Source of the DNA: Chrysomallon squamiferum
Taxonomy: Eukaryota; Animalia; Mollusca
NCBI GenBank assembly: GCA_012295275.1
Contig: CM022678.1
Coordinates: 1,116,001 to 1,180,000 of the forward strand
DNA length: 64,000 nt
Direction of reading: 5' to 3'
In this document: positions 1-64,000 of the stretch, one piece after another
How the letters are laid out: each line of letters opens with the position of its first letter
Numbering within the stretch: the first letter of the stretch is position 1
Position numbers and translations under genes: made by a program
The notes under the pieces: generated by a model
Seen by the model: the letters and a program-made list of their open reading frames with translations, nothing else
Databases searched by the model: none
What the model was told of the DNA's origin: nothing

Positions 1-1
1 A

Positions 2-2092
2 GGGGAAACTCCTCTTTTTTTATCCTTACTCTATGGCAGACCAGAAATCACTTTATACTTACTAAGACAAGGAGCTGATCCTAATTTAAGAGACCGTTAT
101 AACAATTCAGTTTTACACGTAGCAGCTCAACAAGAAAATACAGAAGTTTTGGCAGCACTGATTGAAAAAGGTGTTGATGTAAATAATAAAAACAGAAGTG
201 GTGAAACTGCTTTTTTTACAGCAATGTATTCCTACAAACATCATTTTTATGGACATCAGAATATAGAGTCTCATAAGAACAAAGCTGTTTTGTATTTACT
301 TCAACATGCAGCTGATCCTAATTTAACAGAGAACGATAAAGATTTTGTTTTACACATAGCAGCTGAAGAAGGAGATATAGACCTTTTGATAGCACTGATT
401 GGAAAAGGGTTTGATGTAAACATCAAAAACCTTCGAGGTGAAACTCCTCTTTTTACAGCTCTTAACTGCAAACATGATAAAGTGGTTTTGTATTTACTGG
501 AACATGGAGCTGATCCTAATTTAACAGGTATTGGTAACAATTCTGTTTTACACTTAGCAGCTAAACAAGGAAATATAGAAATTGTAACAGCACTGATTGA
601 AAAAGGTGTTGATGTAAATATTAGAAACACTTCAGGGGAAACTGCTCTTTTCACAGCTGTTCGGTATCAACAGAAGAAAGTAGTTTTGTATTTACTGGAA
701 CATGGAGGTGATCCTAATTTTACAAACGATAGTAACAATTCTCTTTTAGGCCTAGCAGCTAATCATGGAAATTTAGAAATTGTGACAGCACTGACCGAAA
801 AAGGTGTTGATGTAAATATAAAAGAGAGTCTTCTTGGTTATACTCCTCTTCTTACAGCTACAAGATGCACATCGAACAAAGTATTTTTCTGTTTACTGGA
901 ACATGGAGCTGATCCTAATTTGACAGACAATGGTGACAATTCTGTTTTACACCTAGCAACTGAAAACGGAAAGAGAGAAATTGTAACAGCACTGATTGAT
1001 AAAGGTTTTGATGTAAATATTAGAAACAGAAGAGGTGAAACTCCTCTTTATACAGCTCTGAATTACCAGAAACCTGTGATTGGTACAGTAGATGATATAT
1101 ACTGTTGTAAGAACAAAGTAGCTTTTTATTTACTGGAACATGGAGCTGATGTTAATTTAACAGACAATGATAGCAATTCTGTTTTACATGTAGCAGCTAT
1201 ACATGGAAATATAGAAATTGTGAAAGCACTGATTGAAAAAGGCTTTGATGTAAATATGAAAAACACTAGCGGTGAAACTCCTCTTTTTACAGCTCTGAAT
1301 TATGATGTATTTCATTTTTGCGAACATCAAGATAAGAGTAAAGTAGCCTATTATTTATTGGAACATGGAGCTAATCCTTGTTTAACAGACAGTGATAATA
1401 ATTCTGTTTTACACCTAACAGCGAAACAAGAAAATATAGAAGTTTTGACAGCACTGATTGAAAAAGGTGTTGATGTAAATATCAGAAACAGTCGAGGTGA
1501 AACTCCTCTTTTTACAGCCATGAACTCTATACAGAATGAAGTAGTTTTTTATTTACTGGAACACGGAGCTGATCCTAATTTATCAGACAATGATAAGAAT
1601 TCTGGTTTACTCCTAGCAGCTAAACATGGAAGTCTAGACATTGTGACAGCACTGATTGCAAAAGGTGTAGATGTAAATATTAGAAACTGTAGAGGTGAAA
1701 CTCCTCTTTTTACAGCTTTGATTTGCTACGACATATATTTTGGCCAAGATCAAGATATGTACTCTCGTAAGAGCAAAGTAGCTTTGTATTTACTGGAACA
1801 TGGGTGTGATCCTAATGTAACAGACAATGATAACAATTCTGTTTTACACATAGCAGCAGAAACTGGAAATATAGAAATTGTGACAGCACTGATTGAAAAA
1901 GGTGTAGATGTAAATATTAAAAACTGTAGAGGTGAAACTGCTCTGTTTGCAGCTGACCAGTATAGACAGTGTGAAGTAATGTTGTATTTACTGGAACATG
2001 GAGCTGATCCTAATTTAACAGACAAAGATAACAATCCTCTTTTGCACCTAGCAGCTCAACATGGAAAGAGAAATTTTGACAGCACTGATTGA
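2..2092 (+). CDS. 3' part of an ankyrin-repeat gene (paralog of the STAND-ankyrin gene at 53280); 5' end lies outside the window
   Basis: Frame is open from base 2 (GETPLFLSLLYGRPEITLYLLRQGADPN...), so the ORF-track start at 149 is internal. GETP-type repeats start at 2, 200, 437, 635, 836, 1034, 1271, 1496, 1694 and 1931, alternating with NNSVLHLAA-type repeats (~20 ankyrin repeats). The first unit matches 55952 of the intact paralog. Confidence 0.9.
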   Translation, partial: GETPLFLSLLYGRPEITLYLLRQGADPNLRDRYNNSVLHVAAQQENTEVLAALIEKGVDVNNKNRSGETAFFTAMYSYKHHFYGHQNIESHKNKAVLYLLQHAADPNLTENDKDFVLHIAAEEGDIDLLIALIGKGFDVNIKNLRGETPLFTALNCKHDKVVLYLLEHGADPNLTGIGNNSVLHLAAKQGNIEIVTALIEKGVDVNIRNTSGETALFTAVRYQQKKVVLYLLEHGGDPNFTNDSNNSLLGLAANHGNLEIVTALTEKGVDVNIKESLLGYTPLLTATRCTSNKVFFCLLEHGADPNLTDNGDNSVLHLATENGKREIVTALIDKGFDVNIRNRRGETPLYTALNYQKPVIGTVDDIYCCKNKVAFYLLEHGADVNLTDNDSNSVLHVAAIHGNIEIVKALIEKGFDVNMKNTSGETPLFTALNYDVFHFCEHQDKSKVAYYLLEHGANPCLTDSDNNSVLHLTAKQENIEVLTALIEKGVDVNIRNSRGETPLFTAMNSIQNEVVFYLLEHGADPNLSDNDKNSGLLLAAKHGSLDIVTALIAKGVDVNIRNCRGETPLFTALICYDIYFGQDQDMYSRKSKVALYLLEHGCDPNVTDNDNNSVLHIAAETGNIEIVTALIEKGVDVNIKNCRGETALFAADQYRQCEVMLYLLEHGADPNLTDKDNNPLLHLAAQHGKRNFDSTD

Positions 2093-2378
2093 AACAGGTG
2101 TTGATGTAAATATTAAAAACACTACAGGAGAAACACCTTTTCTTAAAGCTTTTAAGTGTCAACAGAATAAAGTAGTTTTTTATTTACTGAAACATGCAGC
2201 TGATCTTAATTTAATAGACAAAGATAACAATTATGTTTTACACATAGCAGCTAAACAATGAAATACAGAAATTCCATTGCACTGATTGAAAAATATGTTC
2301 ATGTACAAATTAGAATTTTCTCTTGTTACAGCTATGAACTCTACACAGACTAAAGTAGTTATGGACTTACTGGAACGT
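2061..2378 (+). pseudogene. Decayed terminal ankyrin units beyond the stop codon
   Basis: A 2-nt loss (ggaaagagaaatt versus ggaaagagagaaatt near 968) shifts the frame. The repeat continues in another frame (GETPFL at 2127) to a GGA>TGA change at 2259, then degenerates by ~2378. Confidence 0.8.
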
Positions 2379-5300
2379 ATATTAAAATTAAATATAAAGA
2401 TAGTTTTAATTATTATTATTGTTGTTACTTCATAAAATATCTAAATACTTTTAGTGTGTCTATAATAACTAAACTGGTATCATAATGTTTAATAAAAGAT
2501 TGATAATGTTTATTTTACTGTTACTGTAATTTGTTTTGTTGTCATACAAAAGAAAATATATGCATTTGTTTTTCTCTTATTAGTTAGGAGATACATACAG
2601 ATAATGTTTATATTTGATTAAATTATCATTACAAAATAGAGTAACAAAATTAATAAACAAGATGTAACTTTTCATCTATCTATCTGTGTGTGTGTGTGTA
2701 CAAATTATATATATTTATAAAATTAGGAAACTGAAAATTTTCAGTAGGAAGCACTAAATAATCTATAAAGTAAACAAAAGTTGATTGTAGCAATAATTTT
2801 AATTAATGTGTGTGTATATGTGTTTATTTAATACTGTTTTTACACATGACTTAAGTCTTATGTCAGATGTTGAAAATAAGAGCCGCTTATAGTTTTTATA
2901 CTGTTCGTACATCTCCAATATCTTTGGCCTTTTATTTTAACTTTAAAATGAATTTGTATTAAAATTTGAAAAGCACGTTTGTTTTTATTTGTGTTATTTA
3001 CAGCACTATTATTATGATTAAATCAATATTAATAGTATTATACTAATAGTAATATTGGATCAGCATTGACAGTAATATTATTCTGATTAAATCAATGTTT
3101 GCTGAAGTATTATTCTGATTGGAAAAGTATTTGCAGTCATATTATTATTATTATTATTAATTCAGCTTTTACAGCAGTACTTCATTTGTTATTATAAACA
3201 TACATCTATCCCACTGGGTTAAAATGTTTAATAAATGATGAAATCTTTACTCTTTTACATTGGAAACTTTAAAAGTGATTTTCTCACACTCACACACATA
3301 CACACACTACACAGTACATGCACAAACACTACAGATACTACACATGCATTAATCAGACACTGCACACACTATGTACAAACACACGCACACTATAAACTAG
3401 GTGACCACTAAAACAATACAGGTGAGTTCATTGTCTCACTATCCAGTTATTTTGATTTTCTGGCCAATACGTGTACAGTATCTGATTTTAACAACATTCC
3501 TGTTTATTAACTGAAATTTCCTAACAGTTAAAATTGTTATGAAATTAAACTATTAATACTTTTTTATGGAAAGGATTCAAAGATTCCATCCTGTCCCTTC
3601 TAGTTATCAGTCTTTCAATCTGAAACTTGACAATGTTAATTTAACAAGTCATTCAGTATGAAATGATAAATTTGAAAACATAAAAGTTTTCTTCTGTTGA
3701 CTGGACAGAAGAGTCGTGTGGTAAGTAATCAAAACTAGTTTAACATAAAACAACTGAACTGTAAATTCTAAACAAATATCTTCATTACACTGACTGAATA
3801 TGACAAACAGATTATCAACGTCAGGATTTCGTCTGGTGTGTGTGTTTGTGTGTATGTGTGTGTCTCAGATTGTGAAATATTAAGAGTCAGGCTGTGAAAT
3901 ACTAATTAAAAATTTACTTTTTCCAGACACATAAGAATCTTTCGAGAGTGATTAGGAAAGCAAAGAAACAAAGTTTAATTTTCCTGTCTGTTCGTGCCTG
4001 ATAAATTCAAGCTGAATCTAGCGAATGTAGGAGATACGCCTGAAGAGGATAGCCCCCCTACCAGTCCACAAATGCACAGGTACACAAAAGACGACCACTG
4101 AATTTGCAAGGTAGGACAAAACAAACACCCGCACCAAAAAAAAAAAAAAAAAAAAAACAGCAAAGAAAACCAACAAATAATTCAAGTGATTCTGAGGTCA
4201 GTATTATGATAAAGAGCACCAAATAGAGATTATGAGTAATTCAGAAAATTATTTATAAATGTGAATGCTTCTCTTTTTCTGTGGATGATCTTAATTTTAT
4301 GTCTCTACTGACTTTTGATACTTTGAAAAATTACAGTTATAACAGATAAGTTTTTAATTTTAGTAATGTTTCCAAATTTGGGTAAATGATGGGAAATCTT
4401 TCATAATAATAATAGGAAAGGAAAATGTATTTCTTGACAATATTAATTTAAGAAGGCAGGTAAATCAGTATGTAAGTTTTGTATTGTTCTGTTGACAGGA
4501 CAGAAGAGTTGTATGGTCAGTCGAAAACAACTGGTTTAACATACCACAGCTAAAATCTAAAGATGAGTTAAACTGAATTGTAAGTAAGTAAATGTTCTGT
4601 TTGTTTTAATTACCTAAATTTAAACACAAGCAGAAGCAGAAACACACATAAACACACATACATGTACATATTACAAATTCAAATGTAACAAAAGCGATTC
4701 GTAGTAGAAATGCTAAAATTTACTATTATAAGTGTTCAGTGTACAGTATGAGACTGAAGTTGTCAAAGCTGGTCTCAGACTAGGTACAGGTTTTATAAAA
4801 ATAAAAAAATAAAAGAAACAATTAACATTAAACAAAATGAATTTTTACCTTAGTTACCTAATGTTCATATTTATTTATTTATATATATTTAATTGATGTA
4901 ATAGGACCTACTGAACTCTCTCTAACTGGAAATTCTGTTCAGTGTTTATTTTGGTCCTTTTTATATTTTAAAGATAGCAAAATGACTGTATCACTTGTCA
5001 TTTGCTTAAAAAAGAAAATAAGTTGGTATGTTTTCAGTCACTGAATATTTTTAACTTCAGTTTCTTCAAATATTTAATCAGTTTTCAGCAATTATTATCA
5101 AAACAAGTTACCCAAGTTAGATGATACTAATTTCATCCAAACATTTTGAAGAATTAATATAATAATTTTGACTCACTTTGTCTTCACATAGTCTACCAAA
5201 GAAAAAGCTCATTTCAACTGGAGCTGTGAAGTCTTCAGATTCTCAAAATATGTTCATTCAAGCAGAAACAAAAGAGAAGAATAATTATACAATATTTGAA

Positions 5301-8207
5301 TATTTATTTAACAGACATAACAGTTTCATCAACCTGATATAAAGTATGACACATGTTCATACTGATTTATTGCAAAAATTAAATATATTATGAAATAGTT
5401 TAAGAATTAAATGGAATATAAATTAATGTGAGTAGACATAATAAAAAAGAAACTGAGGAGAACAGGAGAGTGATAATATAAATGTTAGGAATCCCAAGAA
5501 TTCTTTTTTAATACCAACATTGTCAGAAAATTGCGAAGTACTATTTAACAGTTAAAAACATCAATCCAAAGTGAGGAGCTGCAGAGTTCATAAAACAGTT
5601 TAAGGAATTGTTTTAGTGAGAAAATGTTATTTTGAGTCTCTAGATTACATCTGTAGTTAAAGGATTCAGTGACAAGTAAACATTCAACTGACTTCAACAT
5701 CTGACTCATCTCTACAGTTAAATGTTAGATTTGTCAAATGGTCAACTGATCTCATTCCAAGTTCTAAGCTCATTCCACTTCCATTGTGTATATAAAATGC
5801 TTAATGATATGCTCATGACTGGCCAAGGCAGAAGTGTTACAGCTTTGTTTTGGATGTAGCCTGTTGCAGGTCATTAATGGACTGATGAGTATAACTCACT
5901 AACTGTAGGCTAGCTGATGTCCTGTAGGTTTGATCTGTTGAATGCATTCATATTATGTCATCTTTGTGTTTCTGATGTCCACCACTCTGCCAAGAAGACT
6001 ATGAATGACTGAGCTATTGAGTCAAAAATCCATATGATATGTGAGTGTACTGCAGTTTGAGAAAAAAAAAAACATGGAGACATAATACACTGATGTGTCA
6101 CAGTGAAATCAGTTGTAACTCATTCAGAAACATGGAACATCATTCTGTTGTTAATCATCACAAAGTTGTAATTACTTGACATATGTTGTTGCTCATTTTG
6201 TCAGTGTTTAACTTTTCTCCGGGTGTATATTTGTAACATTTTCATTTGTAATGTTTATATAATTTACTACAATTGATGAAAAGACAACAAACTATTCTGA
6301 TATTATCTGTACATTAATATTGTTTATGTAACATAATGTAATAAAATAACTGAGTTTGTTTTTCTGCTGTTACTAGTATAGCTCACCCATCTGTGATTGT
6401 TCTGCATATTTTAAACATTAATAGCAATGCAGTATTTTTCAAGAACTCTTATTATAGTGCACAGGCTTAGTTCAGTGATTTTTATTGTGTATTTTTGTAA
6501 AGTTTAGTAAAATTTGGAATAGCACTAGTAAATCTGTGTGTTTCTGGTTGACTATATCTACTCAGCAAAGCAGCAGAACAGCTGAGAAACACAGCCAGAA
6601 CCTGCCCCAGTCAGCTCACACCACACCCTCAAAAGAGAAAGAGCAAATCCAAAATGAAGTAATAAATTACAACTATGATTTTTCATTATCATCCTTGTGA
6701 GATCAGTAAAATTTCATGATTTAAAAAAAAAAAAAATTAAATATTTCTTTTTTAATAATAACATCTAAAATTACTATTAATATTTTATCATTTACAAAAA
6801 ACTCAAACAAAACCTGTATATATTTATATTTCCGTAATTTATTTATTCAATAACTTTAAGACTACAGAGTACAACAATATACCTGGCAAAAGAATATAGC
6901 TATACACAAATTATATTTATATTTGTATTGTTTATATAACATGATTTAATACAATTCACAAAACTAAGAATATAACTTAGGAAAACTATTGACATGTTAT
7001 ATTTATTTTTGTACTGTTTATATCATATATGACATAATTTAATAGAATCCACAAAACTAATAATATAACTTAGTAAAACAATTCACTTTATATTTATATT
7101 GTTTATATAACATAATTTAGTAACAGGATTGACAAGAGTAAGTGGAATTGATTCTAATATTATTTATATGATCCTGCACATAAATCTGAAACCTGAACTA
7201 TCTCACCTGACCAAGCTGTGATTGTTGTACATGCTTTTAAAATTATTATTTAAAATTGTGTTATTATTCAAAATAGAAAGATGTTTTTTTCACAAAATAA
7301 TATGACATGGAGTTTGAAAGTCAAACACGAAAGTGCATGTCCACTTTAAATCAAATAGTCTGTCACTTATGTAACTGAATTCCGATGATGTGTTATTGCT
7401 GTTAAGTGTTTAGAATTTTTTTAAACTTTTATTTGTGTATGCAGACTGATTAACTAGTGTTTCGAGTACAAAAAAATGATTTAAATGGAAAGTTGATGGA
7501 AATCTAAAATATTGTCTGTGTAGTAATTTCACATTGCACAGGTTTAGTTAATTTCCAGTGATTTCTGACAACTGTTTCCTTTATTTCTGTCATGTATATT
7601 TGTAATGTTTAGAAACAATTGGAATAGCACTAGCAAACCAGTGTGTGTTTCAGATTGACTGTGGTTACTCGACAAAGCAGCAGAACAGCTGAAAAATACA
7701 AAAACCAGAGCCCATCACCACAGCCTAAAAAAACAATAAAGAACAAATCCACAACAAGGTGAGAGTAATTAATTAGAAGTAAGTTATTACATAACAACCT
7801 TGTAAAAATTGTTATTCATGAGAATTTCTAAATAACATAATCTAACACCTCTGCTCAAAAAATTAAAAAAATTAGGATGTTTATTAAAACCATTTTTAAT
7901 AAAGACAGTCTATAAGGCTAAGACTTGTATTAATACAAGGAACTAGATGTGCTCCAGTGTATTCAGATCTGTACTTAAGATTGGTTAAGGCAGAATTGTT
8001 AAAGATTTGTTTTGCACTCTGTCAAACTGTTAAGTTAAATAATAATGGCTTTTATGTGTGTATACTGCAGTTTGAGAAAAACCTGATACACTAACATTGA
8101 AATCTGTTGTAAGTGTCGTTATGAAACATGAAACATTCTATTCTTAATCATCACAAAGTTGTAATTATTTTTTTATATTGTGAATTTAAATAATTTCTTT
8201 TATTCAG

Positions 8208-8321
8208 TTAGACAAACACAACCAGTGGTAAAACACAATGTAAATATCAGCACAGTTCAGAATTACCAGGATGTGTCTAATAACAGGAATGATGTGTTTG
8301 GAAATCAAGTTATTAATACCA
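8208..8321 (+). CDS. Isolated 114-nt phase-1/phase-1 exon encoding an N/Q/V-rich peptide (VRQTQPVVKHNVNISTVQNYQDVSNNRNDVFGNQVINT)
   Basis: Acceptor ttcttttattcag and donor a|gtaagttaaaaactgaaa; the donor-side intron matches that of the micro-exons at 32-34 kb and 46-49 kb; open frame, length divisible by 3. Confidence 0.55.
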
Positions 8322-9319
8322 GTAAGTTAAAAACTGAAACTTTTCTTTCCTCTACCTGCTTAATAAATAACAGAAGACACACCACAGTAGTCATTAGTAC
8401 TTTTCTGTCATTCACTGTGACATGACCAGCACAGAAAGATGCACATGCACACACAGACATATAAAAACGTACATACACACAGAATTTAAATATTGTTAGT
8501 CTTACCAAGATTTTCCTTTTAATATAAGTTATTATCACTCGGAAACATTGAAATACAGTACAAGAACATAATAATAATATGAAGAGTAACAGTACAAAAG
8601 TAAGAACAGTAATAACAGACAACAGCAATAGTTTTGATAATTATGTTTACTTCAGTTGACATAACTAATATACTAAGAACAATTAATGTCCTTGTTGTAT
8701 TTACAACAAAATAAAAATATTACTTTGTATTAGTATTGTGATAATTAGTACGTTAACTACAAAACTAAGGTACAAGTTAAAATAATTATTGTGATAATTT
8801 TTATATTGATTATAAAACTAATATATATGGTAGTATAGCTACTGTCATAATTATATTTACTATAAAACTAAGATTATAACTTAGAATAACTATTGTGATA
8901 ATTATTACATTTACTACAAAACTAAGGTATAAGTTAATATAACTATTGTAATAGTTATATTTACAATCTAAGTATATCTATGTATGACTATTGTGATAAT
9001 TATTATTTTAATTATAAAACTGTAAATGTATATCTATCTAGATGTCTGTACATGTGTATGTCTATACATGTGTATTTCATGTGACATCCTCTGACATTCA
9101 CTAGTGACATAGTGTTACAAACCTGCTGAGTCTGCTAATGGACTGGTCCTGATAAATACATTTTGGAAATGGACTCACAAAACAGAGGCTGTTTTATTTC
9201 AACTTATTTATTATCTTAATTTCATCATACAGGATAATTAATTATTGATACATATTGTTATGTTTCATGCAATCTTTCTGTTCCTTGATATGTTTCAATG
9301 TACATTCTCTGACATTGGC

Positions 9320-9860
9320 ATGGAGTATGCTAAATGTTATGTTTGGTATATTTCAGTGTGTATTCTCTAGGTTGGGTAGAGTATGATAAATGTAATGTTT
9401 GGTATGTTTCAGTGTATATTATCTAGACTGGGATACAGTATGATAAATGTAATGTTTGATATTTCTCAGTGTATATTCTCTTGGTTGGGTTGGAGTATGA
9501 TAAATGTAATGTTTGGTATATTTCAGTGTATATTCTCTAGGTTGAGGTGGAGTATGATGAATGTAATGTTTGGTATATTTCAGTGTGTATTCTCTAGGTT
9601 GGGGTAGAGTATGATAAATGTAATGTTTGGTATGTTTCAGTGTATATTCTCTATGTTGGGTGGATAAATGTAATGTTTGGTATATTTCAGTGTATATTCT
9701 CTAGGTTGGGGTAGAGTATAATAAATGTAATGTTTGGTATATTTCTGGGTATATTCTCTGGGTTGGGGTAGAGTATGATAAATGTGATGTTTGGTATATC
9801 TCAGTGTATATTCTCTAGGTTGGGGTAGAGTATGATAAATGTAATGTTTGGTATGTTTCA
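9320..9860. repeat. 57-bp minisatellite, ~9 copies
   Basis: Unit atgataaatgtaatgtttggtatatttcagtgtatattctctaggttggggtagagt; unit starts at 9383 and 9440 give the period. Confidence 0.9.
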
Positions 9861-9955
9861 AGCTGGTTGCTCTGGGACTAAAGTTGGAATGATGATTCCA
9901 AACAGCAGCATAGAAAACAACATATTCATCAATCCAAGTATATTGAATGTGTTGG

Positions 9956-9991
<36 letters not shown>

Positions 9992-10827
9992 ATAAATTAA
10001 AATACTCTTTAAAACACACAAACCCAATAATACATTTAAAAACTCATACCTACACAATAACCCATTAAAATGCTCGCAGACATAATAATAATAATAATAA
10101 TAATAGTAATAATAATAATAATATATGTACTCCACATCTGGTACTTTCTACACCTAGAGTAACACACTTTAATTATCAATACAAACACACAATAAAAGTA
10201 CATTAAATACTTGCTAAGTCAGATGTATGTTAAAATGCTCACTAACTTTTACTCATCAAAATACATTAAAACTATCACAGACATAGACCAAACAACCACT
10301 AAGAATATCTTCATTAACCTTGATGAAGAATTTAACAAAATTTCTCTTTATTAATTGAAAATATTGATAGGAAGAAGGAAATATAAATAATTGTGTTATG
10401 GAATGATTCCTGTCATGTTTTTTCAGTGATTGAGAGGGTGTAGCTTATGTGCTGTATAGTGTGTTACAAAGAATGCAAGCTATAATTGCTTTTTTAAAAT
10501 TATTTTTTTATTTTTTTATTTTATTGTTTTATAAAATCAGGTAGCAATACAGTGGAAATAAATTCAGTGGGTCTTAACAGCTATTGTGCAAAGAAAGAAA
10601 TTATTGTTATTGCTATTATTATTATTATTATTATTATACTTGAGTTATTTCACTTTTTTATTTTCTCATTCTGTATGGCTGTTTCCCCCTCACACTTCAG
10701 TGTGTGTGTGTGTGTGTGTTTGTTCTAATTTGTATATAAAATGAACTGAACAATAAGTTAGTATATATGTTCGTAAGTATGCATGCATGTATATATGTAT
10801 GTAGGTATGTATGTATTGGTATTTGTG

Positions 10828-10899
<72 letters not shown>

Positions 10900-10907
<8 letters not shown>

Positions 10908-11221
10908 TGTGAAGAAAGTAACCAGTTTTTTTGTCCATGTTTTCATTCATGAAGGGGAAGTAACTATACCTTATTAGGATTTCAGTTAATAAACAGGTAT
11001 TATGTTTGAAATAAAAATAATAATAAAAAGAAAATAAAAAGTTAAAAAGTTAAAATAAAAATTATATATATAATAATAAAAGCATTGTATGACTAAAGGG
11101 AAAAAATAATTTTATTTAATATTAACTGTTTCTAGTATCATAGACCGAGAAATACAGGTTATATAACAGGTTTGACTCTTATTATGGAAATTATATTATT
11201 ATTATAATTATTATTATTATG

Positions 11222-11264
<43 letters not shown>

Positions 11265-11686
11265 TCGAGTTATTTTGTCTTATTTCTTCCTCTTTCCACT
11301 TCCCAATTTAGAGTGTGTGTGTGTGTGTGTGTGTGTGTGAGATAAAAACATTTTATTTAATATTAAGAGTGTCTTGTATCGGAGACAGAGAAATACAAGT
11401 TGATTGTTGAAGTCATTGTAAGGTATTTGATGTAACTAGTGAAAACAGTCATACTAATTTACAAACTGCAACCAGAATGAAAAGTCATTTTGAATAAAAC
11501 CTAGACACAACCTCAGTCTAGTTTTGAAAATTAAACATAACATTTAAGTATATTTTAGAATTTTAACTAACAGTCATGTTCTTATTGTTTTATTATAGTG
11601 AAGTATGTATATTTATAATTCAATTTAATCCATCTTTAGATTTTAGATGAGTGCATATTACTAAACATTGTACATATTTTATTTCA

Positions 11687-11730
<44 letters not shown>

Positions 11731-12209
11731 GAGGTAGTAGTAGTAGTAGTAGTATTGACATTTTATCACAACACTGTATTATATTTTTTCATATAATTTT
11801 ATTTATTTACTACTACTACTACTACTACAAATAAAATAAAAGTTAGAAGAAATTCATTATTTAGAGAATGTGTTGAAATATTAACACAGGAAGAATTAAA
11901 TGTGTATCACTAAATGCTATGAACGATAAAGAATCTGATCAACTTTGCACTAACACGTCACTAAATATTTCTATTAATATCTAACAGATTTCCTCTTCAA
12001 AACAGGTGTATGACTGATCCTAGTTTTGTGTGGGTTTAAATATTTTATTTAAAAGTCTGGACTGTGTGATAAATTATTGCATTTGGATGTGTATGTATAT
12101 CGGTGTGAGTGTAATAATATTGTTACCGGTGAATGCAGAAAAAATAAATTATCTATCGTTATTCTTTTCGTTTTCTTTTCTATTTGATTAATTATTGTTA
12201 GCTCATTAC

Positions 12210-12255
<46 letters not shown>

Positions 12256-15200
12256 TGTTTATTATTTTATTTTTTTTGCATTTTGTCATTTTCAGGAAGA
12301 AATGGTGTTAGAATTGAATTTCATTTAATCTTATATTAAAGGTGCTTTGATTTTGATAGTGGAATTATACTAAAGAAAACGGATATTCTCTAAAAGAAGG
12401 AGCTCTCCTTTTAAGAGGAAGTTTAATGAACTTTTTGTAATGGCTGCTTCCATGTGGTAAAACGCTTTGTGTAGTACAAATCGTTATCGAACGATCATGT
12501 CAAATGATACGAGAGGAATAAGTGGTCCTGAAGTTACACTAAACTGTCTGAATTCGACAGAGCTGCTATGATGGCTGATGCAGTGATAGTTAAAACCACA
12601 GCTCTATGCAATAATGAAAATCGTTGGCTCATTTATTTTATTAAATATTAAAAATAATGTTATATTTCTTTCAATTTTCAAAAGTTAAATACCAGTGTAA
12701 GTGTTCAAGAAGATAGACATAAAGCTGAAGAGGTTTGACCTTTGTGTAAGTTAATTTATTTATATTATTTTTAATTGTGTATAAATACATTTTTTGGTTT
12801 CCAGTTCGTAGTTGGAAATGAACTATAAAGTCATCAAAAGTTAGAAATCTGAACTAGATTCATATACTTTTGAAAACAAATCAAGAACTGCTTAAAATTG
12901 AAAAATATTTGTAAATTGTCCAGTATTTTTACTTATTTAAGTCATTAATAAATCCGGAAATATTTTTATTTGTTTGCATATTACTAAAAGTTTTTTTAAT
13001 ATACCTGTCCTTGTCATACTATTTTCCTGGGCCGTAGACGATGCACATAAACTATTTTTTATTATTAATTTAAAAAACAAGATAAGCCACTGCATTAAGG
13101 CTGTGAGTTTTCTCTTTCACTACTTTTGTTTCTGACAACACTGTATAATAATAATAATAATAATAAAATATCCTATCTTTTGTCTTATAGTCAAAAATAT
13201 TTCTGGTGTGATAAGTCAGGCTCATGAATCATCCTACATCGAACAAAGCCAGAACAAAACTATACTAAAGTTATATATATGTAAGTATTAACAATTAAAC
13301 ACAAATAAACCATACTAAAGTTATATATGTAATTAATATACACAAAGAAATCATACTAAAGATATATTATGTAAGTATAATATACAAATAAACCATACAA
13401 AAGTTATATATATGTAAGAATTATACACATACAAAACTATACTAAAGTTATATATGTAAGTATTATACATCTACAAAACTATATTAAACTTATATATGTA
13501 AGTATTATACACATACAAAACTATACTGAAGTTATATATGTATACACAACAAAACCTTCAGCTAACCTGTACAGCATTGTATAACTAGTATTTGAATTTA
13601 CCTGTATTATGGTCAATGCTTGCAGGTGAAACTGTGGCTTTGCCTATGAATTTACCTGTGTTACACAGTTTACAGATGTGGCTTACAGGTAAAACTGTAT
13701 AACCTGTTCAGTACCGTTACACCTGTACAGGTTATGTTTTGTTCACACAGGTACACGTGAAGTGTTAAGGAAGGAAGACTTCAGCATGAAGGGACAGCTG
13801 ATCTGCGACTTCAAGTTTGCAACGTTTTCCTGCAGACAACGTCGACAACACCAGCAAGACAGCGAGGAGAAAGACTACTCACTTCAAATCCTGGAAGCTC
13901 TTGAACCAGCTGTCTGTCTGGTGAGTTTGTATGTGTGTGTCTCTGTCTGTCTGGTGAGTTTGTATGTCTCTATTTGTCTAGTGAGTTTATATGTCTCTAT
14001 CTGTCTGGTGAGTTTGTATGTGTGTCTATCTGTCTGGTGAGTTTGTATGTCTCTATCTGTCAGTCTGTCTATTTATTATAATTTATAAACTAATATATAA
14101 TTTAACTTTAATCATTAAAACACTAATCTAAAAAATAATGATGGTAGAAACTTAAAACAAAATAAATTCACCATTTTGTTAAACACTTTACTTTAAGAAT
14201 TTTCTTTTTTGGCTGAGAAAATGTGATGCGTTTTTTCTTTATTTGTGTCTACACTAAATAAAAACTAAAATACAAGCCTAAATGATTTCCTGTGCTTTAA
14301 AGTAGTTGTATTACAGGTTTGTTGTTAAATTGTAGATTTGTTAATACTAACAAGAATTCAGAATATATTTTGTATAATTTCAGATGACTGTTGTGTTTTT
14401 CCATGAAATGTGGGTAAGTTAGTACTAACAATATACTGAAACAAGACTGTGCATATCTCCCAATCTCACCTTTTATTATATTTTATTTTTTATTTACAGA
14501 TTGTCCAATGAGATGACTGGTGGGCGTGGTAACAGTAACAAATAAAACAAAAACCTGTCAATCAAAATCTTTGACATGGGAGGTGGAAGGAAAAGCTCAT
14601 CTGTTGACCCAGGTCAGTCCACTGCAGAGCTTGAAGTAGTGAGTAGTGAAGTAGTATAAGAAAGCAGCGTGTAGTTAAGTAGCATGAAAGCAGTATTCAC
14701 TGAAGTAGTATGTAAGTAAAGTATAGTGAAATTGTTTGGAAATAGTGAAGTAGTATGAAAGTAGTGTATAACTAAATAGGAAGAAACTTAGTGAAGTAGT
14801 ATGAAAAGAGTGTGTAGTGCAGTAGTGTGTAGTCAAGATGTATGAAATTAGTTTAAATTGCTGTAGTATGGAAGTAGTGTATACTGAAGTAGTATGCAAG
14901 TAGTGTATAGTGAAGTAGTATACAAGTAGTGTATAGTGAAGTAGTATACAAGTAGTGTATAGTGAAGTAGTATGCAAGTAGTGTATAATGAAGTAGTATG
15001 CAGGTAGTGAATAGTGAAGTAGTATTCAAGTAGTGTATAGTGAAGTATGTAAAGTAGTATGCAAGTAGTGTATAGTGAAGTATTATGCAAGTAGTGTATA
15101 GTGAAGTAGTATTCAAGTAGTGTATAGTGAAGTAGTATGCAAGTAGTGTAGTGAAAGTAGTATGCAAGTAGTGTATAGTGAAGTATGCAAGTAGTGTATA

Positions 15201-15735
15201 GTGAAGTATGCAAGTAGTGTATAGTGAAGTTGTATGCAAGTAGTGTATAGTGAAGTTGTATGCAAGTAGTGTATAGTGAAGTAGTATGCAAGTAGTGAAG
15301 TAGAATGCATGTAGTGTATAGTGAAGTTGTATGCAAGTAGTGTATAGTGAAGTAGTATGCAAGTAGTGAAGTAGTATGCAAGTAGTGTATAGTGAAGTAG
15401 TATGCAAGTAGTGTATAGTGAAGTTGTATGCAAGTAGTGTATAGTGAAGTAGTATCAAATTCTCTCCGTATGTCTGTCTCTCATTCATGTCTCCCTTTGT
15501 ATTATTAAAATAAAATTAATTCTTCAGAAATAAATAAATAAGTAAATAAATAAATTAGAAGGTAAGTAAATAAATAAATAAATTAGTAGGTAAGTAAATA
15601 AATAAATAAATTAGTAGGTAAGTAAATAAATAAATAAGTAAATAAATAAATTAGTAGGTAAGTAAGTAAGTAAATACAAAAATAAATACTGTTAATTATT
15701 TCAGTGACTCAGCATCTTCCTATTATCTCAGAAGA
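10900..15735 (+). repeat. Segmental duplication, copy 1 (paralog of ~59270-64000)
   Basis: Colinear matches: 10915 vs 59275, 11090 vs 59450, 12310-12540 vs 60790-61015, 13751-13920 vs 62425-62599, 14500-14638 vs 63438-63576, 15705 vs ~63970. Confidence 0.92.
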
Positions 15736-15959
15736 TGTCAGTGATGTCATCCTGGACATTTCTGAAGATCTTTCCATGACTAAAATTGACAGTTCTGACC
15801 TCAGCCAGGTCAAGGCCATGGCAACATGGTTAAACCTGAGAACCATGACAAAGCCTCGCTTTCATATCCATGAATGTAGCAAAAACTAAAAATGATAAAT
15901 TAACTCCGGAACAAAAGGAACAAATAAACCATGCTTTGGAATGGATAAAAAACTAACTG
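13751..15959 (+). pseudogene. Three-exon relic of an unidentified gene (exons ~13751-13920, 14500-14638, 15705-15959)
   Basis: GC-richer blocks bounded by cag| acceptors and |gtgagt or |gtatgt donors, better conserved than the flanks in the paralog; in-frame TAA in exon 2 in both copies and frame inconsistencies. Product not recognised. Confidence 0.5.
14640..15455. repeat. 26-bp minisatellite (agtagtgtatagtgaagtagtatgca)
   Basis: Direct tandem copies; accounts for the spurious HYTLL-rich minus-strand ORFs. Confidence 0.92.
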
Positions 15960-17159
15960 GTATGTGAGACCACTGTTCCACTACTACTACTATTACCATA
16001 GTAATAATAACAGTAATATTATTATCAATATAACTTCTATTATCGAGAGAGTTCAATTACTGTTACTACTATCATTACAGTGTTTACTACCACTGCTATA
16101 CTATCACATCTACTATTATTATTATTATTATTACTTGAACATCCATACTACTACTACTACTACTATTACTACTACTGTTACTAAATCAGTTCGGCAAGTC
16201 TTGATATGAAAAAGATATGTTTATAAATTTAGTTTGAGTAATAATTTAATTTTAGTTTATTTTATCAAATCACTTACATGTATGCTTTGACAGTAGTTTG
16301 TTTTGTGTTGTATGAATAACCTCCCTTTATCTGTTTATTTATTTATTATTGTTATTATTATTGTTATTGTTATTATTATTCGTTTATTGAATGGATAATC
16401 TCCTTTTAATTTTAATTTTATTTACTATTACTACTACTACTACAGTTGTATCATTATTATTGTCATCATCATCATCATCATCATCATTATTATTGTTATT
16501 ATTCCTTTGTTGTAGTAACGATAATCTCCCTTTAATAATCATCACAAGAAATGTAGTAGAAGTAGTAGTAGTAGCAGTAATAATAATAAAATGAGCAAGA
16601 TGTACGTGTCTATGTAAATAAGTCAGTAAACAAAGTCAAATGTTTTGATCAATGATATTTTTATTACAAATAATTATGGACAAAATACAGTGATTATCAT
16701 GATTAAATTAGAACTTTTCGCAACACATTTAACCATATTCTATCAACACACACACACACACACACACATATATACAAATACATATATATCTATTACATGA
16801 CATTTTTCTTTATTTAATAAAAACATTCTATATAAGTAAAGAATCAATATTTTACTTAATTAACTACATATTTTTTAAATCAGTTTTTAAATTGATATCT
16901 TAACAACATTTCAATCTCAAATATATAAAGAGCTATTTTAATAAAGAACAGCAAAATCAGTTTATATTGCTGTATTTGTTTTACAACACAGGATAAACAT
17001 TTGATCAATAATTAAATAATTACATCATCATCAAACACAATAATAATAATAATAACAAATTAATTAATAAATAAATTATATTAAAAATTGAAAAATAAGA
17101 AAATTAGATTAGAAACTTTGTATGAAATTTACTTGTATTTCTCTCCGTTTCTTAGACTG

Positions 17160-17229
<70 letters not shown>

Positions 17230-18079
17230 GCGTATCTTCATTTTCTTTCAAGAGACTCTTTATATTATTTACTTTGTCTTCATATAATTTGATTTCACTC
17301 AGTATTTTTTTCATTACCTTACTTTTTCATTTTATTATTATTGTTGTTGTTGCTATTGTGATTATGATTATGAATATTGTTGTTGTTGTTATTATTATTA
17401 TTATATTGTTGTTGTTGTTGTTGTTGATGTTGTTGCTGCTGTTTTTGTGGGTATTTTATGTTTTTTTACTGTGTTTATTAGCTCTACAGGTACTTAGATC
17501 GCATGTTAATTGTGTTCACTATTATTATTATTATTATTATTATCATCATCATCATCATATTTTGTACTGTTTATTGATTAATTTTAAGTGTGTTATTTAT
17601 TTTCTTTCTTGCTTTAGTAGCCTGTTTCATTTTCCAAAATAGAGCGCTCGCAAACATGTATGTACAAACACACAGACATACATATACATTCGCAAATACA
17701 AGTATACACACTGCAGAAAACACATCTATAAAACAGACGTGTAGGTCGACTTCCAATAACAGCCACTTACGCATAGACAGACGGATAATATATATATTAA
17801 ATTATACAAACTCGTTATTTTATTTATTTATTTTTATTTTTATTTTGTTTCTTATAGTTATTATTTTTATTATTATTGTTATATATATATATAAATCAAG
17901 TTTTTCATTTAATATGTAGAATGGTGTACATTTCCTTAAAACTCGTAACAGTTTTGTCAATTGGTTACGTAAATTTTCCATTCATGACCGAATTTTCAAA
18001 TCCCCTCTAATGTCGCTACTGTATAATCGAAATGGTAAAACCATGTAGTGAAATATTCTTAGTTGACACTGGATGAAAA

Positions 18080-18960
18080 TAATATTTACCATTTATACCA
18101 TTGCTAATAAATGTCCCCCACACTGAATGAAAAGATTGCTGAAATCCATAAACGGACCAAAACAGTTTTTTCTTCCGTGATTTCATCAGTTCGATTATAC
18201 CGTATAGTGTAAAAATTGGGTCATTTGAGCAATAATCCTTCCTAATCCTGGTAGAACGTCAGTCAGTATATCAGTTTTTTCAAGAAACAACTTTAGTCTA
18301 TTATTTAACCCAGTGTTAAAGCGTTGCCGAAGACAGTTAAGTAATGTAATAAATCTATACTTTTCTGGATTATTTTTATCACCAATTTTATAAATTGAGT
18401 AAGTGGAGATATCAATTTGAAACACAAAATATAACTGTTTCACACAATTTTGCATCATACAATCAAGAGTTTACTTAATATATTCATTAATTATATTGTC
18501 TAGACCCAAAGTTTTGATGTTCTTTATAAATTTAACAACTGTAAGTATTTTACATTCTAAAATAGGGCTTTTTTGTGAACTATTACTTTCTGAATCTGTG
18601 GTAAATTTTTGTTGTGGAGGCTGTCATCACTGATGTTTACGTTAGTAAACCAATGCTACAGTCTTTCTAAAGGAGGTAGATTACATTCCTGAAATATTCG
18701 CGTGGTGTATTTGTAAGATCTGTAAATTTCTGTTCTATTTTCCAGTTATGTCTTCTTAAATGTTTTATTATTACATTCTTGTACTGTTTACTGGCGTTTA
18801 GAAGTCGTTGGTTGTTTTCCATTGTTTTCTTGTGTTTTCCTATTGTTAAATGTTCTGGCTTCTGTGTATTTTCTTTTGTGTTTTTTCAAGTACATCCAAA
18901 TGTGCTTGCTGCGGTTTCAAGAATAAATTACTGATATTGTTCACCATTGTATTAAATTGT
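18080..18960 (-). mobile_element. Decayed non-LTR retrotransposon (LINE) reverse-transcriptase fragment
   Basis: IYKIGDKNNPEKYRFITLLNCL...LNNRLKLFLEKTDIL matches the KxGDxxxPxNYRxIxLL start of LINE RT; remnants of the FxDFxxAFDSVW and GINGK segments follow; frameshifted. Confidence 0.8.
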
Positions 18961-19120
18961 TCATGTTAGAACAATCTCTTAAAGTAGTTTTACAATTATT
19001 TTTATCATTACCAACTCTTCCATTTAGAATATACATATTGCTAGTTTGAAAAATACAATCTTTTTATCTATCTATCTATAAATAGATAGACCAAATAGTC
19101 ATGAATAGATCTATCTACGG

Positions 19121-19928
19121 AGATAAAGTACTGTTAGCAGCAGCAATATGGGGTTCTGCTGACACATAGATTTTTCTCATTGACCAGAGACATAATGATA
19201 CAGATGAAAACAACTGGAAGAAAAGTGAAGTACTGAAAGTAGCAGTGATGTTTAACAGTGTAGATGTTGTTCAGAGTCTTCTTGATAAAGGAGCTGATCC
19301 TAATGTGAATGTAGATGTTAACCAGAAATTGATTCAAGTGTTTGAAGAGGAAATTAGATTAAAACTGATCCGATGAACACACTAGATTGAAACTGTTTCT
19401 TCTATGTAAACCTAGTTTGAAATTGTTGCCTTCAGACTCACTACTCTACATTGCAGTTCTGCGTGGTGACTTAGATATGATAAAATCACTGATAGAGAGA
19501 AATGCTGATGTCAATGCAGTAAACATTGAGAGAAAAACTCCACTTCAGGAAGCTTTAAAAGCAGTGACACACAGAAAGGAAGTAGCTTTGTTGTTACTAG
19601 AAAATGTAGCTGATACTGATATAACTCTTAAACAAAACAATTCAACATTGCACATGACATCACAAATTAACATAAATATGATGAAAAAAGTAACAAAAAG
19701 CGGGGTGGTTGAAATAAACGTAATTAACAGTGAATGTAAAACTATTTTTGTATCCTTACTCTATATTATACCAGAAATACCATTATATTTACTAAAACAA
19801 GGAGCTGATCCTGATTTAACAGATAATGACAACAGTTCTGTTACACATGTAGCAGCCAGAAATTGTGACTGCACTGATTAAAAAAGATGTTGATGTAAAT
19901 ATTAAAAACAGTCGAGGTGAAACTCCTA
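19121..19928 (+). pseudogene. 5'- and 3'-truncated relic of the STAND-ankyrin gene
   Basis: Colinear with 55378-56160 (DKVLLAAA.WGS, KSEVLK.AVMFNSVDVV, LKLLPSDSLL.I.VLRGDL); contains stops and frameshifts; NTPase absent. Confidence 0.9.
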
Positions 19929-20855
19929 ATTTTTTTTTTATTAAAATTATTTTGTGGAATGTATTGGTCTTTAAATTACACTGAATGATTATTTTGTATA
20001 AATATATTGTTTCTTTTGGTTTTCGTGATGTTTCTTTGCTTGCAAGAGCAATTTTGTTATTGAATGTTGTTGTTGTTGTTCTTTCTTTCCTTCTTTCTTT
20101 ATTTATGTATTTTTATTATCATCAAATAATAATAGAATGTGAATTTTGTAGATGCGAGGTAGTTTGTTTAATTACTTTCAAAAGATTCTTATGAATGAGA
20201 AAAAGAAGCAAATTTAAAATGTTTATTTTATTTTTGTTTTCGATATATATTTATATATAGAGAGAGGGGTTAGCTTTGGTTTACATTTGTTTTGACTGAC
20301 GTTTAATTATGAACATCTCACATTAAATAATTTTCTCAAATATTATTCATGCACTATAAAGATGACTTTAACTACTACCAATAACTAAACGCCAATAAGC
20401 AATAAAAAGTATTTTTCAGGTGCCATTTTTTCCAAATCTGCACAGTCCATTTCTTCCAAGTGCCATTATTTCCGTACCCCACGATGACAGTAACGTTGTC
20501 TCCTCCCACTTTCCATCAAGTTAAAACTGTACCCATCACTATCCTTACCTTGCAAACTTCACCCAACCTATTCTACAATTTTCTTTTCATGTAGTGTATG
20601 ACATTTGTTTACATTGTTATTATGTCTGTACATTGCTACTACATTACTTTGTTACTGTATTATGTAGCTGCTATCTGTAATGAAATTTTGTATTTCCGTT
20701 AATTTTAGGTTTCATGTTTTCAGGATATTTGCATTTTCCGGACAGGCGCTTCTCCGAAAGTGTCAATATAATCTTAAATTACGTGCCACCATTTTGTTTA
20801 AAATTTAATTTAATTTTTTATTTTATTTTTTTATTTCTTTTCCTTTTTTCTTCAT

Positions 20856-20918
<63 letters not shown>

Positions 20919-22135
20919 GACGAAAGAAAAAATCCTCCAATAATGGAAGCGGTGTTTAAGTAAAACCGCTGTTGACGAAGTACACTTTGTTCAGTTGTCT
21001 TATGAAATAGGCGATGGAGGAATAACATGTCTACGGAATAACTCTTTCTTTATTAAGAGAAAATTGAAATAAATCAGTTTCCTCAAATACTGATACAGAT
21101 TTATTTCACTAAATTCGGGAATTGCAAAAAAGGTAGAATAATTATGATAAACCATTGGTTAAAAATATTTTCAGCGTTAATAAAGTAACAGGTTAATTTC
21201 TGTATTCTGATTTGATTCAATTATAATCTAAAACTGAGCTCAAATTTAAAATGGCTATCGTGGATATTCCTTATTACAATTATATTCATTAGTTGATTTT
21301 GTTCATGATATTTATCATTTTGTTTTATCTGGGGGTTTTTTATAATTATAATTATTATTGTTATTATTATTATTTGTTTTAACTGTTTAACATAGAGTAT
21401 CTTTTTGTTAAAATAATTTTTTGACAAGTGGTAACGAAATATTCAAGTTAGCTTATTGTTAAATTTCTTGTTTTCATTAAATGAAATTATTTATTAAATT
21501 ACAATAATGCGATGAATTAAGAAATTAAATCAAAAATAAATAGTACAATATCTACTGACTTGGTAAGTGTTTAAGAATGAACAGTTTATTATTAATACTC
21601 AGTTTTCTTTGTCGTTAGATTTTAAAATAAACAAGCTCACTAGTCAATGTCATGTTAGTTTAAGATCAAATCATTGTCACATGATCTAGACATGTATTTG
21701 AAATATTTAACATGAGTTTTGTCATGTAGAAATGAATTAGCAAAGAACAGGCTATTGTTTTACAAGTCTTTATTATTTTTATTATAAATCGATTTAATGG
21801 AAAGTTTTAGTTTTGAACTCCGAATGTGATTCTTCTTTTCATTTTTTTGTGTAATATCATATTATGTGTGTCTATAATTATCATATACTGTAATGTAGAT
21901 ACGAATTAGGGAAAAACTAACTTTATTGTTTTGCAAATGTTCATTATTTTTATTATAGAAAATGAAATTTTGCCAGTTATAATAATAAATGGTTTAATGG
22001 ATTTTTTTTTTTGTTGATCTACAAGTGTGATTATTTATTTGTTTACTGATTTTTCTTAAATAGTTTGTTATCTGTATATATCATTAACATTGCTAAAAAT
22101 TATATCGTAAAAGTCAGTCTTGTGTTCCGAAGAAG

Positions 22136-22210
<75 letters not shown>

Positions 22211-22747
22211 AATAATAAATTTGCTATTCTTGATGAGGAAATTAAGAAAGTTCCTGTTTATTAATTGAAATTATCGGTTGCAAAAGCAAATACAAATGAT
22301 GCCATTGTGGAAAGATTTCTGTTATGTCCCTTCTAATTATCATTTTTCAGTTGTTTGAGTGGCTTGTGTGCTTTATAGTTTATTACAAAGAAAGCGTTTT
22401 TTCTTTTGTTTTCTTTTTGATTATGAATTTATGCCGCGACTTACACACCACATCTAGGATTTTTCTAATACTCGCTAACATTTACTCAACAACATACATT
22501 AAAACTATCACAGATGTAGCCAAAGCACCATGGAGAAAATCATTAGCCCTGATTAGCAAATTAACACAATTTTTGTTTATTAACTGAAATTGTCAATAGT
22601 AAAAGGAAATATAAACAATTCATGTCATCTCGCTTCTAATTACCATTCTTTTAGTGTTTGAGGGTGTGTATTGTTTTTTGTACACAGTGTATAATTTTTT
22701 TATTTTAAATTATATAACAGGTTTGACTCTTATTATGGAAAGAAAAA

Positions 22748-22793
<46 letters not shown>

Positions 22794-22839
22794 TCGAGTT
22801 ATTTTGTCTTATTTCTTCCTCTTTCCTCTTCCGAATTTG

Positions 22840-22880
<41 letters not shown>

Positions 22881-22979
22881 AACTGTTATATAGAAATAAA
22901 CACGTGACCTAGAACGAACTGCACTTAGAAGTTCATAGGCTAGATTAAGCATGAAATATCTGCATGTCAATCACGTAAC

Positions 22980-23165
22980 TGTTACGTTTTATCATTAAAA
23001 CATAAAGTTCATTTCAGTTTCCAAACAATTTATTTGTTTCAAAAATGTCTACAAACAAAAACTAACGCACTCTCCCGGTGACTTCATATAACACTCTCTT
23101 ATTCCGGTTCCCCTAAACATTGTAAACTGTAACAATGTTAACCCTAACACCATTTAGATATAACA
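22980..23165 (-). repeat. 3' LTR, with polypurine tract at 23166-23177
   Basis: 186-bp direct repeat of 27471-27656 with 7 mismatches by eye; adjacent minus-strand gaggggaggaag is the PPT. Confidence 0.95.
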
Positions 23166-26100
23166 CTTCCTCCCCTCAAAATTTTCAATTTACCCACAAA
23201 TTATCTTATATCTAAAATTCTAAAATACATTTGTGTGCTTTACTAATTAGTAATAATTAAACAACTGAACTTTGAACTTAAAACAAATAAACTTTTTTTA
23301 TTTTTTTCATTGGACACCATAATAGTTCAATTACAGTTTACCAGGTATGTCCATTGGTCACATATGGAACTTCAAATAACAATATTATTTTTTTTTTAAA
23401 TATAATAAAAAAAAACACTAATAATTCTACAATCTTTCAATGAATTCTGTATTACACAGATTCAGATTAAATCACTTTAAATAGTTTCTATCAGTCATTG
23501 AGTTGTTTTTCGAGCACGTCTAGGATATCTTGGGGTTGACGGTATTGGTAGTTGCGGTACATCGTCAACAGTATCGTCGATGGCATTAGAAGCATCCTCT
23601 ACGGCATTAGAAGTAACTGTTCTGTTTTTCATCTCAGTCTCTTCCACCTGAACGGTTGGTTCAACAAATTCCATTTCAGACTCAGTACCAACTGCAGACA
23701 GTTCTGGGGAAGGGTTCCTATTATCCTCAGAATACGCACATTTACAAAGTTGATCCACATGTCTTTTACACACAAAATCTCCGACTTTCACTCTGTGGGT
23801 AACAGGCCCTAGCTGACACAGTACTTTTCCACTCAACCACTTGTCAGATCCTGTGTTGTTCTTCACTTGTACTGAATCTCCAACATTGAACACCCGTGTT
23901 TTACTTGCTTTTGGAATAGTTCTCTTTTTAACAGAGTTCTCCAAACTTGGACGCAAAATATCCAATCTCGTTCAAACACGTCTGCCAAGAAACAATTCTG
24001 ATGGGGTACATTTTGTAGTACAGTGCGGAGTGTTCTGATATGCAAACAAGAATGATGAAATCTTCTGGTTCATGGTTCGTGACTCAACTGTTTTCATTGC
24101 AGTTTTGAAAGTACAAACAGCTCTTTCTGCCTCACCATTTGAACTTGGATGGTATGGAGCTGATTTGATGTGTTTTACTTCATTTTTCTTAAGAAATGTT
24201 TCAAATTCCTCTGCAACAAACTGAGGTCCATTATCAGAAATCAACTGCTCTGGCATTCCATAACTTGCAAAGAGATTTCTCAATGTCTCTACTGCATGCT
24301 TTGCTCTGGTACTGGAAAAACTTCCATCCATTTAGAATGTGCATCCACCACAATAATGAACATTTCTTTCATGAATGGTCCAGCAAAATCAACATGTATT
24401 CTTTGCCATGGTTTGTTGGGTCAAATCCAATCTAGCCAAAGATTTCATATGCACAATTCCTATTTGATTTTCATGAAGATAATACAGAATATCTGTTCAA
24501 TATTTATCGGGAATAATCGCTCGCATTCCTCTGAGAAGACAGTGTTTCTCCACTGTTAATTTATCTTTCACTCTGAAATAAGGTAACAGCTCGGGTGAAA
24601 TAGAAGATTCTTCTGGCCATCCAGACATGTTATAATGTACAACCCGAGATAATACTTTGTCAACTTCAGTTGCTTTCACAATGTTTCTTGCAGTGATAGG
24701 TAATCCATTGACTTGATTTCTCATTGCTTGCTTGACTTCATGCCAAAACACACTTTCAGATATTTCTTCAGTTTGCAGAAGTGGTAGTCAGGACAACGCA
24801 TCAGCATTTCTATTTTTGTAGTTTTTCTGTATTTAATGTCAAACTGATATGCGGCTAACTGAATAGCCCAACGCTGTAGTCGAGAGGCTGTCAGAACAGG
24901 AATATTCTTTTTAGGTCCAAGAATCATTGTCAGTGGTTTATGATCTGTGAACAAAGTAAATCTTCTACCATACAGGTACTGATGGAACTTGTGTATTCCA
25001 AAAATTATTGCCAATGCTTCTTTCTCAATCTGGGAATACTTGCGTTCTGCTGATGTCAGAGTTCTAGAAGTGTATGCTTGCTATTGGCCTATCTGATCCT
25101 TCATTTCCATGTGATATTACCACTCCAAGACCATGCGCAGATGCATCTACTGCCAACATTACTGGTTTCATCGAGACATAGTGGACAAGAATTTTAGATG
25201 ATGCTAACAGTTTTCCCACTTTGGAAAATGCTTGGTGACAATCATCACTCCATTTCCACTCTGAGTCTTTGGTTAACAACGCTGTTAGCAGTGCCACCAC
25301 TGTTGACGTGTTGGGTACAAACTTGCGATAGTAATTCACAATACCTAACCAAGATTGCAACTCACTCTTGTTTTAGGTTCAGGCACTTTCAGAATAGCTT
25401 CAACTTTTCTTTCAGAGGTTGAATCCCATTTTTGTTCACAATAAATGCAAAGTACTCAACTTCATCTTTCATCAGTGCACATTTGGACCTTTTCGGTTGA
25501 ATTCCATATTTTTCTAGGCGTTTCAAAGTGTTTTTCAATGTTTCAAGTGTTCGGTGTCATCCTTTCCAGTGACTATGATGTCATCCAAAATGTAACCTAC
25601 ACCTTTTAGCCCTTGAAGCATTTTGTCCATAGTTTGTTGAAAAATAGCAGGCGCTGCAGCAACTCCAAATGGCAACCTTGTATAGCGATAAAGTCCAAGG
25701 TGAGTACTGATTGTGACATAGTTCCTCGACTCTTCATCAAGCAACACTTGCTGGTATCCATGTGACAAATCCAGTTTGGCACTTCCAACACAGGATTTAC
25801 GGTAACCTTGTAATCGCCACAAATGTGAATGGTATTGTCAGGTTTTAAAACAGGTACAATAGGAGAAGCCCACTCTGAAAAATCCACCTTTTCTACAATT
25901 CCTTCTGCTTCAAGTCTGTGAAGTTCATCAGCAATCTTTTCCTTCAAAGCATAAGGTACTGGTCTAGCCTTGAAAAACTTTGGAGTAGCATCCTCTTTCA
26001 CTTTCAGATGAGCTCTTATGCCTTTTACTGTTCCCAACTCATTTGAGAAAACTGAATATCTACTGAACAAATCTTCAGAGTTTCCATAGGCTTTCATAAT

Positions 26101-27450
26101 CTTAATACTGTTCCAATCCAACTGAATGTTTTGGAACCAATTCCGTCCAAACAAAGTTGGTCCATTTCCTTTCACCACAATTAAAGGTAAAAGTTTTTTC
26201 TGCTTTCCATATTTAACAGTCACTCAATTTGCTCCAGGACTGGCACCACTTCATCTGTATAAGTTTTCAACACAATCGATGTTGATTTCAATGGCACTGT
26301 TTTCTTCAATCTTTCCTGATAATTCTTATTAGAAATTATCGATACAGAAACACCTGTATCTACTTCCACTTTGAATGGCACACCATTGAGTTCCAATGAA
26401 ATTTGAATTTCTTTCGCTTTCATAGATTTCACTGTGAAAATTGACTGTTCAAAATCACTGTCATTTCTTTCCATTGCAATCTCTTTATTTTCTAGAACAG
26501 CTTTTATAATTTCTGATTCAGTTGTGTTACTTCCAGATTCTTCATGAATTTTTAAACCTGTCTCAAATTCAGCATTTTCAATTTCCAAATCACTGGTACC
26601 ACTTTCTGATTCCGTAAGGTCCCTATCAGAATCTTGATTCACAACATTCAGTTTAGAATTTTTCTTTTTCAACTATTGAAATTTCTTTTTTCCTTTTTCC
26701 ATCTGTTTGCTTTCCTGTCTTTCTATTTTTTTCTTTTGATTTCAACATTTTCTACTCAAATGTCCTGTTTCATTACACTTGTAACAGTTTGCCTTTTTGT
26801 AAAAACAAGCATCAGGATGATGATTAGTTTCACTGGAAGCATTCAATGACAGAAACTTTGTGGAACTTTTCTGTTTCTGACTTAATTCCTATTTTCAGCT
26901 TGTCAGTTTTTCTAGCTGCCATTTCTATACTAACAGCTGTTTGCAAGGCTTTCCTCAGTGATAAGTCATGTTCAGAGAGAAGTTTTTTCTGTACTGACTT
27001 TTCAGACAGACCACAGACCAAAATGTCTCTTAATGCTTCAGTCAAAAATGCACCAAATTCACAATGTTCTGTCAATTTTCTTAATTCAGCCAAAAATTCA
27101 CTTACAGTCTCTCTTGTTTCCATTGATAGAATTTGAACCGTTCCGCAATCATCAAAGGTTTTGGTTTAAGATGATTTCCTATCAAGGTTTTCAATTGTTC
27201 GTCAGTTTTACTTGCCGGTTTCTCAGGCGAAGTCAGATTTCAAATCAACCTGTAAGTCGTGGCACCACATACGGACAACAAAATGGAATGTTTCTTTTCA
27301 GCATCATCTACATCATTCGCCAGCAGATACTGTTCCCAACGTTCGATGTATTCATCCCAATCAGAATTTTCTAGATCAAACTCTTCAACTTTACTGTAGG
27401 TAGCCACATTTCATAAACAGTTAATTTCAGGAAACAGTTTAACAAGTGTT

Positions 27451-27468
27451 ATCCCATCCTCGTCGCCA
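27451..27468 (-). promoter_or_regulatory. Primer-binding site for tRNA-Ser(GCU)
   Basis: Minus strand TGGCGACGAGGATGGGAT, 2 nt inside the 5' LTR; plus strand ATCCCATCCTCGTCGCCA equals the 3' end plus CCA of metazoan tRNA-Ser(GCU) as I recall it. Confidence 0.85.
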
Positions 27469-27470
27469 GG

Positions 27471-27656
27471 TGTTATGTTTTATCATTAAAACATAAAGTT
27501 CATTTCAGTTTCCAAACAATTTATTTGTTTCAAAAATGTCTGCGAACAAAAACTAACGCATGCTCCCGGTGACTTCATATAACACTCTCTTATTCCGGTT
27601 CCCCTAAACATTGTAAACTGTAACAATGTTAACCCTAACAACATTTAGATACAACA
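27471..27656 (-). repeat. 5' LTR
   Basis: 186-bp repeat of 22980-23165, followed on the minus strand by the PBS and gag. Confidence 0.95.
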
Positions 27657-27990
27657 GTAACTGTTGCTGAGATTATAGAGGGGGGATTTAAACGGCATAC
27701 AAAAAAGATTAAAAAATAAAACGTACAATAAAAATTTTAAAGTTTAAAGAAATGAAATTTTTTAAAATAAAGTTGTGGTTAGGATAATAAACGTATTTAT
27801 CCAGTAACACAGTTAAGAGTGGAAATGTATATTAAACGTAATGTGAGCTGTGACAGGAAATGAAACAAGTTAACAAAGAATGTCTGCCTTGGCTTGCTGA
27901 ATGTAGAACATGCTGTATATATTTAAATTTACTATTGTTATATCATGGATAAAAAACATGACTTTACTAATATCTATATCTGTGTATAAC

Positions 27991-28041
<51 letters not shown>

Positions 28042-28859
28042 ACAGAGATATATATTAGTAAGGTCATGTTCTAAGCCATGACATAACATAGTAAATTCGG
28101 ACTTCAGGCGGTGTTATCGCGATGTGAACTCGAATCCTCTAAAGAGTTAACTGAAAGTAATATAATGATGATGATGATGTATGCAAACAAAAGACCGAGT
28201 CGTTTAAAGATTTATGATATTTTATTCTATAAAGATAAAGTTGAAGAAAAACTAACTGAAAGAAATTCCATGTTGGTTTATCTGAAGTCAAAGTTCAGGA
28301 ATCATTTTATGTCTTCAATATATTTCTGGAGTAAAGGTTCACAGATCCCAGAACATTTACCGTTGACTGATGAGCGAGCGAATGATGTTAGGTCAATCTT
28401 TGGCAAAATAATGAAAATACGATTTCTCGCTAGACTTCGACGGTGTCGGCCCGGGAAGTCGACAAATCTCTTTTGTTTAGGACCGGGACGTAGAATAATA
28501 AAAGTCCCAGGACGTAGACAATTCTAGTTGTTTGTAAGTTCTGAGCTGCAGTTACGAGGCGCCTCTTTTGTTAACAACGAGATGAGAACCCTGAAGTAGA
28601 ATATTATGTGATTACTCTCCTGGATAGAATTTGTAAATAGGCTATCACTAACTGAGTATGTACCTGTGTGTTTTTGTTTATTGTTTATTTGCTCGTATTA
28701 TGCTCTACCAATTTACTGTTTTGGGTTGTAAATTTATCTTTCTCTTATACTGAGCACGCACTTGTTCATTGGTTCTTTTAGGGTTTAATCTATATAAAGT
28801 TTTATATCAAAATGAAAAAACTATTTCACGTTTAACAGTATGCTAGCTGCACAAGTTAG

Positions 28860-29396
28860 AGTGACTTGTATCGACACATTAATAGGCGGACAACATTTGT
28901 ATTACAACCAACACAAATTTCGAGTGAATAGAAAGTGTGGAGAGGAAATGCAGAGACTACGTTGTGACTGGACAACGTACTCCAGATGGCAGACCAGATA
29001 CAGCACAACCACACATCGCTGTAATTTGTTAAGCTGTTGATGCGTTTAAGGTGAAAGTCATGGACCGAGCTAAAATGGAAACAACGCCAGTTCCTAAGAT
29101 TTACACCGATGAGATTTCCAATCTAAGGAAAAACCATGATTTCTTTCCTAACGGTTTGTCAGCCGAGATTCCACATTTTAGTGCCATTAAGACGATACTA
29201 TACCGACAGTGACACAAAACTCTACCCGACTACCCCAGACAAGACAGGATATCAATTTAGAAGGAGAGAGGACCCGCACCAAGGGAGGAGATCCTTTTCT
29301 ACACAGAGTTGAAGGAGTAGACAATACTGATCTTCACAACTGACAAGAACTTGGAGTTGTTGTGTGATACTGATGTTGTATTATCAGATGGAACAT

Positions 29397-29398
<2 letters not shown>
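28860..29398 (+). mobile_element. Mutator-like (MULE) transposase fragment, FLYWCH-like N-terminus to first catalytic Asp
   Basis: GGQHLYYNQHKFRVNRK, then ETTPVPKIYTDE, IPHFSAIKTILYR, LPQTRQDI and ILIFTTDKNLELLCDTDVVLSDGTF; broken frames; truncated at an (attt)n run. Confidence 0.8.
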
Positions 29399-29435
<37 letters not shown>

Positions 29436-29591
29436 CTAGTACTGTAATACCCATAACGTAACCAGCGACATGAATCGGTAGAGCCTTTATGGTGGGTAAC
29501 TTGACACATAGGATCGAACCTTCTTAGTGGACCCATTGTTGTGTGTGTGGGGTTTGTTGTTGGTTTGAGAGTGAGTGTGTGTGTGCGTGTG

Positions 29592-29634
<43 letters not shown>

Positions 29635-29769
29635 GTGTCATTAGAGGCATTGAAGATGAATTCCATTTTCATCAAAATGTTTATTTTATAATGATAATAG
29701 AGCATCATATTTAAAGAAATATTTGTATACAAGACCATCTACTTTTAACATAAACAATCTTGTGTCATC

Positions 29770-29802
<33 letters not shown>

Positions 29803-32041
29803 AAAGGAATCTTTATAAATATGTAATTTAATTTGTAACTACATAGATATAACAACTATATGTTTATATTTTTATTATCCTAATTCATACGTTTAATTTT
29901 TTATTCCTGTCTTTGTATACTAAAACCTAATACACAACTGTTTCTGTTTTATAACTGTAGTCATGTCTGTTTTGTGTTTATAGCCATGCTGACCTTGGCA
30001 AATAAATAAACTGAACAGGAAACTGAATTGTAGAAATAGTAGTAGTAGTAGCAATAGCTGCAGTACAGTATCGTCTCGTTGTTACTTTTTGACTGCGCAC
30101 ACCGTCAACCAGGTAAAACGTCAATTAATGAATCCCGGGACATTGGCAGATCCTCACTGGTACATTTCAGCTTGTCCCACTAAGTAGACACAATTTTAAG
30201 ATCATTTACACAAGTTTTTGATTTCGCGGGCCATAATGACTTCGACGACTATCCATTAAATAAGGAAATGTATGTGAACAGTCTTTCCGTTAATTGAAAA
30301 GTCTTTTTGTTAATTGAAAAGATTGCATATGAGACGAGACCAAACGAAATGGAAATTGTTTCAGTCATGTTAACGGCTTAGTGAGAATTAAAAACATTGT
30401 CTTTATGTAATTTGTCCAGAGTTAACTAACAACTTGTTTACTACAGAGCTGGACCAAACAACGCTTTGACATCAAAGGTTATTGAGTGGAAGAAGAAGAA
30501 GGAGAATAGATAGATAGATAGATAGATATGGATATTTAATGTTCAAAAAATCATCTTTTAATTACATAAAGAAATTATTTGTAAAAAAATAACATCATGT
30601 AAAGGTTTTAATGGTTGAATACTTTAATATTTACAGATCTTTATAAAGCTGCCAACAACGTCGGAGACGAAATTGGGACTCATACCTGGCCAAGACAGAA
30701 TTGTTAAAGTGTTGTTTTAGAGGTGGGCAATGACAGTGAGTGAATAAATTTTGTGGACATCACTTCTGTATCATTCCTTTTGTCTGCCATATTTGTGCTT
30801 CTGACGTTCTCCTTCTTGTCATTTTTACTGTGAATGACTCAGCTGTTGAATACAGTGGAGGTAAATATTCATATCTGATGCATGAACATTCTATAGTTTG
30901 GAAAAAACAAACATGGGTGCATATTGGTAAGTTTTCATTGATAGTTTTTGTATAACAATTTAGTATAGATATTGAGAAAACTGAGTATTATAACTTACTG
31001 AAACTATTCTGTATATTTTTCTTATTTATATAATACAATTTAGTGGTAGTGTTGAGAAAACTAAAAATATGCTTACTGAAACTATTTTGATGTTATCTAT
31101 AATTTGCATTGTTAATATTACAATTTAGTGTTAGTATTGACAAAACTAAGAATATATCTTTCTGAAACTATTCTATACATTTTCATTGTTTATTTAACTT
31201 AATTTAGTATTAGTGTTAATAAATATGTAAATATAAATTGTTGAAACAATTTCTCATTGTTTGTTCTACTTAATTTAGTAAAATTATTCTTATGATATGT
31301 ACATTTACATTGTTTATATAGAATAGGTTGATATTAGGGTTGACTAAGAATATAATTTATTAAGACTGTTTTGATAATTACTAGGTTTATGTAATTTAAT
31401 AGTGCAGTTCAGAAAACATACTGTATATGCTTTGTGATAATGATTACATTTTTGCAGGTCAACCATTAGAGATTTAACGAGAGTTGTTTTAGAATTTATT
31501 TTAACAAGAGAGATGATTCTTCGTCAGGGAGTATGACAAATTTGTTTATATCTTTATCAATACCCTATACATCAATATAATGTTAACTATTTTTACTATT
31601 TCTAAACTAACACTTTTTTATTTACATTGATAATAAATATACAATTTAAAGAGGTTTAAGTACTGTCTGACAGCTAAAAGCAGCAAAAATAAAAAATAAA
31701 TAAATAACTAAATAAAAACACACACTAATTATTGTTTCCTCATGACAGTTATTATTATTCTTATATTGGCTTTTTTTTGTTTTAATGTTGTAAAATAATG
31801 TTGAGGTCATCAGTCAGTGTATCTATGTGTAATTAGTTAACAGTATTAAACACATTTGTTAAAACATACATTGCTCTATTCAGTAATACTGTTCAGATAG
31901 ACTACGAATTTGTTCTGTGTTTGAAACACTGCTATTACATCCAATAATTATATCTTATTCTCAGTATTTTGTAGGTAAAAACATTTTTAGAAATTATGCA
32001 TTTGTGAATGATAAAAAAGTATTTGCTCTGTTTCACTTCAG

Positions 32042-32104
32042 GACAACTGACAGCAAACGTATCTCATTCTGGTTCTACTGAAATAAGCGGTAACACTATA
32101 AACC
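32042..32104 (+). CDS. 63-nt micro-exon, GQLTANVSHSGSTEISGNTIN
   Basis: tctgtttcacttcag acceptor, c|gtaagt donor, phase 1-1. Confidence 0.6.
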
Positions 32105-32386
32105 GTAAGTTAAAAACTGAAAGTTTTCTCTTCTCTACATGTTTAACAGATAACACAGTACTTAGTAGACATTAGTACTTTTGTCAGACATTGTGAACAA
32201 CATAGAAACGTGCACATCAAGACATAGACACAATATATAAAAAAGAAAATTAGTATTTCAACCACTGCTATACATCCGACAGTGATATCTAATTCTCAGA
32301 ATTTTTCAGCTAAAACGTTTTTAGAAATTATGCATTGAAGTTGTGAGTTATAAATAGGTATTTACTTTGTTTCGCTGTAGGACTGT

Positions 32387-33176
32387 ATATTAATAAATGT
32401 ACCTCTTGGTTTTATGATCTATGGTGAACTAGGACGGTATCCCCTTGGTATTTCTATAAAAGTAAGAATGACAACCTTTTGGAGGAACCTAATTTGCAAA
32501 ACAAAAAAAAAAAAAAATATTTCCTCACAACTATATTATTTAATGCATGTTATCGATTCTCCTTGGAACAGATTTGTAAAATATATTTTAGATGATTGTG
32601 GTTTAACATATATTTGGATATATCTCAACTTTGATAATGTTAAATGGATACGAGAAACGATATCCAAAATATTACATGATCAATTTCAACAGTTTTGGAA
32701 AAATTCTAAATGAAACATCTCCAAAGGGTATTAATTATAAACATTTAAAAGATGAATTGAAATTATAAACTGTCTTACTTTGCTGTCTCAAAAGAATGCC
32801 AATGTCTTATGTAAATTTAGAACCTCGAAGGCTAAACTTCCTATTGAAACTGGACAATGGTCTAATATTCTAAGAGAAAACAGAAAATGTCATATCTGTA
32901 ATCTTAACAAATCTGGAGATGAATATCACTATATATTTGAATGTAATGTATGTATTATTAAATGCGAGAAAGGGTATACCAGACAAATACATGAGACATC
33001 CAAATATAATTTCATATAGCTATATTTGTTAATAAGAACTATATGTGAGAGATTATGTCCTCCACGTTAAACTTCCACGCTTCTGCATTTTAATTTTGTT
33101 TCTATATATCTGTAATACATTCTTCTCTGTACTGCAACCCTACAATTTATGAGAATAAAATCATTGTAATTGTCAT
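32387..33176 (+). mobile_element. 5'-truncated LINE 3' end inserted inside a micro-exon
   Basis: IYGELGRYPL...RMTTFW and KFRTS..KLPIETGQW...CHIC...DEYHYIFEC are typical LINE ORF2 C-terminal segments; AATAAA at 33154 and a short cattgt-like tail; removal rejoins a 63-nt exon. Confidence 0.85.
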
Positions 33177-33233
33177 TGCCAGCAAACACAATTCATTCTG
33201 GTTCTACTGAAATAGGAAATAGGCATGAATCCG
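33177..33233 (+). pseudogene. 3' part of LINE-interrupted micro-exon (PANTIHSGSTEIGNRHES); 5' part at 32381-32386
   Basis: 6 nt + 57 nt = 63 nt; acceptor ctgtag at 32380; donor g|gtatgt at 33234. Confidence 0.65.
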
Positions 33234-33682
33234 GTATGTTATAAACTGAAAGTTTTCTTTTCTCTACATGTTTAATAGATAACAGACTACTTAGTAGTCA
33301 TTAGTATGTTCTCTCAGACACTGTGACGTGAACAATGTAGAAACGCGCAAATAAATACACGGACCAATACATATAAACATACATATCTGTAACTAGTCTT
33401 AGCACATACACAGAATACATACACACAACACATACACACATATATGCACACACATACATATGCATACATGCATTACACAGACACACAAATTTAGACACAG
33501 TGTATGTATATTAAACTGTATGCTGCCATGTTTCTACATATACACTAAAAATGTGTTTCAAACACTGGAACTACATTTAATAATTATATCTAATTGTCAG
33601 AATTTTGTATGTAAAAATATTTTTAGAAATTATGCATCGAAATTGTGAATTATAAAAATGTATTTAATCTGTTTCACTGCAG

Positions 33683-33745
33683 GACAACAGCCAGCAAACA
33701 TATCTCATTCCAGATCTACACAAATAGGAAATATGTATTTACCCG
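33683..33745 (+). CDS. 63-nt micro-exon, GQQPANISHSRSTQIGNMYLP
   Basis: tctgtttcactgcag acceptor, g|gtaagt donor, phase 1-1. Confidence 0.65.
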
Positions 33746-34075
33746 GTAAGTTAAAAACTGAAAATGATCTCTACTCTATGTGTTTGATAGATAACAGAAT
33801 ACATAGTAGTCATTAGTACATTTCTGTCTCACACTGTGACTTGAACAACATAGAAGCATGAATATAAATACATAGACACAATACACATAAATATACATAC
33901 CTGTACCTAGATGTAGCACATACACAGAACACATACATACATACATGCATGCAGAGGTTCATTACACATTCAGTAATTATTTCTAATTCTCAGTATTTTG
34001 TAGGTAAAAAGATTTTCAGAAATTATGCATTGAAATTGTGAATTATAAAAATGTATTTGCTCTGTTTCACTACAG

Positions 34076-34138
34076 GACAAGAGTCAGGAAACATATCTCA
34101 TTCCGGATCTGCTCAAATAGGAAATAACTATGTATCCG
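34076..34138 (+). CDS. 63-nt micro-exon, GQESGNISHSGSAQIGNNYVS
   Basis: tctgtttcactacag acceptor, g|gtaagt donor, phase 1-1. Confidence 0.65.
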
Positions 34139-36339
34139 GTAAGTTAAAAACTGAAAATTTTCTTTTCTCTACATGTTTGATAGATAACAGAATACCTAGT
34201 AGGCATTAGTACTTTTCTGTTTCACACTGTGACCTGAACAAGCTGCACGTGTGATTCACTGTGGCTAAAGGAGACGAGTGCAGATTGTTATACATGAAAA
34301 TATTTAGAATCCTGATGTAATATCTTTTCCACTACATCATGTACAGATCTTGAAATTGACTAAGTTGTAACAATTTCCAATACTGATGTCACCATTTCAT
34401 CACAAGAAACACATTTGTTAAAAATCCCTTAGAAAGTTATAAGTAGCCTGCAACAGAATACCCAACCAATAACTTGCTGAAACACTGAGAAATTTTATAT
34501 CATAGAATTGAAAAACATTCTTATGTTGATTACAGCAGGTCAGAAATATGAAAATGTTTGTGTCCAGATGCTAAAAGGCATGGTCTGTGGCAGATTAAAA
34601 ACAGCCTGTTGATGAAAGAATGTTTGCAAAAATAATAATGTGTACTTTTCTCAGTTGCCTTATAAAATAGTCGATGAAGGAATAAAATGTCTAGGTAATA
34701 ACTTATTATTTAAGAATACATCTATTGAAATTAATTGATATCTTCAAATATTGATGCTGATATAATTCAGTCTATTCGGGAAGCTGCAAAAAGTGTAGAA
34801 TAATTATGATAAGTCATTGGTTAAAAATATTTTCAATGTTTAGTCTACATTAATAAGGTAATAGTTTGATTTCTATCTACTGATTTAGTATAATTATAAC
34901 CTAATACTGAGCTGTAGTTTAAAATAACTAAATTTGATATTCCTTTTTACAGTTATATTTATTAGTTGATTTGGTTCTTGTGTTTTGGTTATTGTCGTAG
35001 TTTTATTTTTGGAATGTATTTTTTAAATCTTTAATAGGGAGTATCATCTCTTTGAATATCATTTTTTATTATTTATTTTTTTGGCAGATTCAAATTATTT
35101 TATTGTTTAATTTCTTGTTTGCTTTATAACAAATTATTTGTTAAATTACTTTACTGCTATGAATAAAGAAATAATACGATATATCAGCTGATTTGGTAAA
35201 TGTTTGAGAAGGAAAAGTTTATTATTAATATACAGTTTCTGTTGTCACATTCTAAAATAAAAACAAGCTCACTGGTTAAGATCATCGTCACATGATCTAG
35301 ACATGTACCTCATTCAAATATTTAACATGAGTTTTGTCACGTAGACACGAATTAGTAAAGAACACACTTTATTGTTACAAGTGTTTATTACTGAAAACAA
35401 AATTTGGCCCGTCTTAAAAACAAATGTTTTAATTCACAGTTTTAGGACTGAACTACGATTGTGACTATTCCATTTTTATTTCTTTTTATTTTCAAATACT
35501 TTGTGTATCATTGTCTTATTTACATATTTCAAAAATGATATCATATTATCGGTGTTCCGAACATGATGATGATGATGATAATAATAATAATAATAAAATA
35601 TATATATTTCATTTCATGAATTTGACGTTCTCTTAGTTGCAAGTCTACTTCAGTGTTAAATAGTAATACTTTTATGTAACGGCTTGTGTGCGTGCGTGCG
35701 TGTGTGTGTATTAATTAATCTGGTTTCTTTTGGAGGCTATGATTAAATGTGAGAAAATGTTCACAATGTTTTGTTTGACTAAATTTACGAGACAAGCGGC
35801 AGATACATTTTTCAGTAATGTTTCGTTTCCTTCAGTTTATGTTCCTATTCTTTATTATAAAACAGATATCAACACTGTTTACGGAACTTTCGTGGAGCTA
35901 ACTGTTCAGTTATTAAAGAAAATTCACCTATTTTCATTATTATGTTCTTGTTGTTTTCCTTATATTTTGTTGTTTCTGTAAGTCTTTGTTCCCTCTCTCT
36001 GCATTCTATAAGCACATGACTTTTAATGTGTATACAGTTACATATGTGTCCAGTAAACAGGACAAGGTGGTGCAAAGTCTGTGCATGTCTGATACAAATA
36101 ATTTTATTGCATCAATCATTTCAGACTATACTTAATCACTCACTGTGTGTGTGTGTGTGTGTGTGCGTCTGTATGTGTGTGTGTGTGTGTGTAATCTTTT
36201 TTCATCTCATTACAATAATTTTTGACTGAGGGTCTGTCAACAAATAATATTATTTATATTTAAAAGGTAAAAGGTGTTGAAAAGAGTTAACAACAGATGT
36301 TAATTTCTTAAATGCTGTGATACAAAGTCTAGCAGTCAG

Positions 36340-36505
36340 TGTCTATCACTAAACAAGAGCAGAGAAAAGAGATGTTACACTTTCTATTACAACAGACAAC
36401 AAAAACAGTTCTGTTTTACATCTAGCAGCTTTTTGTGGAGCTTTGTTTGAAAAACGTGTTGATGTAAATATTATTAACTGCGATGGTTAAACTCCTCTTG
36501 ATAAA
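36340..36505 (+). pseudogene. Small ankyrin-unit relic
   Basis: acagacaac..aacagttctgttttacatctagcagct...gttgatgtaaatatt...aactcctctt matches the unit consensus; its 3' flank (36530-36625) matches the flank of the 19121 relic (19931-20030). Confidence 0.8.
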
Positions 36506-37542
36506 GTTTGAATAATAGTTAATTTATTTTTTTATTAAAAACTATTTCGAGGAATGTATTGGACTTTAAATTACATTGAATGGTTATTGTGTATAAGTAT
36601 TGTTTCTTTTGCTTCTAATGATGTTGATTTCATTCTAAACACGATATTATTATCTATTATAATCGTTGGTGTAGTTCAACCCGCTGTCCTGCTCTGTTGC
36701 TTTCTGACTTCGTATTGAAACCAGTTTTGAGAAACGTGATATATTAGAACATTCAGTGACGTCACAGAGTCACAATAGCAACACACTGTATTGAAATAAA
36801 CGGGTGACCTAGAACGAACTGCAGTTAGAAGTACACAGACAAGTTAAACATGAGATATCTGCTTGTTAGTCTTGTGACATTTCTTCAAGTCTTGTGTAGC
36901 GTAGTTAAATATCTGCATTTATCCATCAGCTAATTTGGTTTCAGGTGTTTCTGTGTAGTTCTGTATACGTGAGTGTTTGTGTGTGTGTTCGTCTGTGTGC
37001 GTGTTCGTGTGTTTGTCTGTCTCTTTATGTTTGTGTGTGTTTGTATACGTTTTTGTTTGTGTGTGTGTTCTGTGTGCGTGTTTGTGTGTCTGTCTCTGTA
37101 TGTTTGTGTGTCTGAATGTGTATGTGTCTGTCTGTTTGCCTTTGTGTCTCTGTGTTTATGGCTGTGTGTGTGTGTGTCTGTGTGTTTGTGTGTTTTTATG
37201 GTGTGGGTGTGTTTATGTGTACCTCTAAATACTATTAAGTTATTGCGAGGCTCGATGACAGTAATCCTGTCTCCTCCCACTTTCCATCAAGTTAAGAAAA
37301 ATAAAAGTTTCTGCATCCCAAGACGACTCCACTTTGTAGAAAATTAGACCAGTCAGTCTCATTACGCGATGACGTCATGATTTCAGCTAGGATGTGCTAC
37401 AGTCGTTAAATGTTTTGTAATTGTTCCTGTCAAACTTTGTTTTGTGTAATGAAAAGTCGCTCTAAAGAAAGAAATAATAACATAAATCTTAGTAATAATA
37501 ATAATAATGAAAAGGATGATGACAACAATATTTGTGTGTGTG

Positions 37543-37890
37543 TTATTTTAAGCTATATTTAAGCTTACTATAAGCAAATGATATATAGCTGGCCCCTGTA
37601 TACTGGGTCATATCTTTTCGATCACGTATACAAACCAGTTTGACAAATGTTATTCTTAGAACTTATGTAAAACGTGTTTACACTGTCACCAAGCAACCAC
37701 ACTACGTGCAAACCAGTCACGTGTCGTCTTACAAAAACACCTTTGTGTTTAAGTGGACGATTCACAGAGTGAGCAGACGGTGTAGAATTTGTGACAGTTC
37801 GTTAATTGTAAAGATTCCAATTTTATTTCGATTTCAACTACAGGTAGGCAAACCTTTTACTACACTGCTATTACTTCACTGTTGATTGTC
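37543..37890 (+). promoter_or_regulatory. Putative promoter / first non-coding exon block, copy 1
   Basis: Repeated at 40970-41320 and partly at 42830-42965; CACGTG motif; ends in cag|gtaggc at 37843/37844. Function inferred. Confidence 0.4.
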
Positions 37891-38757
37891 TGCTTATTTC
37901 ATTTGTTTTACAAACTTAATTATGTTATTTTAGTTTAGTTTATTTACTTCTGGTTTTTTTGTTATTTTTGCGGCGAACACGGAATGTAACATCAGAGACT
38001 TGGCTCACTTTTGCGTTTTCATTTTAAAATAATATATCAACAATTATCTGCTAATAAAACTGCATTATAAATAAATAAATAAATAAGGATTTATTTTTAT
38101 ATTATATTTTTCATCGAATAATAAGTCGAAATATATCTTTGTGTAAACAAAAATATAATTAATACATAATAATAATAATAAAATAATAATAATAATAATA
38201 AATAAACAAATAAATAAATAAGCAGCATCTACGAATATGTTGTTCAGTTATAAAGCAGTACAAAGATGAATAAATATCTACGGAATATCTGCTTTAAACA
38301 ATAGAAAGGAATTGACTTGTTTCGTCAAATGATAATGCTGATGTATGGTTTGAATTTTATTTTTTATTTGTTTCTTTGTTATTGTTTTTCTTTTTTTCTT
38401 TTCTTTTCTTTTCTTTCTTTCTTTTTTTTTTTTTTTGTTTTTGGTCGCTTAATATGGAATTTGTGTTTTGACTAGGTCATGAAACATTCGCATTGTTAAA
38501 TATTTCGACTTCATTAAATGAAAATTTAATTATTTGTTTAATTACATCTCTACGATAAATTAAATCAATTGATAAATAGTTCGATACAAATCATTTTGTA
38601 AATGTTTATTAAAACTTAATAATAAAATCAACAAGGTCTGTGTTACTCTCCGGTGAGATCATTGTCACGTGATCTAAACATTTTGAAATACTTAACATGA
38701 GATTTGTCACGTAGACACCACTATATAATAATAATAATAATAATAATAAAAATAATC

Positions 38758-38820
<63 letters not shown>

Positions 38821-39005
38821 TAAATAAATAAATCATTCAGTGTAGAATTTTTAAACTGGAAATGTTTTTGTCTTTGAAATAATTACAGTTTATTATGTGT
38901 GTATTTTATGTGATATTTACATACTTTTAAATGATATCGTACAAAAAAATTGTTCTGAGTATGTGAATAATAATAATAAATGTATATTTTCTCCACTTTA
39001 TCCTT

Positions 39006-39036
<31 letters not shown>

Positions 39037-39154
39037 TTATTAGTATAAACTGGATTTTGTGATACTGGTGCACACAGTGTAACGTTTTCAATCTCCGTCA
39101 GTTCTGAAATAAATAAAAACTACTACTGCTGCTAACAACAAGAACAACACAGTA

Positions 39155-39195
<41 letters not shown>

Positions 39196-39277
39196 GTAAA
39201 AGATAGACGCAGATATTGTTTGTGTTCAGAATGTGTACTAAATGTGTTTTTTGTAATCATTTATTTCCTATTTATTA

Positions 39278-39321
<44 letters not shown>

Positions 39322-40969
39322 AAATACTATTTACAATATTGACGAGCCATTAAAATCTTTTTCTTTTTTTTTTGCCCCAGTATCTACATTTTGAAATTTA
39401 AGGTGGGGGGAAGCCTGCCCTAGGCAAGTTGAAAACTGCACTTTTCCCGGCTCGGCACAGATAAAGTTTTATTCAAAGGAGCGTGCAATATGCATCACAA
39501 TAATTAGTGGCAATTCCACTTTCTAATGCATACTTTGTTTTTGTTCGGATTAAAGTTTGTGATTCTTAATTAGTTTTTGAAGAATTATGTACTTTCACGT
39601 GACTTTCTTTTGTATCTGTCGGAAATACACATAGTTTCGTTCCTGCTCTCCGGCGTTACCCCCTTTCGCGTTAAAAAAGGCTAAAATTAATCTCGTTTGA
39701 AAGAGCGTAGACTTCACTTCAAAATGATGTGTTCCTCTCATAAATCGAACAAAACTTTGATTTGAAATTTTAAAAGCCAGGTTTCCGAACTGAAAATGTT
39801 CTTTGTTTCCACAAAAAATTCCAGATCAAGCATAATTCCCGAAAAGAGCGATCTCGGCGTTTTATATAAAAACAAAATAATAAAAAAAAATAAAAATCAC
39901 GGAGTTTTTTTCCGACGATATCACGGCGAAAATGCGGGAAACCTTAAAAGCGGCCAATTGTTGTTCAGGAGTGAACTTTGACATCGATCAGTGTTCTCAC
40001 TAAGCAAATGTATGGGAATGGGTTGTGAAGCAAAGTATAAGAGATTACCTTAAAAATAATATAATGAAGCGTTACTTGTTTTATTTTTTATTATTATTGT
40101 TTTTATCTCCTCTTGTTAAAATATTGATAGTTTTTGTTCGAGGATGTTGATGTTAGCGATTTCAAGGCAGGTAATTTGTGATCGTTGTGTTGACAATTTT
40201 AATCAGTTTCGGTTTGACTTTAACATTAGTTTGTTTTGGGCGTATATTTCAATTCATTCTACTCAGTAATTGTATATATTTTCATCAATTTGTCAAGACA
40301 ACGAGGTAATAAATACAGTGCACCCGAAATAAATCTTCCCCATGATCACAAGAGATTTGCGTCTTAGTGAAGTGATTAACAGTTATTTATTGATAATTGT
40401 AATTTGATAGCAGGAGAAGAAATAAATATTAATATGAAAGCTTTCAATATAAAATGTATGAGTTAAGCTTTTTGTTTGGTTCCAGTGTCGTATTCAGTTT
40501 GGCAATAATTAATGTTAAGCCTGATGTTAGATGCGATATATAAATAAATACATAAATAAATAAGAAAGAAAGAAAGAAAGAGGGAAGCAAGGAAAGAAAT
40601 AGACAGAACTTAAATTACTTAATCATTTATAGATTAGATGACAAAAATACTAAAGTATAAGACAAAAACTAAAATAAATAAATAAATCAATCAATTTAAA
40701 AAAAGTCAAATAATGAAATATGAAATGTAGAGTTGGATGAAAGGTTATGAAATAAAATTGTGAGTTAGTGTATTTTACTAGTACCGTGTTCGAGAGGGGT
40801 GAATGAAGATTAAACTCAGAGTGATAAATAAAATTAAATAATTAAATAAACGATGTCTGCCCTCACTTCTAAGACACGAAAATAAAGTAGTCTTCTTTCC
40901 TGAATGAAGAACGTAACTCTTAATACCAATAATTATATATAAGAATCTGTGTGTGAGTGTCTGTCTGTG

Positions 40970-41385
40970 TGTTATTTTAAGCTATCTGTAAGCTTACTAT
41001 AAGAAAATGATATGCTACTAGCTCCTGAATACTGCTCATATATCTTTGTGCAAGAATACACAGGAGTTTGACAAGTGTATTATACTTAGAACTGATACAA
41101 AACGTATTTACACTGTCACCAAGCAACCAGAGTAACGTACTACGTGCAAAGTTGTGACATGTCGTTTTACAAAAATATCACGTGTAGTGTCTAAGCAGAC
41201 GATTTACAGAGCGTGGAGTTTGTGTCAGTTTGTTAGTTGACAAGATTCGAGTTTTACTTCGATTTGTATTAGAAGTAGGCAAACTTAAAATATACTGTTT
41301 TTAGTAGTGACTGTTGACTGTTTATTTAATAATTTTAAATTTATAAATTGTTGACAGTGATCCCGGCTTTCGTTTCAGTTTTCAT
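40970..41385 (+). promoter_or_regulatory. Putative promoter block, copy 2, with IRF-type element at 41367-41383
   Basis: Paralog of 37543-37890; CTTTCGTTTCAGTTTTC reads GAAAACTGAAACGAAAG on the minus strand, fitting the IRF-E/ISRE GAAA-repeat consensus. Confidence 0.4.
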
Positions 41386-41929
41386 TTAAAAATAATTATG
41401 AACTAATAAAATTATATTTCTTTTTTTCTTTCTTCCTTTTTTTCTTTTTTTTAGTTGATTTATAAAGCAATAAATATACGACCAAAAAGTGTATTATCAT
41501 CATCCCATTATATTTAATTTTGCGCTGTATTAACTTGTCGAAGGTTTAGAAACGGACAAAGATGGCACCAGTAACGGTTTAAATTATCGAAAGAGGAATA
41601 AAATATCTAGGCAATAACTGATTGTTTAAAAGTACAAAACTGAAATCAGTTGGTTTTGTCAAGTATTGATACTAATGTAAATCAATCTTTTCAAGAAGTT
41701 TCAAAAATATATTTTTTTCTCTTGGTCTTCTTTCCGTCTCTCTGCATTCTATAAGTAATGTGTATCTTGTTACATATAAATCCAGTAAAGATGATAAAGT
41801 AATACAAGGTCTGTGAGAGAAAACACAAAACAAAATTAAATTTGCTTGGAAACTAGTTTACTATCCAGACGGTAAAAGTCATGCACCTCCATAAATGATG
41901 TTCACACATATAGTAGAAGCATCACACAT

Positions 41930-42560
41930 TTTTGACAGTGATGGCGCATGCTGTTAACCAGACGTTGGAAATAATGTTGAGGAATCGCTTGTCCTGGAAC
42001 CAAGCTCCTGGTCCAATCCGCTGCAGAAGTGGAATTACAAAAGCTTGAACAATCTCGTTCAGATAACGCTGACCAGTCAAATATTCAATAATGATGTACA
42101 CTTACTCCTCCAAAATGGCAGCACATATTTTTTCTTGAAGACGGTAAACACAAATAATGTGTGTGAATAATGTATCTGCCAGTTGTCCACGGTTCCATCA
42201 GATATCACGTCCGCACCAATCAAGATGAGCCATTCTGCGACGGACAAGTGGCTGTGGTCGGACATTGCAAATCTCGGTCTCGCAGACGACTCCTAATGGT
42301 CCCGTCAGACACAGTGTTGCCTGTAGCAGCTCTGAGTTGATCACAAATTCTACGTGCGGGAACAGAATGCTGTCGCAACCCTTTTATCATCAGGAAACGG
42401 TATTCTCGTTTTGTTGTTGATCGTAGTCGTCCACAGTCTTTCGATAAACACTTTGGTTTACATTTAGACAGTGAGCCACAGATCTTTGAGTGTGTCTTTC
42501 TTGTAGCCAGCCAATGACTCTTCTCCTGCCTTGCAAACTGAATTGTTGTCGAACCATCTT
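41930..42560 (-). mobile_element. Decayed Tc1-family transposase
   Basis: HTH start MVRQQ..QGRRRVIGWLQ...QRSVAHCLNVNQSV, central RRRLRDRDL, and LTGQRYLNEIVQAFVIPLLQRIGPGAWFQD (Tc1 FQ(Q/D)DN region); frameshifted. Confidence 0.8.
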
Positions 42561-42829
42561 CAAATTTAAAGTGATGATGAAAGCAAAATGCTGATCCCGT
42601 TTAGAACTAAAATTTGTCTGCACTGAATCACACTCATGCTAAGCACGTGCAAATAGATCAAGAGCTGTCACACTGCGTGTAACAAGGCACGTTGTCAGCT
42701 GAGTCTGACCATATTTTTGGTTCACATCCACGAAAATAAAATCTGGGTGAATTTAAAAGCTTTCAAAAGATTATGGGAACGATTGAATTCCCCTTAATAA
42801 TGCAATGTCTTTAGTCCAAAGGTAGTCTT

Positions 42830-43010
42830 AGAAAAATATCACGTGACGTGTCTAAACAAACGATTCACAGAGCGAGCAGACGGCGTAGAATTTGTGTCAA
42901 TTCGTTAGCTGACAAGATTCGAGTTTCACTTCGATTTCAAATACAGGTAGGCAAACCTTACACTATATTCCGGTCCGACATCCGAAACTTGGCTTTCGTT
43001 TCAGTTTTCA
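42830..43010 (+). promoter_or_regulatory. Putative promoter / first-exon block, copy 3, with IRF-type element at 42993-43009
   Basis: cacgtgacgtg, AGTTTCACTTCGATTTC, cag|gtaggc at 42946/42947 and the same CTTTCGTTTCAGTTTTC as copy 2. Confidence 0.4.
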
Positions 43011-43713
43011 TTTAAAAGCTATTATGAACTAATAATATTATAATATATTTTTTGCATTGTTGTATTTGTTGGTAACTGCTAATGCCCGCATTGGTAACAC
43101 AGGAAAACATTAAATATCCAAACAAACGGTATATTTTAAGTAGGTATGCAGGAAGTAGGCCTGACTCTGTGACCGGTTTTGTTCTGCCTTGCGCATCAGT
43201 CGCTGCCTTTTTGTTGTATTAATCGGCCGTAGTTTTAGGAAGATGGTATCTGTAAGGGATCAATCATCTCATAAAACCAGTCGATAGAGGAATAAATGTC
43301 CACGGAATAACTCATTATTTAATAATACAAAATTAATATTAATTGATTTCGTCAAATATTGATGCTGATGAAAATCAGTTTATTCAAGAAGTTACCAAAA
43401 ATGTAGACATTGATTGAAACTATTTTCAATAGAGAACGTTTAGTCATTTTTAATAACAAAAATCAATTCCATGTGCATTGACTTGGTATAATTATAATTT
43501 AATATTGAACTCTAAGGTGAAATGATTAAGGATATTCCTTTCTAAATAATAATAATAATAATAATAATAATGATGATGATGATGATGATGATAACAATAA
43601 TAACAATAATAATAAAATAATAATAGTAATAATAAAGTAATAAATAAATAAGTAAATAATGAAATAAAAACAGTTGACTAAACAAAGGAAAAACAGATTG
43701 TGATAACAGTAAG

Positions 43714-43745
<32 letters not shown>

Positions 43746-46020
43746 AAAATTTAGTTTTTTTAATTTGAAATTTTAATATGGAGTTTTTTCTCATTAAAAT
43801 TATTTTTGACATACCAGGTTATATAAGATTCACAATAGCCATGTTCTAAATTTCTCAACATTATTAAACGAAAATTAATTATTTATTAAATTACATCCCT
43901 AAGATAAATTAAATCAAAAGATAAATACTAAAATACAATTTTGTAAATATTTGTGAGTGAAATGTTTATTATTAATGTTGTCGCTGTCGTTAATTTTTGA
44001 AGTGGACAAGTTTGAACTTGTTAATCACGATTTCCGGTGATTGAACAGAACCACGTGATTTAAAATGGAGAAATTATTGCATCCGAAAAAGAAAGGTAAA
44101 GAAATTTGTAATGCACTTTATGTATTTTATATATATATATATATATTTTATATATTTTAATCCCGATAAACATTGAAATTACTTTGATTCTTTATAATAA
44201 TTTAATTTTTACTGAATGAAACTACTATTAAGTACTATTGATGATCATAAATTATTGTGAACACTGCAGAATAATTTTTAAAAGCATGAAACTTTTTTAA
44301 CCTCTTAAACAATGTTGTTGTTATTATTATTATTATTATTACTGTATAATATCACTTTTTTCAGTAAGTCCAATCCCCTAAACAGTTAATCGTTGAATAC
44401 TTACACTGTAATATATATATTTTTTTATACAGATATAAGAGGAAATGTGTCTGTAGATTAATATGAAATCATGAAGTGATCAAGATTTGGAATCAAGCAT
44501 GTAGCAGATGACTGAAAGCTGAAAGGTACGAATTCGCAATGTGTGTTTATACAAGCAGACACAGTGAAGGAAAAATGATCATGTACAAGATGTGACAGCA
44601 TCATCCTGATTTGAGGTATTGTTCACTATTTTATAATTATGTTTTATGTCCAGAAATGAAAAGTTTACCAGCTTCATATGTTGTATTAAATAAGTAACTA
44701 AAAACAGTTACATATGAGCAGTTAGAGTTAAAAGTGTGGTCCACTGAAGAACACGATGTTAAGTTCTGTAGGAGTTTAAACTGAACACAAAAAAGTGACA
44801 CCTGCTTTAAATTCATTGTAATACTTGTCTGGAAAATGCTGAGTGATTAATAACACAAGTGATACAGCGACATTACAGGAAACTGAGTTGTGAAAGAACC
44901 CACAGGCAACAACGAAATGTAAAAGTTGTGTCAAACTATTGTTATCAAAGTATTTTTATCACCAGTCCCATCTAACATTGAAAATATAATCTCAAAGGTA
45001 TTCAACTGCAGAGTTCATAAAATAGTTTAAGAAACCTGATTCAGAGAGAAAATGTTACTTTGAGTCTCTAGATTACATCTGTAGTTAAAGGGTTCAGTGA
45101 CAAGTAAACATTCAACTGCCTCCAGCATCTGACTCGTCTCTCCAGTTAAATGTTGGATTTGTAAAATAATCAGTTGCTGTCATTTCCAGTCCTAAGTTGA
45201 TTCCACTTCCTTTGTTTATATAAAATGTTTTGATGATACCCAAATGTGCTCCAATAAATAAAAAAATAGACTCCTGACTGGCCAGAGCAGAATTGTTAAA
45301 GCCTTGTTTTACAGGTGGACTGTTAGTTGATGAAATTACTAATGACAGTGAGTGTAGTCAAGCTGATACCAAATACATTTGCTGGACATCACTTCTGTAT
45401 CATTCCTTTTGTCTGCCATCTTTGTGCGTCTGACGTTCTCCTTCTTGTCATTTTTACTGTGAATGGCTCAGCTGTTGAATACAGTGGAGGTAAATATTCA
45501 TATCTCATGCACGAACATTCTGCAGTTTGGAAAAATTATGCACACAAATTCGTAAGGCTTCACTTATAGTTTCCGTAAAACTTAATTTAGTACTGATATT
45601 GAGAAAACTGAGCATATAACTTAGTAAAATTATTCTGATATTATCTATACAATTTTATTGTTTATATTACAATTTAGTGTGAATATTGAGAAAACTAAGA
45701 ATATGTTTTACTGAAACTATTCTGATATTATCTTCTCATTTTCATTGTTTATTCAACTTAATTTAGTATTATTAATGAAAAATGTTTCAATATAAGTTAC
45801 TGAAACTATTTTTATATTGTTTATTTACTTAAATGAGTAAAAGTATTATTATGATATGGGAATTTACATTGTTTATAGAGCATAGTTTGATATTAGGATT
45901 AATAAAACTAAGAACATAACCAAGTAAAACTATTTTTATAATTATTAGATTTACATAATTTAATAGTGCAGTTCAGAAAACATACTATAAAGGCTTTGTG
46001 ATAATGATTATATTTTGCAA

Positions 46021-46083
46021 GTCGACCATCAAGACTTATACGAGAGGAGATTTTTCCTAACAGAGGTGTTTTTCTGTCAGAGA
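46021..46083 (+). pseudogene. 63-nt exon-like unit (GRPSRLIREEIFPNRGVFLSE) with acceptor AG>AA
   Basis: ttttgcaa| here versus tttttgcag| in the paralog at ~31458; donor a|gtatga; phase 1-1. Confidence 0.4.
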
Positions 46084-46666
46084 GTATGACAAAATTGTTT
46101 ATATCTTTATCAGTGCAGTATACCTCAGTTTAGTGTTTACTTTTTGATAAGAAATTCTAAATGGACAAAATTATTATTTGTGTGTAAAAATGTAGCTTTT
46201 CAATTTATTGTTTACTTTTTATTATCATTTGTAAATTGACTGATACTGATAATAAATTAACAATTCAAACGGCTTTATATACAGTCTGACTGACGAAAAC
46301 ATCAAAAAGGAAAATAAAAAGATAAACGATGAGAAAAATATAAACATTTACACACTAATTACTCCCGACTATTATAATTATTGTGTTGACATTATTTACT
46401 GTAATACTGAGGTCATATGTCACATCTAGGCATAATTAGTTAACAATATTGAGCACACTGTATACAGCAATACTATTTAGACAAATTGTATTCCACTGTA
46501 TTCTGCCAAATCTCTACATACAGATAAAAACATTTTTTTTTTTTGTGTGTTTCAGACACTACTACTATGTTTAATAATTATGTCTAATTCTCAGGATTTT
46601 GCAGGTAAACACATTTTTGGAAATTATGTATTGAAATTATGATTTATAAAAAAAAATTCATTGAAG

Positions 46667-46729
46667 GACAACAGCTTGCAGACATATCTCATTCTGGTTC
46701 TACTCAATTAGGAAATAACTATGTATCTG
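46667..46729 (+). pseudogene. 63-nt micro-exon, GQQLADISHSGSTQLGNNYVS, donor GT>AT
   Basis: Homologous to 34076-34138; followed by ataagt instead of gtaagt; pyrimidine tract deleted. Confidence 0.6.
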
Positions 46730-47100
46730 ATAAGTTTAATAGATAACAGAATACACAGTAGTCATTAGTAGTACTTTTCTGTTAGACATTGTGACCCGAA
46801 CAACATAGAAACATGCACAATATACAATGTATATTTATCTGTACCTACATTTAGCACATACACAAAACACGCACATATACACACATATACATGCAGACAC
46901 ACAAACACAAATATGTTCAGACAGTCACAGTGTATGTGTGTTAAACTGAATGTTGTTATATCTCTACACATAGATTATAAATCTGCTACTATATTTAATA
47001 ATTATATATAATTCTCAGAATTTTGTAGGTAAAAACATTTTTAGAAATTATGCATTGAAACTGTGAATTATAAAAATGTATTTACTCTGTTTCACAGCAG

Positions 47101-47163
47101 GACATCAGACAACACACATATCTCATTCTGGTTCTACTGAAATAAGCCATAACACTATAAACA
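47101..47163 (+). CDS. 63-nt micro-exon, GHQTTHISHSGSTEISHNTIN
   Basis: tctgtttcacagcag acceptor, a|gtaagt donor, phase 1-1. Confidence 0.65.
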
Positions 47164-47568
47164 GTAAGTTAAAAACTGAAGTTTTCTCTTCGCTACATTT
47201 TAACAGATAACACAATACAGAGTAGTCATTAGTACTTTTGTCAGACATTGTAACGTGAACAACACAGAAACATGCACATAAATTCATAGACAAAATGCAT
47301 ACATACCTGTACTTACATTTAGCACACACACAAAATATCTACATGCAGACATGGAACAAACAGACACACACACAAATATATTCAGAAGCAGACACACACA
47401 CAAATATATTCAGACACAGTGTATGTATGTTCAACTGCATGTTGTCATATCTCTATATCTATTTAATAATTATATCTAATTCTAAGAATTTTGCAGGTAA
47501 AATCATTTTTAGAAATTATCCATTGAAGGTGTGAATTATGAAAATGTATTTTCTCTGTTTCACTGCAG

Positions 47569-47622
47569 TACAGCAGCAAGGAAATTCTAGTACTGTTCAA
47601 ATAGGAAATAACTATGGATGCG
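47569..47622 (+). CDS. 54-nt micro-exon, (I)QQQGNSSTVQIGNNYGC, containing a VQIG RHIM-type core
   Basis: tctgtttcactgcag acceptor, g|gtaagt donor, phase 1-1; 9 nt shorter than its siblings with frame preserved. Confidence 0.65.
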
Positions 47623-47874
47623 GTAAGTTAAAACTGAAAGTTTTCTCTTCTCTACATGTTTAATACATAACAGAATACACATCACAGTAGTCATTTTCAG
47701 AGACACAGTGTATGTATGTTAAAGTGTATACTGTCATATCTCTACGTTAACACAAAAACATTTTTTATTTTTTTGTATTTCAAACACTGCTATATCTAAT
47801 TCTCAACATTTTGCAGGTAAAATATTTTTAGAAATTGTGAATTATAAAAAAGTATTTTCTCTGTTTCACTGAAC

Positions 47875-47937
47875 GACAAGAGTCAGCAAACGTATCTCAT
47901 TCTGGTTCTACTCTAATAAGCGGTAACACTATAAACC
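47875..47937 (+). pseudogene. 63-nt micro-exon, GQESANVSHSGSTLISGNTIN, acceptor AG>AC
   Basis: cactgaac| replaces cactgcag|; donor c|gtaagt intact; an in-frame AG at 47879-47880 could rescue a 57-nt exon. Confidence 0.55.
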
Positions 47938-48260
47938 GTAAGTTAAAAACTAAAAGTTCAATAGATAACAAAATAGATAATAGATGTTTAATAGGCAACA
48001 AATACATAGTAGTCATTAGTACTTTTCTATCAGACACTGTGATCTGAACAATATAGAAACATGCCCATAAATATATAGACACAATATATATATATATATA
48101 TAAACGTACACACTGTACTTACACTTAGCACATACACAGAACGTGTACATACAAACACACACATGTAGATACAGACATGGATTGCAAAGACAGAGACACA
48201 GACAGAGACACAGTGTATGTACGTTAATCTGTATGCTGCCATATCTCTGTTTCTCTGCAG

Positions 48261-48307
48261 GACTAATGCCAGGTAACATATCTCATTCTGGTTCTAATGA
48301 AATAAGA
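48261..48307 (+). pseudogene. 3'-truncated micro-exon, GLMPGNISHSGSNEI
   Basis: Good acceptor tctctgcag; homology stops at ~48307 and joins sequence paralogous to 34381 onward; family donor lost. Confidence 0.5.
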
Positions 48308-49429
48308 GTTATTGATGTCACCAGGTCGTAGCAAGAAACACATTTTAAAAAATTCCTTAAAAATCATAAGCCTGCAGCAGTGTACTCGACCAACCAACAA
48401 CTTGTTGAAACATTCAAGAATTTTATATTATAGAATTAAAAAAAAAGTGTTCTTATGCTGATTACAGCAGGTCAGAAATATGAAAACAGATGCTAAAAGG
48501 CATGGTCAAAGACGGATTCAAAACAACCTGCAGAAGAAATACTTGGTAGAAGTATCAGTGTTACTAACAGATTGATGCACATTATTTCACATGTTTCTCA
48601 GTTACACCTTTTTATTACAATCTCATTACGTCCATGTACGTTGAGATGGTAATGTTTGTCTTTATGTATACATACAGACAGACAGACAGACAGATATATA
48701 TTTGTTAACTTGATGGAGGTTTTGTCCTGGTTTGGCACTTGTGATCCTACTGGAAGTGAAGTTCACAAGTACAACCTAATTAACAGACAAGCTGACATCA
48801 CCGAGCTCACTCAGTAACTGTTTAGAAGTCATTTTACTGCAGTGCTGACCTAGCAATTACATAATTAACTTTTACCATGAAAAAACTAGTTATTTTTCAT
48901 TTAATCTAACAGACACTAAAAGTCTTGACATCCATTAATGTTGCCCAGAATACAAAACCCACTTGTCATATGTAATCTATCTCCACCAGTAATTAATACA
49001 TTATCCAAAGATGCTCTGATCTGCTATTCTCTGCTGTTAGGATTTTTTTTTTCAAATTTGTTTCTAGTCAGTGCTTAAAAAATCGTCATTTTCCTTATCT
49101 TATGTGAATATGCATGTTTTAGCATTTTGAATTACAATCTACATACTGATGTAGTAATGTTTTATTTTTGTTAATTTAATTTATTATTTTTTTATTATTT
49201 TGTTTTTAATTTATATTTTTTCTCCAAGGTCATTTATTCATACTCAGGTCATACTATCGTTTAGCAGTGGCTAGTGACTTAAGCAAAAACATGCGCATTT
49301 AAACAAAAACACACATACACACACACACACACTATTAATACTGTATGCCCTAAATTCTCAAACAAACATTTTTAGAAATAATGCTTATAGGCTGTGAATT
49401 TAAATAATATTTTTATACGTTTGCTGCAA

Positions 49430-49522
49430 TACAACAATTGGTAAAACATATAATGTAAATATGTGCAGAGGTAAAAATCAGTAACAGAAATATTGTATCA
49501 GGAGATGACGCTGTGGAAAACA
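49430..49522 (+). other. Degenerate homolog of the 8208 exon; possible 54-nt in-frame exon 49469-49522 (VKISNRNIVSGDDAVEN)
   Basis: Family donor a|gtaagttaaaaactgaaa; ggtaaaaca..aatgtaaatat shared with 8227-8247; original acceptor reads caa; internal gcag at 49468 gives phase 1-1. Confidence 0.4.
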
Positions 49523-52515
49523 GTAAGTTAAAAACTGAAACATATTTAATACATAACAGATCTACATGTCACATTAATCATCAGTATTTTACCATCAAAC
49601 ACTATGACCAACACATGTCAACACAGACATAATTCATACATACATATGTACATGTCTACCGACTACAAAGGGTGCATAAATTGCGAGAACAATCGTTTAA
49701 TTCACGTGAAGGTGCTCAAAACCGTCCTTGCGTAACTCATTTTCCGTTCGTCCAAACTGTGTGCTATGCTGAAAGATAGTTTGCTCATGGTTGAAATTAA
49801 ACTGCCATTCACCACATCAACACCATTGGCCTCTGAGTGACATTCTTTGGTGTTCAGTCTTTCTGCATTGCTACTTGAACAATGTCGTTGCTGCAGAGGT
49901 TACCGTAATAAAACCAAAACCTTGTTAACTAAGAAACTATAATTTTGAAATCAACATTAATATTTATAATACAAGTAATGCAATTTTTTTTTCTTTGAGT
50001 GAATGGAGTAGAAGAAATGAAAAGTTATTTTAATTGTTTTTACCTGTTTGGAAATAGCAGCCACTTCTGTTGGTGCAAGGCTGGAAATCGAGGCATTTGT
50101 CTCATTTCTTCGGTATTTAATTGAACAATGTCAAAAATGACTAATTATTCCCTTCAAATTATCAAAGCAACATTAATTATCTATAACACTCTCCTGCTTT
50201 TAGCTATAACTTTAAATAAATTACACTTTATTATATAAACAAAATAATATAACGATAATAATTTATTCCAGTCATAATCCTTAGTTTATATTTATTACTT
50301 CTAATTTATAAAATAAAATACATATTCTTTAAAAAAAGAGATTTATGGAAAAGAAAATGATTATGCAAATAATGTTTGGATAATCCATTAACGGGTTAAA
50401 TAAAATTTAGACACACACATACACAGGCACTTAAAAACATACAGACAACTAAACAGACAGACATTAACAGGCATAGCATAAGTTCTGACTGAAATTTTCT
50501 TCTTAAACTCTTAATATAACTCAACATGAATTAAACATGACTATATGCCTGTCATTATTATCACCTGTAAATATTAAATATACTGCAAATTATATGTCAC
50601 AATAAATCGTGAATATATGGGGGATATTAAAGATGTTTTAACTAGCACATCCCAAGATGTATTGTAGCAGTATCAGATTTTTCACTTTTTCCAGAACACA
50701 GGAAGTAGAACGTAACAGCTACGGGTGGGTTCAGACAATTTATTCGATGTCACACAAAAATGAAGACAAGGAAAAACACCCTACGAGAACAATAAAACAA
50801 TAAATATCACATCATAGAGTACATATAACATCAAGTTATAGAATAATTTATGTATATATATATAACATTTATATCACAATTTAAGCAAATGTATATCTAT
50901 AATACTATTCATCTCATCATAAAATAATGTAAATTGAATTATCTTGCTTTAAATCCTGAGTATTTAATGCCAAACTATAAAAGCATTTGATAACATAAAG
51001 CAAATACATGTAATAAATACACTTGATTAACACGACAAATACAACTAGTCATATACCACAGTTATACATGACAAACTGATATTTGACAAACATAATACAT
51101 AAAAACTCATACCAGGTAGATGACACCTGGGTGTAAGAAACTGGATTCTCCAGCACACTGAACGAGAACAGGACAATCTACAAATCAAATACAAGACATA
51201 TAAAAGAAACTACCGACAATTACACAATTAACACATCACATATCGCCAACCACGATGCACCAAAACATGTCCACACACACATAAAAAATACACATACAAA
51301 ATACATATACACAATTGACATTTCATTCAGATTGTATGTTTTCTTTAAGCCAGCTATCTTGAACAAATGTTTATTCAATGTAATTTAATCCATATCTCCA
51401 ATATAAATAATAATTACTTTATATATTCATAAAGTAATTAAACAAGTACTTTCTAATGGTGTTAAATAACAATGCATGTATACAAAACATACATATATTA
51501 AATAAAACAAAATACAGACTAACCTTTCAGATAATATCCACTTTCAAATAATAAATTCAGTTCCACCTTTAAAAATGAAATCTGGCCTGACAGTATGATC
51601 TTAGCAGGAGAAATAAACCTGAACACTTGAGCCAAGTTGTTTATTCCCTGATGGGCTTGGGAGAGGAGTTTGGGAACAATAGTTAACACGCAAGGCAAGT
51701 AACGTGTGTTAGTACAGTGTAAGCTGAATGAAACAATCACCACAATGACAAGTTACCAGCCTATTGTTTGGCATAACCTGGCTAGGGATAAAATAAAACT
51801 TTAGTTACACAATAAGCTGACAGGAGGCAAGCTGTAAATAAAACCTTACATTAATGACAAAGCCTGCTAAGAAGCAAATATCTGCAGATAAAACATTAAA
51901 TACAAATCCTAACTAAAACAAATACCACATACTTCCACAGTATTTGAATATGCTAGAGTATCAAAATAACGTACTGCTTAGTGGGATGTTGACGTAACAA
52001 TCAGTTAATCATAACATCGGTTTTGACCTCAAATTCCCACTATTCTCACCCATTGTTTTAGAGATAATAACCCACAGTTAACTTCGACCAGTCTGATCTC
52101 AGATTGGCAGCTATTTTCCAAAATAATGGTCATACTGTTTCAATTCATAAACATATACATTTTATTATTTAGGAAAGACCACATAGGATGTCTTATAATA
52201 TTCCTTCTCTAGAGTGGTGCCGAGACTTGTTTCAACTTCAGCAGACATGCAGACGCTAGTGGGTTCCCCAAAACAACATTTCACAAAGCTTATATAATTT
52301 TTAAGGAAATATGACATCCATTACGTATTAAAGAGGAGACTGGCGTCTTCATCACACTTAACTTATGTAATTCTTAAGCTTTACATAATAAAGAGGAGAG
52401 TCTGGTTGTCTCTATCACACCAACAATAACTCTAAAAAAGAACATTAGTGATAAGAAACACTGGCAGTAGTTTTGAAAGTAGTAGGAGTAAATATATAAT
52501 GTAAATAACAAAGAT

Positions 52516-53101
52516 GGTGTCAGGGCATTTCCCCATGGATACCCCCCCCGTGAGAGTTTCCCCCATCTACCTGTTTTAGCTGTCAAATATCCTTATAGTC
52601 TGAGTCATTAATAAGATTTTTGAAGCGGCCAAACATCGCTTAAATTTGGAAATAATGAAACTGCATAAATTATTCTTGTTTTTTTTTTTTTTTTTTTTTT
52701 ATCAACAAACTTAACTGTTTAAACTTCATGTCAACAAACTCCAATCATTATATTAATATCTGGCTGTTTCTGGATGATCCGGAACCCCTCCAAAAGACAA
52801 AAACACCTCAATACTTTAACACTGCACCAGATACTGTTGTGTCTACACAGACATCACCCAGTAGATTCAGGCTGTCATCACAGACTACGGCAACAGAGAC
52901 TGCCAGGATGTGCTCCGTGTTGCTGCACACAATCTCCACATGTAAAATGTTTCAAGTAAACAATTTGTGTCATATAAAATTATCTTTTTATCTCCAGATA
53001 ATCTGTACAAGAGATCAGTTAGGCTTGGCATGGTAGGCAGGGTGAATTGTCAAAGGGGAAATGATCTAGGGTGAAATGTCAAGGGGGAAATGCCCTAGAA
53101 T
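52516..53101. mobile_element. 586-bp MITE-like insertion (Mutator-type TSD length)
   Basis: Subterminal inverted repeat agggcatttcccc (52522-52534) / ggggaaatgccct (53084-53096); flanking direct repeat taacaaagat at 52506-52515 and 53102-53111. Confidence 0.8.
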
Positions 53102-53279
53102 TAACAAAGATATAATAATAATAAAGTAAATGTTTACTGTTTCATGAATAAAGTGCAGAGTAATTGTTATAGATCACTTTAATCATTCTGTTTTATGAAC
53201 AGTCAAAACTATTTACATGGTAAACTATGTTTTAAACAGTCACTAACAGATACTATTTTTTGTTTATGTTGTCATACAG

Positions 53280-56200
53280 AGTCTACCAGGTCAAAATTAA
53301 ACTCAACTGACAGGAATGTCTATGTTAAAACAAGAGCAGAAGAAAGAGGTGCTGCACTTTTGAAGAAGAACGGTGTTGTCATTGTGATAGGATATCCAGG
53401 TTCAGGAAAGACAACTCTTGCTTTGAGCATGATGAGACAGATGGAAAAAGAAGAAAAAAGAGTATCTTACTTGCTGACTCATCACTCTGAATTCAGTGAC
53501 ATCTCTCTATCTAGAAATAAGAAATATGTTGTTCTAATTGATGATATATTTGGTAAGACTAATCTTGTTTCAGAATTTATATATTCATGGAAACTCAAAT
53601 TTCCAATGATCTGGAATCTTGTTCAGAATGGTTCTTTGAAATGTATTATTACTTTAAGAAAACCATTATTTTCAGAAAATGAAACAAGTTTGAAGGAGTT
53701 TGGTCTCTTTAATGAGAAACATGTTCTTGATCTGCAGAGTCGTGACTATTGTCTGGATAATAACGAAAAGGAAGAAATTCTAAACAAATATCTTGAACAA
53801 AAGGATGTTCCATTGAATGAAATTGATAAAATGATTGTCATTCACAGTTCATGTACAGAGTTAGGATTTCCTCAGGTGTGTGTGTATTATGTTAATTCAA
53901 GTCATGCACAAAAAACAGGAGTTAATGTTTTTGAGGATCCTTTAAAATATCTCAAAGAAGAGCTGGAAAATTTGAAAAATGACAAAACTTACCTGGTTCT
54001 ACTGCTGATCTTGTTCCAACAAGGCAGTATGAGCGTTGATTCACTGGACCCTTTTGAAAATGGCTCTGACAGTGTCATAATGAAATTAGTAAGAAAACTA
54101 GAGCAATTCTGTCAAAGTCTAGAAAACACTGATCTTACAGAGATCAGGGAAACAGCTGATGAAATGTGTGGTACCTATTTAATGTGTTATGACAATAAAT
54201 ACACATTTATTCACCAGTCAGTATTTGACTGTTTTTTTCTGATATTTTCATCAGATTTTCCAAGGAAAGCAGCAGAGTTTCTAGAAGTGTGTCCTGTCTC
54301 CACGTTGTTAGAATATGTTGTTACGCCTGGAGTGTCTAACAAAAGTCACGTTTCAATGACTGTGACACCTGACTGCTTTGATGTTCTTGCTCGCAGATTT
54401 ACTGACTTGCTGGCATCAGACAATTTCACAGAAATTATTTCACATCCATCACTGAAAGATGAAGAGTTTCTAAAATACCTCATAGAAGAAAAACAGTTTT
54501 ATGGTAGGTTGTCTGAAATCTTACAGCAAAGACTATCTGGAGAACATCAAAAGCAATATAGTTATATATCATTTGTACATGTAAAGTCAACTGAAATTAT
54601 TAATTATATTTCATATCTTACTGACAATGATTCTAGAAACGCATTTCCTTTCAATCTTGAAGAAAATGTTATTAATTCAAAATCTGTCCCAAGTGAATGT
54701 ATCGTGAATAGACAAAAAACATTGTCAAAATATTTCACATCAAAATTGTGTCGGATGGAATTGTTAAAACTGCTTAAAACAATAATATCACGATTTTTTG
54801 CATCAAAACTGTTTGAAACGGACTTAAAAGATATAAAAAAAGAAATATTGGATATTTCTTGTTTGTTTGGTGATGAAGATGTTGTGGGAATGTTGCTAAA
54901 ATCAGGTGTTACACCAACATTTCATACACTGACTGCAGCTGCTTGTTCAAAAACAGACAGTACTACCATACTCAAAGAATTGTTACAGTATAAAAAAGAG
55001 ATGAAATTGAAGAACTATTCACAGCTGTTACGTCTTTTGGTTTATTCAGGTAACATGAAAATTTCCTGTCTGTTGGCTGACATAATAAATAATGAGAAAC
55101 ACAAGAGTGAAATCAAGGAAAAATCTGTTAATCTGTTATTGGTTAGATTCCACAGACAAGTAAGACTTAAATCAAGTTACGAGGCAGATGGCATATATAT
55201 GGAGAACTCAAAGACTTCTAAAATTGTTGATGTATGCCGTCTGTTTAAGAAACTGGTTACCATTGATATAATAAACAAAAATAAAGACATTGCTATCATT
55301 GCTGCTGGTCAGAGTACTTCAAGTGTTATAAAAGAAATAGTAAAACTGAAACCTGATTGTATAAATGATAAGAACAGAGATAAAGTACTTTTAGCAGCAG
55401 CAATGTGGGGATCTACTGATACAGTGAATTTTCTCATTGAGCAGAGACGTAATGATACAGGTGAGAACAACTGGAAGAAAAGTGAAGTACTGAAAGCGGC
55501 AGTGATGTTTAACAGCGTAGATGTTGTTCAGTGTCTTCTTGATAAAGGAGCTGATCCTAATGTTAAAGTAGATATTAACCAGAAATTAATTCAATTGTTT
55601 GAAGATGAAATCAGATTAAAACTACATAAACAGAGTTTGAAATTGTTGCCTTCAGATTCACTTCTCCATATTTCAGTTCTGCGTGGTGATTTAAATATGA
55701 TAAGATCACTGATAAAGAGAAAAGCTGATGTTAATGCAGTAAACAGTGAGGGAAGAACTCCACTTCATGAAGCTGTAAAAGCAGTGACACACAGAAAGGA
55801 AATAGTTTTGTTGTTACTGCAAAATGGTGCTGATATTAACATAACAGATAAACAAAAAAATACAGCATTGCACATAGCATCTCAAATTGACATAAATGTG
55901 ATAAAAAACATAGTAAAGAAAGGCGTTGAAATAAATGTAACAAACACTGCAGGTGAAACTCCACTTTTTATATCCTTAAACACCAACAGACGACAAATAG
56001 CTTTATACTTACTAAAAAAAGGAGCTGATCCTAATATGACAGACAATGATAACAATTCTGTTTTACATTTAGCAGTTAAATATGGAAATGTAGAAATTGT
56101 GACCGCACTGACTGAAAAAGGTGCTGATGTAAATATTAAAAACAGAAGAGGTGAAACTCCTCTTTTTAAAGCTGCATTCTCTCGTAAACGCGAAGTAATT

Positions 56201-56989
56201 TTGTATTTACTTGACCATAAAGCTGATCCTAATATAACAGACAATGATAACAATTCTGTTTTACACCTAGCAGCTGAACGTGGAAATATAGAGATTGTGA
56301 CAGCACTGACTGAAAAAGGTGCTGATGTAAATATTAAAAACAGCCAAGGTGAAACGCCTCTCTTTGCAGCTCTTCATTTCTGTCTGCGTGATCCACCTCT
56401 GAATATTGAAAAATATAAAGTATTTTTCTATTTACTGCGAAATGGAGCTGATCCTAATTTAACAGACAATGATAACAATTCTGTTTTACACTTAGCAGCT
56501 GAATTTGGATATATAGGAATTGTGAAAGCACTGACTGAAAAAGGTTTTGATGTAAATATTAAAAACAATAGAGGTGAAACTCCTCTTTTTACATCTCTTA
56601 TTTACAATGAACTTGAACCATCTCTGAAGAATGAAAACTGTAAAGTAGCTTTGTATTTATTGGAATATGGAGCTGATCCTAATATAACAGACAATGATAA
56701 CAATTCTGTTTTACACCTAGCAGCTAAACAAGGATCTTTTGAAATTGTGACAGCACTGATTGAAAAAGGTGTTGATATAAATATTAAAAACACTCGAGGT
56801 GAAACTCCTCTTTTTACAGCTGTTAAGTGTGCAGATTGCATACTAGTTTTGTATTTACTACAGCGTGAACCTTCGAAGAAAGTAGATTTCTATATACAAC
56901 GATATCAAGCTTTGAAGAAAGTAGTTTCGTACTTACTGGAATATGGAGCTAATCTTAATTTAAGAGAGAATGATAACAATAGCAGCTGA
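53280..56989 (+). CDS. Large terminal exon of an NLR-like protein: STAND P-loop NTPase (nSTAND3-like), helical region, ankyrin repeats
   Basis: 3.7-kb open frame; YVKTRA...LLKKNGVVIVIGYPGSGKTT Walker A (53390-53413), VVLIDDIFG Walker B (53528-53554), IITLR sensor-1, GFP, FIHQSVFD winged-helix end; divergent ankyrins from ~55380 and conserved di-repeats at 55952, 56150, 56348, 56573, 56798. Phase-1 acceptor tttgtttatgttgtcatacag| at 53279. Confidence 0.9.
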
Positions 56990-57110
56990 ACATTGAAATA
57001 CAGAAATTGTGACAGCATCGATTAAAAAAAGTCGAGGTGAAACTCCTCTTTATAAAGCAAAGAGTTGTAACAAAAGGGGTATTGTTTTATGTTTACTGAG
57101 AATGGTGCGA
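56990..57110 (+). pseudogene. Decayed terminal ankyrin unit after the stop
   Basis: A 14-nt deletion (tctgttttacacct missing after gataacaat) creates the TGA; remnants gaaattgtgacagca and cgaggtgaaactcctcttt (57036) follow. Confidence 0.8.
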
Positions 57111-57569
57111 AAGATATTAACAGACAGATACATTTTGTTATAAATGTGCACAGACTGTCACTTTTAAATAAAAGATTACCTGGTGAGAATATTTAAAAAT
57201 TAGGCTGAAATAATATTTTGGCATGAAATTGATGTTCATAATAAACAGAAAAATTGTACTGAAGAAATCTAGATTTTGTTTGTACTTTTTCTGGTACAAA
57301 GTTGATCTTAATTTTCTTCTTCATCCTGAGACAATTCCTGATGTACTTTTATTTTGAACTGGTTCATTTGTGTTTATTTTTACTGTAATGTTGTATCAGT
57401 GTTAAGTAATATGTACAGTTTTTTTACTTTTCAGTTGAGAAGTATAAAATTACTGATACATTCGCCAGAGCAAATTTTTAAATTAAAATCAATATGAATT
57501 TGTGTAACTATATTAGTTTAGTCTGGTGTGTATCTAGATACTGTAAATTGTTTCTATTCATATACTGCA

Positions 57570-58060
57570 AGACTCTCCTGTGCACTCTGCTTTTCATATA
57601 CAAATATTGTATTTGTAGTTTTTGTTTCTTTTCAAATATTGTATTACCATATTGTATATTCTGTTTTATATATTCAAATATTGTATTAATGTATGATGCA
57701 GTTTTTGTTTCTATACAAATATTGTATTAGCATATTGTGTAATATATTGTGACCATACAAATATTGTATTATGTATGGTACAGAGTCTATTGTATATGTT
57801 CAAACATTGTATTAATGTATTGTACAGAGTACTGTATCTATTCAAATATTGTATTAATGCATGATACAGTGTTTGATTCTATGCAAATATTACATTAACA
57901 CATTGTATCGTCTATTCTATCTATTCAATATTTTGTATAATATATGGCATAGTTTATGTTTCTATAAAAATTTTGTATAACCATATTCCTTAGTATTTTG
58001 TATCTATTCAAATATTGTCTTAGTTGTACAGTTTATTTTTGTTTCTATTCAAATATTTTG
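57570..58060. repeat. Degenerate ~40-bp AT-rich minisatellite (tattcaaatattgtatta core)
   Basis: Core recurs about ten times. Confidence 0.7.
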
Positions 58061-59269
58061 TTGTCTGTTGTATTTGTACGTAACAAGAAATAATATTGTA
58101 TGAAAATTTAATAATAATTTTTACTTTTCACTGAAACACTTTCCGGATTTATTGCACAATTCAATTTAAAAAAATGTTAAGATAAGTTAGGGTTCCAGTA
58201 ATCATACAACAATACTAATACTGATGTTATGTTTGATCAGGTTATTCAGTCAGTGAAAAGTCAGACAGTTTTTAAATCAGATTTGTTATTCGTAATGACT
58301 TGATTATTACTTGTGTTGCTGTTCATGTGTGAAAATATCTGTTAAACAGGATGTTATAATTAAAGTAGTATTTTAATGTTGTGTGCAAAATTTTTAATGT
58401 ATCTTTTCATTTGATAAAATTGTTCTGTATTGCTAAATGTTTTACTGTGTTTTTACTACATGAATTTGTATATTGTTAAGGTAAAGTTTTTTTTTGTTAC
58501 ATTATAAAACAGTTCTGTACTATAAATCTTTTTTGCCCTGTTTAAAATAACTAAACTAGTATTATGATGTTTAATTTAAGATTTTTTAAATATATATTTG
58601 TTTGCTTTCTCGTGATTTTAATAATAAATTTGTATTTTGAAGTAAAACATATATATATATGTATGTATGTGGCTGGGTGCGTACAGCACCCTAACACAAA
58701 AACTACCCACGTTTGATTCCGATTACATCTTTAATTTCTCTGCCTGAATGAACACCATGATACACAATAGTATAAAATTATAAATGATAGTATCATTGTT
58801 ATACTGCAGAGAATTGGCCCAAACGTCTTTCTCCCTTGCCAGATTTTCTCTTTTCTCTTGAACTCTCTTTCACTACAGTCTCACAGATAACATTCACATC
58901 CCTGAACTATACTAGCAGACCATTACTGTCCTGGGTTCCTTAAAAAAGCACCAGTGTCAGTGTTTACCCTATATTAATATCACACGTGTGTTGAAGGAAT
59001 TTCCCCCAAGTAATTTACGTCTAAACAAGGAGAAATAAACCTCAGACATGTTAATGGTGTTTATGTATGTATGTATGTATGTATGTATGTGTGTATGTAT
59101 GTATGTATGTATGTATGTGTGTATGTATGTATGTATGTATGTATGGGTATATGTGTCTGTATCTCTGTGTATGTGTGTATGTGTGTGTGTGTACTTATCT
59201 GTGTGTGTATCTGTGTGTGTGTTTATTTATCTGTGTGTTTGTATGTCTCTGTGTGTGTATCTGTGTGTG

Positions 59270-60189
59270 TATAAAGAAAGTGACCAATTATTTTTGTCCA
59301 TGTTTTCCTTCATGAAGGGGAAGTAATTGTATCTGTTGCTACAGAGGATTTCAGGTAATAAACAAGTATTATGTTTGAAATTAAAAAATAATAATAATAA
59401 AAAAAATACAAAAAAAAAAAAATTATATATGTAATAATAAAAGCATTGTATGTCTAAAGGGAAAAATAATTTTATTTAATATTAACTGTTTCTAGTATCA
59501 TAGACCGAGAAATACAGGTTGATTTTTCAGGTCAATGCAAGGTATTTCATGTAAATATTGAAAACAGTTACAGAAACATTTACAAACTACAAGCAGAGTG
59601 ATGAATAATACCTGGACCCAGCCTGGGACTTGATTTGAAAATGTGTCTTGTTTCGTTACATTCAACAGTTATAATACTAAAGTATATTTTAGAATTTTGT
59701 TTGAAACAATAAATAAATAAATAAATAATATATATACGTAATAAAAATAGTTTATTTAATATTAAGAGTATCTTGTATCAGAGACAGAGAAATACAAGTT
59801 GATTGTTCAAGTCAGTGTAAGGTATTTGATGTAAATATTGAAAACAGTTATACTAATTTACAAACTGCAACCAGAGTGAAAAGTAATTTTGAATAAAACC
59901 TAAACCCAACCTCAGTCGAGATTTGAAAATTAAACATAACATTTAAGTATATTTTAGAATTTTAACTAATAGTCATGCTGTTGTTGTTTTATTAGTGAAG
60001 TATGCGTACATGTATGTTTCTTTATGTGCTTGTATGTGTGTCTGTGTGTGTATTTCTATTTGTATGTATATGTTAGTAATTTAAACTATAGAAAATTTAC
60101 TTTCTGATAATTCAGTTTAATCCATCTTTAGACATTAGCTGAGTGTATGTTATTAAAACATTGTATCATATTTTATTTATTTTATTTCA

Positions 60190-60234
<45 letters not shown>

Positions 60235-61902
60235 TAAAAGGTGAAGTTGAAGCAAATAAAATAAAAGTTAAAAGAATCTGCATTATTTACAGAATTTTCT
60301 ACACAGAATGGATGTAAATCAATATGTTGAAATATTAGCCACAGGAAGAAATAAATGTTTATTAATAAATGCTATGAACGGTAAAGCATCAGGTAATATT
60401 ATTTTTATCGTGGTTAAAACGTCATTAAAGATTTCTATTAATATCTAACACAGATTTTCTCTTCGTTTGTTAACTCGTTCTTAACAGGTGTATCAGTGAG
60501 TCTAGTTTTGTGTATGTTAAATATTTTATTTTATCATCTGCATTGAATTGTGTTATAAATTATTGTATTCGGATGTGTGTGTATGTCGGTGTGAGTGTAT
60601 AAATATAACACACGGTAATACTGTTACCGGTGAAAGCAGAACAAATAAATTATCTATTGTTATTCTTTTTGTTTTCTTTTCTATTTGATTAATTGTTGTT
60701 ATGTCATTATTATCATTTATATTGTGATTATTACTATTATTTTTTTTTCTCACATTTTGTCATTTTCATGAAAAAATGGAGTTACAGTTGGATTTCATTT
60801 AATCACATATTAAAGGTCCTTTGATTTTGATAGTGGAATTATACCAAAGAAAACGGATATTCTCTTAAAGAAGGAACTCTCTTTTTAAGAGGAAGTTTAA
60901 TGAACATACTGTAATGGCTGCTTCCAGGTGGTAAAACTTTTTCTGAAGTAGAAATCGTTATCGAACGATCATGCCAAGTGATACGAGACGAATAACTAGT
61001 CCTGAAGTTACATTAAACCCGTATATATTTGTGAAATCAGATGTCGTTGATGAAAATGTAAGATAACTTTTACAAACCTTTGTGATCATCCATCGCAGCG
61101 ATAATCGTTTTAACTTAATTATAGTTAATAAATAATTAATTAATTATTGACAGTCTAATTCTTTGACTAGTATTAATAAAATAATATATTAATAATTATT
61201 ATACTCATGTAAATGGTAATTCAGTCATTGAAATCTGTTAACTGTTTAAGTAATATGTTACGTTTTTCATATCGATTGATTAAACTGAATTCGACAGAGT
61301 TGCTATGTGTATGTCTGAGGCAGTGATAGTTAAAACCACAGCTCTTTGAAATAATGCAGGTCATTGGATCATTTATTTTATTAAATATTAAAAATAATGT
61401 TATATTCAAAAGTTAAATATCAGTGTGCATGAAGATGAATGTAAAGCTGAAGAGGTTCGACCTTTGTGTAAGTTAATTTATTTACATTATTTTTAATTGT
61501 GTATAAATACAATTTTGTTTCTAGTTGGAAATAAACTATAAAATCTTAACATTTCTCAAAAATCTCCTGAACTAGATTAGTTTAATTTTATTAAAATCAA
61601 GAAATATTTAAAATTGAAAAATATTTGTGTAACTTGTGTGGTTTCTGTAATTATTTAAGTCATTAATAAATTGAATATTGTTTTTATTTATTGATATATC
61701 ACCAATAGTTTTGTTAATATACCTGTCCTTGTTATGTGACAGGTTTATCAGAAGTGATGAACTACTATTTTCCTGTGTCGTAGATAATGCACATAAAACT
61801 TTTTATTATTAATTTAAAAAACAAGATTATCTACTAGAACACAAAGTGAGTTTTCTCTTTCACTACTTCTGTTTCTGACAACACTGTATAATGTATATGT
61901 CT

Positions 61903-61939
<37 letters not shown>

Positions 61940-64000
61940 AATTTAACCTTTCTTCCTATTATCCAAAAAATATTTCTATTTTAGTTTTATGACCTGGTCA
62001 GGCTCCTGGATCAGCCTATTTTGAACAAAATCAGACTGAAGTTATATCTGCAGCATACAGAAATAAACCATATAAAAGTTATATGTGTATTATATAAGAC
62101 AAAACTCTACTAAAGTTATATATGTAAATATACACAACAAAACTATACCAAAGTTATATATGTATTACACAGAACAAAACCATACTAAAGTTGCATGTGT
62201 ATTTTATACAACGAAACCACACTAAAGTTATATATGTAAACATTATACACATAGAAGAATATATAACAGTGTTACACCTGTACAAGTATTTGAATTTACC
62301 TGTATTATGGTCAGTGCTTGTAGGTAAATCTCTGGCCTGGCCTATGAATTTACCTGTATTATGGTGATGCTTGCAGGTAAATTTGTGATGTTACACCTGT
62401 ACAGGTATTGTTTTGTTCACACAGGTACGGGCCACGTGAAGTGTTGAGGAAGGAAGACTTCAGCATGAAGGGACAGCTGACCTGCGAGTTCAAGTTTGCA
62501 ACGTTTTCCTGCAGACAACGTCGACAACACCAGCAAGACAGCGAGGAGAAAGACTACTCACTTCAAATCCTGGAAGCTCTTGAACCAGCTGTCTGTCTGG
62601 TGAGTATGTATGTGTGTCTCTCTGTCTGTCTGGTGAGTTTGTATGTGTGTCTCTCTGTCTGTCTGGTGAGTTTGTATGTGTGTCTGTCTGTCTGGTGAGT
62701 TTGTGAGTCTCTGGTGAGTGTGTATGTCTCTGTCTGGTGAGTGTGTGTGTGTGTCTGGTGAGTCTGTATGTCTGTCTGTCTGGTGAGTGTATGTATGTCT
62801 GTCTGTCTGGTGAGTTTTTATGTCTCTGTCTAGTGAGTTTGTGAGTGTCTATTTATTATAATTTATAAACCAATATAAAATTTAACCTTAATCATAAAAA
62901 CACTAATAGTACAATAATCTAAAAATTAATAATGGCAGAATTTGACAGTAAACAAAATAAATTCACCATTTTGTTGAACACTTTATTAATTTTCTTTTTT
63001 GGCTGAGAAAAACTGGTGCATTTTTCATTATTTTTCTTTAAAAAAAAATAAAAATAAAAAATTAGAAAAAAATAGAGGAAAACCAGCCTAAATGATTTTC
63101 CTATGCTTTAAAGTAGTTGTATTACAGGTTTCTTGTTAAAATATAGGTATGTTAGTATTATAGAAGTATTCAGAATATATTTTCTATAATTTAAGGTTAT
63201 TAGTATATTTTTCCATAAAATGTAGTTACGTTAATACTAACAATACACTGAAACAATAGTGTACATATCTCTCAATCTCTCATTTTATTTATTTAAAAAA
63301 AAAAATTATTTATTTATTTATTTGTTAAATTCATTTCATTCTCTGATATGAAGATTTTAACACCCGTTCTTTTATGTATTAGTTCTAACTAATAAATAAA
63401 TAAATCAATTTTCTAAAAATTGATTCTTTATTTACAGATTGTCCAATGAGATGACTGGTGGGCGTGGTAACAGTAACAAGTAAAACAAAAACCTGTCAAT
63501 CAAAATCTTTGACATGGGAGGTAAAAGGAAAAGCTCTTCTGTTGACCCAGATCAGTCCACTGCAGAGCTTGAAGTAGTGAGTAGTGAAGTAGTGTGTAAT
63601 TAAGCAGCATGAAGGCAGTATTCACTGAAGTAGTATGAAAACAAAATATAGTGAAGCAGTATGAAAGTAGAGTAGTGAAATGGAAGTAGTGTATAGTGAA
63701 GTAGTATGTAGTTGAGATGTATGAAGTTTAAATTGCTGTAGTATGCAAATAGTGCATAGTGAAAGTAGTATGCAAGTAGTGTATAGTGAAGTAGTATGCA
63801 AGTAGTGTATAGTAGTATGAAATTCTCTCTGTATGTCTGTCTCTCATTCATGTCTCCCTTTGTATTATTAAAATAAAATTAATTACTCAGTATTAAACAA
63901 CAAGAATTCACTGTTTCTTAATTAATATACAAGCTGGAATAAATAAATAAATACTATTAATTATTTCAGCAGCTCAACAGCTTCCTATTATCTCAGAAGA
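59270..64000 (+). repeat. Segmental duplication, copy 2 (runs off the window), with relic exons 62425-62599, 63438-63576 and ~63970 onward
   Basis: Colinear with 10900-15735 at an offset of ~48.3-48.9 kb. Confidence 0.92.

Follow-up and report, generated by a model that had tools for sequence, protein, structure and literature searches.

The plus strand of contig CM022678.1 of Chrysomallon squamiferum carries an intact exon for an NLR-type receptor (nSTAND3 NTPase, STAND fold, and hypervariable ankyrins), which lies downstream of several small, tandemly duplicated exon-like units. We propose, at a probability of roughly 0.35, that the locus specifies an nSTAND3-ankyrin receptor whose N-terminus derives from these micro-exons, and that a motif encoded at 47569-47622 would nucleate amyloid on a partner after ligand-driven oligomerization. 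That the locus is a mollusc amyloid-signalling NLR is plausible but unproven. All positions refer to the window, i.e., the whole 64,000-nucleotide stretch analysed (positions 1,116,001 to 1,180,000 of the contig).

The receptor exon and its sensor array are located as follows:
53280..56989, plus strand: terminal large coding exon encoding an nSTAND3 NTPase and an ankyrin array; 1235 open codons, phase-1 acceptor.
55800..56989, plus strand: ankyrin array composed of double repeats, each 66 aa long; it has hypervariable columns, and its loops carry inserts of 0-13 aa or more.

The open frame spans 53183-56989 and is entered in phase 1 behind an AG at 53278-53279, confirming the phase-1 acceptor that a preliminary description had placed at 53279. 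The same description had called a STAND NTPase with a variable ankyrin sensor, and profile, fold matches, and variable ankyrin columns all agree with that assignment. The exon product scores 89.8 bits against the nSTAND3 profile (cut-off, 27.2) and also matches ankyrins, with a Walker A motif (GYPGSGKT) at residue 37 and a Walker B motif (VVLIDD) at residue 83. A helical and winged-helix part comes between the NTPase and the ankyrin array, giving the product two features of STAND/NLR-like proteins: a P-loop NTPase accompanied by its helical and winged-helix domains, and a repeat sensor at the C-terminus. The predicted receptor model (pLDDT, 79.7) finds its best fold match in MalT (Z 15.2, rmsd 5.5, 333 aligned); others include NRC2 (Z 14.8, rmsd 3.7, 275 aligned), an archaeal STAND-TPR protein (Z 14.3, rmsd 5.6, 313 aligned), the NB-ARC of NRC1, and SAMD9. 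Across 12 ankyrin units from two paralogues, 14 of the 66 columns hold at least five residue types. A decayed paralogue is present at 19117-19933. Searching metagenome contigs with the NTPase yielded 186 pattern matches, none confirmed, and the first 120 residues, used to look for short homologues, yielded 11 candidates and no match.

The nearest relatives of the receptor are gastropod proteins, and its top cluster in the Atlas is mostly molluscan nSTAND3 (score, 0.99). Like the receptor, the nSTAND3-ankyrin proteins of Gigantopelta aegis and Haliotis join this NTPase family to an ankyrin C-terminus, with 30-46% identity over the NTPase region. Unlike the N-terminus proposed here, those of the gastropod homologues are short, consist of low-complexity repeats, or carry PF00656 (caspase), and a Mytilus match carries PF18738 (HEPN). 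N-terminal modules are swapped freely among the homologues; the closest, P0001, begins with an unrelated low-complexity repeat. Two of the nine homologue models begin almost at the NTPase. In none of the nine does an [IVLT]Q[IVL]G core precede the NTPase, and the N-terminal stretches taken from five homologues, one from each, match no amyloid family.

Upstream of the receptor exon, the micro-exons are copies of a single tandemly duplicated unit of 300-470 bp. The candidates at 46.6-49.5 kb are listed here, with splice percentiles from our own rough splice matrices:
46667..46729, plus strand: unit copy (the LADISH example), likely dead; AT replaces the GT donor, and the A-rich acceptor is at the 17th percentile.
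47101..47163, plus strand: intact 63-nt phase-1/1 micro-exon, HQTTHISHSGSTEISHNTIN, without the Q-I-G core; an alternative AG would move its start to 47098.
47569..47622, plus strand: intact 54-nt phase-1/1 micro-exon of 18 codons, QQQGNSSTVQIGNNYGC; the sole copy with HET-s/RHIM profile matches.
47875..47937, plus strand: unit copy with AC for the AG acceptor; alternative AGs are weak (37th and 45th percentile).
48261..48324, plus strand: unit copy with a strong acceptor and a weak donor; the GT comes one base late, giving 64 nt, out of frame.
49431..49522, plus strand: frameshifted relative of an exon at 8208-8321; 49469-49522 is its 3′ part, with an acceptor at the 60th percentile.

The peptides quoted earlier are all present in the sequence (47569-47622, 46667-46729, 34076-34138, and 33683-33745), but the accompanying claim that the exons can all splice in frame does not survive inspection, four of the six upstream candidates being broken. 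Strong AG and GT sites in frame are found only in 47101-47163 and 47569-47622. Both are phase 1/1, reach the 97th percentile or higher in their splice scores, and are the nearest same-strand intact exon-like units upstream of the NTPase. We rejected 46667 as a usable exon (GT donor lost, weak acceptor), likewise 49469, which is just the end of a copy of the 8208-8321 exon that has suffered a frameshift, and also an exon starting at 46021, where the preceding bases are AA instead of AG. Also discarded was a second exon per unit, suggested by a donor-like site 58-72 nt upstream and an open frame such as IIISNSQNFV: its acceptor is not conserved, and none of eight peptides matched Pfam.

Nine unit copies were compared, not counting the one at 49431, which is frameshifted, or the remnant at 32381, which a LINE splits. 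The phase-1 frame is open in all nine; the other two frames contain stops in nine and eight of them. Seven aligned exons hold no frameshift, compared with 10 non-3n indels out of 12 in the flanks. Indels and stops combined give a rough P of 0.002-0.017 for frame retention, or 0.017-0.084 when the copy split by an insertion is scored as disrupted; stop absence alone is not significant (P 0.07-0.48). Amino acids change fast among the copies (pN/pS 1.5), with no purifying signal at that level, and divergence is higher in the exon (0.25) than in the flanks (0.15 and 0.19), a pattern that relaxed constraint fits as well as positive selection. The array appears to turn over by duplication and decay, and its micro-exons are probably translated now or were so recently.

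Resemblance to amyloid motifs is concentrated in a single copy. Against 24,736 Pfam models, the 47569 peptide matches only HET-s_218-289 (E 0.0088), HET-S (E 0.009), and RHIM (E 0.014), each below its cut-off (16.5 bits versus 32.2 and 16.4 versus 24.3 for the HET-s profile and that of HET-S; 15.4 bits versus a gathering score of 20 for RHIM, PF12721). None of 127 control peptides from the window matches any of the three, nor do the other 16 unit-derived peptides match an amyloid family, the 21-codon copies included. By our arithmetic, if the E-value is valid for peptides this short, a six-frame translation of the window should contain about 0.003 RHIM matches. The likeness to RHIM and HET-s, earlier extended to the exons generally, thus stands for 47569-47622, with three amyloid families only and all scores below cut-off, and falls away for the other copies; judged by profile, it is weak but specific. 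The phi-Q-phi-G core is present as VQIG in 47569-47622 alone; the remaining copies read T/A-Q-I/L-G or have no core. RHIM, PP, and BASS3 have in common a G-phi-Q-phi-G core (Dyrka et al.), whose first Gly is missing from the 47569 exon (T-V-Q-I-G). The point that most exons have exactly 21 codons had been offered as an argument for HET-s, and it fails: the 63-nt length is a single trait inherited with the duplicated unit, and the copy with the profile match has 18 codons, not the 21 aa of an elementary HET-s/HRAM repeat.

Broader searches with the micro-exons added little. Aligning them to longer proteins in a large database gave 1227 candidates and no match at E 10 (weak evidence); PDB sequence searches returned two irrelevant matches in one case (E 0.3-0.8) and none in another; an Atlas search with a unit peptide reached 0.78 at best, at most a lead; and a 20-nt unit pattern hit four loci in metagenome contigs, none extending past 22 bases, as by chance. 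In a six-frame scan of the window for an effector with the same motif, the motif was confined to the repeat units.

Further 5′ modules lie upstream of these units:
45330..45489, plus strand: speculative candidate start exon with an ATG, 53 open hydrophobic/Cys-rich codons, and a phase-1 GT donor at 45490.
32042..34138, plus strand: duplicate micro-exon cluster with intact copies at 32042-32104, 33683-33745, and 34076-34138.
8208..8321, plus strand: distant 114-nt phase-1/1 exon, N/Q/V-rich and ending FGNQVINT, whose donor and 3′ flank are common with the units.

The 3′ 126 bases of the candidate start exon share 96% identity with a duplicate at 30.8 kb, versus 78% for its remainder, and the region may possibly hold an 18-nt micro-exon instead. 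RNA folding of the conserved block 45372-45505 gave z values of 0.16 and -0.10, and Rfam had no match in the window. One copy in the 32042-34138 cluster is split by an insertion (~32400-33170). There is no NTPase exon between this cluster and 53280, and none follows as a partner of the 8208-8321 exon; in total, the window has three 5′ modules and one NTPase exon.

Transcripts of related copies bear on how the receptor exon is joined. RNA contigs over 52720-55790 show that relatives use the 53280 acceptor (depth rises and loose ends begin there), and the NTPase exon therefore takes upstream exons. Over the same interval, no read or contig was seen joining a micro-exon to the NTPase exon. Among the contigs listed, six have a loose end at the acceptor (two in X2 and four in X3) and carry a different exon end; nowhere in the window does it align with fewer than 11 mismatches in 30, and some other upstream exon would therefore be required here. 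Since only 80 of the 1030 contigs are at least 99% alike, this particular copy is only putatively expressed; the RNA runs, from a single study, contain only 5-8% of the words. We infer that the micro-exons join this NTPase exon.

It is also conceivable, if somewhat unlikely, that the micro-exon arrays lie outside the receptor mRNA, as relic 5′ ends from segmental duplication or as a separate short transcript (e.g., for a decoy or adaptor with several motifs, as in Pirk), while the NTPase exon is joined to another exon or no longer expressed. The different upstream exon in relatives' transcripts, the surplus of 5′ modules over NTPase exons, the broken candidates, and the decayed paralogue all suit this account, as does the account that Kajava et al. 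give of Pirk, in which RHIM-half repeats of 18 residues occur several times. Yet the NTPase-ankyrin frame is unbroken over its 1235 codons, the nearest intact upstream exons share its phase, and the exon used by relatives is unmatched in the window, leaving this copy in need of another.

Two further accounts concern what the units encode. We think it unlikely that they are spliced in merely as a fast-evolving, low-complexity N/S/G/Q spacer, with VQIGN incidental in one copy and signalling left to another N-terminal module. The high pN/pS, the excess of exon over flank divergence, the many copies without a core, and the low-complexity N-terminus of P0001 favour such a spacer, but the only Pfam matches of the 47569 peptide are three amyloid-signalling families, against none for the controls, and the expected number of RHIM matches is small if E-values are valid at this length. 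Very improbable is a non-coding intronic tandem repeat that inherited splice-like sites and an open frame by accident: the copies do have a single origin, stop absence is not significant by itself, and a purifying amino-acid signal is absent, but five unit copies combine a very strong acceptor and donor at a 3n distance, and frameshifts are rare in the exon and common in the flanks.

Under the preferred amyloid-receptor reading, phase-1 micro-exons that arose by tandem duplication likely make up the N-terminus of an nSTAND3-ankyrin NLR-like protein, and the one at 47569-47622 would be the source of its RHIM/HET-s-like motif. If fungal NWD2/HET-S is taken as the model, the ankyrins would sense a ligand, the NTPase would oligomerize, and the motif would then nucleate amyloid on a partner. 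In fungal NWD2/HET-S and PNT1/HELLP and bacterial BASS systems, likewise, a short amyloid-type motif (here a candidate) sits on the N-terminal side of a STAND NTPase whose sensor consists of variable repeats. They differ in that their NTPase is NACHT or NB-ARC rather than nSTAND3; here, moreover, the motif would derive from spliced tandem micro-exons, its profile scores are below cut-off, and no neighbouring effector gene bearing this motif was found in the window. The phi-Q-phi-G core of the 47569 exon is shared with RIPK1, RIPK3, ZBP1, and insect cRHIM proteins, and ZBP1 and Pirk each contain motifs in tandem; cores in this group read GIQIGA and GVQVGD, versus TVQIGN here, and mammalian RHIM and insect cRHIM proteins are kinases, sensors, or adaptors, unlike the NLR at this locus. 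An animal parallel is amphioxus BF82280 (Kajava et al. 2014, PMC4262963), a RHIM-NACHT-repeat protein that is predicted only: it too combines a RHIM-like motif, a STAND NTPase, and repeats, but it belongs to a different phylum and NTPase clade, and the motif at the present locus is weaker and its attachment only a candidate.

Experiments in fungi have demonstrated NLR signalling through an amyloid motif, and fibrils are formed by the bacterial motifs; where animals are concerned, the papers drawn on here offer only the predicted amphioxus architecture. Should the micro-exon link fail, the locus would be unexceptional within a large family of mollusc receptors, its 5′ end in decay. At 18 residues, the exon is short enough for an inexpensive test, by peptide and by junction, of an animal NLR amyloid route. 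Extending the idea to the gastropod nSTAND3-ankyrin family, which would signal via an amyloid motif drawn from a duplicating, diversifying, and dying micro-exon cassette, with exon choice setting the partner and ankyrin loops the ligand in an animal NLR that diversifies at both ends, is decidedly doubtful. If the reading for this locus is true, molluscs would have an equivalent of the amyloid signalling of fungi, and amyloid motifs could hide in micro-exons overlooked by gene models.

The window, which supplies all of the genomic context, has 30% G+C and zero N. The receptor exon (53280–56989, + strand) belongs to a frame open over 53183–56989. Entry at the AG of 53278–53279 yields 1,235 residues, with Walker A at residue 37 and Walker B at residue 83; an in-frame ATG at 53195 would also permit an unspliced start. 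Residues 14 to 172 match nSTAND3 (Pfam; E 1.9e-25, 89.8 bits against a cut-off of 27.2), and ankyrin repeats are matched as well. For a structure model of the first 450 residues (alignment of 10 sequences, mean pLDDT 79.7), STAND proteins appear as the best matches in a wide structural search: MalT at the top (Z 15.2, rmsd 5.5, 333 aligned), NRC2 (Z 14.8, rmsd 3.7, 275 aligned), and an archaeal STAND-TPR protein (Z 14.3, rmsd 5.6, 313 aligned). Foldseek matches of the model comprise archaeal ATPases, the NRC1 NB-ARC domain, SAMD9, and Avs proteins. Nine homologues among 7,998 scored candidates (five from Gigantopelta aegis, three from Haliotis, and one from Mytilus) share 24 to 46% identity with the receptor, whose top Atlas cluster is nSTAND3, with Mollusca the commonest taxon. 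These relatives point to a gastropod as the source.

The array is built of 66-aa double repeats, one loop of which carries 0 to 13 extra residues. Among the fully occupied columns of 12 units (drawn both from this gene and from the end of the paralogue at 1–2070), at least five residues are seen in 14 of 66. These 14 columns have a pN of 0.45 and a pS of 0.42 (0.14 and 0.19 in the remaining columns), a contrast that describes rather than tests selection because the columns were chosen by their own variability. The preliminary description's STAND NTPase with a variable ankyrin sensor is thus supported by the above-cut-off nSTAND3 match, the STAND fold matches, and the variable columns.

Several neighboring features are duplicated or decayed. 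The 3′ end of a paralogous receptor occupies 1–2340, with about 10 of the 66-aa double repeats followed by a frameshifted, decayed repeat; the gene ending at 56989 likewise closes with a decayed repeat; a partial paralogue of 55374–56167 (79% identical, decayed, frame broken) lies at 19117–19933. Exons of the RNase PH family (exosome-subunit-like) occur at 62429–62602 and 61996–62067 (28.2 bits, cut-off 25.5; they cover profile positions 14–33 and 34–91, one directly after the other), with a duplicate near 13750–13920. The block at 59.1–64 kb is duplicated at 10.8–15.7 kb, behind the other receptor paralogue, so the segmental duplication includes this neighbor. On the minus strand, ~23400–27500 holds decayed, retrotransposon-like pol fragments, as judged by eye, two of which gave no informative Pfam match.

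Upstream of the receptor exon, the tandem micro-exon unit recurs at 46.6–48.3 kb with a spacing of 306 to 468 bp and in a duplicate set at 31.9–34.2 kb; distant relatives lie at 8208–8321 and 49431–49522. Contrary to the preliminary description, not all copies can splice in frame: of six candidates, only 47101–47163 and 47569–47622 retain an in-frame pair of intact sites. Defective copies are the following.

46667–46729, + strand: micro-exon copy with donor AT instead of GT
47875, + strand: micro-exon copy with acceptor AC instead of AG
48261, + strand: micro-exon copy with its GT donor shifted 1 base late

The proposed exon at 49469 was rejected, being the tail of a frameshifted copy. Ranked among every AG or GT in the window by rough splice matrices of our own (approximate frequencies), intact sites fall at or above the 97th percentile, and acceptors that are broken fall between the 17th and 60th. 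The duplicate cluster has three intact copies and a fourth interrupted by ~800 bp of inserted sequence resembling a LINE remnant. The 31–34 kb module has no NTPase exon after it before 53280, and none follows the 5.5–8.5 kb module. A second conserved site, AG/GTAAA, sits 58 to 72 nt upstream of unit acceptors (46605, 47029, 47497, 47817, 31975, and 34004; altered at 32310 and 33611). In 8/8 units an open phase-1 frame (like IIISNSQNFV) precedes it; the acceptor of this frame is not conserved, and the 46.6 kb unit alone has an in-frame ATG. A duplicated exon-like pair (7654–7758 and 6543–6660), upstream of the 8208 exon, has a polar, lysine-rich open frame whose phase is mismatched to the micro-exons.

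The phase-1 frame is open in all nine copies tested, and the other two frames contain stops in nine and eight of them; the lack of stops in phase 1 is not significant by itself (P 0.07 to 0.48, simulation). Seven aligned exons contain no frameshift, their sole indel being 9 nt, whereas in the flanks 10 of 12 indels have lengths not divisible by three. The combined P for frame-keeping is 0.002 to 0.017 (0.017 to 0.084 with the split copy counted as a disruption), rough values given related copies, imperfect flank alignment, and an indel count made without 48261, 33183, and the distant copies. Conservation is absent at the amino-acid level, with a pooled pN/pS of 1.49 (21 pairs, not independent of one another). 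Divergence is higher in the exons (0.25) than in their flanks (0.15 and 0.19; binomial p 0.03). These comparisons suggest real exons that are undergoing duplication and loss, with selection either relaxed or diversifying.

A candidate start exon (ATG 45330, 53 open codons, phase-1 GT at 45490) matches its duplicate at 121 of 126 bases, versus 553 of 711 in the remainder (P 1e-8). This block (45380–45505/30750–30876; 96% identical) ends in a GT donor; it matches no RNA family, and its predicted fold is not unusual. An ATG is missing from the matching frame of the duplicate, and the candidate peptide has no Pfam match. The high identity would be accounted for equally well by gene conversion or by conservation of a micro-exon flank.

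The 24-residue translation around 47569–47622 matches exactly three of 24,736 Pfam models, all below their cut-offs: HET-s_218-289 (E 0.0088, 16.5 bits, cut-off 32.2), HET-S (E 0.009, 16.4 bits, cut-off 24.3), and RHIM (E 0.014, 15.4 bits, cut-off 20). Its core, T-V-Q-I-G, falls short of G-phi-Q-phi-G (bioRxiv 10.1101/2020.01.06.895854). We scanned 144 peptides of 24 residues: this one, 16 others derived from the unit, and 127 controls, namely, two stretches with a Q-phi-G core and 125 composition-alike open stretches (from the 140 most alike, 15 being dropped as ankyrin or P-loop coding sequence). No control matched an amyloid family in Pfam (two matched other families), and the 16 other unit peptides matched nothing. 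About 0.003 chance RHIM matches are expected in the window (E/24,736 models × ~5,300 non-overlapping 24-mers), presuming that calibration is valid for short N/Q-rich peptides; the exon itself was chosen once its motif had been noticed. The proposed RHIM/HET-s likeness therefore survives, below cut-offs, for the 47569 exon and not for the other unit peptides, and the argument from 21-codon HET-s repeats is weightless, since 21-codon copies gave no match.

Transcript data come from three runs of one study, as contigs, which show presence and not absence; the runs contain 5 to 8% of the sequence words of 46500–56400. At 80% likeness, 1,030 contigs fit 52720–55790, just 80 of them at ≥99%, so that most derive from paralogues or a related species. 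Depth is 0 to 21 in five bins before 53235 and 39 to 181 in the acceptor bin. At least six contigs (two from run X2 and four from X3, with 180 loose ends beyond those listed) have a loose end before 53278, with an in-frame consensus linker ending KTDG-R-T/A-S-T/N-IK, which supports the acceptor and its phase. The intronic interval 52878–52950, where the covering RNA contigs have loose ends to either side, is likely a transcribed repeat.

That the micro-exon arrays are absent from the receptor mRNA is a rival reading nearly as probable as the main one given below. It would suit the upstream exon of the listed loose-end contigs, which is none of the micro-exons and whose best match in the window has at least 11 mismatches in 30. 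Upstream of the NTPase, all nine homologues lack an [IVLT]Q[IVL]G core, and their N-termini differ widely. P0001, the closest homologue, opens with numerous N/Q/G-rich repeats of 10 residues (residues ~90–260), which bear no sequence relation to the micro-exon units and are possibly an analogous low-complexity N-terminus. A second rival, slightly less probable again, is that the micro-exons are spacer and the motif match incidental, a view that accords with unconserved amino acids and with the lack of the core in most copies and less readily with the silence of the controls.

Our main reading, at a probability of about 0.35, is of an NLR-like receptor whose N-terminus would include the 47569 exon. 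Ligand binding would oligomerize the receptor, which would then, like fungal NWD2/HET-S, trigger amyloid formation by a partner. The preliminary description is, overall, confirmed in part as observation and supported in part as interpretation. The open literature yielded no nSTAND3-ankyrin receptor of a mollusc that carries a motif of this kind, although supplements to motif surveys may list mollusc cases (other sources: PMC7889193, PMC12261475, PMC5485727, PMC8195603, and PMC12881547). Among animal RHIM proteins, notably amphioxus BF82280, a similar predicted arrangement (N-terminal motif, then NACHT, then repeats) has been described (Kajava et al. 2014, PMC4262963). RIPK1/RIPK3 are reported to originate in Mollusca (PMC13506858), and RHIM partners may thus exist in molluscs.
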